64,000 nt of DNA from an uncultured Bacilli bacterium. Lineage in GTDB: Bacteria > Bacillota_I > Bacilli_A > RF39 > UBA660. Positions within the stretch are counted from its first letter, which is position 1; every line of letters starts with the position of its first letter. Of this stretch, positions 1-64,000 are shown in pieces. The DNA lies in contig CAKPMB010000003.1 of the NCBI GenBank assembly GCA_934167885.1, forward strand, positions 30,890 through 94,889, given 5' to 3'. The notes beneath the pieces were generated by a model. That model ran no database searches, was not told the DNA's origin, and worked only from the letters and a program-made list of their open reading frames with translations. The position numbers and the translations under genes were made by a program.

Positions 1-1
1 T

Positions 2-112
2 TTAAATATCAAACCTAAAAAGAAAAGAGTAGGTCGTTATACTGGTCTTACAAATCGTCGTAAGAAAGCTATTGTTACATTAGCAGAAGGTATGACAATC
101 GATTTGAATTAA
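2..112 (+). CDS. rplW: 50S ribosomal protein L23, 3' fragment (start lies upstream of window)
   Basis: Frame open from window edge: ...[36 protein letters not shown] at 110-112; directly precedes rplB as in S10 operons. Confidence 0.85.
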
Positions 113-125
113 GGAGGGTTTAAGA

Positions 126-956
126 ATGGCTATTAGAAATTTTAAACCAATAACAAACGCAAGACGTAAGATGAGTACTTTAGTTAATGAAGAAATTACT
201 AAAAAAACTCCTGAAAAAAGCTTAATTGTTACATTAAAGAAAAATGGTGGTCGTAATAACCAAGGACAAATAACTGTTCGTCATCATGGTGGTGGAGAAA
301 AGAGAAAATATCGTATAATTGATTTTAAACGTAATAAATATGATGTTATCGGAACTGTAGCTTCTATTGAATATGATCCAAATAGAACTGCAAATATTGC
401 CTTGATTAATTATGCTGATGGTGAAAAAAGATATATTATTGCACCAAAAGATTTAAAAGTTGGTATGCAAGTTGTAAGTGGTGAGAATGCTGATATTAAA
501 GTTGGTAATGCTCTTCCAATAATGAATATTCCAGTTGGTACTGTTATTCATAATATTGAATTACGTCCAAAGAAAGGTGGCGAACTTGCTCGTTCTGCTG
601 GTTCATCTGCTCAAATCCTTGGTCGTGAAGGAAATTATGTAATGATTCGTTTATCAAGTGGTGAACAAAGAAAAGTATTGGGAACTTGTTATGCAACAAT
701 TGGTGAAGTTGGTAATGCTGATTATGAATTAGTTAAATTAGGAAAAGCAGGAAGAACACGTCATATGGGAATTCGTCCTACAGTTCGTGGATCTGTTATG
801 AACCCTAATGATCACCCACATGGTGGTGGTGAAGGTCGTGCACCAGTTGGACGTAAAGGACCAGTTACTCCATGGGGTAAACCAGCACTTGGTTATAAAA
901 CTCGTAAGAGAAAAGCAAGCGACAAACTTATCGTTCGTCGTCGTAATGATAAATAG
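126..956 (+). CDS. rplB: 50S ribosomal protein L2
   Basis: 276 aa; L2 signature [29 protein letters not shown]; GGAGGG RBS at 113-118. Confidence 0.98.
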
Positions 957-974
957 AGAAAGGATTAAAAAAAT

Positions 975-1244
975 ATGGCAAGAAGTTTAAAAAAAGGACC
1001 TTATGTATTCGATAGATTACTAAAAAAGGTAAAGACATTAAATGAAACTGGTAAAAAAGAAGTTATAAAAACATGGTCACGCCGTTCAACTATTTATCCT
1101 GACTTTATTGGACATACTTTTGCAGTTCATAATGGAAAAGAATTTATTCCTGTTTATGTAACTGAAGACATGGTAGGACACAAGTTAGGTGAATTTGCTC
1201 TAACTCGTAAGTTCGGTGGCCATGGAGAAAATAAAGACAAGTAG
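975..1244 (+). CDS. rpsS: 30S ribosomal protein S19
   Basis: 89 aa; [30 protein letters not shown] typical of S19; operon position. Confidence 0.98.
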
Positions 1245-1267
1245 AAAGTTCTTATAGGAGGATAAAG

Positions 1268-1600
1268 ATGGAAGCAAAAGCAATCGCTAAGATGCAAAGA
1301 ATTTCTCCAATTAAAGCAAGATTAGTAATTGATTTAATTCGTGGAAAAAATGCAGATGAAGCGTTAACCATATTGGTAAATTATAATAATAAAGCTGCAG
1401 GTCTTATAAAGAAGGTACTTGATTCAGCTATTGCTAATGCTGTTAACAATAATAAAATGGATGAAAAGACATTATATGTTAAAGAAGCAAGAGTTGATGC
1501 AGGTCCAGTTATGAAGAGAATGATGTTTGATTCAAGAGGACATGTAGGACGTAAAGATAAAAGAACTAGTCACATTGTTATTACGGTGGCTAATAGATAG
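1268..1600 (+). CDS. rplV: 50S ribosomal protein L22
   Basis: 110 aa; AKAIAKMQRISPIKARLVIDLIRGK L22-type N-terminus; GGAGG RBS; operon position. Confidence 0.97.
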   Translation: MEAKAIAKMQRISPIKARLVIDLIRGKNADEALTILVNYNNKAAGLIKKVLDSAIANAVNNNKMDEKTLYVKEARVDAGPVMKRMMFDSRGHVGRKDKRTSHIVITVANR

Positions 1601-1612
1601 GAGGATATTGTT

Positions 1613-2266
1613 ATGGGACAAAAAGTTAGTCCAATAGGACTTAGAGTTGGAATCAATAAAGACTGGGAATCAAAATGGTATGCTCCTAAGAAAGATTTTT
1701 CAAAGAAATTAAACGAAGATATTAAGATTCGTGAATATATTGAGAAAAATTTAAATGACAAGGGCATTGCCAAGGTCGAAATTGAAAAAAATGATAGAAA
1801 ATGTGAAGTAATTATTCATTCTTCAAAACCAGGTGTATTAATTGGTAAAGGTGGCGAAGAAATTGAAAAAGTTAAGAAGGAATTATCAAAATTAACTGGA
1901 ACTAATGTATTCGTTTCAATCGTTGATATTAAAAAACCAGATTTAAATGCAAAATTAGTTGCTGATTCTATTGCTAAACAAATAAGCAATCGTGCATCAT
2001 TCAGAATGGCACAAAAACGTGCAATTAAGAATGCTATGAAAGCTGGAGCAAAGGGTATCAAAACTTCTGTATCAGGTCGTTTAGGTGGCGCTGATATGGC
2101 AAGAAGTGAAGGTTATACTGAAGGAACTATTCCATTACATACAATTCGTGCTGATGTTGATTATGCTAATAGTGAAGCTGATACAACATTTGGTAAGATT
2201 GGTGTTAAGGTTTGGATCTATAAAGGTGAGATACTTCCTACTAAACAAAATAAGGGAGGTAAGTAA
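1613..2266 (+). CDS. rpsC: 30S ribosomal protein S3
   Basis: 217 aa; [24 protein letters not shown] and KH-domain GKGGEEIEK. Confidence 0.98.
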
Positions 2267-2268
2267 TT

Positions 2269-2694
2269 ATGGCTTTAATACCTGCAAGAGTTAAATATAG
2301 AAGAGTTCATAGACTTCCATACGAAGGTCGCGCAAAAGGTAATACTGAATTACATTTCGGTGAATATGGTCTTGTAAGTCGTGATGGAGCTTGGATTAAT
2401 GCTAATCAAATAGAGGCAGCTCGTGTTGCCATGACTCGTTATATGAAACGTGGTGGAAAAGTATGGATTAATATTTTCCCTCATATGCCAAGAACAGCAA
2501 AACCTATTGGTGTTCGTCAAGGAAAAGGTAAAGGTGCTGTTGAAGAGTGGGTTGCCGTTGTTAAAGAAGGCAAAATCATGTTTGAAATTGGTGGTGTAGA
2601 TGAGGCTACTGCACGTGAAGCATTCCGTTTAGCAAGTCACAAGTTACCAGTTAGAACAAAATTTATTATGAAAGAAAATGGTGGTGAAAAATAA
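2269..2694 (+). CDS. rplP: 50S ribosomal protein L16
   Basis: 141 aa; [20 protein letters not shown].. L16 N-terminus; operon position. Confidence 0.98.
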
Positions 2695-2894
2695 TGAAGG
2701 TTAAAGAGATTAGAGAATTATCCACTAAAGAAATAAATGAGCATATCGTAAGCGCTAAAGAAGAATTATTTAATTTACGTTTTCAACAAGCAACAGGCGC
2801 ATTAGAAAAACCTTCACGTATTAAAGATTTAAGACACGAAGTAGCAAGAATGAAAACTGTGTTACGTGAACGTGAAATGAAGGAGGACAAATAA
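2694..2894 (+). CDS. rpmC: 50S ribosomal protein L29
   Basis: 66 aa; [21 protein letters not shown]; start shares a base with rplP stop (TAATG). Confidence 0.96.
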
Positions 2895-3151
2895 TGGAAA
2901 AGCGAAGCCGTGAATTAATTGGTAAAGTTGTTAGTGCTAAAAATAATAAAACTATTACCGTAGTGGTAGAGACTTATAAAAAAGACCCATTATATGGAAA
3001 AAGAGTTAAGTCTTCAAAGAAATATGCCGTACATGATGAAACTAATAAGGCTAAGGTGGGCGACGAAGTTAGAATCGTTGAGACTAGACCATTATCAAAG
3101 ACGAAGTATTTCTATCTAAAAGAAATTGTAAAAGAAGCAGTTATTTTATAA
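2894..3151 (+). CDS. rpsQ: 30S ribosomal protein S17
   Basis: 85 aa; [28 protein letters not shown]; TAATG overlap with rpmC. Confidence 0.96.
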
Positions 3152-3173
3152 CTCTAGATAAGGAGGATTAGAT

Positions 3174-3542
3174 ATGATTCAACAAGAAAGCCGTTTAAAA
3201 GTTGCTGATAACTCTGGAGCACGTGAATTATTAGTTATTCGTGTTTTAGGTGGTAGCAAGGTTAAAACTGGTAATATTGGTGACATAGTAGTAGGAACTG
3301 TTAAAAAGGCTACTCCTAATGGCACAGTTAAAAAAGGTAAAGTTGTTAAAGCAGTTGTTGTTAGAACAAAATTTGGTATTCATCGTAACGATGGTAGTTC
3401 AATTAAGTTTGATGATAATGCTTGTGTAATTATAAGAGATGATAAGAGTCCAATAGGAACACGTATATTTGGACCAGTAGCAAGGGAACTTCGTGAAAAA
3501 GATTTTATGAAAATTGTATCTCTTGCTAAAGAAGTACTATAA
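3174..3542 (+). CDS. rplN: 50S ribosomal protein L14
   Basis: 122 aa; [27 protein letters not shown]. Confidence 0.98.
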
Positions 3543-3553
3543 AGGAGCAAAAT

Positions 3554-3862
3554 ATGAATCTTAAAGTAAAAGATAAAGTTATAGTAATAGCTGGTTCTAA
3601 TAAAGGTAAAGAAGGATCTATCAAGAAAATATTAACAAAAGAAAACAAGGTTATTGTTGAAGGTGTTAATATTGTTAAGAAACATAAAAAAGGTAATGGT
3701 CAAGAATCTGGTGGTATCATTGAAATGGAAGCACCAATTCATGCATCAAACGTTATGTTAATTGATCCAAAAACAAAAAAACCTACTAGAATCGGGCATT
3801 CTATAGATAAAGATAATAAAAAAATTAGAGTTTCAAAGAAATCAAACGAAAAGTTTGATTAG
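3554..3862 (+). CDS. rplX: 50S ribosomal protein L24
   Basis: 102 aa; KOW motif KVKDKVIVIAGSNKGKEG; operon position. Confidence 0.96.
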   Translation: MNLKVKDKVIVIAGSNKGKEGSIKKILTKENKVIVEGVNIVKKHKKGNGQESGGIIEMEAPIHASNVMLIDPKTKKPTRIGHSIDKDNKKIRVSKKSNEKFD

Positions 3863-3880
3863 TCGGAAGGAGGGTAATCT

Positions 3881-4420
3881 ATGAACCGCCTAAAAGAAAA
3901 ATACTTAAATGAAGTAGTTCCAAGTTTAATGCAAAAACATAATTATAAATCAATTATGGAAGTTCCAAAATTAGAAAAAATTGTTGTAAATATTGGTGTT
4001 GGTGATGCCACTACTAATTCTAAATTATTAGATGCAGCAGTAAGTGATCTTGAGTTAATTACAGGTCAAAAGCCTGTTGTAACAAAAGCTCGTAAGTCAA
4101 TCGCAGGTTTTCATGTTCGTGAAGGTCAAGCAATTGGTTGTAAAGTAACTCTAAGAGGTGAAAATATGTATACTTTCTTAGATAAGTTAATAACAATTGG
4201 ACTTCCTCGAGTTAGAGATTTTCGTGGTGTTAATCCAAAAGGTTTTGATGGAAGAGGTAATTATACTTTAGGTATTAAAGAGCAATTAATCTTCTCAGAA
4301 ATCGAATATGATAATGTTGTAAAAGTTCGTGGTATGGATATTGTATTCGTAACAACTGCTAAAAACAATGAAGAAGCATTCGATTTATTAGATGAACTTG
4401 GAATGCCATTTAGAAAGTAA
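3881..4420 (+). CDS. rplE: 50S ribosomal protein L5
   Basis: 179 aa; [19 protein letters not shown].., [11 protein letters not shown]. Confidence 0.98.
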
Positions 4421-4432
4421 TTGGAGGATATT

Positions 4433-4618
4433 ATGGCTAAAAAAAGTATGATTATAAAAGCTAATAGAAAGCAAAAATATAAAGTTCGTGAATATACAAG
4501 ATGTTCACGTTGCGGAAGACCTCATGCTGTAATGAGTAAATTCGGTATTTGCCGTATTTGTTTTCGTGAATTAGCTTACAAAGGACAAATACCAGGTGTC
4601 AAAAAATCTAGCTGGTAG
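4433..4618 (+). CDS. rpsN: 30S ribosomal protein S14, zinc-ribbon type Z
   Basis: 61 aa from ATG 4433 (GGAGG RBS 4423-4427; the ORF-track start 4421 is an upstream TTG); [20 protein letters not shown]. Confidence 0.96.
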
Positions 4619-4633
4619 AAGGAGGATAAATTT

Positions 4634-5032
4634 ATGGTAGTAACAGATACGATCGCAGATATGCTTACAAGAATTCGTAATGCTAATCAAATGCGCTATC
4701 AAGAAGTTAGTGTACCTGCTTCAAATTTAAAGTGTGAACTTGCTAAAATCCTTAAAGAAGAAGGATTTATTGAAGATTATAAGGTCGAAAAAGATGATGT
4801 TCAAGGAAATATTCTGTTAACATTGAAATATGGACAAAATAAAGAAAGAGTAATTACTGGATTAAAGCGTATTTCTAAACCAGGATTAAGAGTTTATGCA
4901 AAAAGTGATGAAATTCCTAAAGTATTAAATGGATTAGGAATTGCCATTATTTCTACTAGTCATGGTGTTATGACTGATAAAGAGGCTCGTAAACAAAATC
5001 TTGGTGGCGAAGTATTGGCTTATATTTGGTAG
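4634..5032 (+). CDS. rpsH: 30S ribosomal protein S8
   Basis: 132 aa; [18 protein letters not shown]. Confidence 0.98.
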
Positions 5033-5042
5033 AGGTAATAAT

Positions 5043-5582
5043 ATGAGTCGAATTGGAAATAGAAAGATAATTATTCCTGAAGGAATAAATGTAGAGTTAA
5101 ATGGCGATATCATAAAAGTTTCTTCTAACAATGACTCTTTAGAGATGAAATTATCAAACTTAATTAAAATGGAAGTTAATGGTAATGAAATTACTCTTGT
5201 AAAAGTTAATGATAGTAAAGAAGCAAATATGATTCATGGAACAATGAATGCTAATTTAACTAATATGATAATTGGTCTTAAAGAAGGCTATAAAAAAGAT
5301 TTAGAAATTATTGGTGTTGGATATCGTTTCAATGTTAAGGGTGATACACTAGTAATTAATGCAGGATACTCTCATCCAGTTGAATTAAGTATTCCAGCTG
5401 GTTTGAAAGTTGTAGCTACTAGTAATACAGAAATTACTATCTCAGGTAGTGATAAGGTATTATTAGGTGAATTTGCGGCTAACGTTCGTAAAGTTCGTCA
5501 ACCTGAACCATATAAGGGTAAAGGAATTCGTTATAAAGATGAACATGTTCGTCGTAAAGAAGGTAAAAAAGCTGCTAAATAA
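5043..5582 (+). CDS. rplF: 50S ribosomal protein L6
   Basis: 179 aa from ATG 5043 ([12 protein letters not shown]); ORF-track start 5001 overlaps rpsH and is unlikely. Confidence 0.96.
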
Positions 5583-5599
5583 TAGATAAGGAGAAGAAA

Positions 5600-5959
5600 A
5601 TGATAAACAAAGTATCAAAAAACGAAACGCGTAAAATAAGACATGAACGTGTTCGTAGCAAAGTTTATGGAACAAGTGAAGTGCCTAGACTTTGTGTATA
5701 TCGTTCTAATACTAATATTTACGCACAAATTATCGATGATGAAAAGGGTATTACCTTAGTAAGTGCTAATTCATTAGATAAAGATTTAAAACTTACAACT
5801 AACAATCTAGAAGCAGCTAAAAAGATCGGTGAAGTTCTTGCTAAAAAAGCAAAGAAAGCTGGTATTGACAAAGTTGTATTTGATAGAGGTGGATACCTAT
5901 ACCATGGACGTGTTAAAGCTTTAGCTGAAGCTGCTCGCGAAAATGGTCTAGAATTCTAG
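5600..5959 (+). CDS. rplR: 50S ribosomal protein L18
   Basis: 119 aa; [24 protein letters not shown].., [21 protein letters not shown]. Confidence 0.98.
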
Positions 5960-5967
5960 GAGGCGTT

Positions 5968-6483
5968 ATGCAAAATAATAGAAAAGATAATAGAGACAAG
6001 ACAAAAACATTAGAAGAGTTAGTTATTGAAGTAAAAAGCGTTGTTAAAGTTACTCAAGGTGGACGTCAACGTCGTTTCTCTGCTACTGTTGTTGTTGGAG
6101 ACAAAAAAGGAACTGTTGGTATAGGTATTGGTAAAGCTAGTGAAGTACCAGATGCTGTTAAAAAAGCTATCCAATCTGCTAACAAGAACTTAATTAAGAT
6201 AAATCTAATAGATAACCGCACAATTGCTCATGAAGTAGTTGGTAAACAAGGTGCTGCTAAGGTTTTAATTAAACCTGCTCCTGCTGGTGCTGGATTAATC
6301 GCTGGTGGTGCTGTTAGATCTGTACTAGAACTTGCTGGTGTTAAAGATATTTCTTCAAAGTCACTTGGAGCTCGTACTAAGTTAAATATGGCGCAAGCAA
6401 CAATTAATGCATTAAAATCTCTTAAGAGTATGGATGAAGTTTGTCGCTTACGCGGAAAAACAGAAAGTGAGATTTTAGGATAA
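5968..6483 (+). CDS. rpsE: 30S ribosomal protein S5
   Basis: 171 aa; [37 protein letters not shown]. Confidence 0.98.
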
Positions 6484-6926
6484 TGAAGTTAAATGAATTA
6501 ATGCAAAATAAAGGAGCAAAACAAGAAAGAAGACGTGTTGGTCGTGGTATGGGATCTGGACTTGGTAAAACAAGTGGCCGCGGTGAAAAAGGTCAAAAAG
6601 CTCGTAGTGGTGTATCAATAAAAGCTACATTCGAAGGTGGACAATTACCACTTTATCGTCGCCTTCCAAAAAGAGGTTTTTCAAATGCTCCATTTAAGAT
6701 TAAATATGCTGTAATTAATGTTTCTGATTTAAATAGATTTGAAGATGGAACAGTAGTTACTAAAGAATTATTAAAAGAAAGTGGATTAGTTAAGAACCAA
6801 TTAGATGGTGTTAAAGTATTAGGAAATGGCACACTTGAAAAGAAATTAACTATTAAAGCTGATAAATTTTCACGTGAAGCTATTGAAAAAATAGAGAAGT
6901 CAGGAAGTAAGTACGAGGTGATGTAA
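6483..6926 (+). CDS. rplO: 50S ribosomal protein L15
   Basis: 147 aa; [27 protein letters not shown]; TAATG overlap with rpsE, leaving no room for rpmD. Confidence 0.97.
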
Positions 6927-6927
6927 C

Positions 6928-8202
6928 ATGTTTGCTAATTTAAAGCAAATATTTGCACCTACCAACAAGGACTTACGTAAAAGAATATTATTTACATTAG
7001 GTGCATTGTTAATTTTTATTGTAGGAACTACCCTAAGAGTTCCTGGAACAACAGATATTACTAATAACCTTGGATTTTTGGAATTAATAAATGCCATGGG
7101 TGGTGGTGCCTTAAAAAATTTCTCAATTTTTGCATTAGGTGTTTCACCATATATTACTGCTAGTATTATTATTCAATTACTAGAGATGGATATAATTCCT
7201 TATTTTTCCGAATTATCAAAAGAAGGACCTGTTGGAAGACGTAAACTTAATCAAATAACTAGATACGTTGGTATAGCTTTTGCTTTTATTCAAGGATATG
7301 CATTTAGTTATGCATTCCTAGGTAATGCTAGTAGTTTTGATTATTTGTATGTTGCTGTAATTTTAACAGCTGGAACAGCTTTCTGTTTGTGGTTAGGAGA
7401 TCAAATAACTCAAAAAGGTATTGGTAATGGTGTTAGTTTGATGATTATGGCTGGTATTATATCAACCTTACCATCAACATTTATTGCAGCTTTTAAGGAG
7501 CTTGTAGTATTCACTGGTGGCGCATGGCCTATAACCCTTGGTATTTTAAAATTTGTGGGTTTTATTCTTGCATATTTTGTAATTATTGTTGGTGTTATAT
7601 ATGTTCAAGAGGCAGAGCGAAGAATTCCTCTTCAATATGCTAATAGAACAACTGGTTCATATGGTAGTGAGCAATCATTTTTACCAATCAAATTGAATAC
7701 AGCATCCGTTATTCCAGTAATTTTTGCATCTAGTTTGTTAGCAATTCCTGCAACTATCGCTAATTTTGTTAGCAATGAGGGATTTAAAAGTTTTGTAAAT
7801 ACATATTTAGATTATACAAAACCCGTTGGATTTATAATATATATAATTTTAATATTCTTCTTTGGATACTTTTATACATTCTTACAATTAAAACCAGAGG
7901 ATGTATCAGAGAATTTACAAAAGAATGGTGGATATATACCTGGTATTCGTCCAGGTAAGGATACAACAAAGTATGTTAGTTATGTTTTATCAAGAATAAC
8001 AATCACAGGAACATGTTTCTTAATTGTTCTTGCGATTATACCAATTATTTTACAAAAATTGACTGGTTCACAAATTGGTGCTGCCATTGGTGGAACTGGA
8101 ATATTGATTGTTGTTGGTGTTGCTCTTGAAACTTATAAACAGCTTGAAGGAAGCCTTGCAACAAGAACATACAAAAAAGCTGTAAAAGGAAGAAGAAGAT
8201 AA
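6928..8202 (+). CDS. secY: Preprotein translocase subunit SecY
   Basis: 424 aa polytopic membrane protein; GVSPYITASIIIQLL, operon position after rplO. Confidence 0.97.
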   Translation: MFANLKQIFAPTNKDLRKRILFTLGALLIFIVGTTLRVPGTTDITNNLGFLELINAMGGGALKNFSIFALGVSPYITASIIIQLLEMDIIPYFSELSKEGPVGRRKLNQITRYVGIAFAFIQGYAFSYAFLGNASSFDYLYVAVILTAGTAFCLWLGDQITQKGIGNGVSLMIMAGIISTLPSTFIAAFKELVVFTGGAWPITLGILKFVGFILAYFVIIVGVIYVQEAERRIPLQYANRTTGSYGSEQSFLPIKLNTASVIPVIFASSLLAIPATIANFVSNEGFKSFVNTYLDYTKPVGFIIYIILIFFFGYFYTFLQLKPEDVSENLQKNGGYIPGIRPGKDTTKYVSYVLSRITITGTCFLIVLAIIPIILQKLTGSQIGAAIGGTGILIVVGVALETYKQLEGSLATRTYKKAVKGRRR

Positions 8203-8206
8203 GAAG

Positions 8207-8857
8207 ATGAAAAATATTATATTCATAGCTCCACCTGCTGCCGGTAAAGGCACAGCTTCGGAGAAATTATGTGAAAAATATAATTATGTCCATATTTCAA
8301 CAGGTGATATTTTAAGAGAAATGGCTAATGTTGATAATGACTTAGGCCATAATATAAAGAATTTGTTACAAAAAGGAGAACTAATTCCTGATGATATTGT
8401 TTATGAAGCAGTAGAAAAAAGACTTAGTATGCCTGATCTTGATAATGGTTATATTCTAGATGGCTTTCCAAGAAATCTTGAACAAGCTATTAAATATGAT
8501 GAAATATTAAAAAGAATTAATCGTTCACTAGGAATTGTAATAAATTTAGATACGGCTAAAGATGTTCTTGAAAAAAGAATAACTGGACGTCGTATATGTA
8601 AGGTATGTGGTCAAACACATAACGTTCTTACAAATGTAAATGCTCCCGTTGTTGAAGGTAAATGTAACAAATGTGGAGGCGAATTGTATCAAAGAACAGA
8701 TGATAACTATGATTCATTTCAAAATCGTTATAAAACATATCTTGAAAAAACGATGCCTTTATTAGACTATTATGATAAAAAGAATGTTTTATATACCATA
8801 AAGTCAAATGATCCTATGGATACATTAAAGGAAATAGAGGCTTTGATAAATGATTAG
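8207..8857 (+). CDS. adk: Adenylate kinase (zinc-lid type)
   Basis: 216 aa; P-loop APPAAGKGT, lid CKVCG...CNKCGG. Confidence 0.96.
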   Translation: MKNIIFIAPPAAGKGTASEKLCEKYNYVHISTGDILREMANVDNDLGHNIKNLLQKGELIPDDIVYEAVEKRLSMPDLDNGYILDGFPRNLEQAIKYDEILKRINRSLGIVINLDTAKDVLEKRITGRRICKVCGQTHNVLTNVNAPVVEGKCNKCGGELYQRTDDNYDSFQNRYKTYLEKTMPLLDYYDKKNVLYTIKSNDPMDTLKEIEALIND

Positions 8858-9608
8858 TATTAAAAGTGATCGTGAAATTGAATTATTGGCAATTGCTGGA
8901 AATATCGTTTATGAAACACATCAGTATTTAAAACCCTTTGTTAAAGAAGGGATAACTACTAAGGAATTAGATGAGTTAGCTGAAGCGTTTATTTTAAGTA
9001 AAGGTGCAACGCCATCTTTTAAAAATTATGATGGATTTCCAGCAAGTATATGCACAAGTATTAATCAAGAAGTTGTTCATGGTATTCCAAGTCGTCGTCG
9101 TCTTCGAAATGGTGATATAATATCAATAGATATTGGTGCTTGTTATAAGGGATATCATGGTGATTCAGCTTGGACATACGCTGTAGGTGAGATAAGTCCT
9201 AAGAAGAAGGAATTATTAAAACATACAGAGGAAAGTTTATTCGCTGGTCTTAATGAAATTAAACCAGGTGCCCATATCGGCGATATTGGCGAAGCAATAT
9301 TTAATTGTGCAACAAAGTATAATTTAGGTGTTGTTCGTGAATTAGTTGGTCATGGTGTCGGAACTTCTGTGCATGAAGAACCGGATGTTCCAAATTATGG
9401 TCATCGAGGAACTGGTCCAGTTTTAAAGAAGGGTATGGTTATTGCTGTTGAACCAATGTTGACATTGGGAAGAAGAGATATTTGTATTCTTGATGATGAT
9501 TGGACAATTGAAACCGTTGATAATAGCCCAAGTGCTCATTATGAACATACGGTTGCTGTTACCGATAATGGATATCGAATTTTGACGGGGAGGAAATTAA
9601 ATGGCTAA
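8850..9608 (+). CDS. map: Methionine aminopeptidase type I
   Basis: 252 aa; [32 protein letters not shown]; 8-nt overlap with adk. Confidence 0.96.
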
Positions 9609-9816
9609 AAATGATACGATTGAGGTAGAAGGAAAAGTTTTAGAAGTTTTACCGGGTTACAAATTCAAGGTTGAGCTTGTGAATAAGCATATCATTGAAG
9701 CTCACGTTTCCGGTAAAATGCGAATGAATTACATTCGTATCGTGGAAGGCGATAATGTAGTTGTTGAGTTATCGCCATACGATTTAACACGTGGGCGTAT
9801 AACCTATAGGAAATAG
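9601..9816 (+). CDS. infA: Translation initiation factor IF-1
   Basis: 71 aa; [27 protein letters not shown]1-like. Confidence 0.97.
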
Positions 9817-9827
9817 GAGGGAAAATA

Positions 9828-9941
9828 ATGAAAGTTAAACCATCAGTAAAACCAATTTGTGCTAAATGCAAGGTAATTAAACGAAAAGGAAAAGTAATGG
9901 TTATTTGTGAGAACCCAAAACACAAACAAACTCAAGGGTAA
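9828..9941 (+). CDS. rpmJ: 50S ribosomal protein L36
   Basis: Not in ORF track (37 aa): [37 protein letters not shown]; GGAGGG RBS 9816-9821; TAA 9939-9941. Confidence 0.95.
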
Positions 9942-9956
9942 AATAAGGAGGAATTT

Positions 9957-10322
9957 ATGGCACGTATAAAAGGTGTAGATATCCCTAATGACAAACATAT
10001 TGTGATATCTCTAACTTATATTTATGGTATTGGGCATAGTCTTGCTAAAGAAATTTGCGAAAAAGCAAAGATTGACCCAACTAAAAAAGCAGGCGATTTA
10101 ACAATTGAAGAATTAAATTTACTTCGTGATGCTATTGGTGAACATTTAGTTGAAGGTGATTTACGTCGTGAAGTAAATATGAACATTAAAACAAAAATGG
10201 AAATTAATTCATATCAAGGAACTCGTCATAAAAAAGGTTTACCTGTTCGTGGGCAAAGAACTAATAGAAATGCTCGCACAAGAAAAGGAAAAGGTAAGAC
10301 TGTTGCTAATAAAAAGAAATAG
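9957..10322 (+). CDS. rpsM: 30S ribosomal protein S13
   Basis: 121 aa; [26 protein letters not shown]. Confidence 0.98.
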
Positions 10323-10347
10323 TTTAATAAAATTATAGGAGGATAAC

Positions 10348-10731
10348 ATGGCTTATAAGCAAAGAAAGAGAAAAGTTAAGAAGAATATTCCTGAAGGAAT
10401 AGCTCATATTCATGCAACTTTTAATAATACAATAGTTACTCTTTCTGATAAAGAAGGAAATGCTATTGCTTGGGCATCAGCTGGTGCTTTAGGTTTCAAA
10501 GGAAGTAAAAAATCTACACCATTTGCTGCTGGTCTAGCTTCAGAAGCTGCTGGTAAAAAAGCATATGATTTAGGTATGCGTAAGGTTGAGGTATTTGTTA
10601 AAGGATTAGGACCTGGTCGTGAAACAGCAATTAGATCATTACAAACTGCAGGCCTTGAAATTACATCAATTGATGATGTAACACCTATTCCACACAATGG
10701 ATGTCGTCCACCAAAACGTCCACGCGGATAG
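10348..10731 (+). CDS. rpsK: 30S ribosomal protein S11
   Basis: 127 aa; [30 protein letters not shown]. Confidence 0.98.
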
Positions 10732-10753
10732 TATTATTAAAAGGGAGGATTTC

Positions 10754-11722
10754 ATGATTCAATTTGAAAAACCAATTTATAAAATAACAGATTACGTAGA
10801 AAGTAATTTCTATGGTAAATTTGAATTAGAACCTTTAGAAAGAGGTTTTGGAACAACAATCGGTAATGCTTTAAGAAGAGTTTTATTATCAAGCTTACCT
10901 GGTAGTGCAATCTCTAGTGTTAAGATTGATGGAGTTCAACATGAATTCCAAACAATTGAAGGCATAAGAGAAGATGTTGTAACAATTATATTAAATTTAA
11001 AAAGTTTAGTTGTTAAGAATCATACTCAAGATGAAAAAGTTATTAGAATTGATGTAACCGGTAAAGAGGATGAAACTATTGTTACAGCTGGTGATATTAT
11101 TCATGATGCAGATATTGAAATTTTAAATCCTGATTTAGTTATTGCGACAGTAGCTCGTGGTGGACATTTAGGTATGGAAATTAATATTTCAAATGGTCGT
11201 GGATACGTTCGTAGTGAAGAAAATAAAAAAGCATTAGAACTTGCTAATAATAAAAAGGTTGGTTTAATTGCTGTTGATTCACTATATTCACCAATTGAAA
11301 GAGTATCATACGAAGTTGAAAGTGCTCGTGTTGGACAAAATGAAAATTATGATCGTTTAATATTAAATGTTTGGACAAATGGTGCTATGCGCCCAGAAGA
11401 AGCTGTTGCACTTGCTTCACAAATTTTGATTGAACATTTTAAGATGTTAACTGATTTAAGTAATATTGCTGATATGACTGGTATGATGATTGAAAAAACT
11501 GAAGATTCAAAGACTAAGGCATTAGAAACATCAATTGATGATTTAGATTTTTCAGTAAGAGCATACAATTGCTTAAAGAGAGCAAATATTCATACATTAC
11601 AAGATTTAGTAAGTAAAGATGAAAGTGAAATAATGAAAATACGTAATTTAGGAAAGAAATCTTTAAAAGAAGTTTTAGACAAGATTAAAGAAATGGGCCT
11701 AGATTTACGTGATAATGACTAG
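10754..11722 (+). CDS. rpoA: DNA-directed RNA polymerase subunit alpha
   Basis: 322 aa from ATG 10754 (MIQFEKP.., GGGAGG RBS); GNALRRVLLSS NTD and C-terminal domain LDFSVRAYNCLKRANIHTLQDL. Confidence 0.97.
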   Translation: MIQFEKPIYKITDYVESNFYGKFELEPLERGFGTTIGNALRRVLLSSLPGSAISSVKIDGVQHEFQTIEGIREDVVTIILNLKSLVVKNHTQDEKVIRIDVTGKEDETIVTAGDIIHDADIEILNPDLVIATVARGGHLGMEINISNGRGYVRSEENKKALELANNKKVGLIAVDSLYSPIERVSYEVESARVGQNENYDRLILNVWTNGAMRPEEAVALASQILIEHFKMLTDLSNIADMTGMMIEKTEDSKTKALETSIDDLDFSVRAYNCLKRANIHTLQDLVSKDESEIMKIRNLGKKSLKEVLDKIKEMGLDLRDND

Positions 11723-11731
11723 GAGGTACTA

Positions 11732-12076
11732 ATGGCATATAGAAAATTAGGTCGTGATAATAAACATCGTCGTAGTATGCTTGCTACTTTAACGAAAGAA
11801 GTTATCATGAAAGAGAGAATTACAACAACTGAAACACGCGCTAAAGAAGTTCGTAAATGTGTTGATAAAATGATTACTTTAGGTAAACGTGGTGATTTAG
11901 TTTCAAGACGTTCTGCCTTAGCGTTCCTTCATAATGACAAAGAAGTTGTTGATAAAGTATTTAATGATTTAGCAAAACGTTATGAAAAACGTGATGGTGG
12001 ATATACAAGAATTTTAAAAGTTAATGAACGTCGTGGCGATGGTGCATTAATTGATATTATTGAATTAGTAAAATAG
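11732..12076 (+). CDS. rplQ: 50S ribosomal protein L17
   Basis: 114 aa; [20 protein letters not shown]. Confidence 0.98.
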
Positions 12077-12099
12077 CAGACTTTATGTTTGCTTTTTTT
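12075..12099 (+). terminator. Rho-independent terminator closing the ribosomal super-operon
   Basis: AGCAGAC-tttat-GTTTGCT (7 bp incl. one G-U) followed by T6 at 12094-12099. Confidence 0.6.
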
Positions 12100-13372
12100 A
12101 TGGTATAAGTAATGTCTGCCCAATAGATAAATTATTATTTGTAAGGTTATTTAGTCTTTTAATTTCATCAACACTTGTTCCATATTTGTTGGCAATTTTA
12201 TAAAGACTATCCCCTGGTACAACAGTATAAGTTTTATTATTTTCTGTTGTATTTTTTTTGATAATTAATTTTTGACCGATAGATAGATTATTACTTGTAA
12301 GATTGTTTAATCTTTTAATTTCGTCGACTGTTGTATTAAATTTATTAGCGATTTTATATAAACTATCACCAGCAACGACTGTGTATGTTTCGTTATTTGA
12401 ATTGTTATTGTTGTTATCACTACTATTGTTTTGTTTTATAATTAGTTGTTGACCAATGGATAGGTTATTACTAGTAAGATTATTTAGCCTTTTAATTTCA
12501 TCAACAGTTGTATTAAATTTATTAGCAATTTTATATAAACTATCGCCAGCAACGACAGTGTATGTTTCGTTATTTGTATTGTTATTGTTGTTATCACTAC
12601 TATTATTTTGTTTTATAATTAGTTTTTGGCCGATTGACAGAGTATTACTAGTGAGGTTATTTAATCTTTTAATTTCATCAACAGTTGTATTAAACTTGTT
12701 GGCAATTTTATATAAACTATCACCTGATACAACTGTATGTGTTTCTGAATCTTCAACAGTCATACTAGAACTTGGAATAATTAATTCTTGACCAATGGAT
12801 AGATTGTAGTTTTCAAGATTATTAGCATTTATTATATCGTTAGCTTTAAGACCCATTTTTTTGGCAATAGAGTATATGGTATCACCCTTTTGAACAATAT
12901 AAATATTACTTTTATTTATATATTTGTTTAATGCTTGAAATAATAATTCAACAATTTTTTCTACTAAATTATTTGCTACATTTTCATATCTTATAATGAT
13001 TGATTCGGCATCAGGAGTTTCTCTTATTATTTCATAAAAATCTTTAGATGTGTCATTTGGAAGACGTAATTGATAGTATTTGGCAATATTAAGAATGGTT
13101 TTTAATTCATCATTTATAAGTAATGGAAGGCGGTTATCATAGTAGAGTGAATATATTATTTCACTAACTTGACTATTATTCATCTGATTAGATATAACAA
13201 TAGCATTAGTAGCTTCATCATTAATTTTTTTAACCTTTTCACTAATAGATAATGTATTATCTAAAAAGACAGTATTTATATTGTTATCTTTTAACATTTG
13301 AAATAGTTGTTCACTTATACTTTGACTGATATTGGATTTGTCAACAACATCTATATAAACTGTATAATTCAT
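12098..13372 (-). CDS. Six-LysM-repeat protein with N-terminal degenerate amidase_3-like domain
   Basis: 424 aa, no signal peptide. Residues ~157-424 contain six LysM units (GDSLYKIANKFNTTVDEIKRLNNL..LSIGQ.L.I). N-terminal ~150 aa is laid out like a CwlD/Amidase_3 domain, but I cannot find the metal ligands. Confidence 0.8.
   Translation of the reverse strand: MNYTVYIDVVDKSNISQSISEQLFQMLKDNNINTVFLDNTLSISEKVKKINDEATNAIVISNQMNNSQVSEIIYSLYYDNRLPLLINDELKTILNIAKYYQLRLPNDTSKDFYEIIRETPDAESIIIRYENVANNLVEKIVELLFQALNKYINKSNIYIVQKGDTIYSIAKKMGLKANDIINANNLENYNLSIGQELIIPSSSMTVEDSETHTVVSGDSLYKIANKFNTTVDEIKRLNNLTSNTLSIGQKLIIKQNNSSDNNNNNTNNETYTVVAGDSLYKIANKFNTTVDEIKRLNNLTSNNLSIGQQLIIKQNNSSDNNNNNSNNETYTVVAGDSLYKIANKFNTTVDEIKRLNNLTSNNLSIGQKLIIKKNTTENNKTYTVVPGDSLYKIANKYGTSVDEIKRLNNLTNNNLSIGQTLLIP
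12101..12742 (-). repeat. In-frame tandem DNA repeats (~177-nt units) encoding LysM plus Asn/Ser-rich linkers
   Basis: Near-identical units ET(H/Y)TVV(S/A)GDSLYKIANKFNTTVDEIKRLNNLTSN.LSIGQ.LIIKQNNSSDNNNNN repeated; visible as repeated DNA blocks 12.2-12.75 kb. Confidence 0.85.
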
Positions 13373-13417
13373 TTTTCACCTAAATTATTTTATGCAAAAA
13401 AAAGAAACGTGCGTTTC

Positions 13418-14509
13418 TTAAAACTTAAATATTAACCACTCCGCATTAATTATAAGACATATGCCTATTATTATTAATAAGGCAAGACTTATAATTGATG
13501 TTTTAATTATTTTCTGTTTACTTAAAATATAAGTTAAAATGCTTATTAAAATGATTTTATCAAGAAGATAGAAACTTGTGTATACAAGTAAATATATCAT
13601 GTAACTAGCTTCATTTAAATTACTTATACTTACTAATTCTGACCACATAAGCGGTGGTTTCCAAATTAAATTGTTTTCAACTATACTTATTAATATACTA
13701 ACAATTATCATACTTAGAATCATTATCCAATTTTTGCCTTTAAACAATGGTTCCTTATTTTTTTGTTTATATTGATATAAACTAATAAATCCTAAAGAAA
13801 GAATTGTTATACCAAGAAGTATTTCAATAATTTTCTGGTAATTATTAATTGTTGACCATGACATAATATAAATTAAGTTAATTAAGGCACTTGTTATAAA
13901 ATAAATAATACTGGCTTTAATTTGTTTCTTTCTATCAATAATTAATATAATAATGCCTATAACTAAGAATATTACCCATAAATGATTGGTATTTATACTA
14001 TCATTTATTCCTAAAATAATTGAAGTTAAAAATAATGGTTTATTCTTTAAGTTAATTGTGCCTAAAATAGTTTTTATTTTATATTCTTTTTTTAAATTAT
14101 TGTTATTATTGTCTACTAAACCTAAAATAACACCAGTATTATCAGTGTATGTTATGTTTAGGGCATTATTTATAATGTTAATATATTCATCTTTAATACT
14201 ATCATCATAGCCTATAATATATCTATTTCCAATAATAACTAATGGATATGCTGTTTCATTTATATGAAAGTGTCCCTGCACTTTATTTAACATAATACGA
14301 TTATATATATTTTGATCTTTGGAAGTTTCATATTTATAGTATTTTAATTTATCATTTTCATTTACTAAACTTTTTATAGCATTATCAGCATCATGACAAA
14401 AATGGCATGTTTCACTATAAAATAGATAAATATTAACATTATCATTTGCTAGAACATTTCTTGGAATAAATAGTAGAATAGCTAAAATTAAAATAATGTT
14501 CTTCTTCAT
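13418..14509 (-). CDS. Membrane protein with extracytoplasmic thioredoxin-like CxxC domain
   Basis: 363 aa; signal peptide MKKNIILILAILLF.., SETCHFCHD CxxC motif, then multiple hydrophobic helices. Confidence 0.6.
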   Translation of the reverse strand: MKKNIILILAILLFIPRNVLANDNVNIYLFYSETCHFCHDADNAIKSLVNENDKLKYYKYETSKDQNIYNRIMLNKVQGHFHINETAYPLVIIGNRYIIGYDDSIKDEYINIINNALNITYTDNTGVILGLVDNNNNNLKKEYKIKTILGTINLKNKPLFLTSIILGINDSINTNHLWVIFLVIGIIILIIDRKKQIKASIIYFITSALINLIYIMSWSTINNYQKIIEILLGITILSLGFISLYQYKQKNKEPLFKGKNWIMILSMIIVSILISIVENNLIWKPPLMWSELVSISNLNEASYMIYLLVYTSFYLLDKIILISILTYILSKQKIIKTSIISLALLIIIGICLIINAEWLIFKF

Positions 14510-14607
14510 TTGACCTCCTTAAATTTATTTTATATTGTTTATTCTACCATGCCTTTTGCATTTTTTAAAGAAATATGGTATAATATTGCGAAGTTTTGAG
14601 GTTATTT

Positions 14608-15429
14608 ATGGATGAGATTATTGACATTGTTCGTGAAGCATTAATTAATAAACAAGCTTTAACTAGTTTACAATTAAAGAAAATAATTTATAGTTTTTTG
14701 ACATATTATGAAATTAGTCAATATGTTCAAGATGTTTCAATTGATTATGGTGCAAAAGTTAATCATTTAGCGCATTATGATCTTCTTAATCAAGTTTTAT
14801 ATTTTAATGCTGATGCTATAAATGAAGTGACTTTTTATAATTATAATCATGATAAGGAAATATATAATTTAACATTCCACGAATATACCATTATTCAAAA
14901 TTTAATAACTATTTTTCATGAATTACGTCATGTTATGCAATATGCTATTTATTGCAGTGAGACAACAGATATTATGTCCTTAATAATTAGAGATTGTCAA
15001 AGAAATCGTTTAAAAGAAGATGAAGAAAGTTATCGTAAAAATTATAAAATTAATCCATTAGAACGTGAAGCTTATATATATGCTATTAGATTAACACTTT
15101 TAATTATTTCTAGGTGTCATTATTTTAAAAAGGATGTTTTAACTAAACTTAAGTCTTTTTACTTTCTTAATTTATTTGATGGCTACTTACCACCTGATTT
15201 TTCGGTATGTAATCTAGAAAAATATTATGAGCGAGTAGTTCATGATTTACAATGTTATTATGAATTTGAAAATCACTGTAATGAACTATCAACGTATGAA
15301 AAAATGTCTTTAGGTTTTCCAATTGATGTTAATGATCGTAACAATATTTTTATTGCTAATGTTTTAATAGATAAAGAAGATATTGATTATGCTATAAATG
15401 ATAAGAAGAAGATGAAGAAGCATGAATGA
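14608..15429 (+). CDS. ImmA/IrrE-like (M78-type) HExxH protein, paralog A
   Basis: 273 aa from ATG 14608; FHELRHVMQ (HExxH) followed by PLEREAYIYAI, resembling the E..AN.FA element of ImmA/IrrE; no signal peptide. Confidence 0.45.
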   Translation: MDEIIDIVREALINKQALTSLQLKKIIYSFLTYYEISQYVQDVSIDYGAKVNHLAHYDLLNQVLYFNADAINEVTFYNYNHDKEIYNLTFHEYTIIQNLITIFHELRHVMQYAIYCSETTDIMSLIIRDCQRNRLKEDEESYRKNYKINPLEREAYIYAIRLTLLIISRCHYFKKDVLTKLKSFYFLNLFDGYLPPDFSVCNLEKYYERVVHDLQCYYEFENHCNELSTYEKMSLGFPIDVNDRNNIFIANVLIDKEDIDYAINDKKKMKKHE

Positions 15430-16222
15430 AGTATGTAATATTATTTCAACGGCAATTTCTGAAAAGCGTATTTTAGATAGAATGGATATTTATAATATTA
15501 CATCTATAATCATTAAGTTGTATGATTGTGATAAATATTTAGATAACATTGTAATATCTGATTATTTTGTTCCTAATATTGCTGAGTATTCTGCTTATAA
15601 TAAAGTTATGTCTTTTAATCCTCGTAATATGCTTAATGATAGTATAAGTTTTTGTAATAATCGTCATTATAGTTTAGATTTTAATACTAAGATTTTATTT
15701 CAAATATTTCATCAGTTGGTTATTATTCTTCATGAAATAAGACACGTTATTCAAAATAAAGCGATATCTTCTCAAACAATTAATAATACGAATGATTATG
15801 TATATAAGATGGTTATGTTTGATTGTATAAGAGGGGACTTGAATGAGACTTATAAAAGAAATGGCAACCTTTTTCCAAGTGAAAAGGATGCCAACTTCTT
15901 TGCCGTTAATTTTGTCTTTAATTTATTTAAAACTATGCCGATAAATAATGCTTATTTTCATAGTATATTAAATGATGCCTATTTTTATTATTTATATCAA
16001 GGTTATAATAATTACTTTGGGATGCTTAGAACGTTTTATTGCAATGTTTTATCAAAAGAGAATGTATATAAACATTTGAGTAAGTATTTGAATGAGTTAA
16101 CAACATATAATAAGTTGGGTATTAATGCTAACTTAAATGAAGGGGATGTTCGCTTGTTAAATGAGTTTTTCCAAAATGTTAATAATAGTGACCCAATAGT
16201 TGTATTAAATAAAAAAATCTAG
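15422..16222 (+). CDS. ImmA/IrrE-like (M78-type) HExxH protein, paralog B
   Basis: 266 aa; LHEIRHVIQ and PSEKDANFFAV; colinear with paralog A; ATGAATGA overlap with A. Confidence 0.45.
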   Translation: MNEVCNIISTAISEKRILDRMDIYNITSIIIKLYDCDKYLDNIVISDYFVPNIAEYSAYNKVMSFNPRNMLNDSISFCNNRHYSLDFNTKILFQIFHQLVIILHEIRHVIQNKAISSQTINNTNDYVYKMVMFDCIRGDLNETYKRNGNLFPSEKDANFFAVNFVFNLFKTMPINNAYFHSILNDAYFYYLYQGYNNYFGMLRTFYCNVLSKENVYKHLSKYLNELTTYNKLGINANLNEGDVRLLNEFFQNVNNSDPIVVLNKKI

Positions 16223-17913
16223 TCAGTTGTTTTCTGATTAGATTTTTTAATGTCTAAAATAATTGGTAAAATAATTGGATGACGACCAGTTAAATCGCTA
16301 ATGTAACTTGCAACTTGAATAGCAAGATATGATTTAATATCATTAAATGTTACCGCATTTTCTTTAAGCTTTTCTGTAATAAGTGTGCTTGCTTTGTATT
16401 CTATTTTCTTAATTAATTCTTCACTGCGATTTACTTGAATAAAGCCCCGAGTTGTAATTGTTGGTTTAATTAGTAACTTGTGATTTCGCATATCAATATT
16501 TGCGATAATTACTAGAATACCATCAGCAGCCATTATTTTACGATCTCTTATTACTTGTGTTTGCACTTCTCCAACACGATTTCCATCAATGTATACGTCA
16601 TCTTGTTTAATACTATCACCCTTGGTGATAACACCTTTATCTAGGATTAATGAATCACCATTAGCAAGTAGGAAAGTATTTTTTTTGTTAACACCGCACA
16701 TAATTGAGATATCAGCATGATTTTTTAACATTCGATAATCACCATGGAAAGGTAACATATATTTTGGTTTTAATAAACGAATCATAAGTTTCAACTCTTC
16801 AATATTGGCATGTCCTGATGTATGTATATCGTTTGTATCAGAGTTAGTATATACTTTAACTCCTTTTAAGTATAACTTATTAATTGTTTTACCAATACTC
16901 ATAGCATTTCCAGGAATAGGACTTGATGAGAATACAACAACGTCATCCGGTCTTAATTTAATTGACCGATGCTCACCATCAGCAATTCTTGAAAGCGCTG
17001 CTAATGGTTCACCTTGACTTCCTGTGCAAAGTAAACAGACTTCTTTAGGCTTTAAATTATTTGCTTCTTCGGCACTTATAAATAGTTCTTTATGATTAAT
17101 GTATCCACCTTTAATGGATATTTCAATATTATTTTCCATACTTCTTCCGAAGATACAGATTTTTCTTTTATGATTATAACATGTTTCAACAATATGTTTT
17201 AACCGATAAATATTGGATGCAAAAGTTGCAATAATAATTCTTTCATTAGTATGTTTTTCAAAAATTTCATTTAAAGCTTCATCTACTTTTGACTCTGAAG
17301 CACTAATTCCTTCATTTAAAGCGTTAGTTGAATCACTAACAAGTAATGTTACACCTTCTTTACCAATTTCAGCCATTTTATGTAAATCAGCCATTGGTCC
17401 AATTGGTGTAAAGTCTATTTTAAAGTCTCCAGTTGTAAATATTACACCATCTGGAGTTTTAACACGAATTCCGTGTGAATCAGGAATAGAGTGGGTTGTT
17501 CTAACAAAATCAACAGTAAAGTATTTAAATTTATATACGTCATCGCTATTATAAGTAATAATGTTATCATAGCGTATGTTTTTATCAGCTAGTTTCATTT
17601 TAATTAATTCACTTGCTTGATTTGGAGCGTATATATATGGAATGTTTACACTTTGTAATAAAAATGGTATGCCACCAATATGATCTTCATGTCCGTGAGT
17701 AATAAATAATCCCTTAATTTTACTTTCATTTTCTTTTAAATAAGTATAATCAGGGACAATATAATCAATACCTAAAAGTGACATATCTGCAAAACTAATA
17801 CCAGCATCGATAATAATTATTTCATCATCATGCTCAACTAAATACATATTTTTACCAATTTCACCCAATCCGCCTAAAACAACGAATTTCGTCTTTTGGT
17901 CTTTTTCTTTCAT
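16219..17913 (-). CDS. rnj: Ribonuclease J
   Basis: 564 aa; metallo-beta-lactamase motif ITHGHEDHIGG, beta-CASP region and C-terminal domain in RNase J order. Confidence 0.93.
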   Translation of the reverse strand: MKEKDQKTKFVVLGGLGEIGKNMYLVEHDDEIIIIDAGISFADMSLLGIDYIVPDYTYLKENESKIKGLFITHGHEDHIGGIPFLLQSVNIPYIYAPNQASELIKMKLADKNIRYDNIITYNSDDVYKFKYFTVDFVRTTHSIPDSHGIRVKTPDGVIFTTGDFKIDFTPIGPMADLHKMAEIGKEGVTLLVSDSTNALNEGISASESKVDEALNEIFEKHTNERIIIATFASNIYRLKHIVETCYNHKRKICIFGRSMENNIEISIKGGYINHKELFISAEEANNLKPKEVCLLCTGSQGEPLAALSRIADGEHRSIKLRPDDVVVFSSSPIPGNAMSIGKTINKLYLKGVKVYTNSDTNDIHTSGHANIEELKLMIRLLKPKYMLPFHGDYRMLKNHADISIMCGVNKKNTFLLANGDSLILDKGVITKGDSIKQDDVYIDGNRVGEVQTQVIRDRKIMAADGILVIIANIDMRNHKLLIKPTITTRGFIQVNRSEELIKKIEYKASTLITEKLKENAVTFNDIKSYLAIQVASYISDLTGRHPIILPIILDIKKSNQKTTD

Positions 17914-18040
17914 TCTTCTCCTTTCTTTAATAATAAAGAACTATTAACTTTACAATTATACAATTTTTTTCTTCATTTGTCCAGTGTCCATTTTTTGGAA
18001 GGAAATTGTCTAAAAAAATTAACAAATACTAATATTTTTG

Positions 18041-18070
18041 TTGACAATAAATGATTATTAATATTATATT
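18041..18070 (+). promoter_or_regulatory. Candidate sigma-A promoter for the 18.2-21.8 kb operon
   Basis: TTGACA (18041-18046), 18-nt spacer, TATATT (18065-18070); ~100-nt AT-rich leader to the start codon. Confidence 0.4.
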
Positions 18071-18180
18071 TTAACTATAAGGTATCTTCTGAAATAAAAA
18101 TTTAATAATATATGATTTTTTAGTTATAAAATGCGAGTTTTGATAATATTTTTTAATGTAAATATATGATAAGGAGGTCT

Positions 18181-19431
18181 ATGGAAACGTTTATTTATGT
18201 TAATGCCAAAAAAAATATTGATGATGTTGCGTTTGAGGTTGTTGAAACAAAAGGTATGGGACATCCTGATAATATATGCGATGCTTTAGCGGAGAAGATA
18301 TCAGCCAATTATTCAAAGTATTGTTTATCAAAGTATGGCGTAATATTAAGACATATGATTGATAAATTATCAGTTCTTGGAGGAGGTTCAAAAGTATGGT
18401 TTCAAGGTGGTGAAATAACTTCTCCTATAAGAGTTTTAGTAAATGGTCGTTTTACAAATAATTTTAATAATGATCAAATTGATTATATGAAGATTGTTAA
18501 TAAAACTATTAAGACTTATTTTAAAAAATTATTTCCACTACTTAATGTGGAAAAAGATTTAGTAATAGTTGATAATACGCATCATAATGAAGGACCAGGC
18601 GTTGTTTACAATGATGACGGCACAACTTTAAATGAGCGTAAACGTTTTTTTGAAGTTGTTTCCAAAGAAGATTTACATCGTCATAATAATCATTTTAAAT
18701 GTAATGATACTTCTACAACTGTAAGTTATTATCCTATGAGTAAATTAGAAAAATTAGTTCTTGATATTGAAAAGACATTAAATAGTTCTGAATATAAAAA
18801 GAGAAATCCTTGGACAGGTAGTGATATTAAAGTAATGGGTATTAGAAAAGGTAGTCTTATTGAAATAACATCATGTGTTCCTTTAATATCAAAGTATGTT
18901 TTGAATTTAGATGATTACAAAGAAAAATTAAATAAAATAAAAAAAGATATAGCATCTATAATCGAAAAATATTTTGATGGAAATTATGCAATTTATTTAA
19001 ATACACGTGATAATTACGAAAAAAATGATATGTATATGACTGTTATTGGTAGTGCCATTGAAAGTGGTGATGAAGGAGCGGTTGGTCGTGGTAATCGTCC
19101 GATGGGTTTAATTCCTTTTTCACGTCATTTTAGTATGGAGGCTTCTTGTGGTAAAAATCCTGTATACCATACTGGCAAAATATTCTCTGCTATCGGTAAT
19201 GAAATAAGCAGGGCAATTTATGATAAATATCATGTTGAAAACATTGTTTATATGACTTCTAAAATGGGGGACGAAATGGAAAACCCTTGGAATGTTTCTG
19301 TTGAATTAAATGAAGATGTATCAACAAAGATTCGTGATGGTATTAATAAAATTGTTAATAAATATTTGAAAAAACACTATGATGTAACTAAAAAAATTAT
19401 TAATGGTAAGATAAAACTAAATAACTATTAG
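18181..19431 (+). CDS. Archaeal-type S-adenosylmethionine synthetase (MAT) homolog
   Basis: 416 aa from ATG 18181 (AAGGAGG RBS 18170-18176). Colinear with archaeal MAT as I recall it: ETKGMGHPDNICDALAE, NDTS, GSDIKVMGIRKG, GSAIESGDEGAVGRGNRPMG, SMEASCGKNPVYHTGKIF. Not MetK-like. Confidence 0.75.
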   Translation: METFIYVNAKKNIDDVAFEVVETKGMGHPDNICDALAEKISANYSKYCLSKYGVILRHMIDKLSVLGGGSKVWFQGGEITSPIRVLVNGRFTNNFNNDQIDYMKIVNKTIKTYFKKLFPLLNVEKDLVIVDNTHHNEGPGVVYNDDGTTLNERKRFFEVVSKEDLHRHNNHFKCNDTSTTVSYYPMSKLEKLVLDIEKTLNSSEYKKRNPWTGSDIKVMGIRKGSLIEITSCVPLISKYVLNLDDYKEKLNKIKKDIASIIEKYFDGNYAIYLNTRDNYEKNDMYMTVIGSAIESGDEGAVGRGNRPMGLIPFSRHFSMEASCGKNPVYHTGKIFSAIGNEISRAIYDKYHVENIVYMTSKMGDEMENPWNVSVELNEDVSTKIRDGINKIVNKYLKKHYDVTKKIINGKIKLNNY

Positions 19432-19439
19432 GAGGATTT

Positions 19440-20357
19440 ATGCGAATTATTGATTGTCATAGTCATATAGGTCATGATATTGGGTGCCTAGAAGCAACAA
19501 TTGATAACTATCTTGCTTTATCTTCAAGTGAAAAGATAACCGACGCACTATTAATGCCTGTTCCTAATCAAATAGTTGATGAAAATAAAGATGAAAAACT
19601 TTATTTAAGATGGAAGTTTGATAATGGCATAGTTTATTATTCAGACTATTATAAAAATAGTTTAAATAATCCTTATTTAATAACTAATGAAAAACTATTT
19701 GCTAAAATTAATAATACAAATACCAATATAAATATGCACTTTATTCCACTTATCCATCCACTTCTTGATACATATGATTATTTAGATTATATAAAACAAA
19801 TTTATAAGCCAGTTGCAATTAAAATTCATGGTTTAGCAGCCGGTTTAATGCCTAAAGAATTATACACAAATGAAGCTGCTATAAAGAAATTAAAGTATCT
19901 GGGACTACCTATTATTGTGCATACAGATTATATGCGTAATAAATCTAATACTTTTAATATAAGAGGTGTTAACGATGCCAAAGAGTGGTGTAGATTATTT
20001 AATGATAATGATCTACAAGGATATATCACTCATTGTGCTCGTTTTGAACCAGAAGCGATAAAATTGATAAATGAGTCTAATAATTTGGTTTTAGGCTTAG
20101 GGCCAACTAAATTATTATCATTCGCTAAAGATGAAATGTATTTAGATTTTAAATCTTCAAAAGATTTATTGTTAAAATTAAAAGAATATGTTAAACTTAG
20201 TAAAATTTTATTTGATGTAGATTATAATTGGAATTATAGTGAACCAAATAGAAATGATGTTTTTGACGATAAACCAGTAGAGGATGTTATTGATGTCTTT
20301 AAAGAAGACAAGGGAAAGGTTTTATCCAAGAATGCTGAGCGATTTTTTAGAATTTGA
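19440..20357 (+). CDS. Amidohydrolase-2 family TIM-barrel metal-dependent hydrolase
   Basis: 305 aa; MRIIDCHSHIGHD (HxH), KIHGLAAG, IIVHTDY, ITHCARF in the expected order; GGAGG RBS. Confidence 0.6.
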   Translation: MRIIDCHSHIGHDIGCLEATIDNYLALSSSEKITDALLMPVPNQIVDENKDEKLYLRWKFDNGIVYYSDYYKNSLNNPYLITNEKLFAKINNTNTNINMHFIPLIHPLLDTYDYLDYIKQIYKPVAIKIHGLAAGLMPKELYTNEAAIKKLKYLGLPIIVHTDYMRNKSNTFNIRGVNDAKEWCRLFNDNDLQGYITHCARFEPEAIKLINESNNLVLGLGPTKLLSFAKDEMYLDFKSSKDLLLKLKEYVKLSKILFDVDYNWNYSEPNRNDVFDDKPVEDVIDVFKEDKGKVLSKNAERFFRI

Positions 20358-20369
20358 AGGGAGAAGAAT

Positions 20370-20906
20370 ATGTATTTTAAAAAAATAGAAGGTGAAAAAA
20401 TATATTTATCACCAATTGATGTTAATGATTATGAATTATATGCTAAATGGATGAATGACTATAAAACAAGTCGTTATATAAAACAATATACCAATGTTAT
20501 TAATGCTGCTTCAGAAAAGGAATTTTTAGAAAAATTAGCTGTTACCCCTTATAATTTTGCTATTGTTTTGAAAAATAATGATAAATTAATAGGGAATGTT
20601 AGTTTAGTTAATGTTGATAATATTAATCAAACTGCTGAATTAGGCATTTTTATTGGTGATGATGAAAATAGACATCATGGATATGGAACAGAGGCTATTA
20701 AATTAATGATAAATTATGCTTTTAATTATTTGAATTTAAATAATATCTTCCTTAGTGTATATGCTCTTAACAAAAATGCTTATGAAGCTTATCAAAAAAT
20801 AGGCTTCAAAACCATCGGTGTGCGTCATGAATGTTTTTATTTTGATGGCAAACTTCAAGATGAAATATTTATGGAACTATTAAAAGCTGATTATGAATGC
20901 TTGTGA
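20370..20906 (+). CDS. GNAT N-acetyltransferase, RimJ/RimL-like
   Basis: 178 aa; LSPIDVNDYELYAKWMND.., IGNVSL.., HHGYGTEAIKLMINYAF, typical Acetyltransf_3 layout. Confidence 0.75.
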   Translation: MYFKKIEGEKIYLSPIDVNDYELYAKWMNDYKTSRYIKQYTNVINAASEKEFLEKLAVTPYNFAIVLKNNDKLIGNVSLVNVDNINQTAELGIFIGDDENRHHGYGTEAIKLMINYAFNYLNLNNIFLSVYALNKNAYEAYQKIGFKTIGVRHECFYFDGKLQDEIFMELLKADYECL

Positions 20907-21831
20907 TATTTTAAATCTCATAGAGAATGATTTAATTAACAACCATTGGTGTATAAATGAAAATGCTAAAAGTTATATTTTTGTTAAAAATAATTATCAG
21001 GCAACATGTTCATTTAAGCAAAAGTTAAATATTATTGAAGGTTATCAAAAAATATACAATACACTAACTAGTTTAAATCATTGTATTTTGTATAAACCAT
21101 TAGATATTTTAGATTCATATAAAAATAATTCTTTTATAGGATCGGGTTTAGATTTATATTATCCGTATTTTTATGATAATATTAAAATGCCCCATAACCC
21201 ATCTTTAATTTTTCAACCCGTTGTGCGCTATTCTAAAGAAAAATTAATGGGAGTGACAAAATACAAATCATCTATTTCCTTTGTTAATGTTTCCTATTTT
21301 AAAGAATTTAATAACAATTTATTTGAATGTATAAATGAAGTTATTGATATTTATTCTAAACTTGGAATTCATGCTTCAAATTTAAAGATAAAGTTAAATA
21401 AGAAAGAATATAAATATCTAAATAAAGAAAAACATTTTATAATAAAATTCTATATTAATGGGCTTGAAGTATCAGATATTTTACTTATTTTTTGCCATCA
21501 TAAAACTTTTATTGAATATGGCTTTGGTATTGAAAGAATGCTTATGGCTATTTTCAACTGTCAATACGAAAATTTATTCTTTAATGAACGAACAAATTAT
21601 TATCATGATGATTTAATTAGAATTAATTTTATAAGTTTATTAGCATTTTCTAATCAAAAATTTAAGAAAGGTTCTAAAAGTATTTATAATAAAATTAAGA
21701 ATGAATTAAAGTTATGTCCTTATAAAGATTCTCTTAAAATATTAAAAATAAATTATAATTATTGGAAATTAGTTTTAAATAGTAGCATGTCATTTAATAA
21801 GTTTTTAAATAATTATGCTAAATTAATATAA
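20893..21831 (+). CDS. Stand-alone class II aminoacyl-tRNA-synthetase-like catalytic core (GlyRS-alpha/AlaRS-like)
   Basis: 312 aa. Motif order QPVVRYSK ... SFVNVSYF ... FYINGLEVSDILLIF ... EYGFGIERMLMAIF mirrors subclass IId cores (motif 3 G.G.ER). No anticodon-binding or editing domain. 14-nt overlap with the GNAT gene. Confidence 0.45.
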   Translation: MNACDILNLIENDLINNHWCINENAKSYIFVKNNYQATCSFKQKLNIIEGYQKIYNTLTSLNHCILYKPLDILDSYKNNSFIGSGLDLYYPYFYDNIKMPHNPSLIFQPVVRYSKEKLMGVTKYKSSISFVNVSYFKEFNNNLFECINEVIDIYSKLGIHASNLKIKLNKKEYKYLNKEKHFIIKFYINGLEVSDILLIFCHHKTFIEYGFGIERMLMAIFNCQYENLFFNERTNYYHDDLIRINFISLLAFSNQKFKKGSKSIYNKIKNELKLCPYKDSLKILKINYNYWKLVLNSSMSFNKFLNNYAKLI

Positions 21832-21905
21832 AGATCTTTGTCCAAGATGAAGATTTTTTTTTATTAATAAAAAGATGTATGATATAATACTTGTGAAAAG
21901 AGGGA

Positions 21906-22364
21906 ATGATGAAAGAAGATAAAAAATTATTGATTTATAAAATTATAATAATTCTTTTAGGATTTAGTTCACTTTGTTTATTATATACACAAAAAATATA
22001 CATATATGAAAAAATATCAATTAAAACTTTTAGTATTGGGATGATAATTGGTATTATTTTATGGATTATCTTTTTAATTAATGCAACTATTTTAGTTTTT
22101 ATTGTAAATAAAAATGATGAAAAATATTTAAAATTACGAAATATTCAACGAAACATCGTTTTATTGTTGCTTATTACTATGATTTTAATATATCGCGTTG
22201 GTAATGGTATTTTAACACTTTATAAATTAAAAGGAACTTCTTTTAGAATTATGATATATGTTTTATTTGGTCTTATCTTTTTAACATATGTTATTATGAC
22301 AATAGTTATTAATAAGCAAGAGGTAAATAATTCTAAAAAGCAAAAATTAAAGAATAAAAAGTAG
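21906..22364 (+). CDS. Small polytopic membrane protein, unknown function
   Basis: 152 aa, about four hydrophobic helices, Lys-rich C-terminus; followed by a strong terminator. Confidence 0.55.
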   Translation: MMKEDKKLLIYKIIIILLGFSSLCLLYTQKIYIYEKISIKTFSIGMIIGIILWIIFLINATILVFIVNKNDEKYLKLRNIQRNIVLLLLITMILIYRVGNGILTLYKLKGTSFRIMIYVLFGLIFLTYVIMTIVINKQEVNNSKKQKLKNKK

Positions 22365-22405
22365 TAGTATTGATTTAGCAAAAATTGTTCATAAAATTAT
22401 TAGAG

Positions 22406-22438
22406 CCCTGGTTCAATTTTATATTGAATCAGGGTTTT
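22406..22438 (+). terminator. Rho-independent terminator
   Basis: CCCTGGTTCAAT-tttat-ATTGAATCAGGG (12 bp, one G-U) then TTTT. Confidence 0.8.
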
Positions 22439-22504
22439 ATAGTCCAAATTTTTAATTGTGCATATTTTCTATGAAGCAATTAGATACGATAAGCATTATA
22501 TTAC

Positions 22505-22538
22505 AAAAAAAAGCGGCTCACATTTTTGTGTCCGCTTT
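22505..22538 (-). terminator. Rho-independent terminator for the minus-strand gene 22577-23125
   Basis: On minus strand AAAGCGGACACA-aaaa-TGTGAGCCGCTTT followed by U8 (plus-strand A8 at 22505-22512). Confidence 0.7.
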
Positions 22539-22576
22539 CACTTTTATTACTACTATAATTTATTTTGTTGTTAATA

Positions 22577-23125
22577 TCAGTTTGCAATAATTTCAATTAT
22601 GTCTAAATAATAGCCTAAAACTTCGCCAACATCAGTAATTTTACCTCTAATTGTTATTTCTTGATCTGATGATAACGTTTTAACGATTTCTTTTTGTTCA
22701 CTGTTTTTAATTCTACAAAAAACACCATTAAAATCAAATTCCTTGGTTGTTGACTCTAATGAAATATATTTTAAGTCAGAATCTATTGTTCCTAATTTAC
22801 CAGTTATTTCAACATACTTTTTATTATATTTTTCTTTTGCTGATGCAGCATTATTTTCTAACGCTTCATCTAAATCGTCTTTAGATACTTTAATATATTT
22901 TATTTCTTCTGGTTGTTGGTTAGATGAAGTTCCATTTGATGTTCCGTTCGTGGGTTCTTCATAATCAGTGATAGTATTTGAAATAATGCTCATAGCAACA
23001 ATAACTATAATAACAATTAACCAAACAGGCATTCCTTGGCTTGATCCACAGTATGGGCATTTTTTTGCTTTTATGTTGATTGGTGCCTTACATTTTTTGC
23101 ATTGTTTTGTCCCAACGTTATTCAT
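22577..23125 (-). CDS. Zinc-ribbon / single-TM / OB-fold (tRNA_anti-like) protein
   Basis: 182 aa; CKKC..CPYC ribbon, TM helix VWLIVIIVIVAMSIIS, C-terminal domain resembling the OB-fold lipoprotein-type tRNA_anti-like family. Confidence 0.5.
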   Translation of the reverse strand: MNNVGTKQCKKCKAPINIKAKKCPYCGSSQGMPVWLIVIIVIVAMSIISNTITDYEEPTNGTSNGTSSNQQPEEIKYIKVSKDDLDEALENNAASAKEKYNKKYVEITGKLGTIDSDLKYISLESTTKEFDFNGVFCRIKNSEQKEIVKTLSSDQEITIRGKITDVGEVLGYYLDIIEIIAN

Positions 23126-23232
23126 AACTATTAACTCCTTTCCCTATTATTGTAACATATAAACTTCACGCAGACGACATATTTTTTAAAAAATTTATGA
23201 AATAATTTTTGTATGAGAGGGAGTGATATACT

Positions 23233-23472
23233 TTGACTAGCAGATACTCAAAAGAACAATTGTCAATTATTGTTAGAAAAAACATTAGAAAGTATCGGTT
23301 AATGCGAAAGTATACACTTCAAGAACTTGCTGATTTGACTGGTTTGACTCACGGATATGTTAGAGATTTAGAATGTTTATCCATCGAAAAAACACCACTT
23401 TTAGAAACTATTGGAAAATTTGCCGATGCATTGGAAATAGATATTAGGCAATTATTTGATGACATTAAATGA
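23233..23472 (+). CDS. XRE-family helix-turn-helix transcriptional regulator
   Basis: 79 aa; YTLQELADLTGLTHGYVRDLE; TTG start 9 nt after GAGGGAG. Confidence 0.7.
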   Translation: MTSRYSKEQLSIIVRKNIRKYRLMRKYTLQELADLTGLTHGYVRDLECLSIEKTPLLETIGKFADALEIDIRQLFDDIK

Positions 23473-23716
23473 TCTATATAGCAATATTTAGTTAAATTAA
23501 TTTTATGAAACGATTATTACATAATGCAAATTTTGAAAAAGATTACGTTTTTTTTGTGAAAGTGATTTGTGGACATATAAGAACGTAATCTTTTTGATAT
23601 ATTTATGAAGTATTTAAATATGTTATTGTCACAAAGACAATTTTACATAAATAATTAATAAGAAATTATTTTTCGTATTTAATAATAGGTTTTGTTTAAA
23701 ATAATAATGGTGGAAT

Positions 23717-25408
23717 ATGTCAAAAAGTGAAAATAAACAAATCCTTCTTAGTTGTAAAAAAGAATTTATATATAAATTTATTACAAGTATTGCTATTGTT
23801 GTTTTATTATTAATAATTCCTATTTTATATAGTAAAGCAATAGATTATATAAGTTATAATGCTTTTAAAAAAGCGGTTGTTATTTTAATTATTTTTGGTG
23901 TTATTACCTTAATTTATCGTTTTTTTGAAATAATAAATCAAAAAGCATATTATAAGTTATATTCTAAATTATATTATAATTATATGAATTTAGGTCTTGT
24001 AAAGACTTGCAATAATTCTTTATATAGTTTGTCACGTTTTAGTTTATCAGAGTATAGTAATATTTTAACAGAAGATTTTGAATATTTAAGTGATTATTAC
24101 AGCACTTTAATAATTAGAGGAGTAGAGATATTACAGTTTATTTATATTATTATTTATTTTTTCTTTATTAATAAAACTATTGGTTTAATAACGTTAATTT
24201 CATCGGTTGGTGTCATTATATTGCTTCTTTATTATAATAAACATATTGTTAAAACGAATGAATTACGCAAAGATTATAATGATGAACGTGTAAGTATATT
24301 ACAAGAAGTTTTTTTATCAATAAAGGAAATTAAAGGCTTCAATATGTTAAAGAAAATAAAAAAGAATATTGATGATGTTATTAATAACTATATTCTTTGG
24401 AATAATAAATTAAATATTGATAAATATAATATCCGTCAAATTGCCCTTTTAATAGTGGATATTTTTAAAGTTATTTGTTTAATCTATTGTGTATATTTAA
24501 TAAATGGTAGTTATATAACTATTGGTGTAATTACAATCGTATATAGTTATTATACTAAGTTATCGGACTTATTCGCTTCTATTATTTTACTTAATGAAAA
24601 TATTTCCAATGTTCGTGTTGCCAATAGGCGTATTTTTAAATTATTTCAGTATGCTCAAGATAATCCTAATAATTTAGAAAATAACAATGATATTAGCGGT
24701 CATATTACATTTGATGATGTTTTATATGGTAGTCGAAATAATCCTACCTTAAATCACGTTAGTTTTGATATTAAACCTAATACATATAATGTTCTAACAG
24801 GAGATGAACGAGCTTGTCATGGTATCTTTGAACTTCTATTATCGTATAATCGTAAACATAGTGGCAATATATATATCGATGATGTTGAAATTGAAAAATA
24901 TTCCAAAGAAAATATTAGTAATAATATAAATTTCATTATGTTGCCCATTGTTTTCTTTAATAAATCAATTAAAGATAATTTACTATTATTTGATAGTAAT
25001 TTTGACAATATTGTTAGTGTTTGTAAATACTTAGATATTCATGATGAAATTTTAAAATATAAAGATGGTTACAGCACAATACTAAATCATAATGCTAGCA
25101 ATATAAGTGATGATTTAAAATATATGTTATCATTCGCTAAGATTTTCTTAAAAAAAAGTAAAATTATTTTAATAGATGACTTTCTACCTTATCTGACTAA
25201 AAAAAGAAAAGAACAAGTTATAAATATATTAAATGATTTAAAGAAAGAACATACTATTTTATTTATAACTAAAAATAAGAGTATTATTGATAATAAAGAA
25301 GTAGATAATATTCTATTTATTCATAAAGCATCTTTTGTTATGTTAGAATCATGTGTATTAATGAAAAAGAATTGTCCATTATTTCTAGAGTTTTATAAAA
25401 ATATTTAA
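23717..25408 (+). CDS. ABC exporter-like fused TMD-NBD protein with degenerate nucleotide-binding motifs
   Basis: 563 aa; six N-terminal helices. In the C-terminal NBD, Walker A is LTGDERACHG (no GK[ST]), the signature position reads NISDDLKYML, and Walker B is ILIDDF (no catalytic Glu). Confidence 0.6.
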   Translation: MSKSENKQILLSCKKEFIYKFITSIAIVVLLLIIPILYSKAIDYISYNAFKKAVVILIIFGVITLIYRFFEIINQKAYYKLYSKLYYNYMNLGLVKTCNNSLYSLSRFSLSEYSNILTEDFEYLSDYYSTLIIRGVEILQFIYIIIYFFFINKTIGLITLISSVGVIILLLYYNKHIVKTNELRKDYNDERVSILQEVFLSIKEIKGFNMLKKIKKNIDDVINNYILWNNKLNIDKYNIRQIALLIVDIFKVICLIYCVYLINGSYITIGVITIVYSYYTKLSDLFASIILLNENISNVRVANRRIFKLFQYAQDNPNNLENNNDISGHITFDDVLYGSRNNPTLNHVSFDIKPNTYNVLTGDERACHGIFELLLSYNRKHSGNIYIDDVEIEKYSKENISNNINFIMLPIVFFNKSIKDNLLLFDSNFDNIVSVCKYLDIHDEILKYKDGYSTILNHNASNISDDLKYMLSFAKIFLKKSKIILIDDFLPYLTKKRKEQVINILNDLKKEHTILFITKNKSIIDNKEVDNILFIHKASFVMLESCVLMKKNCPLFLEFYKNI

Positions 25409-25465
25409 AATTTATAGTTTTTTAGTCTAAATTTTTGTATAATAAATCTATAAGGATAGGTTAAT

Positions 25466-25912
25466 ATGAAGAAGGTAATAATATATTCATTGACAATATT
25501 TAGTTTATTTTTATTAGTAGGGTGTTCTAATAGTCCCAAAAGTTATAAATGGGGTGATGAAAAGACATTTTTTGATAGTGTTCCAACACCTTCATCAAAG
25601 ATTGATAATTTAAGTAAAGATAAGGATAATGATGGTAAAGTTGCATATTCGGTTTTTATTAATAGTTTTTCATATGATGATTTTTATAGTTATATTGAAA
25701 AATTAGAAAAGAATGGCTTTCATTATGAATTTTTAGATGATTATGTTCCTAAAGATATTAATAAGTTAGCGGATAAAACCGAAACTAGTTGGGCTGCTAA
25801 TAAGGGTAATATTTATGTAATTGCTAATTGGCGTTCTAATGATAATACATATTATAATGGTTATAATCTACAATTATTATTTTACAACTATGATTATACA
25901 AAGATTTCATAG
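25466..25912 (+). CDS. Lipoprotein, unknown function
   Basis: 148 aa; lipobox LLVGC at residues 16-20. Confidence 0.6.
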   Translation: MKKVIIYSLTIFSLFLLVGCSNSPKSYKWGDEKTFFDSVPTPSSKIDNLSKDKDNDGKVAYSVFINSFSYDDFYSYIEKLEKNGFHYEFLDDYVPKDINKLADKTETSWAANKGNIYVIANWRSNDNTYYNGYNLQLLFYNYDYTKIS

Positions 25913-25943
25913 TTAAAAGTGCCAAAAAAATAAGGAAAATGTG

Positions 25944-25972
25944 TTGACAAGGTATAAGCTTTTGTGTATAAT
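25944..25972 (+). promoter_or_regulatory. Consensus sigma-A promoter for tRNA-Ala
   Basis: TTGACA (25944-25949), 17-nt spacer, TGTGTATAAT extended -10 (TATAAT 25967-25972), ~20 nt before the tRNA. Confidence 0.8.
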
Positions 25973-25991
25973 CTTATTTGTCAACTGAAAT

Positions 25992-26067
25992 GGGGCATTA
26001 GCTCAGCTGGGAGAGCGTCACGTTTGCACCGTGAAGGTCAACGGTTCGATCCCGTTATGCTCCACCA
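25992..26067 (+). tRNA. tRNA-Ala (anticodon UGC), CCA encoded
   Basis: Cloverleaf read by hand: acceptor GGGGCAT/ATGCTCC with G3:U70 identity pair, anticodon loop TTTGCAC, T-arm GGTTCGATCC, 3' ACCA. Confidence 0.93.
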
Positions 26068-26078
26068 TTTAGTTAGTA

Positions 26079-26105
26079 AATCTTGAGAAATCAAGATTTT
26101 TTTTT
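26079..26105 (+). terminator. Rho-independent terminator after tRNA-Ala
   Basis: AATCTTGA-gaaa-TCAAGATT then T7. Confidence 0.8.
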
Positions 26106-26164
26106 AGTCATTAATAATAAGCGTTTATTTGAATCTTTAATATAATAAAGTGGAGGTTCAAATA

Positions 26165-27037
26165 ATGAATTATTTAATATATCCTACTAAGAAAATGTAT
26201 ATATCACAAAGTTATGATGGTAAATATTCACATATAAAAAGTTCAAGTGGTACACCTTTTGATTATCCAATCGATGAAAGTTGTGGAAGTAATGAAAGAG
26301 ATTATTTTTATTGTCCATGTGATGAAGTAGTTATAAAGAAAATATATGGTGTAGGTGCTAAAGGAACAAATACGATTTGGATGAGTTCAACAAATAAAGT
26401 TAAATTAGCAAATGGCACAGAAGATTATATAACAATTATGGTTGTTCATCCCAATGATGATACGTTAAAAGGTATAAAAGTAGGCCAAAAATATAAACGT
26501 GGCGCTAAAATGTTTAGAGAAGGTAATGATGGTAATGCAACAGGATATCATTTCCATATATCAGTAAGTTGTGGTCGCTTTAGTGGTAATGGTTGGGTAA
26601 AAAACAATAAAGGAGCATGGGTAATTACCGGACGCGCTATTAAGCCAGAAGATGCTTTCTTTATTGATGATAGTTTTACTAAAATAATTAATAATCGTGG
26701 TCTTAATTTTAAAAAATTAATTAAAAATATTGGAACACCCGTTGCAAGAGATGAAAATAAAAAACAAGTTAAAGTTTTAGTTGACGAATTAAGAGTTAGA
26801 GAAAGTCCTTTTGGTAATATATTAGGATTCGCTAATAAAGGAATATATTATGTTTTAAATGAAGAAATTAATAAACAATATACTTGGTATGAAATAGAAG
26901 AAAAGCACTGGATTGCTACTAATGAAGGTGTTTGGACGACATTATACGAAGTAGAAAATAAAGAAGAAAAGCCTGTTAGTATATTTAGAAGAATTCTTAA
27001 GAAAATCTTAAGTTTATTTAAAAAATTATTTAGATAG
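26165..27037 (+). CDS. M23 (LytM/lysostaphin-type) peptidase-like protein with SH3b-like domain and cationic amphipathic tail
   Basis: 290 aa from ATG 26165 (GGAGG RBS). GNDGNATGYHFHISV matches the M23 HxH region. C-terminal LRVRESPFGNILGFANKGIYYVLNEE..TWYEIE..HWIA is SH3b-like. The last 20 aa are VSIFRRILKKILSLFKKLFR. No signal peptide. Confidence 0.5.
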   Translation: MNYLIYPTKKMYISQSYDGKYSHIKSSSGTPFDYPIDESCGSNERDYFYCPCDEVVIKKIYGVGAKGTNTIWMSSTNKVKLANGTEDYITIMVVHPNDDTLKGIKVGQKYKRGAKMFREGNDGNATGYHFHISVSCGRFSGNGWVKNNKGAWVITGRAIKPEDAFFIDDSFTKIINNRGLNFKKLIKNIGTPVARDENKKQVKVLVDELRVRESPFGNILGFANKGIYYVLNEEINKQYTWYEIEEKHWIATNEGVWTTLYEVENKEEKPVSIFRRILKKILSLFKKLFR

Positions 27038-27039
27038 AC

Positions 27040-27071
27040 AGTTATGGATGTTAAGTCCATAACTTTTTTTA
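27040..27071 (+). terminator. Rho-independent terminator
   Basis: AGTTATGGA-tgttaag-TCCATAACT then T7. Confidence 0.8.
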
Positions 27072-27113
27072 TTTGTTTATATAAAAAATGTTACAATTAA
27101 TATGTGGTGTTTT

Positions 27114-28532
27114 ATGAGTAGTAAAAAGAAGATAATAATTATAAGTTTAATTTTTATAATATTTATAGGTATTAGTATATTAATATTTTATTCAATACCT
27201 AGTTTTAAAGTTCAAAGTTTTGATGAAATACAAGAAATTGATGTTTTTAATAATTACGACAGTAGTAATATTAATGTTTGTTATGGTAATATTTTTAAAT
27301 GCACTAAAGTAATTCCTAGGAAAGAAGGTAGTGTTGATACTTATCATATAGGAAGTTATACCATAAAATGGATATGGGAGTATAAAGGTTCGACTTTAAC
27401 AAAAACACAAACTGTAAATGTTGTTGATAAGGAAAAGCCTGTTATTAAAGTAGAAGGTGATACAATTTATTATTGTCCAAATGGTAATATTAATGCTCCT
27501 AAAATAACAGCAACGGATAATTATGATGGTGATATAACCGATAAGATAACTAAAGAATTAATAGGTGATGTTTATCATTTAAAGGTTTTGGATTCATCAG
27601 GAAACATTGGTGAAGTTTCCTATAAAGCTTTAAAAAAAGATGAAGAAAAACCTAAAATAACGCTAAAAGGTGATAATCCTTTGTATATAAAAGTAGGTAG
27701 TTCATATAGTGAGCCTGGTTATAGTGCTACAGATAATTGTGATGGTGATGTCACTTCTAAAGTTAAAGTAAGTAATAATATTAAAACGAATAACGCTGGT
27801 GAGTATTATGTAAAGTATAGTGTTCAAGATGAAATGGGGAATACATCAACTGTTGAGAGAAAAGTATATGTTTATCGGGGAACCAATGTTATAACACCTA
27901 ATGGTAAAAGCATATATTTAACATTTGATGATGGACCATCAATGTATACTAATAAGTTGTTAGATATATTAAGAAAATATGATGTTAAAGCTACCTTTTT
28001 TGTCACTGACCAACCATCAAGGTATGATAGTTGTATTAAAAGAGCATATGATGAAGGCCATACTATTGCCATGCATAGTGCAACACATAATTATAAGTAT
28101 ATATATTCATCTACAGATAATTATTTTAAGGATTTAGAAAGAATTCAAAATAAAATAAAAAGAATCACAGGTGAAACACCGTATATGTTAAGATTCCCAG
28201 GTGGTAGTTCCAATACAGTAAGTCGAAATTATGATAAAGGAACTAAAATAATGAGCAAGTTAACCAAAATGGTTGAAGCAAGAGGATATCGTTATTTTGA
28301 TTGGAATGTCTCAAGTGGAGATGCAGGTAATACTACAAAAACAAGTAAGGTTTATAGTAATGTTGTTAATTCATTAGGCAATGGTAAAACATATATAGTT
28401 TTACAACATGATTCAAAAGGATACAGTGTAAATGCTGTTGAGGATATTATTAAATATGGTCTAAGTAGAGGATACAATTTCAGACCATTGACCATGAATA
28501 GTCCAACAATCCATCATGGCGTGAACAATTAA
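27114..28532 (+). CDS. Membrane-anchored polysaccharide deacetylase (NodB) with two DUF5011-type Ig-like domains
   Basis: 472 aa; N-terminal TM; ATDNYDGDIT and ATDNCDGDVT Ig-like repeats; NodB motifs YLTFDDGPS, MHSATHNY, LRFPGGS, VLQHD. Confidence 0.85.
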   Translation: MSSKKKIIIISLIFIIFIGISILIFYSIPSFKVQSFDEIQEIDVFNNYDSSNINVCYGNIFKCTKVIPRKEGSVDTYHIGSYTIKWIWEYKGSTLTKTQTVNVVDKEKPVIKVEGDTIYYCPNGNINAPKITATDNYDGDITDKITKELIGDVYHLKVLDSSGNIGEVSYKALKKDEEKPKITLKGDNPLYIKVGSSYSEPGYSATDNCDGDVTSKVKVSNNIKTNNAGEYYVKYSVQDEMGNTSTVERKVYVYRGTNVITPNGKSIYLTFDDGPSMYTNKLLDILRKYDVKATFFVTDQPSRYDSCIKRAYDEGHTIAMHSATHNYKYIYSSTDNYFKDLERIQNKIKRITGETPYMLRFPGGSSNTVSRNYDKGTKIMSKLTKMVEARGYRYFDWNVSSGDAGNTTKTSKVYSNVVNSLGNGKTYIVLQHDSKGYSVNAVEDIIKYGLSRGYNFRPLTMNSPTIHHGVNN

Positions 28533-28600
28533 TATTGAATAACATAATAATTTTTGATAAAATCATATTAGAAAAAATAAAACAAAGGATATGATGAAAA

Positions 28601-28641
28601 GTGTTAAATAGTATCAAAACAAATGTGTCAAAAAGTGTCAA
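28601..28641 (+). promoter_or_regulatory. Four phased GTNTNAA heptamers (candidate regulator-binding array), copy 1
   Basis: GTGTTAA 28601, GTATCAA 28611, GTGTCAA 28625, GTGTCAA 28635 (offsets 0/10/24/34). The heptamers are invariant in all three leaders, whereas the spacers differ. Confidence 0.35.
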
Positions 28642-28644
28642 TAT

Positions 28645-28653
28645 GGGGGGGGG
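28645..28653 (+). repeat. Homopolymeric G9 tract, copy 1
   Basis: Nine consecutive G counted directly, 85 nt upstream of ATG 28738. Confidence 0.95.
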
Positions 28654-28697
28654 TTACTTTATTGAGTAATCAACCTAATTTAGATTGTTTATTGAAG

Positions 28698-28725
28698 AGA
28701 ACAAGATTAAGTCTTGTTCTTTTAT
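28698..28725 (+). terminator. Terminator-like leader hairpin just upstream of the RBS, copy 1
   Basis: AGAACAAGA-ttaag-TCTTGTTCT (9 bp) followed by TTTAT, then GGAG RBS and ATG 28738; same element at 31463-31490 and 51631-51658. Confidence 0.4.
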
Positions 28726-28737
28726 GTGGAGTGAAAG

Positions 28738-31293
28738 ATGAAGACTAGGAAGAGTATATTAATGATATTAGGCCTAGTTTTATTGTTAGGCGGGAGTTAT
28801 GCTTTTTATACTTATCAAAAGTATAGTGATATGCAGAATCTTTTAAATGGTGAGATTTATCTAAATTATTTAGAAGATAATGAAGTGCATATAAGTGGCA
28901 TATTTCCAGAGACCAAAGAAGAAGCATTAAAAAGAAATGATAACACAATAAGCTTTAAAGTATTAAGCAAGAATACTAGTGATAAAGATATTTATTATGG
29001 TATTACTTTAAATTATGGCGAAGAGATAAGTAATAAGATTAGAATAGATGCTAAATACATCATGATATATCTAGAATGTGATGGTAAAGTCCTAATAGAT
29101 GGTATAAGATATAGTGACTTTAATAATCGAAGAATCTATGTAGACAAGATAGATGCCAAAACATATACTGAAACTACTAAAAATTACACTCTAAGATTCT
29201 GGGTAGATGAAGAAACCACAATAAGTGATACTGATAGTAATGCTAGTTATAAAGCCACCGAGTGGGCGAATAGTTACTTAAATTTTAAAGTGAATGTAGA
29301 CGCTGGTTTAGAAACGATGAACATGCCTTTATCAATGGAAACCAGTGATACTTATGTAGAAAATAATAAAGCTTATTTTATTGCCAAGATAAGCAACTTT
29401 ATAAATGTAGAAGATCTTGGTAAAGATAGTAACGATACGATGAATTTAAAAGTAACAGGCACTAATAGTGATATTAAGTTTAGTTATAAAGATAGTGAAG
29501 GAAATACCGTTGAAGAAAAGAGTGCTACTCTAGATTTAACCTATCTATTCACTAAAAATAAAACAGTTGAAATCCAAGTCTTTGTTCATCCAAACAACGA
29601 TGCAAATGGTAAAACCAATGTTCTTTTAGAAATATACAAAAATAAAGAATTAATGCAAAGTTTTATTAAAAGAGTAGAAGTTAAAGGCAATAACTATTGT
29701 TTAAATAATGGCTTTAATAAATTAGTTGATTGTATGTTAGTAAGTGATAGTTTAAGTGAATCTGTTGATGTTGCTAAAACCAATATTGTCAACAAAGGCG
29801 AACCAAACCTAAATGATACCGCTCCAACATATACCTATGTTGAACAATTAACTGAAGATGTATCAAATCCATATAGTTATAATAGTATTAAATTTGCCTT
29901 TTCTAAGACGTATGAATTTGATGAAACTACTGGAGGTTTTAAATTAAGTGGCGATGTAATTGTGGATTATTTAAGCGATAAGTATATTGAATATTATACC
30001 GGTGGTGCTTATTGGTCTAATTCTTTTGATAAAATATTTTTCGTTAAAGGTGTAGATGTTCAAGAAACATCTCAAAAAATAACTAAAGCCGATGTCATAA
30101 CATATAAGATTGCAAGTTCTATTAGGTCAGAGGTTGGACTTTACAAGACTGTTGATAATTATGGAGATGTCTATTACTATCGAGGGGATGTCCAAAATAA
30201 TAATGTTTATTTTGGCGGATTCTACTGGAAAGTAATAAGAACCAATGGAGATGGAAGTATTCGCTTAATATATAATGGAAAAAATCAAAATGAAAATTAT
30301 ATATCTATAAATAATAAAAAATATTTATATAGCAACGGACATTCTGATCCAACATATGTTGGTTATATGTATGGTGAAAATTTTAAGTTACAAACTAGTC
30401 CTGTAATTAATTATTCATATTTTTATGCGGTTGATACATATACATTTGCGGATAGTTATATATTTGACGAAGACAAAAAAATGTTTGTTTTAAGTGGTAA
30501 CACTATTTCTGGGACTTTTTCGGCAATTAAAGATGAAGTGTCAAATTATCCTTATTCTTGCTTTAGACAGAAACTTTCTAACCAAAATGAATGTCAAATA
30601 TTACTTAAAATAAATTCATATATAAGTTCTGATAAGGCAAGTGTTCAATTAATATCTTATTCATCACAAAACAGTGCTAATACACGAACTAATGATTATG
30701 ATAGTAATGTCAAGAATGAGATAGATTTATGGTATGAACAGAATATAATATCTAATGAAGATAGTTATAATAATAATTTAACAGATTATATTGTTGATAA
30801 TTCTTTTTGTAATGATAGGTCATTTGCTAGTAGTGTAGAATATAATTCTGGATATCGTGTATTTGAACGAACAAATTATGCACCTCTTTCAAGGATTTCC
30901 ACTAATGTTAATAAGAGTGCTACGTTAAAGTGTAATTGGGATGTAAGAGATATGTTTAGTGTAACAAGCGCATATGGTAATGCTAAACTAAAATACCCCA
31001 TTGCTTTAATAACTGTTGATGAAGTAGCCTTAGCAGGTGGTAAATCGTCGTATAAAAATATTAATTATTATTTAAATAGTAATGATATGTTTATAACAAT
31101 GACACCATCATTTTATTCGGAAGCAAATGTATTATCAAGTATGTTTTATGTGAAAAGAGATGGAGCAATTAATCAGTGGGGTTATGTCGATACGTTATAT
31201 TCTATCATGCCAGTAATCAACATTCGTTCTGATGTTTTAATATCATCTGGCGATGGAACAATGGATAATCCTTACACATTAAAATTAAAATAA
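28738..31293 (+). CDS. Mosaic membrane-anchored surface protein, paralog 1
   Basis: 851 aa; N-terminal anchor ILMILGLVLLLGGSYAFY. Residues 1-369 are nearly identical to paralogs 2 and 3. Conserved island YKIASSIRSEVGLYK..YGDVYYYRGDVQNNNVYFGG.YWK.IRTNGDGSIRLIY. C-terminal PVINIRSDVLISSGDG..NPY.LKL. Confidence 0.85.
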   Translation: MKTRKSILMILGLVLLLGGSYAFYTYQKYSDMQNLLNGEIYLNYLEDNEVHISGIFPETKEEALKRNDNTISFKVLSKNTSDKDIYYGITLNYGEEISNKIRIDAKYIMIYLECDGKVLIDGIRYSDFNNRRIYVDKIDAKTYTETTKNYTLRFWVDEETTISDTDSNASYKATEWANSYLNFKVNVDAGLETMNMPLSMETSDTYVENNKAYFIAKISNFINVEDLGKDSNDTMNLKVTGTNSDIKFSYKDSEGNTVEEKSATLDLTYLFTKNKTVEIQVFVHPNNDANGKTNVLLEIYKNKELMQSFIKRVEVKGNNYCLNNGFNKLVDCMLVSDSLSESVDVAKTNIVNKGEPNLNDTAPTYTYVEQLTEDVSNPYSYNSIKFAFSKTYEFDETTGGFKLSGDVIVDYLSDKYIEYYTGGAYWSNSFDKIFFVKGVDVQETSQKITKADVITYKIASSIRSEVGLYKTVDNYGDVYYYRGDVQNNNVYFGGFYWKVIRTNGDGSIRLIYNGKNQNENYISINNKKYLYSNGHSDPTYVGYMYGENFKLQTSPVINYSYFYAVDTYTFADSYIFDEDKKMFVLSGNTISGTFSAIKDEVSNYPYSCFRQKLSNQNECQILLKINSYISSDKASVQLISYSSQNSANTRTNDYDSNVKNEIDLWYEQNIISNEDSYNNNLTDYIVDNSFCNDRSFASSVEYNSGYRVFERTNYAPLSRISTNVNKSATLKCNWDVRDMFSVTSAYGNAKLKYPIALITVDEVALAGGKSSYKNINYYLNSNDMFITMTPSFYSEANVLSSMFYVKRDGAINQWGYVDTLYSIMPVINIRSDVLISSGDGTMDNPYTLKLK

Positions 31294-31295
31294 AT

Positions 31296-31502
31296 AATAT
31301 TGAATAACATGATAATATTTGATAAAATCATATTAGAAAAAATAAAACAAAGGATATGATGAAAAGTGTTAAATAGTATCAAAGAGAATGTGTCAAAAAG
31401 TGTCAATATGGGGGGGGGTTACTTTATTAAGTAACAAACCTAATTTAGATTGTAAACAATGTAGAACAAGATTAAGTCTTGTTCTTTTATGTGGAGCAAA
31501 AC
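31296..31502 (+). repeat. Conserved leader, copy 2
   Basis: Starts 3 nt after the stop of paralog 1; heptamers at 31366/31376/31390/31400, hairpin 31463-31485. Confidence 0.9.
31410..31418 (+). repeat. Homopolymeric G9 tract, copy 2
   Basis: Nine consecutive G counted directly. Confidence 0.95.
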
Positions 31503-34055
31503 ATGAAGACTAGGAAGAATATATTAATTGTATTAGGCCTAGTCTTATTGTTAGGCGGCAGTTATGCCTTTTATACTTATCAAAAGTATAGTGGTATGCA
31601 AAACCTTTTAAATGGTGAGATTTATCTAAATTATTTAGAAGATAATGAAGTGCATATAAGTGGCATATTTCCAGAGACTAAGGAAGAAGCTTTAAAAAGA
31701 GATGATAACACTATAAGTTTTAAAGTATTAAGCAAGAATACGAGTGACAAAGATATATATTATGGTATTACTTTAAATTATGGTGAAGAGATAAGTAATA
31801 AGGTGAGAATTGATGCTAAATATATTATGATATATCTAGAATGTGATGGTAAAGTATTGATTGATGGTATAAGGTATAGTGACTTTAATAATCGAAGAAT
31901 TTATGTAGATAAAATAGATACCAAAACATATACCGAAACTACTAAGAATTATACATTAAGGTTCTGGGTAGATGAAGAAACCACGATAAGTGATACCGAC
32001 ATTAATGCTAGTTACAAAGCAACTGAATGGGCGAATAGTTATTTAAATTTTAAGGTTAATGTTGACGCTGGTTTAGAAACGATGAACATGCCTTTATCCA
32101 TGGAAACAAGTGATACTTATGTAGAAAATAATAAAGCTTATTTTATTGCCAAGATAAGCAACTTTATAAATATAGAAGACCTTGGTAAGGACAGTAATGA
32201 TACCATGAATTTAAAAGTAAGTGGAACTAATAGTGACATTAAATTTAGTTATAAAGATAGTGAAGGCAATACTGTTGAAGAAAAGAGTGATACGCTAGAT
32301 TTAACCTATCTATTCACCAAGAATAAAACCGTTGAAATTCAAGTGTTTGTTCATCCAAATAATGATGCCAACGGAAAGACTAATGTTTTATTAGAAATAT
32401 ACAAAAACAAGGAACTAATGCAGAGTTTTATTAAAAGAGTAGAAGTAAAAGGTAATAACTATTGTTTAAACAATGGCTTTAATAAATTAGTTGATTGTAT
32501 GTTAGTAAGCGATAGTTTAAGTGAATCTATTGATATTGCTAAAACCAATATTGCCAACAAAGGCGAACCAAATTTAAATGATACGGCTCCAAGTTACACC
32601 TATGTTGAAAAAATAGAAGAAGGATTAAATAATCCATACAGTAGTTCGTTAAATAAGTTTCTTTTTTCAAAGACATATGAATTTGATGCTAAAACCGGTA
32701 AATATGCTTTAACTGGTAATATAATTCGTGATAATTTAAGTGATGACTATATTGGTTATTATACAATCGGAGCATCGAGCATAGATTATTATGAAGCTAA
32801 TACTATGTATAAAATTTCTGAAACTAAAAAAGAAGGCGATAATTACATTATAACGAAAGGTGATAAATATAGTTATAAGATTGCAAGTTCTATTCGTTCA
32901 GAAGTAGGTTTATATAAAAATGCTGATGATTATGGTGATGTTTATTACTATCGAGGTGACGTTCAAAATAATAATGTTTATTTTGGTGGGTATTACTGGA
33001 AGATTATAAGGACGAACGGCGATGGAAGTATTCGTTTGATATATAGTGGCAAGACTAAAAATGCTACTGGTAGTGGTGTATCAATAAATAGTCAAACTTA
33101 TTCATATAATACTAAGTATTTTGATCCAACCTATATGGGCTATATGTATGGTAAGAACTTTGTAGAACAAGAAAGTGAACAAACCCTTAATGTAACCTTT
33201 AATGCCTATACAAAATATCTTATTTCATCATCTTATGTATGGAATAGTGAGACAAATAAGTATGAATTAAGCGGCGATATTGTTAGTTCAACTCTTATTG
33301 ATATAAAAGATAATTTACAAAATTATCATTGGACTTGTAGAAGTGATACACAAAATAGTTGCGAAGTTTTATATAAAATTAATGCTGTTTATAGTGAAAG
33401 TCAAGCTTATGTTCAGTATCTTGCTCATTCTTCGGTTGATTTAGATGGCACTAGGACAAATGAATTCGATAGTGATGTTAAAAAGCAAATAGATTTATGG
33501 TATGCTAACAATATTATTAATGTCAAAGATTCTTTTAATAATTTATTAACAGATTATATTGTTGATAATACCTTTTGTAATGATCGAAGCATAACCGATA
33601 AAACATATAACTCTGGTTATAAATTAGGGAATCATACTTTTTATTCTCCTTATGGGAGAATTTATCAAAATGCTAACAAAACAGCGACATTAAAATGTTC
33701 GAGTGATGTGCGTAATCAGTTTAGCACAACTTCCATATATGGTAATGCTAACTTAACGTATCCTGTTGCTTTGATAACCCTAGATGAAGTAGTTTTAGCT
33801 GGTGGTAAGTATGATGCAAAGAATGAAAACTTTTTTCTTAATCAAAATGTTAATTATTGGACGATGACGCCAATGGTTTTTAGTTCTTATTATTTAAATG
33901 CATCTATCGGCCTTGTTTCGTTTTTGGGAAGTATTTTCAATGGTGCTTCTTTGAATAATAATGTGGTAAGGCCGGTTATTAACATTCGCTCTGACGTTTT
34001 AATATCATCAGGCGATGGGAGTGTTAACAATCCTTACATTTTGAAGATAAACTAG
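31503..34055 (+). CDS. Mosaic membrane-anchored surface protein, paralog 2
   Basis: 850 aa from ATG 31503 (MKTRKNILIV.., same RBS context as paralogs 1 and 3; ORF-track start 31479 is an upstream TTG inside the hairpin). Confidence 0.85.
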   Translation: MKTRKNILIVLGLVLLLGGSYAFYTYQKYSGMQNLLNGEIYLNYLEDNEVHISGIFPETKEEALKRDDNTISFKVLSKNTSDKDIYYGITLNYGEEISNKVRIDAKYIMIYLECDGKVLIDGIRYSDFNNRRIYVDKIDTKTYTETTKNYTLRFWVDEETTISDTDINASYKATEWANSYLNFKVNVDAGLETMNMPLSMETSDTYVENNKAYFIAKISNFINIEDLGKDSNDTMNLKVSGTNSDIKFSYKDSEGNTVEEKSDTLDLTYLFTKNKTVEIQVFVHPNNDANGKTNVLLEIYKNKELMQSFIKRVEVKGNNYCLNNGFNKLVDCMLVSDSLSESIDIAKTNIANKGEPNLNDTAPSYTYVEKIEEGLNNPYSSSLNKFLFSKTYEFDAKTGKYALTGNIIRDNLSDDYIGYYTIGASSIDYYEANTMYKISETKKEGDNYIITKGDKYSYKIASSIRSEVGLYKNADDYGDVYYYRGDVQNNNVYFGGYYWKIIRTNGDGSIRLIYSGKTKNATGSGVSINSQTYSYNTKYFDPTYMGYMYGKNFVEQESEQTLNVTFNAYTKYLISSSYVWNSETNKYELSGDIVSSTLIDIKDNLQNYHWTCRSDTQNSCEVLYKINAVYSESQAYVQYLAHSSVDLDGTRTNEFDSDVKKQIDLWYANNIINVKDSFNNLLTDYIVDNTFCNDRSITDKTYNSGYKLGNHTFYSPYGRIYQNANKTATLKCSSDVRNQFSTTSIYGNANLTYPVALITLDEVVLAGGKYDAKNENFFLNQNVNYWTMTPMVFSSYYLNASIGLVSFLGSIFNGASLNNNVVRPVINIRSDVLISSGDGSVNNPYILKIN

Positions 34056-34126
34056 TATTATGTTTATTTACTTTGCCATTAATTTATGCTATATTTAAGG
34101 CAAATAATAGGTGTAGGGTAGAATTA

Positions 34127-35572
34127 ATGGTGTTTATGAAGTTAAAGAAATTTGGAGTTGTTAGGATTGTTATTATATTAATATGTTGTTTGTTTATTAG
34201 TGGTTGTCAAAAAAATAAGCGTGATGATTTAATTTTAGTAACGGAAGCGGGCTTTGCCCCATATGAGTATTATGAAAATGGTGAAATAGTTGGTATTGAC
34301 ATTGATATTGCACGTGAAATTGCGAAGGAGCTTGGTAAGAATTTAGTAATAAAGGATGTAGCCTTTGATTCAATAATTAATGAGGTTAAAACCTCTAAAA
34401 GTGATTTAGGAGCGGCTGGAATATCTTATACCGAAGAACGTGCCCGTGAAGTTGATTTTACTATTAATTATGCTACTAATAAGCAGGTTGTCATTGTTCG
34501 GCGTGATAGTAATATAACTTCATTTGAGGATATAACAGGAAGTATTTCGGTTCAACTTGGTTCTTTGGCTGATACTTATATTACTAAAAATTATCCTAAT
34601 ATTAGTCTTGTTCGTGAAAAGAAGTTTTTATCCGCTATTGAAAGTTTAAAAAATAATAAAGTATCAGCGGTTGTTATGGATTATTTACCAGCTCAAAGAT
34701 TATTAACAGATGATTTGGTAATTCTTGATAGGGAGCTTGTTGTTGATAACTATGGCATGGTGGTTTCTAAAGGTAATAAGGAATTATTAAATGCTTGCAA
34801 TAAAGTTATTGAAAGATTATTATCAACGGGTGAAATGGATGAAATTATTTTATCACATATGGAATTATCACCTAATAAACATCAAGGCACGTCTTTATTT
34901 GATAAATTTTATAATACGGTTATTTATGATGGAAGATATAAATATATTTTAGAAGGTTTAGAAAAAACTTTAATTATGGCGATTGGAGCTATGATTTTAG
35001 GTGTTGCTTTAGGTATTTTAATGGCTTTAATTCGTGATTTTCATGATAATACTTCTAAACTTCATTTATTAAATCTTTTGGCTAAAGCTTATATTACGAT
35101 AATTAGGGGAACACCTAGTATTTTGCAATTAATGATTATTTATTATGTTATCTTTAAAAATGTTTCGGTAAATATTGTTTTGGTTGGTATTTTAGCTTTT
35201 GGTATTAATAGTGGAGCTTATGTTGCTGAAATCATTCGTGCAGGTTTTAATTCAGTTTTAAAAGGTCAAAAGGAAGCAGGTTATGCTCTTGGACTTAATT
35301 ATTTTCAAATAATGCATTATATTGTCTTTCCACAAGCTATTAAAAATGTTTTACCAGCTTTAGGTAATGAATTTATAACACTGGTTAAAGAAACTTCGGT
35401 TGGGGCTTATATTGGTATTGTTGAATTAACTAAAGCTAGCGATATAATTGCTTCGAGAACTTATGATTATTTTTTTCCACTTATATTAATAGCACTTATT
35501 TATTTAATCATTACGTATACTTTGAGTAGAATTGTATCACTTATGGAAAAGAGGCTATATGTTAGAAGTTAA
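34127..35572 (+). CDS. Polar amino-acid ABC transporter, fused lipoprotein substrate-binding domain and permease
   Basis: Lipobox FISGC. SBP family-3-like N-terminal half (GFAPYEY.., AAGISYTEERA), then a HisM/GlnP-type permease half. Start ambiguous between ATG 34127 and ATG 34136. Confidence 0.8.
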   Translation: MVFMKLKKFGVVRIVIILICCLFISGCQKNKRDDLILVTEAGFAPYEYYENGEIVGIDIDIAREIAKELGKNLVIKDVAFDSIINEVKTSKSDLGAAGISYTEERAREVDFTINYATNKQVVIVRRDSNITSFEDITGSISVQLGSLADTYITKNYPNISLVREKKFLSAIESLKNNKVSAVVMDYLPAQRLLTDDLVILDRELVVDNYGMVVSKGNKELLNACNKVIERLLSTGEMDEIILSHMELSPNKHQGTSLFDKFYNTVIYDGRYKYILEGLEKTLIMAIGAMILGVALGILMALIRDFHDNTSKLHLLNLLAKAYITIIRGTPSILQLMIIYYVIFKNVSVNIVLVGILAFGINSGAYVAEIIRAGFNSVLKGQKEAGYALGLNYFQIMHYIVFPQAIKNVLPALGNEFITLVKETSVGAYIGIVELTKASDIIASRTYDYFFPLILIALIYLIITYTLSRIVSLMEKRLYVRS

Positions 35573-36284
35573 AAATTTACGAAAAAAGTTTGGCTATAAA
35601 GAAGTTTTAAAGGGAATTAACTTAAATGTTTCAAAGGGTGAGGTTATTGGAATAATTGGTCCTAGTGGCTGTGGTAAGTCAACGCTTTTGCGCGCAATTA
35701 ATTATTTAGATCCTCCCACATCTGGCCAGATTATCTTTAATGGGACATTAGTAGATGATCATAAAAACTTATCACGCATTAGACAAAAAATTGGTATGGT
35801 TTTTCAACAATTTAATTTATTTGATAATTTAACGGTTTTAGAAAATATTACTTTAGCTCCCATTAAACTTAAATTAATGGATGAAGATATGGCTATTAGG
35901 CGTGCACGTGAATTATTAAAAAAGATTAATTTAATTGATAAGAAAGATTATTATCCAAGTGAGTTATCAGGTGGTCAAAAACAACGGGTAGCGATTGCCC
36001 GAGCTTTAATTGTTAAACCTCAACTCATGCTTTTTGATGAACCAACATCATCCCTTGATCCTGAAATGATTGGTGATATTCTAGACCTTATGAATGAAAT
36101 AAGAGAAGAGGGAATGACTATGATTGTTGTCTCACATGAAATGAATTTTATTAAAAATTTTGCAACACGTCTTATTTTTATGGATAATGGTAAAATTATT
36201 GAAGAAGGCCCACCTTATGAAATATTTAAAAATCCTAAGGATGAACGGTTAAAAGAATTCTTGTCAAAGGTTAACAATATCTAA
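35559..36284 (+). CDS. Polar amino-acid ABC transporter ATP-binding protein (GlnQ-like)
   Basis: 241 aa from ATG 35559 (MLEVKNLRKKFG); Walker A GPSGCGKST, signature LSGGQKQR, Walker B LMLFDEPTS. Confidence 0.92.
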   Translation: MLEVKNLRKKFGYKEVLKGINLNVSKGEVIGIIGPSGCGKSTLLRAINYLDPPTSGQIIFNGTLVDDHKNLSRIRQKIGMVFQQFNLFDNLTVLENITLAPIKLKLMDEDMAIRRARELLKKINLIDKKDYYPSELSGGQKQRVAIARALIVKPQLMLFDEPTSSLDPEMIGDILDLMNEIREEGMTMIVVSHEMNFIKNFATRLIFMDNGKIIEEGPPYEIFKNPKDERLKEFLSKVNNI

Positions 36285-36341
36285 AAGCATTTCTCTTGCA
36301 CTTAATTTAGAATTTCTATATAATTAAGTTAGGGTGATTGA

Positions 36342-36620
36342 ATGAAAACATTTTTATCAATACTATCAACACTTGTTCTTTTATGGGGTGTTATGATGTT
36401 TTATGATTATAATAAAACATATAAAAACAATACTGATAAGTTTCTTATAACCATCGATATTGAAAATAATGCTGATTATACGAGAACTAAAGGTTTAGGC
36501 TATAGTGTTACTAAGTATTCATACGATAAAAATAATTTACATGATGGCCAAATATTGAAAGATTTTAAAATTTTTGGCTTTGTAGTGAGTAAAGAAGTCG
36601 TTGTGTTGAATGAAGCATGA
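36342..36620 (+). CDS. Small membrane-anchored protein, unknown function
   Basis: 92 aa, one N-terminal helix; GGTGA RBS. Confidence 0.45.
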   Translation: MKTFLSILSTLVLLWGVMMFYDYNKTYKNNTDKFLITIDIENNADYTRTKGLGYSVTKYSYDKNNLHDGQILKDFKIFGFVVSKEVVVLNEA

Positions 36621-36692
36621 CTTTTTTTCATATATTTTAATATTAACAAGTATTATATAAGTATGATAAAATATAAATAATGAGAGGTTTAA

Positions 36693-37748
36693 ATGGGAAA
36701 AAGTATATCAGAGAAGTGTCCTAGTTGTAATGCTACTATTAAATTTGATGCTAAAGAGAATCATTTTAAATGTGAATATTGCGGTAATGTATGGACAATA
36801 GATGACATAAAAGCGGAAAAAGAAAAAAAGAAAAAATTAGAGGTTAAAAGAGAAACACCTAAGACAATGGATGTTAATGTTTATAATTGTGAAAATTGTG
36901 GAGCATCAATTATTTTAGGTGATAATACTGCAAGCACTTCATGTGTTTATTGTAAAAGCACGCAGCTTATTATGGATAGATTGGAAGGCGTTTATGCTCC
37001 TTCTAAGATAATTACTTTTAAATTTGATAAAAATGATGCTATAAATAAGTTTAAAGAGCTATGTAAAGGTCGTAAACTTATGCCTAAGGATTTTGATAAT
37101 ATTGATAATATTCAAGATATGGAAGGCTTATATGTGCCATTTTGGTTATATGACTGTGATAATGATTTAGATGTCACTTGTGAATGCACGAACGTTTCAA
37201 CATGGTCCGATGCTAGGTATATTAATACTAAAACAGATTATTATGAAGTTAAAGGCACAGGAACCCTTGTATATGACAAAGTTCCAAATGATGGTGCAGT
37301 TCGTTTTGATGATAAAATAATGAATGCTATTGAGCCTTTTGACTATAGTGAATTAAAAGACTTTTCAGAAGCATATTTATCTGGATATATAAGTGAAAAA
37401 TTTGATGTTTCGCAAGAGGATGCATATAAAAATGTTCAAGAACGTATTAATAATGCTTCTAAGTCGTATATTTTAAGTAAGGTTACGGGATATAATTCTA
37501 AAATGATAACTAGTTATAATGGTAATTTAACTTTACGTAATAGTAATTATGTTTTATTACCAGTTTGGGTATTAAATATTAAGTATAAAGATAAAATTTA
37601 TCGTTTTTCAATGAATGGTCAAACGGGAAAATATGTTGGCGAAATCCCTGTTGATACTAAAAAGTTATGGTTATTGATTATTATTACTTTTGCTATTTCT
37701 GTTTTAATTATGGTGCTTATATTTTTTGTTAGCGGGGTGATTGCATGA
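36693..37748 (+). CDS. Double zinc-ribbon protein with C-terminal TM anchor
   Basis: 351 aa; CPSC..CEYC and CENC..CVYC ribbons; C-terminal helix LWLLIIITFAISVLIMVLIFF. Confidence 0.55.
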   Translation: MGKSISEKCPSCNATIKFDAKENHFKCEYCGNVWTIDDIKAEKEKKKKLEVKRETPKTMDVNVYNCENCGASIILGDNTASTSCVYCKSTQLIMDRLEGVYAPSKIITFKFDKNDAINKFKELCKGRKLMPKDFDNIDNIQDMEGLYVPFWLYDCDNDLDVTCECTNVSTWSDARYINTKTDYYEVKGTGTLVYDKVPNDGAVRFDDKIMNAIEPFDYSELKDFSEAYLSGYISEKFDVSQEDAYKNVQERINNASKSYILSKVTGYNSKMITSYNGNLTLRNSNYVLLPVWVLNIKYKDKIYRFSMNGQTGKYVGEIPVDTKKLWLLIIITFAISVLIMVLIFFVSGVIA

Positions 37749-38653
37749 AAAAAAGTGCTTGGTTAATTATTTTATTGTTATTATTGCAAGTTAATGTTTA
37801 TGCTAGCACTAATACTCGCCCAAGGAGTGAGGATGATTTATTAGTTCCTGGCCGTATTACAGTTACGGATACTAATCGAAATCAAATATTAAATACACCT
37901 TCTGTTGATGCTAGTGAAAAAGTATATGATTTTGCCGATCTTTTATCGGATGAAGAAGAGAATAGTTTATATAATATTGTTAAAAACTATATTAATGGAA
38001 CTAATTATGATTTAGCGATTGTTACGATTGATGAAAATAATAAGACATCATCTAAGGCTTATGCACAAGATTTTTATGATTATAATGAATTTGGTTTTGA
38101 TGATAGTCGAAGTGGTTTATTGATGTTAATTGATATGGATAATCGTAATGTATTTATTACCACCACGGGTTATGCTATTAAAATGTATAGTGATAGTCGG
38201 ATAGATGCTATTATTGATGCTGGGTATGATGAATTAAAAAATGCTGATTATGCTTTGTGTTTTGAAAATATGATTGATGAAGCGATGGATTATTATAATG
38301 CTGGCGTTCCTAAGGAAAATGAGAATTTAGTTATTGATGGGGATCGTGTATATCGAAAAATGAGTAAGGAAACGAAAGCCATTATTGTCTTTGTTTCATC
38401 TTCGATTATTACTCTTGTTGTAACTTTAATTATGTATTTTCAAACACGTCTTAAAATTAAAGTTGGTTCAGCTGCTAACTATCTAACGACTGATCGTAAT
38501 TTAAACTTTAGTAGAAGATTTTTACGTAGTAATGTAACAAGAACTCCACGTCCACGTGATACAGGATCAAGTGGTTCAAGTTCATCAGGTGGTAGCTCTA
38601 TTCATACAGGATCAAGTGGTGTCAGCCATGGCGGCGGTGGCCGTAGTTTCTAG
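37745..38653 (+). CDS. TPM-domain (YgcG-like) membrane protein
   Basis: 302 aa; signal peptide; VYDFADLLSDEEENSLYNIV..YDLAIVTI TPM signature; TM helix; Gly/Ser-rich tail GSSGSSSSGGSS..GGGGRSF; 4-nt overlap with the upstream gene. Confidence 0.75.
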   Translation: MKKSAWLIILLLLLQVNVYASTNTRPRSEDDLLVPGRITVTDTNRNQILNTPSVDASEKVYDFADLLSDEEENSLYNIVKNYINGTNYDLAIVTIDENNKTSSKAYAQDFYDYNEFGFDDSRSGLLMLIDMDNRNVFITTTGYAIKMYSDSRIDAIIDAGYDELKNADYALCFENMIDEAMDYYNAGVPKENENLVIDGDRVYRKMSKETKAIIVFVSSSIITLVVTLIMYFQTRLKIKVGSAANYLTTDRNLNFSRRFLRSNVTRTPRPRDTGSSGSSSSGGSSIHTGSSGVSHGGGGRSF

Positions 38654-38661
38654 GAGGTTAT

Positions 38662-39354
38662 ATGAAGATTGTTCCTATTATCCCTGCTTTAAATCCAGAT
38701 GAAAAATTACTTAATTTAGTGCATGAATTAATAGATAATGGTTTTAGAAAAATAATCATTGTCAATGATGGTAGTCGTGATGATAAAATCTTTAAAGAAC
38801 TATCACAAAATGATGAATGCATTATTCTAACACATGAGGTAAATAAAGGTAAAGGGTGTGCTTTAAAAACAGCTTTTAGGTATTATAAAGAAAACCTACA
38901 AGATAAGTATTTAGGCGTTGTAACTCTTGATGCTGATGGTCAACATACAGTGCATGATGTTTTAAATATTGCTAGATTATTAGAAGACAATAATATGTTT
39001 ATTCTAGGAACTAGGTTATTCAATGTTAAAGAAACACCATGGCGTAATAAATTAGGTAATCGTATCACATCTAGTGTTTTTAAAAAACTTTATGGTGTTT
39101 ATTTAAAAGATACTCAAACAGGATTAAGAGGGATTCCTAATCATTTAATTGACTTACATTTAAATACGCATGGTGATCGTTTTGAATATGAAATAAATGC
39201 TTTAATTGATTTAGTTAAGGCATATGAGAAAATTATTCAAGTTGATATTGATACAGTATATTTAAATGATAGTAATAAAAAAAGCCATTTTAAAGTATTT
39301 AATGATTCTTATCAAATATATAAAATTTTATTTAAAAGAAGGAATAGAAAATGA
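38662..39354 (+). CDS. Family-2 glycosyltransferase
   Basis: 230 aa; IIPALNPDEKL..IIIVNDGSRDD, LDADGQH (DxD-type) layout. Confidence 0.75.
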   Translation: MKIVPIIPALNPDEKLLNLVHELIDNGFRKIIIVNDGSRDDKIFKELSQNDECIILTHEVNKGKGCALKTAFRYYKENLQDKYLGVVTLDADGQHTVHDVLNIARLLEDNNMFILGTRLFNVKETPWRNKLGNRITSSVFKKLYGVYLKDTQTGLRGIPNHLIDLHLNTHGDRFEYEINALIDLVKAYEKIIQVDIDTVYLNDSNKKSHFKVFNDSYQIYKILFKRRNRK

Positions 39355-40172
39355 GAAAAATTTTTCATTTTTTATTAATAACTTTAGGAATATGTTTACT
39401 AACAGGTTGTATTAATTTAAATATTGAAACAACAATAAATAAAGATAAAAGTATGTCAATAGAGATTAAGGCTTTATTTGATATGGAAAAAATTAGAAAT
39501 AATAATTCCATGGCAATAAATTTTGAAGATATTGTTAATGATGAATTAATTAATTCCTTAAAAAATAATGGTTATTCCTTAAATGAATATCATGATGATA
39601 AGTATGATGGATATATTATTACTAAGAATATTTCAAATATCGATGATGTAACAAGTAATCAAGAATTTGAGATCCTTAATATTGATAAATTAATTGATGT
39701 TAATAATAAATACTTATTTTATAAAGATGGTCGTAAATATGTTGCTAGGTTTATTTTAACGCAAGATACTTTTAATAATTTGCTTAATCAAAATGATTTA
39801 GTTATAAATTCAAATGATTATAATATCGAATGGAATCTAAACTTACCAAATGAGAGTTTTTCCAATAATGCCCAAGTGATTGATAATAATAATTGTCATT
39901 TAAAATGGAATTTAGATGTTTCTATTTATAATACAGTTAAATGGACATTTATCTTTGATAATGATAATTCTCTTATAATTAAGATTTTAAAAATTGTGCT
40001 TATTATCATCATCTTATTAATAATTATTTTTATTATTAATCATCAAAGAAAAATTAAAGATAGTCTTAAGGAAGGTAAAAAATCTTTAGAAGATTTAAAA
40101 GAGAAGGAAGAATTATTAATATTAAAAAAACCAGAATATGGTCTTGATGAAATAATTCCTATAAAAAAATAA
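39351..40172 (+). CDS. Lipoprotein with C-terminal TM helix, unknown function
   Basis: 273 aa; lipobox LLTGC; C-terminal ILKIVLIIIILLIIIFIIN helix; 4-nt overlap with the GT2 gene. Confidence 0.5.
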   Translation: MRKIFHFLLITLGICLLTGCINLNIETTINKDKSMSIEIKALFDMEKIRNNNSMAINFEDIVNDELINSLKNNGYSLNEYHDDKYDGYIITKNISNIDDVTSNQEFEILNIDKLIDVNNKYLFYKDGRKYVARFILTQDTFNNLLNQNDLVINSNDYNIEWNLNLPNESFSNNAQVIDNNNCHLKWNLDVSIYNTVKWTFIFDNDNSLIIKILKIVLIIIILLIIIFIINHQRKIKDSLKEGKKSLEDLKEKEELLILKKPEYGLDEIIPIKK

Positions 40173-40178
40173 AAAAGT

Positions 40179-41036
40179 TTAAATAGGGTTGATGTGAATT
40201 AATATTCGCTCAATCATATTAAACTTTTTTTCTAAGTCTTTTTCAAGATTATCAATTATTTCATGACTTTCTTTGGTTTTTAAATTACCATCCATATTAA
40301 CTATTAAAGCAATAACATATTTATAGCCAACAGGAATTGTATAAATATTTTCAACTTTTTTAATTTCTTTAAAAGTTAGCACTTCTTTAATAATTTCTTC
40401 TTTGGTTTTATTATCAATAGCCTCATCCATTAAGACTTTAAAACTTTCAATAAAAATTTTTATTCCAGCGATTAGTATCCAAAGAGATATCATAATACCA
40501 ATAATAGAATCTAGAGCATTAATTTTGTAATAACTTAGAATAATTGCTATAATTGTTCCCATTGTTAAGAACATATCATTACGATGATCGTTCATATTAG
40601 CTTTTATTAAAAGGTTATTATTTTTTTTGTAATACTTTCTAGCATATAAATACATTCCTAGTTTAGTGATAATGGTTATAAAACCGGTAATTAATAATTT
40701 ATATGAGAATATAACTTCGTGCTTTGTCCATAGTGTCTTAAAACAATTAATTAAGCTTACTATTGCGACTAAAATAATTGATATTGATATTAAGAATGAG
40801 AAGATATATTCGGCTTTTCCATGGCCAAAGTTATGATCTTCATCGGATGGATTGTGGGCAATGGAATTACCAATATACGTCATTATTGATGAGAAGATAT
40901 CACCAAATGAATTAATGCTATCGGCAATCATCGCTTGACTTTTACTTATATAGCCTATAATTCCTTTAATTATTAAAAGAAAGGTATTACCAACAATACC
41001 TATAATACTAACTTTTTTTGTTTCATCATATCGCAT
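40179..41036 (-). CDS. Cation diffusion facilitator (CDF) family transporter
   Basis: 285 aa; six helices, ADSINSFGDIFSS and HNPSDEDHNFGHGKAE motifs, C-terminal cytoplasmic domain. Confidence 0.85.
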   Translation of the reverse strand: MRYDETKKVSIIGIVGNTFLLIIKGIIGYISKSQAMIADSINSFGDIFSSIMTYIGNSIAHNPSDEDHNFGHGKAEYIFSFLISISIILVAIVSLINCFKTLWTKHEVIFSYKLLITGFITIITKLGMYLYARKYYKKNNNLLIKANMNDHRNDMFLTMGTIIAIILSYYKINALDSIIGIMISLWILIAGIKIFIESFKVLMDEAIDNKTKEEIIKEVLTFKEIKKVENIYTIPVGYKYVIALIVNMDGNLKTKESHEIIDNLEKDLEKKFNMIERILIHINPI

Positions 41037-41044
41037 AAAACCTC

Positions 41045-43718
<2,674 letters not shown>

Positions 43719-43764
43719 CTATAAATTATAAATTTGTTATAATATTCTTGGCTCTTATAAAAAC

Positions 43765-44475
43765 TTAACGATAAAATAAATTATAAAATATTTCAGGATA
43801 GTTTGTAATGAAGGTTAATCTATAAAATAAATCATTTTTGATTTTTGTTTTATCAAAAAATTTGCTTAAAATTGCTAAATCATTGGTTGTAGTTGTATAA
43901 ACCATTAATTCTTTACCTTTATTAAGTTGTTCGGTTAGAATAATAACATCTAAAATTAGTGGTGATATTATATAAAAATCACTATCTAAATAATTTAGAT
44001 TATCTTGAATGAGAATATACCCATTTTTATAAGTTTTAATATTATTTTTTATTATTTGAAGTAAGTGATTATTTGAAGTAGCAAGTGATATATTAATACT
44101 TGGGTATTTATCAATAATTTCTTTAATTTTCATTATATAGAGGGTATTTTCTTCATTAAAATATTGAATAGTTTCATCTGATAAAGTAATTAGTGTAAGA
44201 GGATATATATTTAGAATTACTCTTTTTTTATAGTCTTTTAATTGTTTTAGAAAATCATCTAATTTAATAAAACTGGTATTGATTAAAGTATCTAAATTAT
44301 TTTCTTGAATAAGTTGAGATGAGAAGATTTTTTCATTACCATCGTAGACAATAATATTATTGTCTTTTGTTTTTATAATGGATATTATTAGACCATCAAC
44401 ATAGTCATCTTCCCTTGTAAATTGTATTAGATTATTTAAATTTTGAAAAGCATTAATGCTTGCAATTATTGCCAT
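43765..44475 (-). CDS. GDPD-fold-like protein with substituted catalytic positions (tentative)
   Basis: 236 aa. The layout recalls glycerophosphodiester phosphodiesterases (..IISIIKTKDNNIIVYD.., ..ELMVYTTTTND.., ..LTFITNYPE). The usual HRG / E.D / HD residues read ASI / SII / YD. Confidence 0.3.
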   Translation of the reverse strand: MAIIASINAFQNLNNLIQFTREDDYVDGLIISIIKTKDNNIIVYDGNEKIFSSQLIQENNLDTLINTSFIKLDDFLKQLKDYKKRVILNIYPLTLITLSDETIQYFNEENTLYIMKIKEIIDKYPSINISLATSNNHLLQIIKNNIKTYKNGYILIQDNLNYLDSDFYIISPLILDVIILTEQLNKGKELMVYTTTTNDLAILSKFFDKTKIKNDLFYRLTFITNYPEIFYNLFYR

Positions 44476-44561
44476 AAATCACCAATTTAATTGTATGCTT
44501 TATGTTAAATTTGTTTACATTTGTTATATTTTTATTTATAATAAATCGTTAGTGAGGTTTT

Positions 44562-45200
44562 ATGAAATTTACAAGTATTGGTCATCTTGATAGAGATGCT
44601 GTCTATCAATTGGTTAAGGAGAATTTTACCCAAGCAAGAAAGAATGAACCTATTTCTTCAGGCGATGAATTATTTCATCATAATACATCATATGATAATA
44701 TTACATCTGTTTTACAAAATGGGCTTTTATCATTTAATCGAATGAAGAGTTTAGGTATTAATAGAAGTGCTTACCAGGCCATAGACAATGTTAATGGTGA
44801 AGAGTATATATCAGTTAGTAGAAAAGAACATGCCTATAGTGCTTTTGATTTTGAATATAATTATGATAGTCCATTTGTTGTTGATTTCATTATAAGAGAT
44901 GAGATAAGAAAAAGGACGAATGTTATGCGCAATACAACTAATTACGTTAATGAATATTTAGTTTTAGATGAAATTCCTATTGAATACATCAAGTTGATGT
45001 CTGTTAGATTTATGCGTATGGCTAAAGCAATAAGTGAGCGTGATTCTTATTGGTCACTTGCATCTTTCATTAAACGCTACAATCAATTAATCGATGCCCT
45101 TCCTTTACTAGAAGATAAAAATATTCCTTTAATTGAAAATAGTGAAGAAATTATTCATGTAGATAAATCTAAATTAAAATCATTAGGTAAATTAAAATAG
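44562..45200 (+). CDS. PARP-like (H-Y-E class) ADP-ribosyltransferase-fold protein (tentative)
   Basis: 212 aa. LFHHNTSYDNITSVLQNGL parallels PARP LWHGSR..N...IL.QGL; GEEYISVS sits at the Tyr position; YVNEYLVLDEIPIEYIKL parallels YNEYIVYD......YLL. Confidence 0.45.
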   Translation: MKFTSIGHLDRDAVYQLVKENFTQARKNEPISSGDELFHHNTSYDNITSVLQNGLLSFNRMKSLGINRSAYQAIDNVNGEEYISVSRKEHAYSAFDFEYNYDSPFVVDFIIRDEIRKRTNVMRNTTNYVNEYLVLDEIPIEYIKLMSVRFMRMAKAISERDSYWSLASFIKRYNQLIDALPLLEDKNIPLIENSEEIIHVDKSKLKSLGKLK

Positions 45201-45268
45201 TTCATTTAGTGTGTTAAATTAAAACCACTATATGAACTTTTTTGTTATAATAAATTATGGAGTTGATT

Positions 45269-47596
45269 ATGGAAATATTAAACTTAATTGATAAAAAAAC
45301 TTTAATTATTTGTCCTAATAGTTATAAAAAAGCAATCTTATCAGAAATGAATAAGAATAAACATTTATACAATGTTAGTTTTATGAGTCTTTCAGAATAC
45401 CTGAAAAAATATTTATTTGATTACAATGTTAAAACAATTTATTATTTAACATCTAAATATAAAATGAAAGTTAGTAATGCTATTAGTCTTATTAATAATT
45501 TATACTATATTGAAGATAAAAAATATATTAGTGATAAATTAAACTATTTAGTTAACATTAAACATGAACTTGATAGTGAAAATCTTCTTTTATATGATAA
45601 AGTTTTTAAAAAATACTTAGAAAGTATTAAAATCATTGTTTATGGATATGGTAAATTAGATAAATTTAATCGAAGTATTTTAGAAAATGCTACTATTTTA
45701 GAAGAGGATTCACCAAAGAAAAATATTGATGTTTATGAATTTAATAATATAAGTGAGGAAGTTGAATTTGTCTTTAATAAAATTGAAGATTTATTACTTG
45801 AAGGGGTTTCAATAAATAATATTAAATTATTTAATGTTACTAGTGAATACTTGCCATATTTAAAGAGATTTAGTTATTATTATAATTTAAATATTTCATT
45901 ACCAAGTGATAAAGTAATAGGAACGAGTATTATTCAGGAGTTTTTAGGTTATATCAAAAATGGTTATAAAAAAGAAGAGATTATTACATTTTTAGATAAG
46001 TATAAAACTAATAATCTTTATAATATTGTTATTAATCTATTAAATAAATACTATGAATTTGATGATTTAAGGGTAGTTTATGATTTAATTTATGATGATT
46101 TATTAAAGATGAATAAACCTAAAGAAGAATTTTTAAATACTATTTCGCTTATTTCAATAAATGATTTCATAAATGCGGACGATTATGTCTTTTTAATGGG
46201 CTTTAATAATGGTAATATTCCATTACATAAAGATGAGGATTATATTACTGATAATATAAAAGAAGAAGTTATTATGAGTGATACTAATGAATTAAATATG
46301 CTTAGTAATATTAATATGCTAAATAAACTAAATAGTATAAACAACTTAATAATTTCATATAAATATAAAACACCCTTTAATACTTATTTTGTATCTAATT
46401 TAATTGATAATTTAGATGTAACTATTAAGAAAGTTAAAGGAAGTTATCAATATTCATCTATTTATAATAAATTAAAATATGCTGATAAACTTGATAATTA
46501 TATTAAGTATGGTGAATATGATGAAGATTTAGGATTATTACATTATAATTATCAAGATATACCTTATAATACGTATGATAATAAGTATCATGAAATTGAT
46601 AAAGATTCGTTATTAAAATACCTTAATAATGAATTAATACTTTCTTATAGTAGCATTAATAATTATTATAAATGTAGTTTTCGTTATTATTTAGCGAATG
46701 TTTTAAAGATAGATGTTTATGAAGAAACTTTTGATACCATTATTGGTAATATCTTTCATTATGTTTTAAGTGTAGCGTTTAATGATAACTTTAATTTTGA
46801 AGAAGTCTTTAACTATGCTATTAAAGATTATTGTTTTTCCTATAAAGAAAAGTATTTTATTGATAAATTAAAAAATGATTTATTATTTGTTATTAACACT
46901 ATTAAAGAATATCAAAAAAATACAGGTTTAACTAAAGAATTATATGAAAAGAAAATTTTAATTAAACTTATGGATAAACCTTATGTTGTCTTTAAAGGTT
47001 TTGTTGATAAAATAATGCTTAAAGAAAGTAATGATACTAGTAATATTGCTATTATTGATTATAAAACTGGTAATCCTAATATTAAACTTGACTATTTAAA
47101 ATATGGTTTATCAATGCAATTACCTAGTTATTTATATTTAGTATCAAATAGTGGTTTATTTAAAAATATAAAGTATTGTGGTTTTTATTTACAACATATT
47201 TTGAATAATGAAATAAAATTATGTAAAGGTAAGAGTTATCTTGATATGAAGAAGGATAATTTAAAACTTTGTGGGTATTCAACAGATGATGTTTATCGTT
47301 TGTCAATGTTTGATGATAGTTATGAAGATAGTATGATGATTAAAGGAATGAAAACGAAGAAAGATGGCACTTTAGTATCAACTGCTAAAGTGTTAGATGA
47401 TGATGCTATTGATGAAGTTATTAGTATTTGTAAACAAAAAATAGAAGATGCTTTAAAAGACATTTTAATGGCCAAATTTACGATAAATCCTAAAGTAATA
47501 GATAATGTTAATGTTGGATGTGAATATTGCAATTTTAAGGATATATGCTATGTTAAAGAAGATGATAAAGTTTATTTAGAAAGTGAGGTGGAATAA
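45269..47596 (+). CDS. addB: ATP-dependent helicase/nuclease AddAB, subunit B (RexB type)
   Basis: 775 aa from ATG 45269. C-terminal RecB-type nuclease with Fe-S cysteines (CSFRYYL ... CEYCNFKDIC) and IIDYKTG motif. No intact N-terminal Walker A, as in RexB. Adjacent to addA. Confidence 0.85.
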   Translation: MEILNLIDKKTLIICPNSYKKAILSEMNKNKHLYNVSFMSLSEYLKKYLFDYNVKTIYYLTSKYKMKVSNAISLINNLYYIEDKKYISDKLNYLVNIKHELDSENLLLYDKVFKKYLESIKIIVYGYGKLDKFNRSILENATILEEDSPKKNIDVYEFNNISEEVEFVFNKIEDLLLEGVSINNIKLFNVTSEYLPYLKRFSYYYNLNISLPSDKVIGTSIIQEFLGYIKNGYKKEEIITFLDKYKTNNLYNIVINLLNKYYEFDDLRVVYDLIYDDLLKMNKPKEEFLNTISLISINDFINADDYVFLMGFNNGNIPLHKDEDYITDNIKEEVIMSDTNELNMLSNINMLNKLNSINNLIISYKYKTPFNTYFVSNLIDNLDVTIKKVKGSYQYSSIYNKLKYADKLDNYIKYGEYDEDLGLLHYNYQDIPYNTYDNKYHEIDKDSLLKYLNNELILSYSSINNYYKCSFRYYLANVLKIDVYEETFDTIIGNIFHYVLSVAFNDNFNFEEVFNYAIKDYCFSYKEKYFIDKLKNDLLFVINTIKEYQKNTGLTKELYEKKILIKLMDKPYVVFKGFVDKIMLKESNDTSNIAIIDYKTGNPNIKLDYLKYGLSMQLPSYLYLVSNSGLFKNIKYCGFYLQHILNNEIKLCKGKSYLDMKKDNLKLCGYSTDDVYRLSMFDDSYEDSMMIKGMKTKKDGTLVSTAKVLDDDAIDEVISICKQKIEDALKDILMAKFTINPKVIDNVNVGCEYCNFKDICYVKEDDKVYLESEVE

Positions 47597-50500
47597 TGCC
47601 AAATTGGACACGTGAACAAGAACAAGCCATCTATAAAAGTGGCACGAATATTATTGTTTCAGCAGGAGCAGGAAGTGGTAAAACCGCTGTTTTATCAGAA
47701 CGTGTTTTACAAAAAGTATTAAATGGTGTTTCCATCGATAGACTATTAATTCTAACTTTCACCAATCTAGCAGCTCGTGAAATGAAAGAACGTATTCGTA
47801 AAAAAATTAAAAAAGATAAATCCTTAATTAATCAATTAAACAAACTAGATGGTAGCTATATTACAACATTCGATAGTTATTCTTTATCTCTTGTAAAAAA
47901 ATACCATTACTTACTAAATATTTCGCGTAATGTTAATATTATCGATAAAAATATTTTAGATATGGAAGTCTCTAAATATTTAGATGAAATTTTTGAAAAT
48001 AGATATCAAAATCAAGATAAACTATTCCTTAATTTAATAAATGATTTTTGTATTAAAGATGATAAAAGTATTAAGCAAGAAATATTAAAATTAAATGATA
48101 AATTAAATATGCGTTATGATAAAGATACATATTTAAATTCTTATTTTGATGTATATTATAGTGATGAATTTATCGATAAACGAATTTTAGAATATATTAA
48201 TTTAGTAAAAGATAAAGTTAGAAACATAGATACTTTAATTAACAAATTATATGATTTTTGTGATAGTGACTATGTTAATGATTTATTAAATATTTTTACA
48301 CCTTTAAAAAATGCTCAGTCATATGAAGATTATTTAGTGTCGTTTAATATAAAATTGCCAAACTTAAAAAGAGGTAGTGAAGAAGAAGCGAAAAAGATTA
48401 AAGCTTGCATTAGTGATGAATTAAAAAATGTTAAGAACATGCTTATTTTTGAAAATACTAATGATATGAAAAAATCTATTTTAGATACTAAAAACTATTT
48501 AGAATGTATTATTTCAATAATTAGAGAATTAGATGAAAAAGTTAATGATTATAAGCATCAAAACGATTTATATGACTTTGTAGATATTAGTAAGTTAGCA
48601 ATAAAAATAGTTAAAGAAAATGAAGGTATAAGAGAAGAAATAAAAAATTATTTTGAAGAAATATTAGTAGATGAATATCAAGATACTAGTGATTTACAAG
48701 AAGAGTTTATATCATTAATCGCTAATAACAATGTTTATATGGTAGGCGATATAAAACAATCAATATATCGTTTTAGAAACGCTAATCCTAATATTTTTAA
48801 GAATAAATATGATAATTATAGTAATCATCAAGGTGGTGAAAAAATTGATTTATTAAAAAACTTCCGATCACGAAGAGAAGTATTAGATAATATTAATTTA
48901 TTTTTTGAATTTATTTTAGATGATTATATTGGAGGAGCAGATTATCGCTCGTCACATGAAATGGTCTTTGGTAATAACACCTATGAAGAAGCTGGTAAAA
49001 CCAACCAAGATTACAATATGGAAATATATGAGTATTTCTATGATAAAAATAGTTCATATAATAAAAATGAAATAGAAGCTTTTATTATTGCTAATGATAT
49101 AAAAGAAAAAGTCGCTAATCACTATCAAATATTTGATAAAGATAACCAAGTATTAAGAGACATAACTTATAATGACTTTGTTATTTTAATTGATAGAAGC
49201 ACCCCATTTGAATTATATAAAAAAATATTTTTATACTTACAAGTTCCTATAACTATTTTAATAGATGAATACTTAAATAAAAGTAATGACTTATTAGTTA
49301 TTAAAAATATTTTTAATTTAATTAAATTAGTTAAAGAAAAAAATTTTTCTAAAGAATTTATTTATAGTTTTTTAAGTGTATCTCGAAGTTTTCTATTTAA
49401 TTATGATGATAATACGATATTTAAAATAATTAGTGAAAAATCATATGAAAACACAGTTCTTTATCAAAAAATTACTAATATTTTAAATGATATCGATAGT
49501 TTAACCATTAATGAAGTATTAGATAAAATTATTATAGAATTTAATTATTATGAAGCATTAATTAAGGTTGGTAATGTTAAAGAAAGTATTGTTAGAATCG
49601 ATTATTTAAATGAACTTGCATCTAACCTTACACAGTTAGGATATACATATTTAGACTTTGCAAAATTTATTGAAAATATTTTTAATGAAGAACGTGATAT
49701 TCGTTTCTCACTTGATAGTGAAAGTGGTAATAGTGTTAAAATAATGTCCATTCATAAATCCAAAGGCCTTGAATATCATCTATGTTATTTCCCTTGTCTT
49801 TATCCTAAATTTAATGAAAGTGATTTAAAAGAAAAATTTATTTATGATAAAGAATTAGGCATAATCAGTCCATATTTTAATGAAGGAATAGGCGATAGTT
49901 TTTATAAGGAAATATTCAAAAATAATTATAAAAAAGAAGAGATTGGAGAAAAAATAAGGTTATTCTATGTTGCCCTAACAAGAGCAAAAGAAAAAATGAT
50001 TATGGTAATCCCTAAATATTCTTTAGAAGAAGAATTAGACGACTATCTTAATACCGACAAAGTTGTTGAAAACGATACAAGATTACATTATAATTCTTTT
50101 TTAAGTATGATTAATTCTATAAAAATATACCTAAAAGATTATATTAAAGAAATTGATATAAATAATCTAAGCCTTACCAAGAAATATAATCTTGTTAAAA
50201 AAGATAATGTTTTTGAAAATATTAAAGATGTTAATGAAAAGATAGTTATCAAGAAAACAAGTGAAATTAAAGAAGAAAAGATCCTAGAAAGTCATTTCTC
50301 TAAGAGTAATAATCAACTAATAGATAAACAAAGTGCCAAAAACTTAGAATTTGGAACGCATATGCATTATTTATTAGAAATGATTGATTTTAATAATATA
50401 GATAATTATGATATAGAACCACAATATAAAGGATACATAAAAAAGTTTATAAACTGTGCATTATTAAAAAATCTTAAAGATGCTAAAGTTTATAAAGAAT

Positions 50501-50730
50501 ATGAGTTTATTTATAATGAAGATACTGAAATAAAACATGGTATTATTGACTTAATGCTTGAATATGAAGAGTATATTGATATCATTGATTATAAATTAAA
50601 AAACATTGATGATAGTCACTATTATGATCAACTAAAAGGTTATCAAGAATATATCATGCATAAAACTAAAAAAGATGTCCATCTATATTTATATTCTATT
50701 ATTAGTGGTGAATACGAAAAAATTAATTAG
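47596..50730 (+). CDS. addA: ATP-dependent helicase/nuclease AddAB, subunit A
   Basis: 1044 aa; UvrD-type helicase motifs AGAGSGKT, ILVDEYQDT, GDIKQSIYRFR, SIHKSKGLE, YVALTRAKE and C-terminal nuclease IIDLM..IIDYK. Confidence 0.93.
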   Translation: MPNWTREQEQAIYKSGTNIIVSAGAGSGKTAVLSERVLQKVLNGVSIDRLLILTFTNLAAREMKERIRKKIKKDKSLINQLNKLDGSYITTFDSYSLSLVKKYHYLLNISRNVNIIDKNILDMEVSKYLDEIFENRYQNQDKLFLNLINDFCIKDDKSIKQEILKLNDKLNMRYDKDTYLNSYFDVYYSDEFIDKRILEYINLVKDKVRNIDTLINKLYDFCDSDYVNDLLNIFTPLKNAQSYEDYLVSFNIKLPNLKRGSEEEAKKIKACISDELKNVKNMLIFENTNDMKKSILDTKNYLECIISIIRELDEKVNDYKHQNDLYDFVDISKLAIKIVKENEGIREEIKNYFEEILVDEYQDTSDLQEEFISLIANNNVYMVGDIKQSIYRFRNANPNIFKNKYDNYSNHQGGEKIDLLKNFRSRREVLDNINLFFEFILDDYIGGADYRSSHEMVFGNNTYEEAGKTNQDYNMEIYEYFYDKNSSYNKNEIEAFIIANDIKEKVANHYQIFDKDNQVLRDITYNDFVILIDRSTPFELYKKIFLYLQVPITILIDEYLNKSNDLLVIKNIFNLIKLVKEKNFSKEFIYSFLSVSRSFLFNYDDNTIFKIISEKSYENTVLYQKITNILNDIDSLTINEVLDKIIIEFNYYEALIKVGNVKESIVRIDYLNELASNLTQLGYTYLDFAKFIENIFNEERDIRFSLDSESGNSVKIMSIHKSKGLEYHLCYFPCLYPKFNESDLKEKFIYDKELGIISPYFNEGIGDSFYKEIFKNNYKKEEIGEKIRLFYVALTRAKEKMIMVIPKYSLEEELDDYLNTDKVVENDTRLHYNSFLSMINSIKIYLKDYIKEIDINNLSLTKKYNLVKKDNVFENIKDVNEKIVIKKTSEIKEEKILESHFSKSNNQLIDKQSAKNLEFGTHMHYLLEMIDFNNIDNYDIEPQYKGYIKKFINCALLKNLKDAKVYKEYEFIYNEDTEIKHGIIDLMLEYEEYIDIIDYKLKNIDDSHYYDQLKGYQEYIMHKTKKDVHLYLYSIISGEYEKIN

Positions 50731-50732
50731 TT

Positions 50733-51434
50733 TTATTCTTTTATTAATTCATCAATTAAAACAATATGGTAATTATTGCTAGTAATATAGCTAATAATTA
50801 AATGTAAATCATTTAAGTTATTTTTAAAGTTATAATATAAAATATTACCATGTTGTATTTTATCTTTAGTATTAATCCAATATTGATTAGTAATATTATT
50901 CTTTATAAAAATAGTATACATTTTCTTTGAAATACAAGTTTTATTAACTTTTATTTCATTACTAAGACAATATTTATTATTAATAATATTATCAATTTCA
51001 TAATTTATAGAAACATTATATTGATTAACTATTTTCTTTATATTATTTAATTCATCATCGTTATTAACGTGAATAATAATACTAATATTATTTTTATAAA
51101 TATTGCCATACAAAATTAATTTGTTATATTTTTTATCGATAGTTAAATTAGGCTTTTTGTCATTAAAAACAAGCAATGTTTCATCAAAATAGCCTAATTT
51201 TTTCATTTTTTTATAGCTTTCATCTAAATTAATTTTAGTTCCCTTATTACCAGGAATAATGAAATTTTCAGTTATTATAGCATTAATTTCTTGGGTTTCA
51301 TAAAGTGATTTATGACTAATAATCTCTTGCATAATAGGATCTTGCTTTTTTAAAATATTTATTAAAACTTTAGTTAAAAGCGAACTTAATAAACTAAGCA
51401 TAATTGTCCAAATTAATTGTTTTTTCTTCATCAT
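50733..51434 (-). CDS. Membrane-anchored protein, unknown function
   Basis: 233 aa; N-terminal helix LIWTIMLSLLSSLLTKVLI; Asn/Ile-rich; no family recognised. Confidence 0.45.
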   Translation of the reverse strand: MMKKKQLIWTIMLSLLSSLLTKVLINILKKQDPIMQEIISHKSLYETQEINAIITENFIIPGNKGTKINLDESYKKMKKLGYFDETLLVFNDKKPNLTIDKKYNKLILYGNIYKNNISIIIHVNNDDELNNIKKIVNQYNVSINYEIDNIINNKYCLSNEIKVNKTCISKKMYTIFIKNNITNQYWINTKDKIQHGNILYYNFKNNLNDLHLIISYITSNNYHIVLIDELIKE

Positions 51435-51479
51435 TTAAGTTTATGATTAAATACTAAAAAAATTTATTGGACTTTCATT

Positions 51480-51670
51480 ATGATTTTTGATAGAATGATG
51501 GTAGAAAAAATAAAACAAAGGGTATGATGAAAAGTGTTAAATAGTATCAAATTAAATGTGTCAAATAGTGTCAACATGGGGGGGGGTTACTTTATTAAGT
51601 AACAAACCTAATTTAGAGTGTAAACGGGTTAGAACAAGATTAAGTCTTGTTCTTTTATGTGGAGTAAAAG
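51480..51670 (+). repeat. Conserved leader, copy 3
   Basis: Homology to leaders 1 and 2 begins near tgatttttgata; heptamers at 51534/51544/51558/51568, hairpin 51631-51653. Confidence 0.9.
51578..51586 (+). repeat. Homopolymeric G9 tract, copy 3
   Basis: Nine consecutive G counted directly. Confidence 0.95.
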
Positions 51671-54226
51671 ATGAAGACTAGGAAATATATGCTGATGATG
51701 TTAGGCCTAGTCTTATTGTTAGGCGGAAGTTATGCGTTTTACACTTATCAAAAATATAGTGGGATGCAGAATCTTTTAAATGGTGAGATTTATCTAAATT
51801 ATTTAGAAGACAATGAAGTTCATATAAGTGGCATATTTCCAGAGACAAAAGAAGAAGCTTTAAAGAGAAATGATAACACGATAAGTTTTAAAGTATTAAG
51901 TAAGAATACGAGTGACAAAGATATCTATTATGGTATTACTTTAAATTATGGTGAAGAGATAAGTAATAAGATTAGGATAGATGCTAAATACATTATGATA
52001 TACCTAGAATGTGATGGTAAAGTTTTAATAGATGGAATAAGGTATAGTGACTTCAATAATCGAAGAATCTATGTAGACAAGATAGATGCCAAAACATATA
52101 CGGAAACTACTAAAAATTATACTTTAAGATTCTGGGTAGATGAAGAAACAACAATAAGTGATACCGATAGTAACGCTAGTTACAAAGCCACGGAGTGGGC
52201 GAATAGTTATTTAAATTTTAAAGTCAATGTCGATGCCGGCTTAGAAACCATGAACATGCCCTTATCAATGGAAACTAGTGATACTTATGTAGAAAATAAT
52301 AAAGCTTATTTTATCGCTAAGATAAGTAACTTTATAAATATAGAAGATCTTGGTAAAGACAGCAACGATACTATGAACTTAAAAGTAAGTGGCACCAATA
52401 GTGATATCAAATTCAGTTATAAGGATAGTGAAGGAAATATTGTTGAAGAAAAGAGTGACACATTAGATTTAACCTATCTATTTACCAAAAACAAAACAGT
52501 TGAAATTCAAGTCTTTGTGCATCCAAATAATGATGCAAATGGAAAAACTAATGTTTTTTTAGAAATATACAAAAACAAAGAATTAATGCAAAGTTTTATC
52601 AAAAGAGTAGAAGTGAAAGGAAACAACTATTGCTTAAACAATGGTTTTAATAAATTAGTTGATTGTATGTTAGTAAGTGATAGTTTAAGCAATTCAGTTG
52701 ATGTTGCCAAGACTAACATTTCTAATAAAGGTGAACCAAATTTAAATGATACCGCTCCAACTTATACATATGTTGAAGAACTAACAGAAGATGTAGAAAA
52801 TCCATACAACATCACAGGATATAAATTTAATTTTTCACAAACATATGAATTTGATGAAAAGACTGGAACGTTTAAACTAACAGGTGATATTATAACAGAT
52901 TATTTGAGTGATGATTATATAGGATACTGGACAGGGGGCGGAACAAATGTAGGATATTCTAATTTGAATAATATATACTTTGTAAAGGAAATAGATGCAT
53001 CAACAATCAATTATAAGATAACAAAGGCAGATGTTCAAACATATAAAATTGCAACTTCCATTCGGTCAGAAGTAGGGTTATATAAAACTGAAGATGATTA
53101 TGGTGATGTTTATTACTATCGTGGTGATGTTCAAAATAATAATGTTTATTTTGGAGGATACTATTGGAAAATAATAAGAACAAACGGTGACGGAAGTATT
53201 AGATTAATTTATAATGGTGCATTAAAAGATAGTAATGGCGATAATGTATCAATAAATAATAAAATATATCCCTACAATAGAAGATATCAAGATCCAACCT
53301 ATGTTGGTTATATGTATGGTAAAAATTTTGCACATCAAATAAGCGAAGAAACTAAGTATTATGATATGGCGGTTTCAACTAAATATTATTTTGCAGATGA
53401 TTATGAGTTTGATGAAACTACTGAGAATTACAAATTAAAAGGAAATATAAAACAAGGAACTTTTAATGAGATGAAAGATGAGTTCGAAGCATATCCATAT
53501 ACTTGCCGAAGAACAAGTTCAACTTCATCATGTGAAGTATTAATAAAGGTAAATAGTTTATCGACAGGAACAAGTATTAATGTTCAATATTATTCATATT
53601 CCTCAACAAGCTTAGATGGCACCAGGACAAATGAAGTATCAAATAGTGCTAAAACACAACTAGATGACTGGTATGCTACAAATGTGGTCAGCAAATCTGA
53701 CAGTGATGGCAATTTATTAACAAATTATATTGTGGATGAAAGATTTTGCAATGACCGCAGTATAACAGATGAGATATTTAATTCAGGCTATAAACTAACT
53801 CAAAAAACGTATTATGCACCATATGCGCGATTATATAGAAATGCTAATAAGACTGCGACTTTAAAATGTTCAAGTGATGTTCGAGATCAATTCAGCAAGA
53901 CATCGTCTCGTGGCAATGCAAGATTAACGTATCCTGTAGCGTTAATAACAGCCGATGAAGTAGTTTTTGCTGGTGGTAAATATAATGTTAAAAATGAAAA
54001 ATATTATTTATGCTCAAATGCATCTGCTTGGACTATGACACCATTTCGTTTTGAAACAGATAATGTCTATGCATATAATTTGTTTATTAATAAAAATGGT
54101 TCGATATTTACTAATGGTGTAATTTCGTCTCATGCTATACGGCCTGTTATCAATATTCGTTCCGATGTCTTAATATCAAGTGGTGACGGCACCAAATCTA
54201 GCCCATACCACTTAAAACTACAATAA
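51671..54226 (+). CDS. Mosaic membrane-anchored surface protein, paralog 3
   Basis: 851 aa; same anchor, same conserved N-terminal 369 aa, conserved island and C-terminal RPVINIRSDVLISSGDG..PY.LKL; variable blocks unique. Confidence 0.85.
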   Translation: MKTRKYMLMMLGLVLLLGGSYAFYTYQKYSGMQNLLNGEIYLNYLEDNEVHISGIFPETKEEALKRNDNTISFKVLSKNTSDKDIYYGITLNYGEEISNKIRIDAKYIMIYLECDGKVLIDGIRYSDFNNRRIYVDKIDAKTYTETTKNYTLRFWVDEETTISDTDSNASYKATEWANSYLNFKVNVDAGLETMNMPLSMETSDTYVENNKAYFIAKISNFINIEDLGKDSNDTMNLKVSGTNSDIKFSYKDSEGNIVEEKSDTLDLTYLFTKNKTVEIQVFVHPNNDANGKTNVFLEIYKNKELMQSFIKRVEVKGNNYCLNNGFNKLVDCMLVSDSLSNSVDVAKTNISNKGEPNLNDTAPTYTYVEELTEDVENPYNITGYKFNFSQTYEFDEKTGTFKLTGDIITDYLSDDYIGYWTGGGTNVGYSNLNNIYFVKEIDASTINYKITKADVQTYKIATSIRSEVGLYKTEDDYGDVYYYRGDVQNNNVYFGGYYWKIIRTNGDGSIRLIYNGALKDSNGDNVSINNKIYPYNRRYQDPTYVGYMYGKNFAHQISEETKYYDMAVSTKYYFADDYEFDETTENYKLKGNIKQGTFNEMKDEFEAYPYTCRRTSSTSSCEVLIKVNSLSTGTSINVQYYSYSSTSLDGTRTNEVSNSAKTQLDDWYATNVVSKSDSDGNLLTNYIVDERFCNDRSITDEIFNSGYKLTQKTYYAPYARLYRNANKTATLKCSSDVRDQFSKTSSRGNARLTYPVALITADEVVFAGGKYNVKNEKYYLCSNASAWTMTPFRFETDNVYAYNLFINKNGSIFTNGVISSHAIRPVINIRSDVLISSGDGTKSSPYHLKLQ

Positions 54227-54228
54227 AA

Positions 54229-54269
54229 AGGCAAGTGTTAATAAAATCTAAATTAACATTCGCCTTTTC
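54229..54269. terminator. Bidirectional terminator between paralog 3 and rpmB
   Basis: AGGCAAGTGTTAAT-aaaatctaa-ATTAACATTCGCCT (14 bp, one mismatch, one G-U), flanked by an A-run upstream and TTTT downstream. Confidence 0.65.
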
Positions 54270-54313
54270 TTTAAAATTATAAATGTTTGTAATAGAATAC
54301 AAAAAAAGAAGAA

Positions 54314-54499
54314 TTATTCTTCATTTGATTTCATGCTTCTTTTATATTTCTTAGCTTCTCTTGTTGTAACCTTAATTTTAGTTCCGTCTTCTAATGTAAC
54401 ATTTTGTAAGTTAAGATTTTGTGTATGTCTTGTTGCATTAAGTGCATGACTACGACGATTACCAAATAATGGTTTCTTTTGTGTAGCTTTAATTGCCAT
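54314..54499 (-). CDS. rpmB: 50S ribosomal protein L28
   Basis: 61 aa; KKPLFGNRRSHALNATRHTQNLNLQ typical of L28; GGAGG RBS. Confidence 0.93.
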   Translation of the reverse strand: MAIKATQKKPLFGNRRSHALNATRHTQNLNLQNVTLEDGTKIKVTTREAKKYKRSMKSNEE

Positions 54500-54634
54500 A
54501 ATAATTCCTCCTTTGTCTAGAAAAACTCTTTGCTCATTAACTTTACCATATAATTTAATTTAAGTCAAATAAAATGTGTGTAAAATGTGGAAAAAAGTCC
54601 AATTATTCGCTATAATTTATGAAGGTGGTAGTTA

Positions 54635-55348
54635 ATGCAAAGATATTTCTGTGAACAAATGAGTGATAATAAATTTATTTTGAATAATGATGATAGTCAT
54701 CATATTAAAACTGTTATGCGTATGCATTTAGGCGAATGTGTTGAAGTTGTTTATAATAAAGTGGTTTATGTTTGTGAAATTGCATCTTTAGATAAGAATG
54801 TTTTAGTTTTAATTAAAGAAAAACTTGATGAAAATAATGAAATGCCTCTTAAAGTGACTATTTGTCAAAGTTTGGTTAATGAACAAAAAATGGATTTTAT
54901 TCTACAAAAAGGTGTTGAATTAGGCGCATATAGTTTTATTCCTTATAAAGCCCGTAATAGTGTGGTTAAAGCGAATGATAAGAGTGATAAAAAGATTGTT
55001 CGTTGGCAACGAATTATTAAAGAAGCGAGTGAACAAGCACATCGTAATATTATTCCTAAAATTAGTGAAATGATGGATATAAATGAAGTTATTAAACAAG
55101 ATTATGATTTAAAAATAATTTGTAGTGTCAATGAAATGACAAAAAGTATTAAAAAAGTTATTCAAGAACATATAAAATGTGATACAATGATTATGGTAAT
55201 AGGTCCTGAGGGTGGATTTAGTGATGAAGAAGAAAAGAAGTTTATTGATAACGGATTTATAAGTGTAAGTCTTGGTAAGCGTGTTTTAAGAACTGAGACA
55301 GCATCATTAATGGCTCTAAGTTCTATTAATTATGAGTTTTTGAGGTGA
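54635..55348 (+). CDS. rsmE: 16S rRNA (uracil1498-N3)-methyltransferase RsmE
   Basis: 237 aa; MQRYF start, PUA-like N-terminus, C-terminal SPOUT knot GPEGGFSDEE ... LGKRVLRTETA. Confidence 0.9.
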   Translation: MQRYFCEQMSDNKFILNNDDSHHIKTVMRMHLGECVEVVYNKVVYVCEIASLDKNVLVLIKEKLDENNEMPLKVTICQSLVNEQKMDFILQKGVELGAYSFIPYKARNSVVKANDKSDKKIVRWQRIIKEASEQAHRNIIPKISEMMDINEVIKQDYDLKIICSVNEMTKSIKKVIQEHIKCDTMIMVIGPEGGFSDEEEKKFIDNGFISVSLGKRVLRTETASLMALSSINYEFLR

Positions 55349-55353
55349 TATTA

Positions 55354-56064
55354 ATGGAGTTATTTAGTAAAACAGAATTAATTGTTATGGCATCTGTTTT
55401 GGGCAGTGTTTTGCTAATTATAATAATATTAACTATTTTAGATTTTATTGATGAAAAAAAGGAGAGAAAATTACTTAATAGTGTTTCTAAAAAAGATATG
55501 AAACTAGAAGAAAAAGAAGTTGTAACCCCTTGTAAAAGTAGTGAAGTAGTTGAAGAAATTGAAGTATTGGATTTTGATGAGCCCGTTATAGAAATGAAAA
55601 AAGAAAATACAGATAATGTGGCTTCCTTTAATGATTTTGATTCTTGCATCATAGATGATGGTATTGTTAGTTATGAAGATATTGCACCAAGTAAAGATGA
55701 TAAGATATTAGTTGTTGAAAAGAGTGAAGAAGAGAAGAAGAAAGATGCTTTAATGATGTTAGCATCTATTAAAGAAGAATTATCTAAAGAAGAATCATAT
55801 GAAAATACCATTACTAATTTTGAATTAGAACAAGAAGAGAATGCTATTATAAGTTATGATGAACTTGTTAAAGTAAGTGATAAATTGTATAGTCAAAATG
55901 AAATTGTTCAATATGATGATGGTGATGAACCAATAACTATTGATGAAGTTATTAAACGTTTTAGTAATAATGAAATGAATTTTGAAAATACCGCTGATTA
56001 TGATAAACTTAATGCAAAAATTGATAGTGATGTAAAATTAATTGAATCATTTAAACAAAATTAA
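55354..56064 (+). CDS. Single-TM acidic protein, unknown function
   Basis: 236 aa from ATG 55354 (GAGGTGA RBS); helix VMASVLGSVLLIIIILTIL, then a Glu/Asp-rich region. Confidence 0.5.
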   Translation: MELFSKTELIVMASVLGSVLLIIIILTILDFIDEKKERKLLNSVSKKDMKLEEKEVVTPCKSSEVVEEIEVLDFDEPVIEMKKENTDNVASFNDFDSCIIDDGIVSYEDIAPSKDDKILVVEKSEEEKKKDALMMLASIKEELSKEESYENTITNFELEQEENAIISYDELVKVSDKLYSQNEIVQYDDGDEPITIDEVIKRFSNNEMNFENTADYDKLNAKIDSDVKLIESFKQN

Positions 56065-56110
56065 TGATTCTTTTTTTACATATTTTGTGTATAATAGTCT
56101 CTGGTGATTT

Positions 56111-56947
56111 ATGGGTTTGTTTAATTCAATGCTAAAAGAAGATAGTAATTATATTGATAGTGACTATAAAATTGTTGATAAGAATAGTGAATTAATAAAG
56201 AAATTATTACCAAGTTCCCTTAATTACAGATATCAAAGTTATTTAAATTGGATTTTAATAAATAATAAACCTTATTTTTGTAAAAAGTTTAATTTAAATG
56301 ATTTTATTGGTGAAGAATTATGCGACTTTTTTGATCTTGCAAGTGCACATTACAATTTAGCACAAATTCGTGGTGGTATTAAAACAATTTCTGAAAGTTT
56401 TATTGATCAAAATAGTGAATATTATACTTTGAAAGATTTATATAAATATTTTAAAAGGCTAGATGGTAAAAAATATAATATTTATAATTTAGAATCTTTA
56501 ATTAATGTGTTATCACTTTATTATGATAAAAATTGTCTAAATCTTTTGCTTAGTGATTTGTTTAAAATGGCAAGCATTGATTACTATATGAGGGAAACTG
56601 ATAGGTATTTTAATAATTATATGTTTAAGATTACTAATAACAATGCATCAATAGCACCTCTTTATGATTTTGGGGATTCTTTTAGTTTTAAAAATGGGCA
56701 ATATGTTAATTATTGCTATCCATATTGCTATAATAATGAATTATTTTCAAACTATTTAATGAGTGAATTTATAAATAAATATCCATTATTAAAAGAGTAT
56801 ATGATAAAAACTTTGGATATTGATTTAATGGGTTTAATTGAAGAAATTTGTGCAAAATATAATTTAAATTTTAATAATGAAGCGCAAAAAATATATAAGG
56901 AGGAAGCCAATTTAGCGCGTGATAGAATAAAAAAATTGGTTAAGTAA
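56111..56947 (+). CDS. HipA-like kinase-fold protein with non-canonical catalytic loop (tentative)
   Basis: 278 aa; IGEELCDFFDLASAHYNL and SIDYYMRETDRYFNNYMF...SIAPLYDFGDSF parallel the HipA_C segments (..GN.D.H.kN.. / LaPaYD), with Tyr in place of the loop His. Confidence 0.3.
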   Translation: MGLFNSMLKEDSNYIDSDYKIVDKNSELIKKLLPSSLNYRYQSYLNWILINNKPYFCKKFNLNDFIGEELCDFFDLASAHYNLAQIRGGIKTISESFIDQNSEYYTLKDLYKYFKRLDGKKYNIYNLESLINVLSLYYDKNCLNLLLSDLFKMASIDYYMRETDRYFNNYMFKITNNNASIAPLYDFGDSFSFKNGQYVNYCYPYCYNNELFSNYLMSEFINKYPLLKEYMIKTLDIDLMGLIEEICAKYNLNFNNEAQKIYKEEANLARDRIKKLVK

Positions 56948-56948
56948 G

Positions 56949-58226
56949 ATGAAAGTTAGAAGTATTAGTTTAGGATGTAAAGTTAATTCTTATGAGAGTG
57001 AATATGTTCTTAGTAGTTTTAAGGAAAATGGGTATGAAATTGTTTTAGATGGTGAAGCGGATGTTTTCATTATTAATACGTGTAGTGTAACCAATCAAAG
57101 TGATGCTAAGAGCAGGAAGGTTATTAATCGTATTGCAAGAGAAAATCCGCATGCTATTATTGTTGTAATGGGATGTTTTATTGAAGCTAACAAAGATTAT
57201 GATAACCCTAATGTTAGCATTATTATTGGTAATAAGGATAAAAATAAGGTTGTCTCGCTAGTAAATGAATATATAAAAGATAATAAGTCTAAAAAATTAT
57301 TATATAATGATTTTGATTTAAAATTTGAAGATATGTATATAACACATATGAATTCACGAACAAGAGCTTTTGTTAAGATTCAAGATGGTTGTGAGAATTT
57401 TTGTAGTTATTGTATAATTCCTTATACAAGAGGAAAATGTCGTAGTAAAGATAAAGACAAGGTTTTAAGTGAAATACGTGAACTTGTTAAAAATGGTTAT
57501 AAAGAAGTTGTTTTAACAGGGATTCATACAGGACATTATGGAAGTGATATAAACTCTAATTTAGGTGATTTATTAGAAGAAATTGTCAAAATTGATAATT
57601 TACAACGGCTTCGTTTATCATCAATCGAAATAACCGAGTTAGATGATAAATTTTTAAAGATTTTAAATGATGAAAAAGTTATTGTTTCACATATGCATAT
57701 TCCTCTACAAGCTGGTAGTGATGAAATATTAAAATTAATGAATCGAAAATATGATACAAAATATTTTGAAGACAAGATTAATAAGATTCGTTCTATTCGT
57801 CCAGATATAAGTATTACAACGGATGTCATTGTAGGTTTCCCAGGGGAAGATGAACGTTTATTCAAGGAAACATATGATTTTATTAAAAAAATAAAATTCA
57901 CTAAGCTTCATGTCTTTCCATATTCATCTCGTCATGGCACGAAGGCTGAAACAATGCCTAATCAAGTGAGTGAACAAACAAAAAAAGAACGTGTTAAAGA
58001 ATTATTGGCTTTAAGTAAGAATTTAGAAAGAGAATACTTAGAAAAATTTGTAGGGAAAGTTGTATCCGTTTTAATTGAAACAAGTGGTGATATTTCTGTT
58101 GGTCATACTGGTAATTATTTAATGGTTAAGGTTAGAGGAGAAATTCCACATAATGAGATAGTCAATGTTATGATAGATAAAGTTAATGATAATTATTTGG
58201 AAGGAACGTTATATGAAGAAAATTAA
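56949..58226 (+). CDS. mtaB: tRNA t6A37 methylthiotransferase MtaB
   Basis: 425 aa; UPF0004 N-domain (GCKVN..INTCSVT), radical-SAM CENFCSYCIIP, TRAM C-terminus; no MiaB-type N-terminal extension. Confidence 0.85.
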   Translation: MKVRSISLGCKVNSYESEYVLSSFKENGYEIVLDGEADVFIINTCSVTNQSDAKSRKVINRIARENPHAIIVVMGCFIEANKDYDNPNVSIIIGNKDKNKVVSLVNEYIKDNKSKKLLYNDFDLKFEDMYITHMNSRTRAFVKIQDGCENFCSYCIIPYTRGKCRSKDKDKVLSEIRELVKNGYKEVVLTGIHTGHYGSDINSNLGDLLEEIVKIDNLQRLRLSSIEITELDDKFLKILNDEKVIVSHMHIPLQAGSDEILKLMNRKYDTKYFEDKINKIRSIRPDISITTDVIVGFPGEDERLFKETYDFIKKIKFTKLHVFPYSSRHGTKAETMPNQVSEQTKKERVKELLALSKNLEREYLEKFVGKVVSVLIETSGDISVGHTGNYLMVKVRGEIPHNEIVNVMIDKVNDNYLEGTLYEEN

Positions 58227-58722
58227 TAAACAAAGAAGTGAATATTTAAGCTGGGATGAATATTTTATGGCTATTGCCAAGTTATCAGCCATGCGTAGTA
58301 AAGACCCCTCAACTCAAGTTGGAGCTTGTATTGTAAGTATTGATAATCGAATTTTATCCATTGGTTATAATGGAGCGCCTAATGGCTTTTGTGATGATAG
58401 TTTTCCATGGGAACGAGAAGGAAGCGTGTTAAATACTAAATATGCTTTTGTATGTCATGCCGAAATGAATGCTATTCTAAATTATCGAGGAAGTCGTAAA
58501 GAACTTGAAAATTCTAAAATATATGTTGATTTATTTCCATGTAATGAATGTGCTAAACTTATTATTCAAAGCGGAATTAAAGAAGTTATTTATTTAAGTG
58601 ATAAGTATAAAGATACGGATTCTGTTAAAGCTAGTAAATTGTTATTTAAACAATGTGGTGTTAAATTTAAGGAATTAGATGAAAAACACCAAGTAGATAT
58701 TAATGTAACTTTGAAAAAGTAA
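58213..58722 (+). CDS. comEB: dCMP deaminase (ComEB family)
   Basis: 169 aa from ATG 58213; SWDEYFMAIAKLSA.RSKDP, CHAEMNAI, PCNECAKLI zinc motifs. Confidence 0.9.
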   Translation: MKKINKQRSEYLSWDEYFMAIAKLSAMRSKDPSTQVGACIVSIDNRILSIGYNGAPNGFCDDSFPWEREGSVLNTKYAFVCHAEMNAILNYRGSRKELENSKIYVDLFPCNECAKLIIQSGIKEVIYLSDKYKDTDSVKASKLLFKQCGVKFKELDEKHQVDINVTLKK

Positions 58723-58727
58723 AGATT

Positions 58728-58759
58728 AAAGAGATTAAATGATGCGTTTAATCTCTTTT
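58728..58759 (+). terminator. Terminator hairpin after the dCMP deaminase gene
   Basis: AAAGAGATTAAA-tgatgcg-TTTAATCTCTTT (12-bp perfect stem ending in a U-run). Confidence 0.6.
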
Positions 58760-58786
58760 GACAAAAGAGGGTATTTATACTAAAAT
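58758..58786 (+). promoter_or_regulatory. Near-consensus sigma-A promoter for the NERD-HRDC / 828-aa gene pair
   Basis: TTGACA (58758-58763), 17-nt spacer, TAAAAT (58781-58786). Confidence 0.6.
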
Positions 58787-58810
58787 TAAATAGTAGAAAA
58801 GTGGTGGCTT

Positions 58811-59755
58811 ATGAGTCTGTTTATAAAAAATCTAGAACCTATTTTTTTAAATAAAAGCAATGCCTTACAAAATGAAATTGATTATTTAAATGGCATTTTA
58901 AAAAAAGATAATGTAATGCTCTATAATTTAGATTTATTAAATATTTTAAGACAAAATGAAATAAATATTATTAATGCATTAGAAGAAAGTCATATTCCTA
59001 TGATTGTTTTACAAAATGTTAGTTTAAAATATGCTGGTTTTAGTGGAAATATTGATTACATTATTATAACTGAACATAACATCTATATTGTTAATACCAA
59101 TGAATTATATGGTGATATTACAATTGATGGTAACAACAATATAACTCGTAAATATAAAAAGAAATGTGTTAAATTTAATTTAGATGCTAAAATGCAGAAT
59201 GACTATTCTCTTATTAAAGTTATTGGCTATGATAATAAAAAAATGCTCGATAAATTAGTATACGATAAAGAATTTTGGACATATTGTAAATATATTTTAT
59301 TAGTTGGTGATAGTAGTAATTTAGATGACCATCTTGCTAATAATGCTATTCGTAAAAGTATTGTAGAAATGAAAGACTTTATTTCCTTTATAGAGAAAAC
59401 GGATAAAATGAGCAATAATAAATTTAAAAGAAAAGAAATGATGAATATTGCTCAAAATATTTTGAATAAACATCATGATGATATTGTGATATATGATTTA
59501 AAGTATAATAATTTTGCAGATGAGCGTCAAAATATGAATAATAAGATAAAGCAAGATTTAAAAAAATATGGTTATTATTTAGCATCTAAAGAAAAGGTAA
59601 AACCATATCAAATTTTTAATGATAAATTAATTGAAAAAATTGTTGAAAAAAGACCACAAACTTTGGATGAATTACGAAATATTAAGGGAATTGATCCTAG
59701 AATAATTGATAAGCATGGTTTGAAAATAATTAAAATTGTTAAAAATAATAGTTAG
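58811..59755 (+). CDS. NERD-domain protein with C-terminal HRDC domain
   Basis: 314 aa; NERD-type core GNIDYIIITEHNIYIVNTNELYG; C-terminal KPYQIFNDKLIEKIVEKRPQTLDELRNIKGI..HGLKIIKIV resembles HRDC. Confidence 0.6.
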   Translation: MSLFIKNLEPIFLNKSNALQNEIDYLNGILKKDNVMLYNLDLLNILRQNEINIINALEESHIPMIVLQNVSLKYAGFSGNIDYIIITEHNIYIVNTNELYGDITIDGNNNITRKYKKKCVKFNLDAKMQNDYSLIKVIGYDNKKMLDKLVYDKEFWTYCKYILLVGDSSNLDDHLANNAIRKSIVEMKDFISFIEKTDKMSNNKFKRKEMMNIAQNILNKHHDDIVIYDLKYNNFADERQNMNNKIKQDLKKYGYYLASKEKVKPYQIFNDKLIEKIVEKRPQTLDELRNIKGIDPRIIDKHGLKIIKIVKNNS

Positions 59756-59766
59756 GAGAAATTATA

Positions 59767-62253
59767 ATGGATAGAGATATTTTATACCAAAAGTTTTTAG
59801 AAGACCCAAAGTCCGTTCCGTCATATGAGTTAGCTAATATTTCTTCAAAATTTGAGTTTGATAAAACATTGTCAAGTGATAAGAAAAAAGAATTATTACC
59901 ATACTTTATTCCATATTTTGAAAGATTCCCTGATAAATTTATTCAACTAATAGATAGTGAAGAATATTATCTAGATTTAATAAAAAATAATAGCAAAAAT
60001 TACTTTAAATTATGCTTTGTTGATCATCCATATAAAGAATTAGAAGAACGTTTATTTTATGACTATGCGCCTTCATATGCAATTAATGATGAAGATTTAA
60101 AGATTCAATATGCTAAAAAGAGTAATATTGTTTTAAGAAATACTCTTAAAAAATATATGTGGGAATCACTTATCAATTTCTTTGATAAGGAAGCATTTGA
60201 TGAAGAAACGGCTGATTACATTATTGAAAACGATCGTTGGAATTTAGTATTATTTTATCATCAAACTAAGAGTATTTTATTTTCATATCCTAGTGCTTTA
60301 AAAAAATTAATAGAAAAAGATTTTCTTTCGCTAACTGAATTATATGATGATTATTTAAGTGAAGAGGTATGTGAATCTATTAATTTAACTAAAGAACAAT
60401 CTAAAAAATTATATGAGTATATTAAAGAAAGAAATTTTTATAAGCCTGTTAACTTATATGCCTTATTACTTAAAGATTATCCTGATGTTTTAGAAATTTT
60501 TAAGGGTGAACCTACAGATTATTTAATAAAATGTATTTTAAAAAATAACCTTCATTATAATGAAAAATGGCCAGTTTCCCTTTTAAATGATCAAAGAATT
60601 ATTAAAGATATAATCTTGCATTCTTCTATAGATTGTTTATTTAATAATAATATTTTACTAGATGATAATAATCTTGATTTATTAATTCAAAGTATTGAAA
60701 AACATAATTATAAAGTTAAGGTTATTAATAATCGTTATCTTTTAAATAATACGAAATTAATTAATTATTTAATGAACCATTATCATATAAATAGTAATTA
60801 CTTTAAGGTTGATAATTCTAAATTAATTTCTAATGTTGGTAGAAACTTAGAAAAATTACGAAAAGTATTTAGTGATAATGATCTTATGATAATTAAAAGA
60901 GAAATTGTTGATAATAATTACTTTCTTGATGTAGAAACTATTATAAATAGTATTAGCCCAAATACTTTTAAGTATATATATGATTCTTTATATAAAATGG
61001 AAAGTAGATTTTCTGAAAATAGTTTTAGTTTCTTCTTTTTTATTAAATTTTGTGAATATTTTGCAAATAATTCTAAATTATTAAAAGAGTTAGAAGAGCA
61101 TTTTGATGACATTGATGAAATATTGTTAAATAATTTATCACTTGCCTTAAATCATAATTCTTCGATTACATATCATGATCTTCAAAATTATGAATCATAC
61201 TATTATCAAAAGGTTATGCATGATGATTTAGATACCAAAGGGAAATTATTAAAATATATTTTTAATGCTAATGAACAACAAGCTATCTTTTTTAGAGAAA
61301 ATATAACGGATTTAGTAAGATTAACACGTCTTCAGTTAGAATTTCCTAAAGAAAGTTATAATTATAATTTTATTGATTTATATTTATCGTTAGTTCAATT
61401 ATTAGATGAAATTTTAGATGGCAAAATTGCTTCTTGTGATAATCTTCCAAACTTTAAGTTATATTCGCTATATTCCTTAGAAGTAATGCGTGAGAATATT
61501 TTACGTTTATATGGACTTTATTATTATAAGAAGAATCTCGATGAAGAAAAGTTAGCGTCCATTGGCAAAGTTCGCATTTTAAATGGTAGGAAAGTTTTGG
61601 ATATTACTGGTGAAGAGTTTTTGTTTTATATGCATTCAGAAAATTTTAATAGTCAATATGATTTTACTTATGAAGATGATAATGAAAGAGAATTTAAAAA
61701 GAAAAATTATATATGCACAACGGTAATCAATGAATTATCTTTCGATATCCTTGATAATGAAAAATTGATTATATATGATATGCCTAATCCTAATTCTTTA
61801 ATTTCTTTTGGCAATCGTGATGTTGCTATCTACCAAACTATGGCTCCCTTAATAACCGTAGGTAGCCCATATTATACAGATGCAGATGAAGCCTGCTTAA
61901 TATCGACTAATAAACTATATGCTAAGAATGAATTTGATTTTTTACGATTTGATAATCATAATAAACCGTTTGTTTCAAAATATTCACATGATGATTTATA
62001 CTTAGATAAAGAAAAACATGTTGAAATTTTAAATAACAAATACCTTACTTTATGTGAGAGAATAGAATCTTTAACTTATCATGATTTAAATAAATTAATC
62101 GTTATGTCTAAGGTTTTTGGAATAGATGAAGAAACTTTAGATAGATTACGAAAAAGAGTTTCAAAATTAACTGAAAAAGAACAAATGGTTTTACTAGATG
62201 CGCTTTCAAAATATGCGTTTGTAAGACCAAAAGAAGGCAATAAAAAGTTTTGA
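59767..62253 (+). CDS. Large cytoplasmic protein, unknown function
   Basis: 828 aa, AGGAG RBS, 11 nt after the NERD gene; no TM, no P-loop, no motif I recognise; predicted mostly helical from composition. Confidence 0.6.
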   Translation: MDRDILYQKFLEDPKSVPSYELANISSKFEFDKTLSSDKKKELLPYFIPYFERFPDKFIQLIDSEEYYLDLIKNNSKNYFKLCFVDHPYKELEERLFYDYAPSYAINDEDLKIQYAKKSNIVLRNTLKKYMWESLINFFDKEAFDEETADYIIENDRWNLVLFYHQTKSILFSYPSALKKLIEKDFLSLTELYDDYLSEEVCESINLTKEQSKKLYEYIKERNFYKPVNLYALLLKDYPDVLEIFKGEPTDYLIKCILKNNLHYNEKWPVSLLNDQRIIKDIILHSSIDCLFNNNILLDDNNLDLLIQSIEKHNYKVKVINNRYLLNNTKLINYLMNHYHINSNYFKVDNSKLISNVGRNLEKLRKVFSDNDLMIIKREIVDNNYFLDVETIINSISPNTFKYIYDSLYKMESRFSENSFSFFFFIKFCEYFANNSKLLKELEEHFDDIDEILLNNLSLALNHNSSITYHDLQNYESYYYQKVMHDDLDTKGKLLKYIFNANEQQAIFFRENITDLVRLTRLQLEFPKESYNYNFIDLYLSLVQLLDEILDGKIASCDNLPNFKLYSLYSLEVMRENILRLYGLYYYKKNLDEEKLASIGKVRILNGRKVLDITGEEFLFYMHSENFNSQYDFTYEDDNEREFKKKNYICTTVINELSFDILDNEKLIIYDMPNPNSLISFGNRDVAIYQTMAPLITVGSPYYTDADEACLISTNKLYAKNEFDFLRFDNHNKPFVSKYSHDDLYLDKEKHVEILNNKYLTLCERIESLTYHDLNKLIVMSKVFGIDEETLDRLRKRVSKLTEKEQMVLLDALSKYAFVRPKEGNKKF

Positions 62254-62264
62254 TATAAAAATAA

Positions 62265-62293
62265 TTGACAATGATATAAATAGTGCTTATAAT
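62265..62293 (+). promoter_or_regulatory. Consensus sigma-A promoter of the thrS leader
   Basis: TTGACA (62265-62270), 17-nt spacer, TATAAT (62288-62293). Confidence 0.8.
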
Positions 62294-62295
62294 AA

Positions 62296-62497
62296 ATCTC
62301 GTAAATATTTTGATTAGGACATGGTTTATATTTTGAGTATGAAGAGAGTTAGTGGTTGGTGTAAACTAATTATGATGGTATAAATTACTACCTATGAATT
62401 GGACTCGAAAGATGTTCCCGGGAAACCGTTATCTTGTTAATTAAGTTAAATAAAGGATGGTACCGTGCTTTGCACTCCTAGTATCATTCTTTTTTTG
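62296..62497 (+). promoter_or_regulatory. T-box riboswitch leader, threonine specifier (ACU)
   Basis: AG-bulge AGAGAGT (62343-62349). Specifier context AAAUUACUA with ACU at 62387-62389 followed by A. T-box sequence AAAGGATGGTACCGTG (62452-62467). Terminator arms AAGGATGGTAC (62453-62463) / GTATCATTCTT (62481-62491) followed by a U-run. Confidence 0.85.
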
Positions 62498-62508
62498 TTG
62501 GAGGTTTT

Positions 62509-62979
62509 GTGAATAGTATTGATTTAATTAAATTTTTAAGTAATTATTATGGAATATCATCTAAGGACTTAAAAATAAAAACATTAACACATTTTGATAT
62601 TAAAGAATTGTTTCCATATATTCAAAGAACGAGTTATGGGTATGTTGATAATCATATGAATGAAGTATATAAGGGTGAAATAATATTGGTTTATGATGCT
62701 AATAATGTTATTGTCCCTTATATTAATCCTCATTTACATATTGATTATTTACCAAATTCATATTGTGATGTGGATGATAATTTTTATGATATTACATCGC
62801 TTGATTTAAATAAGTTATCAAAAGATGAATTATTAAAGATTCGTAGAGTTTTAAAAAAATATCATCAAATCAAAGATGAAAGATGTGTTGTAGATGCTAT
62901 TCGTAATACCAAAAACAAAAAAGTGATGCGCTATAAAAGAGAACGAGAATTATTAAAAGGAGATGTTAGAAATGATTAA
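62509..62979 (+). CDS. Unknown 156-aa protein encoded between the T-box leader and thrS
   Basis: GTG start 4 nt after GGAGG (62500-62504); stop overlaps the thrS start (ATGATTAA); no family recognised. Confidence 0.6.
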   Translation: MNSIDLIKFLSNYYGISSKDLKIKTLTHFDIKELFPYIQRTSYGYVDNHMNEVYKGEIILVYDANNVIVPYINPHLHIDYLPNSYCDVDDNFYDITSLDLNKLSKDELLKIRRVLKKYHQIKDERCVVDAIRNTKNKKVMRYKRERELLKGDVRND

Positions 62980-64000
62980 TTTTAAAGAAGACAAAGAATT
63001 GAATGTATTAAATCATAGCTGTGCTCATTTACTAGCACAAGCCGTAAAACACTTGTATCCCAATGCTTTATTTTGGGTTGGCCCAGTTATTGAAAGTGGC
63101 TTTTACTATGATATTGATTTAGGTGATGTTGTTATTAAAGAAGAAGATTTACCTAAAATTGAAAAAGAAATGAAGAAAATTAGTAAGGATGGTAAAAAGA
63201 TTGTTCGTCATGAAATTACCAAAGAAGAAGCCTTAGAAATGTTTAAAAATGATCCATATAAGCTTGATTTAATTGAGAGAATGGATGAGAATGAAAATGT
63301 TATTAGTTGCTATACTCAAGGTGATTTCACTGATTTATGTCGTGGACCACATGTTGATTCAGTTAAAGAATTAAAGTATTTTCATCTACTAAAAGTATCA
63401 GGCGCTTATTGGAAAGGTGACTCTAAAAATAAGATGCTTCAACGAATCTATGGAGTATGTTTCAAAACTCAAGAAGATTTAGATGAATATGAACGTCTTC
63501 AAGAAGAGGCTAAAAGACGTGATCATAAGAAATTAGGTAAGGAATTAGATTTATTCATGATTAGTGAATATGGTCCTGGTTTTCCATTCTTCTTACCAAA
63601 CGGTATGATTTTACGAAATGAACTTGAAAACTTCTGGTATAAAGAACATGCAAAAGAGGGGTATGAATTTGTTAAGACACCAATAATGTTAAATAAAGAA
63701 TTATGGGAAGTTTCAGGCCATTGGTATAATTATCGTGAGAATATGTATACATCTTTAATTGATGAAAAAACTTTTGCTATTAAACCAATGAACTGCCCAG
63801 GTGGGATGTTAGTTTATAAGAATTCCCTACATTCATATAAAGATTTACCAATTCGTATGGGTGAATTAGGTCAAGTTCATCGTCATGAGGCAAGTGGAGC
63901 TTTAAATGGTTTATTTAGAGTTAGAACTTTTACGCAAGATGATGCTCATATCTTTATGAGAGAAGATCAAATTGAAGAGGAAATTGTTCGTTTAATTAAC
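62972..64000 (+). CDS. thrS: Threonyl-tRNA synthetase, 5' part (runs off window), lacking the N-terminal TGS domain
   Basis: Frame open to window end. MINFKEDKELNVLNHSCAHLLAQAVKHLYPNALFWVGPVIESGFYYDIDL.. starts directly at the editing-domain HxxxH region. RDHRKLGKELDLF and class II core follow. Confidence 0.93.
   Translation, partial: MINFKEDKELNVLNHSCAHLLAQAVKHLYPNALFWVGPVIESGFYYDIDLGDVVIKEEDLPKIEKEMKKISKDGKKIVRHEITKEEALEMFKNDPYKLDLIERMDENENVISCYTQGDFTDLCRGPHVDSVKELKYFHLLKVSGAYWKGDSKNKMLQRIYGVCFKTQEDLDEYERLQEEAKRRDHKKLGKELDLFMISEYGPGFPFFLPNGMILRNELENFWYKEHAKEGYEFVKTPIMLNKELWEVSGHWYNYRENMYTSLIDEKTFAIKPMNCPGGMLVYKNSLHSYKDLPIRMGELGQVHRHEASGALNGLFRVRTFTQDDAHIFMREDQIEEEIVRLIN

Follow-up and report, generated by a model that had tools for sequence, protein, structure and literature searches.

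A methionine adenosyltransferase-like enzyme is paired with a truncated AlaRS-like protein in a compact operon and across very distant bacteria

The only AlaRS-like enzyme that has been described, AcmF, acts on an adenosine analogue. AcmF belongs to the AcmF/AcmD/AcmE module of ascamycin in Streptomyces sp. 80H647. It is a truncated enzyme, consisting of no more than the aminoacylation domain and the helical domain behind it, that alanylates 5'-O-sulfamoyl-adenosine seated in the adenylate pocket, and the partner hydrolase AcmE undoes this alanylation (PMC12945691). Other systems resemble parts of the locus described here. Mycothiol synthesis (Ino1, MshB, MshC, MshD) combines a ligase that is an aaRS paralogue with a GNAT and a deacetylase. 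Microcin C immunity uses a GNAT (the C-terminal domain of MccE, or RimL) and an S66 peptidase (MccF); the locus described here likewise has a GNAT and a hydrolase, which could neutralise an aminoacyl-nucleotide. The methionine adenosyltransferases (MATs) of archaea, including TkMAT, MjMAT and SsMAT, are encoded by standalone genes. TkMAT binds the methionine carboxylate with His62 and Asn64 (PMC3853416).

Four closely packed genes can reasonably be regarded as one operon. We analyzed a stretch of 64,000 nucleotides (the window) and found that gaps of 8 nt and 12 nt separate the first three of these genes and that gene 3 and gene 4 overlap by 14 nt (Table 1), in agreement with the packing and common strand given in the initial annotation; the motifs quoted there for genes 1, 2 and 4 were also all found. 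The promoter that it had placed upstream is present as a sequence. However, promoter-like sites were as common in shuffled sequences (57 +/- 8) as in this AT-rich region (61), with no enrichment, and so the promoter is plausible but lacks statistical support. The start of gene 1 is probably the ATG at 18181, which is preceded by AAGGAGG, and not that at 18166. There are ribosome-binding-type sites for gene 2 (AGGAGG) and gene 3 (GGGAGA) and none upstream of gene 4, which, together with the overlap, suggests that gene 4 is translationally coupled to gene 3. A terminator scan made no call at the hairpin directly 3' of gene 4. Gene 5, which was conserved only in locus L002, has a promoter-like element of its own, and ending the operon at gene 4 is therefore reasonable; whether gene 5 is part of the system is uncertain. 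We found no riboswitch or other Rfam family in the leader of approximately 100 nt, and no methyltransferase or obvious exporter among the genes of the operon.

Table 1. Positions of the genes and candidate expression signals in the window.
Feature	Positions	Strand	Description
Promoter-like site TTGACA-N18-TATATT	18041..18070	+	11/12 positions match; top + strand match in the region
Gene 1	18181..19431	+	Archaeal-type methionine-adenosyltransferase-like enzyme, long-loop subfamily; alternative start 18166
Gene 2	19440..20357	+	Amidohydrolase-superfamily metallohydrolase, Amidohydro_2 relative
Gene 3	20370..20906	+	GNAT N-acetyltransferase (Acetyltransf_3)
Gene 4	20893..21831	+	Truncated archaeal-type AlaRS-like protein: class II catalytic core and short helical domain
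Possible weak terminator	21832..21862 (approx.)	+	AT-rich hairpin followed by nine T, read from the sequence
Gene 5	21906..22364	+	Small protein, about four membrane-spanning segments by hydropathy; own promoter-like TGaTATAAT upstream

Gene 4 is descended from a catalytic fragment of archaeal AlaRS. As a single sequence it had no match in Pfam, NCBIfam or PDB. Its family is very rare, with 32 representatives among 1.84 billion (1.84e9) representative proteins, and the family profile matched archaeal AlaRS (E = 2e-16). AlaRS and GlyQ also ranked first in Foldseek searches with a model of gene 4, a model of low confidence (pLDDT 56). These matches bear out the subclass IId core that had been recognized from motifs FYINGLEVSDILLIF and EYGFGIERMLMAIF, both of which are present. 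The same proposal held that there was nothing but this core and no tRNA-binding module; this second part did not stand, as the core is followed by a helical domain that corresponds to the beginning of the tRNA-recognition domain of AlaRS. Residues Q108, P109, R112, F130, E214 and R215 are invariant in the family. The arginines of motifs 2 and 3 are retained in gene 4, and the site that holds the alpha-amino group is acidic here too, with Glu208 in place of AlaRS Asp235. AcmF has the same Glu for Asp replacement (PMC12945691). In contrast to AcmF, with which it was compared by published description, gene 4 is of archaeal-type AlaRS origin and retains the two arginines that bind ATP; in AcmF, most of the residues for ATP and for alanine activation are gone. 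Unlike the AcmF module, the cluster in the window has neither a dedicated full-length AlaRS nor sulfamate chemistry, and the partner of gene 4 is a MAT-like enzyme.

Gene 1 is a member of a distinct bacterial long-loop subfamily of MATs. It is colinear with archaeal MAT and not with bacterial MetK, as had been annotated, scoring 351 bits against PF01941 and being approximately 45% identical to the Methanocaldococcus jannaschii enzyme (MjMAT, 7p83) over the HMMER alignment. The catalytic His of GHPD (in GMGHPDNICD) is kept, as are NDTS, DIKVMG, GDEGxVGRGNR (here GDEGAVGRGNR) and GKNPVYHxGK, and MEASCGKNPVYHTGK is present. In contrast to archaeal MATs, gene 1 has LRHMIDK in the loop that reads LHHNTDQ in those enzymes, confirming the RHMIDK substitution noted at the outset. 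Arg and Met thereby occupy the positions of His62 and Asn64 of TkMAT, and both methionine-carboxylate ligands are replaced. The gating loop of gene 1 exceeds that of archaeal MATs by about 20 residues and bears no sequence relationship to it, the score of the protein falls under every NCBIfam MAT equivalog cut-off, and the gene lies in an accessory cluster.

Long-loop homologues of MAT are found in plasmid clusters of nucleoside or sugar type. These clusters are in Bacillus thuringiensis, Streptomyces, Parageobacillus and Ca. Megaera, organisms that presumably have a normal MetK as well. The same types of accessory genes occur there and near the loci with AlaRS-like genes: NUDIX, HAD-IIB, inositol-phosphate synthase (MIPS), xylose-isomerase-like TIM barrels, a Tmk-like kinase and glycosyltransferase. 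The region on B. thuringiensis pCT127 appears, based on its gene content and a review, to be the thuringiensin (beta-exotoxin) cluster; if so, its product is a 5'-modified adenosine compound. Like the operon, it includes a homologue of archaeal-type MAT in which the gating loop is modified, along with a glycosyltransferase, oxidoreductases and a P-loop protein. However, that homologue is just 34% identical to gene 1, and its cluster lacks partners of the AlaRS-like, amidohydrolase and GNAT kinds.

The other two genes encode a hydrolase and an acetyltransferase. Gene 2 had no direct match in Pfam, NCBIfam or PDB. Its AF2 model (pLDDT 89, pTM 0.91) retrieved DHOase, Amidohydro_2 and TatD folds in Foldseek, distant homologues passed the PF04909 cut-off, and hhalign against the PF04909-positive ORFs of loci L016 and L013 gave 96.5% probability. 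The IDCHSHIG motif is present, and H7, H9, K128, H161, H198 and D259 are invariant in the family. Gene 2 is a binuclear-metal TIM barrel of the amidohydrolase superfamily, consistent with the original Amidohydro_2-type assignment. Gene 3 scored 79.5 bits against PF13302, and its top solved relatives were SpeG-type diamine N-acetyltransferases (E = 2.5e-17), followed by AAC(6'). The GNAT assignment thus held, but the RimJ/RimL type did not: scores against the RimL and RimJ models were 22 and 21 bits, with cut-offs of 184 and 190. By sequence comparison, gene 3 is nearer to SpeG and AAC(6') than to RimL. The resemblance to microcin C immunity, which extends to an S66 peptidase (MccF/LdcA family) that follows the module in locus L036, is limited by this score, as the GNAT in the window is not RimL/MccE-like, and by the lack in the window of an S66 gene and of MccA/MccB-type genes.

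The four genes are not conserved as a single unit; the window joins two modules that are conserved separately. In approximately 22 of 24 informative distinct loci, the AlaRS-like and MAT genes were adjacent or within 3 kb of each other, usually with an S51 hydrolase gene alongside. There were four different arrangements, and the AlaRS-like proteins were 23-42% and the MATs 40-66% identical across the paired loci. The second module, the gene 2 family with a GNAT, recurred beside other aaRS paralogues (AsnA-like, divergent TrpRS-like and truncated LeuRS-like). Relatives of the window show the link between MAT and AlaRS-like genes as well. All four genes are kept in locus L002 (91-96% identity). 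At 57-70% identity, loci L046 and L001 have MAT, HAD and amidohydrolase genes on one contig and GNAT and AlaRS-like genes on another; the two contigs are from the same sample and their adjacency is inferred. Loci L013 and L016 have an AlaRS-like gene, S51, an Amidohydro_2 gene and MAT.

Based on these comparisons, we tentatively propose, as the best of the readings, that the operon is a pathway for making and processing a small metabolite, an aminoacylated molecule of adenosine type, with steps of acetylation and hydrolysis. The MAT-like enzyme, with its catalytic His and its triphosphate and ribose motifs kept, its carboxylate ligands replaced and its gating loop lengthened, would convert ATP into SAM or some other 5'-substituted adenosine. 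The truncated AlaRS-like enzyme would then join a small amino acid to this compound, taking the amino acid from its own aminoacyl-adenylate or, as in AcmF, from aminoacyl-tRNA. The product would have a free amine acetylated by the GNAT and an acyl or aminoacyl group taken off by the binuclear metallohydrolase, the two together providing a cycle of protection and activation, or of immunity. Variant loci add hydrolases of classes known to detoxify aminoacyl-nucleotides, for example the S66 peptidase. The initial view that these are not housekeeping genes is strengthened by the conserved pairing, by the MATs in nucleoside and sugar clusters and by the precedent of AcmF.

Against the metabolite, aaRS genes of apparently housekeeping type and rel are neighbors of many loci, which fits a role in translation equally well. 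The lack of a methyltransferase or obvious exporter in the operon and the differences from AcmF, in the ATP-binding arginines and the dedicated full-length AlaRS, count against it too. The module might act on tRNA, with the AlaRS-like enzyme charging or modifying tRNA or using aminoacyl-tRNA, the GNAT acetylating aminoacyl-tRNA, the TatD/DHOase-like hydrolase deacylating it (compare the TatD-like D-aminoacyl-tRNA deacylase DTD3), and the MAT supplying SAM. Genuine aaRS genes that pass equivalog cut-offs adjoin AlaRS-like or gene 2 loci in L003 (TyrRS, TrpRS and MetRS) and L039 (AspRS), as do an unscored TyrRS-type gene in L047 and SerRS genes in L004 (N-terminal domain only) and in L016, L027 and L028 (by similarity only). 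RelA/SpoT genes adjoin five loci, and those at L036, L042 and L045 have a TGS domain. In addition, gene 4 retains the helical domain, gene 2 relatives are weakly similar to TatD, and a tRNA-Ala gene is 4 kb downstream in the window. However, the other loci have no tRNA-Ala gene nearby, and gene 4 has no PSN motif, Mid2 domain, editing domain or C-Ala, although some D-type members of the family keep the AlaRS PSN motif. The MAT subfamily also occurs in sugar and nucleoside clusters that are unlinked to translation, and the AlaRS-like family is much too rare to serve translation in general. We regard action on tRNA as rather unlikely.

A mycothiol-like pathway whose product is an aminoacylated sugar or cyclitol, serving in the envelope or as a solute, is unlikely. 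The AlaRS-like ligase would correspond to MshC (acting on an amino-sugar or inositol derivative), the GNAT to MshD and the amidohydrolase to MshB, with the MAT only supplying SAM. The group-B loci have the gene order inositol-phosphate synthase, MAT, AlaRS-like gene, S51 and GT-B glycosyltransferase-like protein, a HAD-IIB phosphatase gene is between MAT and gene 2 in L046, and the Parageobacillus plasmid has a MIPS-MAT pair. But MIPS and glycosyltransferase are restricted to one clade of loci and are missing from the window, which has no Ino1. Moreover, with no methyltransferase present, a need for SAM leaves the tight pairing with MAT unexplained. The ligases also differ in class, MshC being a paralogue of class I CysRS and gene 4 one of class II AlaRS, and the mycothiol pathway has no MAT.

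That gene 1 is an ordinary SAM synthetase and genes 2-4 its unrelated neighbors, in the compact operon of a reduced genome, is quite unlikely. The catalytic motifs of gene 1 are intact, and no bacterial metK was found in the window by a motif scan of its whole length or a Pfam scan of ten large ORFs. Furthermore, the group-B MATs that adjoin AlaRS-like genes retain the His-His-Asn of true MATs, including the methionine-binding His and Asn, and therefore may simply make SAM. Against coincidence, the pairing is held across very distant lineages and in all four arrangements, and related MATs are extra copies on Bacillus and Streptomyces plasmids; the sub-cut-off scores and substituted ligands of gene 1 also do not fit an ordinary enzyme. 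HisZ, a HisRS paralogue that regulates HisG, is a precedent for a non-catalytic partner, but it is highly improbable that the AlaRS-like protein merely senses an amino acid or nucleotide for the MAT, despite the strict adjacency of the genes, often with a gap of a few nucleotides, because the catalytic residues of class II (the Arg of motif 2, that of motif 3 and the acidic residue) do not vary within the family, which favors catalysis, and at some loci the genes are convergent or split by others.

We found no report of a pairing of MAT and AlaRS-like genes in the literature that we searched. The new result is comparative: a MAT and an AlaRS-like protein are paired, and the pairing is conserved, across very distant bacteria.

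Genes 1 to 4, encoding a methionine adenosyltransferase (MAT)-like protein, an amidohydrolase, a GNAT and a truncated AlaRS-like protein, make up a putative operon in an AT-rich window (22-33% GC). The spacing described in the initial annotation (gaps of 8 nt and 12 nt, then a 14-nt overlap) was right, and the peptide motifs cited there were all found in the proteins. The TTGACA-N18-TATATT promoter that had been placed upstream was also present (11/12 positions), but promoter-like sites in the window were no more common than in shuffled sequences (61 observed and 57 +/- 8 in the shuffles). The most likely start of gene 1 is 18181, with AAGGAGG just 5' of it. Strong ribosome-binding sites precede genes 2 and 3; gene 4 has none, and its start overlaps gene 3. 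A weak hairpin and a run of nine Ts lie directly 3' of gene 4, and gene 5, a small membrane-protein ORF, is preceded by its own -10-like element. We rejected a riboswitch or T-box in the leader of gene 1: none was found, the weak matches at 17800-18300 were at chance level, and the sole Rfam match in the window above the gathering score was the tRNA.

The rest of the window contains several other features (see table). The two paralogues upstream of the operon had no significant Pfam or NCBIfam match, and size-matched ORFs (273 and 266 aa) occupy the same position in L002, a close relative of the window. The ABC half-transporter, with a nucleotide-binding domain recognized by a weak ABC_tran match (E 1.5e-3), is at most a speculative candidate for an operon-linked exporter. 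None of the four very large ORFs had a Pfam match at E < 1e-6. A lone tRNA-Ala gene is 4.1 kb downstream of gene 4, and the same gene is in L002.

Gene order and coordinates of features in the window and in comparison loci (L001-L051) and plasmid-type clusters
Sequence	Coordinates	Strand	Feature or gene order	Details
Window	14596-15429, 15422-16222	+	two overlapping paralogues, ~270 aa	HELRH/HEIRH (HExxH-like) motif
Window	18041-18070		TTGACA-N18-TATATT	promoter-like
Window	18166/18181-19431	+	gene 1	MAT-like
Window	19440-20357	+	gene 2	amidohydrolase
Window	20370-20906	+	gene 3	GNAT
Window	20893-21831	+	gene 4	truncated AlaRS-like
Window	21906-22364		gene 5	small membrane-protein ORF
Window	23233-25408	+	small HTH_3 regulator, then 563-aa ABC half-transporter
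Window	25992-26067	+	tRNA-Ala(UGC)	G3:U70; own TTGACA/TATAAT promoter; terminator
Window	28738-31293, 31479-34055, 51671-54226, 59767-62253	+	four very large ORFs	828-858 aa
Window, L002			MAT, amidohydrolase, GNAT, AlaRS-like
L003	820-6813		MetRS, second S51 hydrolase	Tenericutes MAG UMGS1611
L004			MAT, Tmk-like kinase, AlaRS-like, xylose-isomerase-like TIM barrel, SerRS
L005-L011, L019-L026, L029, L031, L033-L035, L037			MIPS (inositol-phosphate synthase), MAT, AlaRS-like, S51 hydrolase, GT-B-like protein	environmental
L013, L016			AlaRS-like, S51, Amidohydro_2, then convergent MAT
L015			as L013 and L016, without the Amidohydro_2 gene
L036			RelA/SpoT, MAT, AlaRS-like, S51, S66 peptidase	MAT 66% identical to gene 1
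L036	5220-10770		cassette directly 3' of rel	built on AlaRS-like protein
L042	279-8610		cassette directly 3' of rel	built on TrpRS-like protein
L045	373-6266		cassette directly 3' of rel	built on AsnA-like protein
L039, L045, L049			gene 2 homologue, GNAT, archaeal-type AsnA-like core, AspRS, isoaspartyl dipeptidase
L042, L047			gene 2 homologue, GNAT, highly divergent TrpRS-like, kinase, PRTase-like, CAT, 5'-nucleotidase-like
L041	7001-13954		gene 2 homologue, MetRS, truncated archaeal LeuRS-like (466 aa), PP-loop ATPase, radical SAM enzyme, hydrolase	no GNAT
B. thuringiensis pCT127 (L051)	8965-10206		archaeal-type MAT homologue	cluster with NRPS, UDP-glucose dehydrogenase, glycosyltransferase, oxidoreductases
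Streptomyces			glycosyltransferase, MAT, sugar-phosphate isomerase, Gfo/Idh/MocA oxidoreductase, carbamoyltransferase, NUDIX
Parageobacillus			HAD-IIB, MIPS, MAT
Ca. Megaera			MAT, xylose-isomerase-like protein, NUDIX, oxidoreductases, Tmk

Gene 1 encodes an archaeal-type MAT homologue in which the methionine-binding loop is altered. The assignment made in the initial annotation held up in Pfam, with a match to AdoMet_Synthase (PF01941) of 351.4 bits (cut-off 27), and the protein is ~45% identical to the M. jannaschii MAT in a HMMER alignment. It fell below the cut-offs of all five NCBIfam MAT equivalog models (PRK04439 type), the best score being 316 bits against a cut-off of 481. The catalytic His (GMGHPD) and the conserved ribose and triphosphate motifs (NDTS, DIKVMG, GDEGAVGRGNR and GKNPVYHTGK) are kept. 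The loop LHHNTDQ of archaeal MATs reads LRHMIDK in gene 1. The methionine carboxylate in the T. kodakarensis enzyme (TkMAT) is bound by two residues of this loop, His62 and Asn64 (PMC3853416). These ligands are not kept in gene 1, where Arg and Met take their places. In addition, the short TkMAT-type gating loop (Asp144, Leu145) is replaced by one that is ~20 residues longer, and this long segment is also found in MAT homologues of plasmid clusters.

Gene 4 belongs to a rare family of truncated proteins derived from AlaRS. As a single sequence it had no match in Pfam, NCBIfam or PDB searches. HMMER, run exhaustively against 1.84 billion representatives, yielded only 32 relatives, all of them stand-alone proteins of 65-415 aa, and the family profile (31 members) matched archaeal AlaRS (A. 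fulgidus and P. horikoshii) with an E-value of 2e-16 from the N-terminus past motif 3 to the initial helical portion of the tRNA-recognition domain. AlaRS and GlyRS-alpha were also the top structural matches of a low-confidence model of gene 4 (pLDDT 56), and the class II aaRS-like core that had been proposed from the sequence is thereby borne out. Matches to tRNA-synt_2c (PF01411) were weak in 9/31 family members and absent in gene 4. Many members have N-terminal CxxC...CxxC Zn-ribbon-like cysteines, as does archaeal AlaRS, but gene 4 does not. The proposed absence of tRNA-binding modules was correct in that PSN, Mid2, the editing domain and C-Ala are all missing from the 312-aa protein, whose alignment to A. 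fulgidus AlaRS stops near residue 417, but a short helical domain is kept after the core. We ruled out that gene 4 is part of a genuine split AlaRS because the divergence and the rarity of the family are both much too great.

Residues of the AlaRS active site are conserved in the family. Q108, P109, R112, F130, E214 and R215 are invariant in the 31 members, E192 is conserved, and the motif-2 and motif-3 residues align with QPCIR and GYGLER of A. fulgidus AlaRS. The position that binds the alpha-amino group in AlaRS, which we take to be Asp235 in E. coli numbering, is Glu in gene 4 and its subgroup (EYGFGIER) and Asp in most other members, dividing the family into an E-type (VEYGFGxER, including gene 4) and a D-type (SDxGFGLER).

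In the literature that we searched, AcmF was the sole AlaRS-like enzyme on record; it acts in ascamycin biosynthesis and is a truncated AlaRS paralogue with an Asp-to-Glu change at the amino-binding position (PMC12945691). AcmF uses Ala-tRNA to alanylate 5'-O-sulfamoyl-adenosine, a reaction undone by the hydrolase AcmE (PMC12945691). Compared with the published description of AcmF, gene 4 is similar in having an aminoacylation domain followed by a helical domain and in having Glu (Glu208). In contrast to AcmF, which has lost most of its ATP-binding and alanine-activating residues, gene 4 has kept the motif-2 and motif-3 arginines, F130 and E192. Because the ATP-binding arginines are kept, gene 4 may form its own adenylate.

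The AlaRS-like gene is almost always found with an archaeal-type MAT gene. Public assemblies and metagenomes supplied the contexts of AlaRS-like genes, in which we identified the neighbouring genes with tblastn and HMMs; the loci were scanned with sub-alignments of the family. A MAT gene was adjacent to or within 3 kb of the AlaRS-like gene in ~22 of the 24 distinct loci with enough flank, in a set that excludes the neighbourhoods of the Zn-ribbon branch (P0007-P0013), and gene-neighbourhood conservation, proposed as a check in the initial annotation, was thereby found for this pair. The exceptions were L027 and L028 (S51, AlaRS-like, SerRS), in which no MAT gene was found within 9.4 kb, and truncated contigs. 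AlaRS-like proteins of different loci are only 23-42% identical, indicating that the two genes have stayed paired through long divergence. L046 and L001 are two contigs of a single sample that we take to be adjacent; at 57-70% identity to the window, they suggest a relative in which MAT, HAD phosphatase, amidohydrolase, GNAT and AlaRS-like genes occur together. The 345-aa protein of the environmental MIPS-containing loci resembles GT-B glycosyltransferases and was ruled out as an equivalent of gene 2 or of the S66 peptidase. An anti-phage defence system was set aside: PADLOC gave no matches to the proteins of genes 1-4 or to the S51, glycosyltransferase-like and AlaRS-like proteins of L005. 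In L003, there is a 4-nt overlap between the 3' end of a MetRS gene, apparently a housekeeping one, and a second S51 hydrolase gene, which raises the possibility that S51-like hydrolases are more generally coupled to aaRS genes.

Homologues of gene 1 are also carried by plasmids. In the four clusters that we examined, a search with the family HMM found no AlaRS-like gene. An alignment showed that the extended gating loop is common to the homologues from Megaera and Streptomyces and to the two groups of AlaRS-adjacent MATs, and that the B. thuringiensis and Parageobacillus homologues have shorter, modified versions. Neither form is present in the MAT of M. jannaschii or in one from a Phenylobacterium plasmid. 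Because Bacillus and Streptomyces possess a normal MetK, this MAT subfamily is not the housekeeping enzyme in these hosts. Judged by its gene content, the pCT127 region appears to be the thuringiensin cluster, which, according to a review, is on a cry1Ba plasmid of the same B. thuringiensis strain (PMC4147579). Its MAT homologue may form the adenosine C5'-O-glucose ether bond of thuringiensin, a step that a 2014 review credits to Thu1. Phage or plasmid carriage of the operon was rejected: gene 4 had no plasmid match, gene 1 had no phage match, and there was no relative of gene 4 on viral contigs.

Gene 2 has the fold and the conserved residues of an amidohydrolase. It had no sequence match in Pfam, NCBIfam or PDB, including PF04909. 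A model built by AF2 from a 15-sequence alignment (pLDDT 89, pTM 0.91) is a (beta/alpha)8 barrel, and the best Foldseek matches were DHOase 6l0b (E 1.8e-7), Amidohydro_2 2f6k and TatD 3rcm. Distant homologues in L016 (44.5 bits) and L013 (37.4 bits) exceed the PF04909 gathering score, and their hhalign alignment to gene 2 has a probability of 96.5%. H7, H9, K128, H161, H198 and D259 are invariant across the 15 homologues; from this conservation we infer that they are the HxH, Lys, His, His and Asp metal ligands of the binuclear-metal amidohydrolase pattern. The gene 3 product is a GNAT of the Acetyltransf_3 type (PF13302, 79.5 bits), as proposed, but the RimJ/RimL label did not stand (RimL 22.2 bits against 184, RimJ 20.6 against 190). 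The SpeG and PseH models scored higher, yet also below their own cut-offs, and the nearest solved relatives are SpeG-type diamine acetyltransferases and AAC(6').

Gene 2 homologues (15 proteins) are also found next to GNATs and aaRS paralogues other than the AlaRS-like protein. Three different cassettes are directly 3' of rel in related genomes whose Rel proteins are 68-79% identical. The cassettes thus behave as exchangeable accessory units, and the site downstream of rel looks like a variable accessory locus. In L041, the interval separating the two aaRS genes contains an unusual tRNA-like element called by ARAGORN, whose anticodon has 4 nt.

By analogy with AcmF, we propose that the MAT-like enzyme would supply an adenosyl compound, that the AlaRS-like enzyme would aminoacylate it, and that the GNAT, amidohydrolase, S51 and S66 enzymes would acetylate or hydrolyse the aminoacylated product. 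We hold this scheme tentatively, as possible but somewhat short of probable. More speculative is a wider reading in which the loci represent an unrecognised pathway, spread from candidate-phyla-like to gut Firmicutes-/Tenericutes-like bacteria, in which a dedicated MAT-like enzyme makes the substrate (SAM or a different 5'-substituted adenosine) and an enzyme descended from archaeal AlaRS adds the aminoacyl group. The resulting aminoacyl-adenosyl compound, of a new metabolite class and perhaps a stable analogue mimicking an aminoacyl-adenylate or the 3' end of aminoacyl-tRNA, might be an antimetabolite or a signal, with the GNAT, amidohydrolase, S51 and S66 enzymes serving in protection and activation, and the gene 2-GNAT pair would mark a family of cassettes with varied aaRS paralogues.

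We consider it unlikely that the function of the operon is centred on tRNA. Genes for aaRS and rel are frequent neighbours and several of the aaRS proteins pass equivalog cut-offs, but the tRNA-Ala of the window is unsupported as a dedicated partner of gene 4 because no tRNA-Ala was found near AlaRS-like loci other than those of the window and L002. A mycothiol-like pathway leading to an aminoacyl-sugar or cyclitol seems less likely again. A coincidental grouping of housekeeping genes ranks slightly lower still, and a role as a HisZ-like regulatory subunit is very improbable. Neither metK nor alaS was found in the window, which was scanned for motifs throughout and for Pfam domains in ten large ORFs; for metK, this result agrees with the housekeeping reading.

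Returning to aminoacylation of an adenosyl compound, aaRS paralogues in nucleoside-type small-molecule pathways are of an already known kind, and the operon would be a variant of it; there is a real possibility of something more novel. Neither the pairing of MAT with an AlaRS-like gene, nor the gene 4 family, nor the gene 2-GNAT module was described in the literature that we searched. Whatever the function, the gene 4 and gene 2 families, which escape Pfam and NCBIfam models, can now be annotated. A MAT gene with an AlaRS-like gene, or an amidohydrolase and GNAT beside aaRS paralogues, are markers for mining similar cassettes. That the MAT homologue of the apparent thuringiensin cluster forms the unexplained adenosine C5'-O-glucose bond is a testable hypothesis. 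If the model is right, gene 4 and gene 1 would represent a new class II aaRS-derived family and a MAT-derived "adenosyl-transferase" subfamily for nucleoside and aminoacyl natural-product chemistry, and uncultured gut and groundwater bacteria would make a new type of aminoacyl-adenosine metabolite.

Follow-up and report, generated by a model that had tools for sequence, protein, structure and literature searches.

The locus and its gene family

The window, the whole 64,000-nt stretch of DNA that was analysed, comes from a lineage of uncultured, spore-forming gut Bacilli (genome GC 27%) and carries three long genes, c1, c2 and c3, of one unnamed family (Table 1). As the preliminary description had stated, all three are open reading frames (ORFs) with a near-identical first 369 aa (96-98% identity). 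The mechanical ORF of c2 begins at TTG 31479, and the start homologous to those of c1 and c3 is ATG 31503, behind GTGGAG. Pfam, NCBIfam and PDB sequence searches gave no direct match for the three window proteins. We found at least 619 homologous clusters, of which not one is named or has a Pfam domain, and 9241 representatives match in a family profile search. All genome matches to the family are "uncultured Bacilli bacterium" gut MAGs, one of which has 10 loci; the genes adjoining the copies, in the window and at related loci, are housekeeping, sporulation and Mur genes.

Table 1. Features of the three paralogs and their leaders, in window positions
Feature	Position	Strand	Remark
Paralog c1	28738..31293	+	851 aa; ORF and translation
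Paralog c2	31503..34055	+	850 aa; head-to-tail with c1
Paralog c3	51671..54226	+	851 aa; 17.6 kb downstream, between addA-like gene and rsmE
Leader, c1	28533..28737	+	roughly 200 nt
Leaders, c2; c3	31294-31502; about 51465-51670	+
Promoter-like site, c1	28535..28563	+	TTGAAT, 17 nt, TGaTAAAAT (extended -10); consensus match only
Promoter-like sites, c2; c3	31300-31328; 51467-51496 (TTGGAC ... TGATAGAAT)	+	consensus match only
Leader ORF, c1	28601..28669	+	22 codons (VLNSIKTNVSKSVNMGGGYFIE, stop); ribosome-binding site AAAGGA 28584-28589
Leader ORFs, c2; c3	31366-31434; 51534-51602	+
Direct repeat TGTCAA-N4-TGTCAA	28626-28641	+	precedes each G9 run
G9 homopolymer, c1; c2; c3	28645..28653; 31410-31418; 51578-51586	+	within leader ORFs
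Terminator-like hairpin, c1	28698..28720	+	AGAACAAGA-TTAAG-TCTTGTTCT then TTTTAT; 17 nt before ATG
Terminator-like hairpins, c2; c3	31463-31485; 51631-51653	+
Alternative frame, c1	28654..28748	+	stop TAG 28746-28748 overlaps c1 codons 3-4
Alternative frames, c2; c3	end 31513; end 51681	+	same geometry as c1
Constant N-module, c2 aa 1-369	31503..32609	+	omega 0.02-0.04; AF2 secondary structure
Constant N-module, c1; c3	28738-29844; 51671-52777	+
Variable beta-rich subdomain (var1), c2 aa 370-457	32610..32873	+	pairwise identity 0.39-0.72; co-varies with rest of C-half
Island, c2 aa about 458-555	32874..33167	+	N-terminal core of DUF6273-like domain (YGDVYYYRGDVQNNNVYFGGYYWKIIRTNGDGSIRLIY...DPTYMGYMYG)
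Family-specific beta insertion (var2a), c2 aa about 556-647	33168..33443	+	inside DUF6273-like domain
C-terminal core of DUF6273-like domain, c2 aa about 648-850	33444..34052	+	FCNDRS, NKTATLKC, YPVALITLDEV, WTMTP, RPVINI
Hypervariable patch, c2 aa 790-821	33870..33965	+	just before last conserved strand; c1 roughly 31114-31209, c3 54047-54142

Selection on the two halves

Among c1, c2 and c3, whole-protein identity is 72-74% and that of the C-halves 53-59%; DNA identity is about 0.85-0.97 in the N-half and 0.35-0.8 in the C-half. By the Nei-Gojobori method, the N-half has dS 0.55-0.81, dN 0.017-0.020 and omega 0.024-0.036, which confirms the purifying selection previously proposed for it. In the C-half, where dS is saturated (1.25-1.63), omega is 0.24-0.34; only aa 801-828 come near or above 1 (omega about 0.75-1.5), in a segment whose alignment is unreliable. 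The N-terminal module is under strong purifying selection and the distal part is diversified. The paralogs are old, with dS of 0.4-1.1 across the N-half and saturation in the C-half, and no within-genome homogenisation of the N-half was found among them. The island (about aa 458-516) is conserved in the three copies as had been claimed, and so is the tail RPVINIRSDVLISSGDG; six cysteines are invariant across a 46-sequence family alignment.

N-terminal module and export signal

The N-module (mean pairwise identity 0.95 among 43 homologs) opens with a signal or anchor at aa 1-29. Two beta-sandwich domains follow (about aa 40-190 and 206-315 in the AF2 model of c2, pLDDT 80.6), and then a helical linker with invariant C321/C332. 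A fold search against PDB returned generic Ig-like sandwiches only; domain 1 is also found fused to canonical DUF6273 proteins. This near-invariant half may act as a stalk or docking module.

The N-terminus is K-rich, with 15 hydrophobic residues followed by GGSYA/FYTY (the slash marks the putative cleavage site). The proteins had been described as membrane-anchored, and the export signal stands; judged from these residues, however, it is probably closer to a cleavable SipW/TasA-type signal than to a membrane anchor, and no retention motif was found in c1, c2 or c3.

A related reading, possible though doubtful, is that the three proteins build or cap a TasA-like extracellular fibre processed by SipW, as its subunits or tip proteins, and are not membrane-anchored adhesins; the invariant N-half would then serve for polymerisation or docking, and the DUF6273-like head would decorate the fibre. 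Conservation so extreme would call for a conserved partner, and the search for an anchor (LPXTG, wall-binding domain) in c1, c2 and c3 came back empty. Across the superfamily the N-terminus reads G-(V/S)-(T/S)-Y-A-F-F-T-Y, then ITGDIYMNY, and resembles TasA (GGGTWA/AFND, PMC10269814) in its aromatic residues around the cleavage site. Relatives match Peptidase_M73 N-terminally (E = 7e-4 to 1e-3, best 4.5e-7) and one matches TIGR04088 at E = 0.38, but the window proteins match neither. Also against a fibre, the N-domain profile retrieves no TasA from PDB sequences, Foldseek on the full model gives Ig-like sandwiches and not TasA, and a sipW-like gene is absent from the window and from 13 related loci with Pfam-listed called genes.

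A divergent DUF6273-type domain in the C-half

We found that in relatives HMM positions 469-555 are directly continued by positions 648-852, and the insertion of ~90 aa is missing in most. In this arrangement both cores abut, and the island and the tail are the two ends of one domain. The island flanks the start of Pfam DUF6273 matches in relative P0219, and Pfam matches DUF6273 in 10/67 relatives. PF19789 overlaps the island-tail unit in relatives with 49-81 bits against a cut-off of 23.5. In turn, segments of relatives assigned by Pfam to DUF6273 are matched by the family profile at 1e-35. Some proteins, the longest of 4905 aa, carry 2-11 tandem copies of the C-terminal core. The C-half model (pLDDT 88.6) has its best fold matches in BFVD phage DUF6273 models (E = 1.5e-5); seven of its top 34 BFVD matches are DUF6273-annotated, and some are tail-fibre entries. 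By remote homology, a single divergent DUF6273-type domain thus has the island as its N-terminal core and the tail as its C-terminal core, with a ~90-aa insertion, and the profile and BFVD matches bear out, at that level, the preliminary guess of a DUF6273-type C-terminus. The literature describes DUF6273 as C-type-lectin-like and as a target of diversity-generating retroelements (DGRs), which vary its C-terminal end (PMC10743442, PMC11792537). A PDB fold search with the C-half model gave nothing at E < 0.04, which leaves a C-type-lectin fold here a prediction.

All segments of the C-half co-vary (Spearman 0.69-0.88) and are decoupled from the N-half alone; the C-half evolves as one block. The view of an invariant island separating swappable cassettes therefore finds no support. 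Of the wider idea of a constant scaffold in a variable surface family, the multi-copy, exported and distally diversified character remains, but not the swappable cassettes. The diversified head comprises the beta-rich subdomain and the divergent DUF6273-type domain with its insertion.

Replacement of whole units

Similarity between the c1 and c2 units starts at the deacetylase TAA (28530-28532), as reported before, and 1-2 nt past the c1 TAA (31291-31293), where 3 nt had been given. In another strain (L151) the c3 locus holds a different allele: its flanks match the window at 97-100% identity as far as the leader, where identity drops to paralog level, and its protein is 96% identical to the allele at another locus in L021. 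Hence, the recombination seen is replacement of the whole unit, leader plus gene, from the leader start. Independent cassette shuffling inside the C-half is not supported, since its segments co-vary and the unit is exchanged whole. Diversity would have arisen from old paralog divergence and whole-unit replacement between chromosomal sites.

Anatomy of the leader

Neither the conservation of the roughly 200-nt leader nor its G9 run had been noticed previously. The three leaders have a mean column identity of 88%, above that of synonymous sites, and are nearly invariant from 28570 to the ATG. A leader stands upstream of every family gene examined in the window lineage, and runs from promoter through a small ORF with ribosome-binding site and a terminator-like hairpin to the main start. 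The promoter-like site is also kept in a related lineage. The start codon of the leader ORF is a GTG, and 11 nt separate it from a weak ribosome-binding site; similar leader ORFs, likewise with a ribosome-binding site, recur in two other lineages, and in their reading frame the run falls into GGG codons. The same leader, together with a similar signal, also stands ahead of another kind of surface protein, one with Flg_new repeats.

Apart from the three G9 runs, the window has no G/C run of 7 or more; G8 occurs at 6 positions (two overlapping per G9), all in the three leaders, where shuffles expect 0.11. In about 400 kb of family loci, all runs of G8 or longer lie in leaders, on the gene strand. 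Among paralogs of a second lineage the run is G8, G9 or G10 with otherwise identical flanks, giving different leader-ORF frames. In the window lineage, with lengths read from consensus assemblies, 13/14 leaders have exactly G9, the 14th has a G-to-T substitution at the same length, and no run-length polymorphism was seen (n=14).

The 3' arm of the hairpin has an alternative partner, AAAAGATGAAGACT, whose pairing is predicted to sequester the start codon (-14.0 vs -13.7 kcal/mol for the two foldings). A hairpin with U-run is present at the same place in all lineages, stronger in the others. Loss of one G or a +1 ribosomal shift enters the alternative frame, which is open through the hairpin and the ribosome-binding site. 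In 14/14 window-lineage leaders no stop interrupts this long frame before the one whose first base lies 8 nt past the main ATG. Support from shuffles is modest: they gave P = 0.10 for any frame open to the ATG, and same-lineage leaders are not independent; L004 has the same geometry independently (P = 0.06). Natural long-frame configurations are L143:5461-5607, L005, L148 and L145:1010-1150.

Models of expression gating

We propose as a hypothesis that the leader is a frame-toggling attenuator, possibly phase-variable; it stays a hypothesis because run-length variation is absent in the window lineage. Transcripts from the upstream promoter would have to get past the terminator-like hairpin that precedes the start codon by 17 nt. 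In the default frame the leader ORF, with its run of G8-10, would stop early; in the shifted frame it would read through the hairpin and end 8 nt past the main ATG. The leader ORF would be toggled, and single copies turned on, by slippage that alters the run length or by a frameshift at the GGG codons. In Firmicutes, ribosome-mediated transcription attenuation is uncommon, RNA polymerase outrunning the ribosomes. The repeat beside the run is unexplained by this ORF model, and its 10-bp period is not codon-level.

The leader may instead contain no genetic switch, a reading we consider unlikely though worth weighing: a conventional attenuator or structured regulatory RNA whose G run is a fixed element, for instance a stall site of three rare GGG glycine codons, or a 5' stem arm that pairs with the downstream CCU/CCGCC. 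The run keeps one length throughout the window lineage, even in the leader with the substitution, folding predictions for all lineages pair the run with a C-rich segment further downstream, and classical attenuators are built around a leader peptide with a run of a regulatory codon. However, the G8, G9 and G10 of the second-lineage paralogs shift the leader-ORF frame, the shifted frame is held open to the main start in two lineages, no Rfam family matches the leader, and a G9 in a 27% GC genome is intrinsically slippage-prone.

Less probable still is a DNA-level site, where a regulator would bind TGTCAA-N4-TGTCAA, the run would set the spacing to a weak downstream promoter, and the hairpin would be a 5' stabiliser and an insulator against upstream read-through. 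This is how Bordetella fim poly-C and Treponema tpr poly-G are thought to work. A direct 6-mer repeat of 10-bp period lies just upstream of the run in three lineages (TGTCAA twice; GTTAAC/GTCAAC; TTTACA twice), and for c2 the hairpin is the sole terminator candidate for c1 transcripts. A precedent is the promoter poly-G of the paralogous T. pallidum tpr genes, mostly 9 G in consensus (PMC7864442). Yet downstream of the run no acceptable -35/-10 pair lies at a conserved distance, and instead the conserved promoter, with its good extended -10, lies ahead of the leader ORF; the run-to-hairpin distance varies widely across lineages, and a regulator gene is never consistently linked.

A predicted binding-protein family

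Among 43 close homologs, the hypervariable patch has a pairwise identity of 0.17-0.27, and it sits where phage DUF6273 proteins have their DGR variable region (PMC11792537). By analogy with DGR-targeted phage receptor-binding proteins, it may be the ligand-binding face. That the three proteins are themselves prophage-derived receptor-binding or tail-fibre proteins or DGR targets, and not cellular surface proteins, is very improbable: the fold search did rank phage DUF6273 proteins and some tail-fibre entries highest, and DGRs often target DUF6273, but housekeeping genes surround each copy, which has a promoter, a leader and an export signal of its own, no DGR, phage gene, reverse transcriptase or template repeat was found within the window, the tail is conserved at the protein level only (dS at least 1.4), and the patch lacks the adenine-restricted pattern.

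For the cellular proteins, a binding role, as adhesin or receptor-binding protein, is the best prediction; no ligand was found. Taken as a whole, with leader-gated expression included, we judge it somewhat likelier true than false that the c1, c2 and c3 units are autonomous expression units of a multi-copy family of exported binding proteins.

Selection and the two halves of the proteins

The window (27% GC) carries three paralogous genes, c1, c2 and c3 (table below), whose products are 72–74% identical overall and almost invariant over residues 1–369 (the N-half) by protein comparison. In the remaining C-half, the conserved parts are an island at residues ~458–516 and the tail RPVINIRSDVLISSGDG; at the DNA level, identity is ~0.85–0.97 in the first 1.1 kb and 0.35–0.8 thereafter. 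Hence, the ORFs and the protein and DNA identities bear out the preliminary description of three paralogs with conserved and variable blocks, and the repeat unit (leader plus gene) begins essentially where it was placed there, at the stop codon of the preceding gene.

Using the Nei-Gojobori method for c1, c2 and c3, we found a dS of 0.55–0.81 and an omega of 0.024–0.036 in the N-half, so the earlier claim of purifying selection on this half was correct. In the C-half, dS is 1.25–1.63, i.e. saturated, and omega is 0.24–0.34; for residues 801–828, a short and poorly alignable stretch, dS is saturated and omega is ~0.75–1.5. Recent gene conversion as the cause of the N-half identity is argued against by a dS of 0.37–1.12 among nine genes from several strains, with no excess similarity within genomes. 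Hence, the N-half is kept constant by selection.

Features of the three genes, the protein model and the leaders (window positions, or residues where marked aa)
Feature	Position	Strand	Basis or remark
c1, 851 aa	28738–31293	+	ORF and translation
c2, 850 aa	31503–34055	+	ORF and translation
c3, 851 aa	51671–54226	+	ORF and translation
N-terminal helix	aa 2–29		AlphaFold2 prediction
Two beta-sandwiches	aa ~40–190 and 206–315		AlphaFold2 prediction
Short helical linker with invariant C321 and C332	between sandwiches and C-half		AlphaFold2 prediction
Beta-rich region	aa 366–650		AlphaFold2 prediction
C-terminal part, mixed	after aa 650		AlphaFold2 prediction
Predicted promoter with good extended -10	28535–28563	+	c1 leader
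Leader ORF, 22 codons, VLNSIKTNVSKSVNMGGGYFIE then stop, with AAAGGA ribosome-binding site	28601–28669	+	c1 leader
G9 run inside leader ORF	28645–28653	+	c1 leader
Direct repeat TGTCAA-N4-TGTCAA inside leader ORF	28626–28641, 31391–31406, 51559–51574	+	c1, c2 and c3 leaders
Small hairpin using the end of the run	between G9 run and terminator-like hairpin	+	leader
Terminator-like hairpin, then U-run	28698–28720	+	−14.0 kcal/mol
GTGGAG and main ATG	17 nt past hairpin	+	c1 leader

Variability and exchange of whole units

Among 43 close homologs, the pairwise identities of the C-half segments correlate with one another (Spearman 0.69–0.88) and are uncorrelated with those of the N-half (Spearman 0.05–0.18). 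Hence, there is a single evolutionary boundary at about residue 369; the swappable internal cassettes proposed earlier are not borne out, with no sign of independent exchange among these homologs. Variability peaks in the same set at residues 790–821 (pairwise identity 0.17–0.27), a patch that adjoins the last conserved strand on its N-terminal side, which is the site that diversity-generating retroelements (DGRs) mutate in phage homologs. A DGR was rejected for the window family: the window ORFs scanned lack a reverse transcriptase domain, the tail past the patch has a dS of at least 1.4, i.e. is conserved at the protein level only, and the DNA identity of the patch is 0.35–0.54 without a template-like pattern.

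Recombination occurs at the level of the whole unit. In another strain, represented by the Hadza contig L151, the c3 locus carries a different family allele (L151:1-5717 against window 48671–54400). The two contigs share 97–100% identity as far as the c3 promoter, through addA and the divergent gene for 233 aa, and from the leader start on they are related at paralog level only (leader 0.91, N-half 0.85–0.96, C-half 0.44–0.73), the left junction of the replaced segment lying between promoter and leader ORF. With 96% identity, the L151 protein matches an allele of the related locus L021, where the gene lies behind an RluB-like one. The L151 gene is followed by a further leader, making a tandem array where the window has a single copy. 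Across related loci, family copies are scattered among differing housekeeping genes with their own leader at each; whole expression units move between chromosomal sites. The 233-aa ORF itself (50733–51434, minus strand), divergent from c3 and kept beside the L151 locus, has an N-terminal hydrophobic segment.

A DUF6273-type domain in the C-half

Our full-length AlphaFold2 model, built with a 46-sequence alignment, has a pLDDT of 80.6. Its Foldseek matches in the PDB are generic Ig-like sandwiches only (GH2, transglutaminase, RbmA, CupB6 and WxLIP, at a TM of ~0.1), a result that tells no more than that the stalk consists of beta-sandwiches. A separate model of residues 355–850 was confident (pLDDT 88.6, pTM 0.83). 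In the PDB, nothing matched it at E < 0.04, and C-type-lectin and FGE entries were absent. Among the predicted viral structures of BFVD, its best match came from a gut siphovirus (a DUF6273 protein; E = 1.5e-5, probability 0.97); of the top 34 entries, seven are annotated as DUF6273, with low TM-scores of about 0.2.

The Pfam HMM of DUF6273, PF19789, matches neither the full-length window proteins at E <= 1 nor their C-terminal 391 residues at E <= 10, and is detected in 10 of 67 strong relatives. The family profile matches two related proteins, P0163 (524–723) and P0183 (261–446), at 110 bits each, with PF19789 matches inside (606–704 and 342–429, respectively); three more, P0219, P0237 and P0263, score 51–81 bits for PF19789, with island and tail matches on either side. 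An hhalign comparison of the family with P0219 returned an N-domain match only, and the N-domain profile found nothing relevant among PDB sequences. Since the Pfam matches lie inside tail-module matches and are bracketed by island matches, island and tail form opposite ends of a single divergent DUF6273-type domain. Profile positions 469–555 (island) lead directly into 648–852 (tail module) in most relatives. Hence, residues 556–647 of the window family are an insertion. The DUF6273-type C-terminus suggested in the preliminary description thus holds as remote homology, through the profile matches of relatives. The likely binding face of the family proteins is the hypervariable patch at residues 790–821.

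The island-tail unit of ~290 residues occurs in 2–11 tandem copies in relatives of up to 4905 residues. In some relatives, type IV pilin N-termini (N_methyl) or Flg_new repeats are combined with this head, which fits a displayed binding module. The related proteins P0148, P0124 and P0123 and two members of alignment A5 combine a DUF6273-like unit with an ALK/LTK-type glycine-rich domain or type IV pilin N-methylation motifs, and relatives of 3500–4900 residues carry 7–11 such units in tandem.

DUF6273 has been described as C-type-lectin-like and is a favoured DGR target in gut phage receptor-binding proteins, where the variable region lies at the C-terminal end of the domain (PMC10743442, PMC11792537). 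The island-plus-tail core is remotely homologous, through intermediates and the fold match, to these proteins, which include the DGR-diversified phage "tentaclins" and the DGR targets of Faecalibacterium prophages. Both groups have the domain joined to Ig-like sandwich domains, occur in gut Firmicutes and concentrate variability just before the C-terminal strand. Unlike DUF6273 proteins, the window proteins fall below Pfam detection and their domain has an insertion of ~90 residues and an extra N-terminal beta subdomain. Moreover, the window genes are cellular and encode an export signal, unlike the phage members, and the family diversifies by paralogy and unit exchange without a retroelement, unlike the DGR-diversified ones.

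The N-terminus and export

The N-terminus of the superfamily is K-rich and continues with ~15 hydrophobic residues, the motif G-(V/S)-(T/S)-Y-A-F-F-T-Y and then xxITGDIYMNY. Judged by eye, it resembles SipW-dependent signals, that of TasA reading GGGTWA↓AFND (PMC10269814). The window proteins match neither TIGR04088 nor Peptidase_M73, and relatives do so below threshold only (Peptidase_M73 E = 7e-4 to 1e-3, best 4.5e-7; TIGR04088 11 bits vs a cut-off of 19). Neither sequence nor fold gave a TasA-like match, and sipW is absent from the window ORFs scanned and from the gene tables of 13 related loci. Hence, with a SipW-like motif and neither sipW nearby nor a TasA match, the membrane anchoring claimed in the preliminary description is not established. 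An attractive alternative is a cleaved protein that would dock or polymerise through its invariant N-half. We found no LPXTG sorting signal, SLH, CWB2 or LysM domain in the window proteins by sequence and Pfam, and their C-terminus (...GDGS/TxxNPYxLKxx) lacks a hydrophobic tail.

The likeness to TasA, CalY and BsaA lies in a signal peptide with aromatic residues around a ...YA↓F... site followed by an xxGxIxxx strand, a beta-sandwich N-domain, the lack of a wall anchor and a spore-forming Firmicute host. The window proteins differ from that class in having no significant sequence or fold match to it, in being four times larger, in their lectin-like head and in lacking an adjacent sipW. Of the earlier interpretation, the variable family of binding proteins and its DUF6273-like end stand, the swappable internal cassettes fall away and the membrane anchor is unproven.

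Distribution of the family and its genomic setting

The family comprises at least 619 clusters at 90% identity, none of them named and none with a Pfam domain, and 9241 relatives match its profile in a search over 1.84 billion representatives (50% clustering). The only GTDB representative genomes with the family are MAGs that bear the title "uncultured Bacilli bacterium" and come from the guts of humans (Hadza, Brazilian) and rabbit; one of them holds 10 family loci, many cut by contig ends. Related contigs carry sporulation genes (YabP, YqfD, CotE, SpoIVB and SpoIIP) as well as Mur genes. Hence, the host is a spore-forming monoderm. The window copies neighbour housekeeping genes (ribosomal proteins, RNase J, purA/purB, addAB-like genes, rsmE and ABC transporters), and the window ORFs scanned include no phage gene, recombinase or reverse transcriptase. 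We conclude that the family is an unnamed new branch of the DUF6273 superfamily. Its expression units are dispersed and exchangeable and are marked by a distinctive poly-G leader.

Several other window genes deserve mention. The product of the gene 5′ of c1 (27102–28532) joins a polysaccharide deacetylase to a bacterial surface Ig-like domain and is hence another envelope protein; the start of the c1 unit falls on the stop codon of this gene. The S-adenosylmethionine synthetase at 18166–19431 is of the archaeal type (PF01941, E = 8e-105), which is unusual for a bacterium. An ORF of 212 aa just 5′ of the addAB-like genes (44562–45200) has a weak, sub-threshold match to the N-terminus of DarT, an ssDNA ADP-ribosyltransferase (E = 5e-4, 20.2 bits vs a cut-off of 22.5), and one of 828 aa (59767–62253) has neither a Pfam match nor a signal-like N-terminus.

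A poly-G run in a conserved leader

The ~200-nt leader of each copy is more conserved than synonymous sites. The 3′ arm of its terminator-like hairpin is predicted to be able, alternatively, to sequester the start codon (−13.7 kcal/mol). The anatomy of the leader implies that expression driven by the upstream promoter has to get past the hairpin. In Rfam 15, only a tRNA of the window passes its gathering score; the leaders reach E >= 2.5 at best, far below the cut-offs.

The three leader runs are the only G/C runs of at least 7 in the 64 kb; 0.11 runs of G8 are expected by chance, and every run of G8 or longer sits 5′ of a family copy. In about 400 kb of related loci, all runs of at least 8 likewise fall in such leaders, on the gene strand. 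Two further lineages, with ~45–50% protein identity to the window family and leaders alignable in short blocks only, share the plan of a ribosome-binding site and leader ORF, a run of GGG codons (LINMLNNSRNKVNSMSTTGGG then stop; MNDSFTNTNTPTLQNFTWGGGGRNTL then stop), a strong hairpin and a U-run. The consensus run is G9 in 13 of the 14 leaders of the window lineage, the remaining one being a G8+T substitution of equal length, and is G8, G9 or G10 among paralogs of the second lineage with identical flanks. A metagenome scan for run-length polymorphism with the pattern GTCAAYATN{4,18}TTACTTTATT, which was too loose, gave, among the matches listed, unrelated contigs, none with the element.

The frame reached after loss of one G is open for 92 nt in 14/14 leaders of the window lineage, through the hairpin and ribosome-binding site, and stops at a TAG whose first base lies 8 nt past the A of the main ATG (ATGAAGACTAG). 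In L004, a locus of the second lineage, it is the gain of one G that gives access to such a frame, open over 121 nt and with its stop at the same place. Shuffling gives a probability of 0.10 for the window lineage and 0.06 for L004 that some frame stays open as far as the ATG. This long frame also occurs naturally: in the related locus L143 (5461–5607), a 1-nt deletion 5′ of the run fuses the leader ORF to it, and L005 and L148 (G9, with G8 siblings) and L145:1010-1150 have long-frame configurations too.

Further features of the leaders were seen. Directly 5′ of the G run, all three lineages have a 6-mer direct repeat with a 10-bp period (TGTCAA-N4-TGTCAA; GTTAAC/GTCAAC; TTTACA-N4-TTTACA; outside the window, for example, at L020:5835-5852), and on the minus strand the TGTCAA pair reads as two perfect TTGACA boxes. 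This periodic repeat is unexplained by a leader-ORF model and points to a DNA- or RNA-binding factor. The leader (G9, hairpin) also stands at L143:5380-5600, together with a similar signal (MKTKKYVFIILILVLLLGTSYAFF), 5′ of a different protein of ~1380 aa with Flg_new (Listeria-Bacteroides) repeats (gene from 5597). Hence, leader plus signal is a module that surface-protein families have in common. At L002:5373-5831, ~430 bp are inserted directly after the G10 run of one leader; the ends are 17-bp inverted repeats (AATGTAGTCAACTTAAG / CTTAAGTTGACTACATT) with a duplicated GTCTAAACCGC, and the insertion, which parts leader ORF from gene, resembles a MITE-type element flanked by its target-site duplication.

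A possible leader-frame switch

We propose, tentatively and as less likely than not, a previously undescribed contingency switch in which the frame of the poly-G leader ORF gates dispersed surface-protein units. The run would set the frame, and on that frame it would depend if a ribosome can get across the hairpins to re-initiate at the main ATG. A slip of 1 nt, in the DNA or at the ribosome on GGG codons, would shift the ribosome into the long frame, which would cross the terminator or start-sequestering hairpins and end 8 nt past the main ATG, combining antitermination with termination-reinitiation. We infer that a 1-nt run change may alter expression from the predicted shift of the leader-ORF frame across the hairpin. 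Run slippage would then switch single copies on, and independent switching at 10 or more dispersed units could yield one-at-a-time expression of lectin-like heads. The leader might also serve as the junction for unit exchange between loci.

The switch has weak points: the consensus run length is invariant in the window lineage, the open-frame statistics are modest and the ribosome-binding site is weak. The tpr-associated poly-G tracts of Treponema pallidum mostly have a consensus of 9 G, and sub-populations with 7–11 G exist and alter expression (PMC7864442). Since such a consensus hides varying sub-populations, an invariant one does not refute switching here. In the literature searched, we found no account of a terminator controlled by a homopolymer within a leader peptide.

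Four other readings were set aside. An invertible promoter would draw on the minus-strand C9-N3-TTGACA; the flanking inverted repeats are only short and AT-rich, a good minus-strand -10 is lacking and in the third lineage the hexamer lies on the opposite strand. As a -35/-10 spacer, the run would need a -10 at the right distance, and none is conserved in the second lineage. Pairing of poly-G with the pyrimidine-rich terminator arm, as in pyrG, is not transferable to the hairpins of the other lineages, and an upstream ORF from ATGTGT without a ribosome-binding site was superseded by the RBS-bearing leader ORF in the neighbouring frame.

Among known systems, the poly-G/C loci (T. pallidum tpr and tp0126, Neisseria porA/opc, Campylobacter poly-G genes, Bordetella fim poly-C) likewise place a run of G8–10 at each gene of paralogous surface proteins. 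The run of the window family is wildly improbable by base composition, and its consensus of mostly 9 G is that of T. pallidum, where sub-populations vary. Unlike in those loci, the run lies inside a small leader ORF 5′ of a terminator-like hairpin, not in a promoter spacer or the main ORF, and the consensus run length of the window lineage is constant. Leader attenuators (trp/his-type, erm/cat and the invertible leaders of Clostridioides difficile cwpV and flgB) share the succession of promoter, short ORF, alternative hairpins or terminator, and gene. In C. difficile, termination in the leader turns a surface protein ON or OFF stochastically. The toggle proposed here would differ in being a leader-ORF frame set by a homopolymer, not amino-acid supply, an antibiotic or DNA inversion. 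The Vlp, Vsa, Vpma and Mpl families of Mycoplasma, a low-GC relative of Bacilli, are multi-gene surface families in which the 5′ region and signal are conserved and the exposed part varies; they are lipoproteins switched by promoter poly-A or site-specific inversion. Unlike them, the window family has no lipobox, recombinase or inverted repeats.

Significance

The family is large, unnamed, mostly invisible to Pfam and here confined to uncultured gut Bacilli. Our analysis links it to the DUF6273 class, described as lectin-like, which gut phages hypermutate to retarget binding. If the switch is real, it would be a new mechanism of phase variation, in the form of homopolymer-controlled leader-peptide attenuation or coupling, and would mean antigenic or adhesive variation in a commensal Firmicute.

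Follow-up and report, generated by a model that had tools for sequence, protein, structure and literature searches.

Poly-G tracts in leader ORFs of a paralogous gene family from uncultured Bacilli: a candidate leader-peptide attenuation switch for putative surface proteins

Genes and leaders in the window

The window, a stretch of 64,000 nt with a GC content of 27.2%, carries three paralogous genes on the + strand, here called copies A, B and C. Copy A occupies 28728..31293 together with its SD (GGAG at 28728-31, before the ATG at 28738) and encodes 851 aa, read as an N-terminal TM helix followed by β-rich sequence; copy B (31503..34055) encodes 850 aa and copy C (51671..54226) 851 aa. Residues 1-360 of the three products are ~96% identical, whereas residues 360-851 share 12-57% identity. 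Searches of the paralogs against Pfam and NCBIfam gave no match and no pilin or sortase domain. An AlphaFold model of moderate quality (pLDDT 63) placed β-sandwich domains behind the N-terminal TM helix, and comparison with the PDB by Foldseek returned generic Ig-like or GH2 β-sandwich matches only, with TM-scores of about 0.1. Judged from this model and from the constant N-terminal and variable C-terminal halves, as they are usual in variable surface antigens, the paralogs resemble surface proteins of the variable kind.

Runs of nine G occur exactly three times in the window, always on the + strand, at 28645..28653 (copy A), 31410..31418 (copy B) and 51578..51586 (copy C), and these are also the only G or C runs of at least 6 nt. 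Each ends 85 nt before the ATG of its paralog (28738, 31503 and 51671, respectively), so that both the coordinates and the spacing given in the original prediction could be reproduced. Its statement that such runs are not expected by chance was borne out as well: six G8 matches were observed against an expectation of 0.11 from dinucleotide-preserving shuffles, and none of 100 shuffles reached six. In 513 kb of related DNA, 45 G/C runs of at least 7 nt were detected, every one of them a leader tract of this family. The G9 tracts are not a product of chance and are specific to these leaders. The ~200 nt around each tract are 85-93% identical among the three copies, and the repeated unit that contains the tract reaches from the promoter into the coding region, again with 85-93% identity. 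An intramolecular G-quadruplex was dismissed, as a single G run cannot form one.

Consensus matches point to a TG-extended σ70-like promoter ~75-80 nt upstream of the tract in all three copies. For copy A a promoter scan gave the candidate at 28535..28563 (+), with the -35 element TTGAAT, a 17-nt spacer and the TG-extended -10 element TGATAAAAT; copy B has TTGAAT-N17-TGATAAAAT at 31300..31328 (+), and TTGGAC-N18-TGATAGAAT at 51467..51496 (+) was read for copy C from sequence and alignment. This architecture is retained in copies B and C and in the leaders of a second clade (see below) despite diverged sequence. Transcription of copy A would then start at about 28570. The promoter is followed by a putative SD, AAAGGAtaTGAT (about 28584..28596, +, read from the sequence), which resembles AAAGGAGGTGAT, the extended SD consensus of Firmicutes (16S 3' end); its core AAAGGA lies 9 nt before a GTG at 28601. 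Homology and SD spacing suggest this GTG as the start of a uORF in the clade of the window. The GTG frame is open in all leaders of this clade, and fused ORFs in public gene calls begin at the same codon (MLNSIK...). With G9, the copy A uORF (28601..28669, +) comprises 22 codons, VLNSIKTNVSKSVNMGGGYFIE, and ends at a TAA (28667-69); the corresponding short uORFs of copies B (31366..31434, +) and C (51534..51602, +) read VLNSIKENVSKSVNMGGGYFIK and VLNSIKLNVSNSVNMGGGYFIK, each followed by a stop. In copy A the tract begins as the third base of a Met ATG (28643-45), continues through two GGG Gly codons and covers positions 1 and 2 of a GGT. GGG accounts for 4% of the Gly codons; GGGGGGGGG and GGTGGAGGT encode the same peptide, the latter being a synonymous replacement of the tract. 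An out-of-frame ATGATG overlapping the uORF SD of copy A opens a further ORF of 6 codons, MMKSVK. An altered genetic code was ruled out, as TAA, TAG and TGA all serve as stops; TAG and TGA are thus genuine stop codons in the uORF frames.

Two hairpins are predicted between the tract and the paralog. The first, at 28647..28676 (+) in copy A, pairs the 3' Gs of the tract with a downstream CCU and has an inner stem GUUACUU/GAGUAAU; it folds with -13.6 kcal/mol (z = -4.3) and is also part of the RNAalifold consensus, with a range over the copies of -10.7 to -13.6 kcal/mol and z of about -4. A pause hairpin would be one guess at its role. The second is a putative attenuator of the same sequence in all three window copies, located at 28699..28725 (copy A), 31464..31490 (copy B) and 51632..51658 (copy C), all +. 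In copy A it consists of the hairpin GAACAAGA-TTAAG-TCTTGTTC (28699-28719) and the U tail TTTTAT, which follows the hairpin in copies B and C as well. Its stability is modest, -10.6 to -14 kcal/mol with z = -4 to -5 (copy A -14 kcal/mol, z = -5.2; copy B -10.6 kcal/mol, z = -4.7). A terminator scan matched the copy B attenuator and did not call that of copy A, whose U run can pair into the stem. From the uORF stop to this stem the distance is 29 nt with G9 and 33 nt with G10; the tract itself precedes the putative terminator by 46-72 nt.

Conservation of the layout and variation of the tract

More than 200 members of the paralog family were found in gut metagenomes and in MAGs labelled 'uncultured Bacilli'. 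We retrieved 44 related loci and analysed 25 leaders for layout and frames. An alignment-based scan of genome contigs gave 21 loci, a scan of JGI metagenomes 4, and a single-protein query against genome contigs none. Contigs with the same neighbouring genes were collapsed on retrieval, which limits the strain-level sampling of identical loci. Three clades can be distinguished: clade 1, with the window and relatives of 66-100% protein identity; clade 2, with about 50% protein identity, for example CALVOW bin28 with at least 10 paralogs; and clade 3, with about 45% protein identity, from Hadza MAGs. Leader sequences of clades 1 and 3 are unalignable. All three clades nevertheless share one layout, namely SD, start codon, small ORF with a G8-G10 tract, hairpin with U run, second SD and paralog. 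The uORF of clade 2 starts behind AGAAAGG..N9..ATG (e.g. MLNNSRNKVNSMSTMGGV, then a stop) and that of clade 3 behind a strong GGAG-N8-ATG (e.g. MNDSFTNTNTPTLQNFTWGGGGRNTL, then a stop); clades 1 and 2 agree in having the start codon at -44 relative to the tract and an SD-core spacing of 9 nt. Equivalent G:C hairpins downstream of the tract were found in clades 2 and 3, and the putative terminator hairpins are stronger in both, with -21 kcal/mol in clade 2 and -15 kcal/mol in clade 3. The uORF stop precedes the stem by at least 26 nt in these two clades, and in the commonest state this distance is about 48 nt or longer. The host organisms are spore-formers with cell walls, as indicated by spore-coat, YabP, YqfD, Mur and sortase genes. 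With MutS and MutL encoded, any hypermutability must come from the tract alone.

The three tracts had been described as equal in length, which holds within the window; a public contig carries G10 at copy C. This contig (L038; ENA ERZ27287327 k141_1955815) shows no other difference to the window in 3,337 nt. It is one of five independent cases in which the flanks differ at 0-3 positions per 150 nt and the tract length is different, four of them G9/G10 and one G8/G9. The copy A tract (G9) corresponds to G10 in the orthologous leader L041_7142 from another sample; L030_10672 (G9) is opposed by G10 in L039 and L040, a pair that covers two samples and two assemblers; G9 in L031 and L033 contrasts with G10 in L032, with the same protein (P0023) encoded by all three; and L006 with G9, there the long state (uORF open to the hairpin, see below), is matched by L035_9798 with G8, the short state. 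G9 is the commonest length, with 24 of the 28 leader observations in clade 1 and 30 of the 45 tracts overall. Assemblies of the same strain also differ at these tracts.

A search of protein databases with the long-frame peptide matched 41-aa ORFs, the G9 state, and in addition ORFs of other lengths. Nine clusters contained a 48-aa ORF (MLNSIK..NMGGVTLL..ED), which is the predicted product of G8; three clusters contained a 49-aa ORF (..NMGGGVTLL..), as predicted for G11; and 47-aa ORFs (..NMGVTLL..) corresponded to the predicted product of G5. The 47-, 48- and 49-aa ORFs fit the simulated products in length and at the junction, with paralog-level substitutions only, and P0150, one fused long ORF, belongs to the copy A leader type. 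Among the retrieved DNA of clade 1 the tracts were G9 and G10 only, and the G8, G11 and G5 alleles are deduced from these protein sequences. In the output of gene callers the frames of 41, 48 and 49 aa appear as hypothetical proteins.

Length heterogeneity across related strains had been named as a check of the original prediction, and in the five same-flank cases G9 is not invariant. The tract is very probably a hypermutable contingency site, and the length polymorphism supports the earlier proposal of a homopolymeric phase-variation switch for surface-protein paralogs, the switching itself being our interpretation.

The consequences of such length changes were followed in all three frames. 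In each of the 25 leaders, two frames meet a stop codon 0-22 nt downstream of the tract. The third extends to +59 to +121 and ends shortly before the terminator hairpin, within it or past it; for clade 1, L007 and L024 the end of this long frame is a few nt past the paralog ATG. With G9 or G10 the SD-preceded uORF is short and stops 12-16 nt past the tract. Simulated G8 and G11 alleles of copy A instead encode 48 and 49 aa, respectively, and run through the hairpin to a TAG at 28746-48, 8 nt past the paralog ATG. In clade 2, seven of ten leaders are in the short state and three in the long state. In shuffled leaders some frame was open with a probability of 0.09-0.69 for the individual leader and of about 1e-3 for five diverged groups taken together; since these statistics are weak for the single leader, the argument rests on the consistent geometry across the clades.

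The original prediction had placed the tract inside a 41-codon upstream ORF that G8 or G10 would truncate. This was right in kind, as the ORF is present (28623..28748, +) and is cut to 13 or 15 codons by G8 or G10. It lacks an SD, however, and has no counterpart in clades 2 and 3; the conserved SD-preceded frame is that of GTG 28601 with 22 codons. The 41-codon ORF is the long frame entered from an internal ATG, and from 28654 on it coincides with the frame that the G8 or G11 uORF follows. Read from the GTG, G9 is therefore a short state, and G8 or G11 is long.

A proposed attenuation switch and its alternatives

Architecture and polymorphism match those of the pil1 and pil3 loci of Streptococcus gallolyticus (Danne et al. 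2014, PLoS Pathog, PMC3894217), and the same mechanism is therefore proposed here. The G9 tract would be a hotspot of slipped-strand mispairing inside a short leader-peptide gene upstream of the paralog. Transcription would start from the TG-extended σ70-type promoter, and ribosomes would bind at AAAGGA and initiate at GTG 28601 (31366 in copy B, 51534 in copy C). In the short state (G9, G10) the uORF would end ~30 nt before the hairpin-plus-U terminator, which could then form, so that most transcripts would end before the paralog (low or OFF). In the long state (G8, G11) the uORF would use the only frame open through the terminator; the translating ribosome would melt or occlude the 5' arm of the hairpin, transcription would continue past it, with a possible coupling of translation into the paralog (ON). 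This assignment of G9 and G10 to the low or OFF state and of G8 and G11 to ON is drawn by homology with pil1/pil3. As each paralog has its own tract, a population could show different combinations of proteins with a common N-terminal and a divergent C-terminal half.

In Bacillus subtilis, RNA polymerase outruns the ribosome. Ribosome-dependent attenuation is thus not guaranteed in Bacilli, though it is proven in S. gallolyticus. On balance we consider it rather probable that the full mechanism applies, with poly-G slippage in a leader-peptide uORF gating an attenuator in front of a surface-protein paralog.

The same switch might work with opposite polarity, if translation started at ATG 28623, with G9 reading through the terminator as the ON state and G8 and G10 being OFF. 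The SD-proximal mini-ORF MMKSVK ends with a TAG 13 nt before this ATG, which is perhaps reached by reinitiation; the 41-codon ORF is found in nearly all clade-1 leaders and as a 41-aa gene call in many assemblies, and the predominance of G9 in clade 1 would fit selection for ON. We nevertheless regard the opposite polarity as unlikely, because ATG 28623 has no SD and is replaced by ATA in L030_7908 and L041_7142, where the rest of the leader is intact, and because clades 2 and 3 have no start for the long frame, with the partial exception of L023, in which a second ATG in the long frame follows 12 nt after the SD. The SD-preceded start at -44, by comparison, is kept in position in clades 1 and 2, and gene callers choose the GTG whenever the frames are fused. 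The original prediction had also offered a promoter reading, in which the tract length would set the spacing between a -35-like TGTCAA and a -10-like TTATTG. TGTCAA-N17-TTATTG is literally present in copy A, but TTATTG agrees with TATAAT at 1 of 6 positions and is absent from the output of the promoter scan, copies B and C carry TTATTA, and clades 2 and 3 have ACCGCC there or a non-canonical spacing. With a conserved TG-extended promoter candidate upstream and the tract within an SD-preceded ORF, a homopolymeric spacer switch of the porA/opc/fim/vlp/tpr type was rejected, as no acceptable -10 follows the tract and the geometry is not conserved; we hold it to be extremely improbable.

The tract could also act through its composition rather than its length, as a fixed cis-regulatory element at which the ribosome stalls on rare GGG codons (Gly-tRNA sensing of the trp/his type) or RNA polymerase pauses at a hairpin, with length changes being neutral or assembly noise. 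The low share of GGG among Gly codons would be in line with this, as would the pairing of the tract's 3' end with conserved C residues downstream, which is predicted in all three clades despite the C-poor genome. The ±1 changes, however, shift the frame and recur on otherwise identical flanks, once in two samples and two assemblers, and both short and long alleles exist. Moreover, a pure G run is kept across ~45-50% protein identity, where a mere requirement for Gly-Gly-Gly would drift to GGT or GGA at 27% GC. An amino-acid-sensing attenuator of the trp/his type is not supported either, as none of the downstream genes is connected with glycine metabolism and conserved antiterminator pairing could not be identified. 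Rfam searches of the whole window at the gathering score and of the leader at E values up to 10 returned only tRNA and noise; the best leader matches, all below gathering, had E values of 2.7-7.7 and 15-18 bits against thresholds of 50-81. In sum, a fixed element appears distinctly improbable. A mainly non-genetic origin of variation, by RNA polymerase slippage or +1/-1 ribosomal frameshifting on the G run, aided by the neighbouring hairpin, would bring a fixed fraction of ribosomes into the long frame and give graded leaky expression instead of heritable states; it is in our opinion very improbable. Homopolymers of at least 9 nt are sites of RNA polymerase slippage, G GGG GGG fits the slippery pattern X XXY YYZ, and a stable hairpin begins within the tract. 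This hairpin, however, starts 0-1 nt after the heptamer instead of the usual 5-9 nt, access to the long frame from G9 needs a +1 and not a -1 shift, and switching is sufficiently explained by the length polymorphism observed in the DNA. Such a process could coexist with the proposed leader-peptide switch.

A wider version of the leader-peptide switch would be a genome-wide combinatorial surface variation in uncultured spore-forming gut Bacilli, with each of 3 to at least 10 proteins, constant in the N-terminal and hypervariable in the C-terminal half, gated independently by its own poly-G attenuator and a partly non-genetic switching by slippage or frameshifting via G run and hairpin; this is conceivable, but we consider it doubtful. 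The paralogs are a candidate antigen family of uncharacterised, putatively variable surface proteins, against which host IgA or phages in the human gut are likely to be directed. The leader also provides a signature for metagenome mining, in which an SD-preceded uORF contains a G/C run, a terminator comes next, and exactly one of the frames reaches the hairpin without a stop.

Relation to known systems

Homopolymer tracts are known from several contingency loci, such as the intragenic poly-G tracts of Campylobacter jejuni, the promoter poly-G/C tracts of Neisseria porA/opc and Treponema pallidum tpr, and the 5'-UTR poly-G of Moraxella catarrhalis uspA1. The leaders described here share with them a G run of 8-11 nt, a low-GC or host-adapted genome, surface-protein genes and ±1 differences between strains. 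In contrast to these loci, the tract is part of a separate uORF upstream of a terminator and not of a structural ORF or a promoter spacer; an intragenic contingency locus was ruled out, as the tract ends 85 nt before the paralog ATG and the terminator hairpin lies between them. For the attenuation part, pyrBI of E. coli offers a precedent, where the leader ORF spans the attenuator hairpin and a ribosome close behind RNA polymerase prevents termination. The long uORF reads through the attenuator hairpin in the same way. Coupling in pyrBI is achieved by UTP-dependent pausing, whereas here it would be genetic, through the frame of the uORF.

A literature search on homopolymer or uORF phase variation with attenuation found only the work on S. 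gallolyticus, and no homopolymer version is described by those papers citing PMC3894217 that the library searched contained. In this organism, GCAGA repeats in the leader-peptide gene of pil1 and pil3 control transcription attenuation, as proven experimentally (Danne et al. 2014, PLoS Pathog, PMC3894217). When expression is low, the short leader ends at least 28-39 nt ahead of the terminator. Out-of-frame changes in the repeats lengthen the peptide so that it reaches into the hairpin or past it; the hairpin is then blocked by ribosomes and transcription goes up (PMC3894217). In this type of switch the rise depends on translation, and single cells show bimodal expression.

The leaders of the window and its relatives follow this scheme closely. 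Promoter, RBS, repeat-bearing leader ORF, stem-loop terminator, RBS and surface-structure gene come in the same order, the low-state stop lies well upstream of the hairpin (about 30-40 nt; 29 nt here with G9), a frame-shifting repeat change lengthens the leader peptide into or beyond the hairpin, and repeat number varies between isolates; both systems belong to Gram-positive gut bacteria. All sequence features that characterise the pil1/pil3 type, from the candidate promoter and the RBS with its repeat-bearing uORF to the putative terminator hairpin, the early stop, the frame extension and the length variation, were thus found. Homology to the pil1 leader was not detected, with a G homopolymer in place of GCAGA repeats and no pilin, sortase or other Pfam domain in the downstream protein, and from its sequence the present system is an analogue of pil1/pil3 rather than a homologue. 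It differs in the repeat, a G homopolymer of G8-G11 instead of 13-22 GCAGA units, and in its frames, of which only one in three is long, whereas the pil1 peptide becomes longer with either out-of-frame change. The regulated genes encode 3 to at least 10 paralogous proteins of ~850 aa instead of sortase pili, and the small hairpin makes use of the tract's own 3' Gs. The evidence here comes from sequence, that for S. gallolyticus from experiments.

Phase variation by leader-peptide length and a terminator has so far been shown only for the S. gallolyticus pili. If the proposed mechanism is true, the leaders would be an independent instance, and the first with a homopolymer, of a mechanism that has been described in a single species of Streptococcus, and the design would be a general, convergently evolved solution in Gram-positive gut bacteria. 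The instance described here uses the simplest possible repeat, replicated over a gene family in three diverged clades. Compared with pil1/pil3, it would be a non-homologous form of this rare leader-peptide/attenuation switch, with a homopolymer in place of the GCAGA repeats and spread across a multigene family.

Tract length in the window and in a public contig

Comparison of the window with public sequence led to an ENA contig (ERZ27287327 k141_1955815; locus L038), which is identical to it over 3,337 nt except for the length of the homopolymer. The third tract, in the leader of copy C, is G9 in the window (51578-51586) and G10 in L038 (289-298), whereas the surroundings of copies A and B (loci L001 and L002) showed no difference from the window. 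The mismatch may be explained in one of two ways: either a sister assembly is the source of the window, or one and the same population yielded different resolutions of the tract.

Variable, repeated and inserted sequence in the leader

Two very short hypervariable spots were detected in the otherwise conserved leader (window 28619-28621 and 28692-28697, with equivalents in the other copies), the first of which coincides exactly with a single codon in the frame of the uORF (ACA, GAG, TTA, TCA, ATA or TTG), the other comprising about 6 nt immediately 5' of the terminator stem. At neither spot was a stop codon created in the relevant frame. Direct repeats adjoin the tract within the uORF in every clade (window 28625-28641 and equivalents; loci L023 and L011) and their sequence is clade-specific: clade 1 has two GTGTCAA units with 10-nt spacing, clade 2 has GTTAAC/GTCAAC and clade 3 has three CTTTACA units. 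In addition, one clade-2 leader (L004) carries an inserted element of 436 bp (2383-2818), whose 21-bp terminal inverted repeats, CAATGTAGTCAACTTAAGAAA, are perfect and at which TCTAAACCG appears to be duplicated. The element sits roughly 11 nt to the 3' side of the G10 tract, splits the uORF from its terminator and looks like a MITE.

Leaders departing from the proposed switch tract

Some relatives encode a fused uORF of 47 aa containing ..NMGVTLL.. (protein database entries P0151-P0153), the sequence of which implies that a G5 tract is read in the long frame. Such an allele may be 'locked ON', with hypermutability lost. Some clade-3 paralogs (L012, L015 and L011 2650-3000) retain the terminator hairpin and lack the G tract, with AACTTTAAAAAATG in place of AACTTTACATG10 and an additional promoter-like TTTATAAT segment 3' of the terminator, which suggests that these copies are escapees from the proposed attenuation switch.

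Paralog arrays and the wider window

Elsewhere in the window, the first 12 kb (1-12000) hold many small co-directional ORFs, a putative ribosomal-protein-like cluster, followed by a 177-nt unit in 4-5 tandem copies of 72-89% identity (12096-12823) within a minus-strand ORF (12098-13372; 424 aa), giving a protein with 59-aa repeats, and by a single tRNA gene (25992-26064; Rfam, 64.8 bits). The tandem paralog array consists of two copies in the window (28738-34055) compared to three in other strains (L041, L043 and L044), and the upstream neighbours of one paralog, P0023, differ between samples (L031 versus L032; also L042). Together, these differences in copy number and neighbourhood indicate that the paralog loci recombine or rearrange with one another. 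The window paralogs (28738-31293, 31503-34055 and 51671-54226) share a nearly identical N-terminal half, with about 96% identity over aa 1-360, and a hypervariable C-terminal half of 12-57% identity. Homogenisation, as if by gene conversion, seems to have affected the leader together with codons 1-360.
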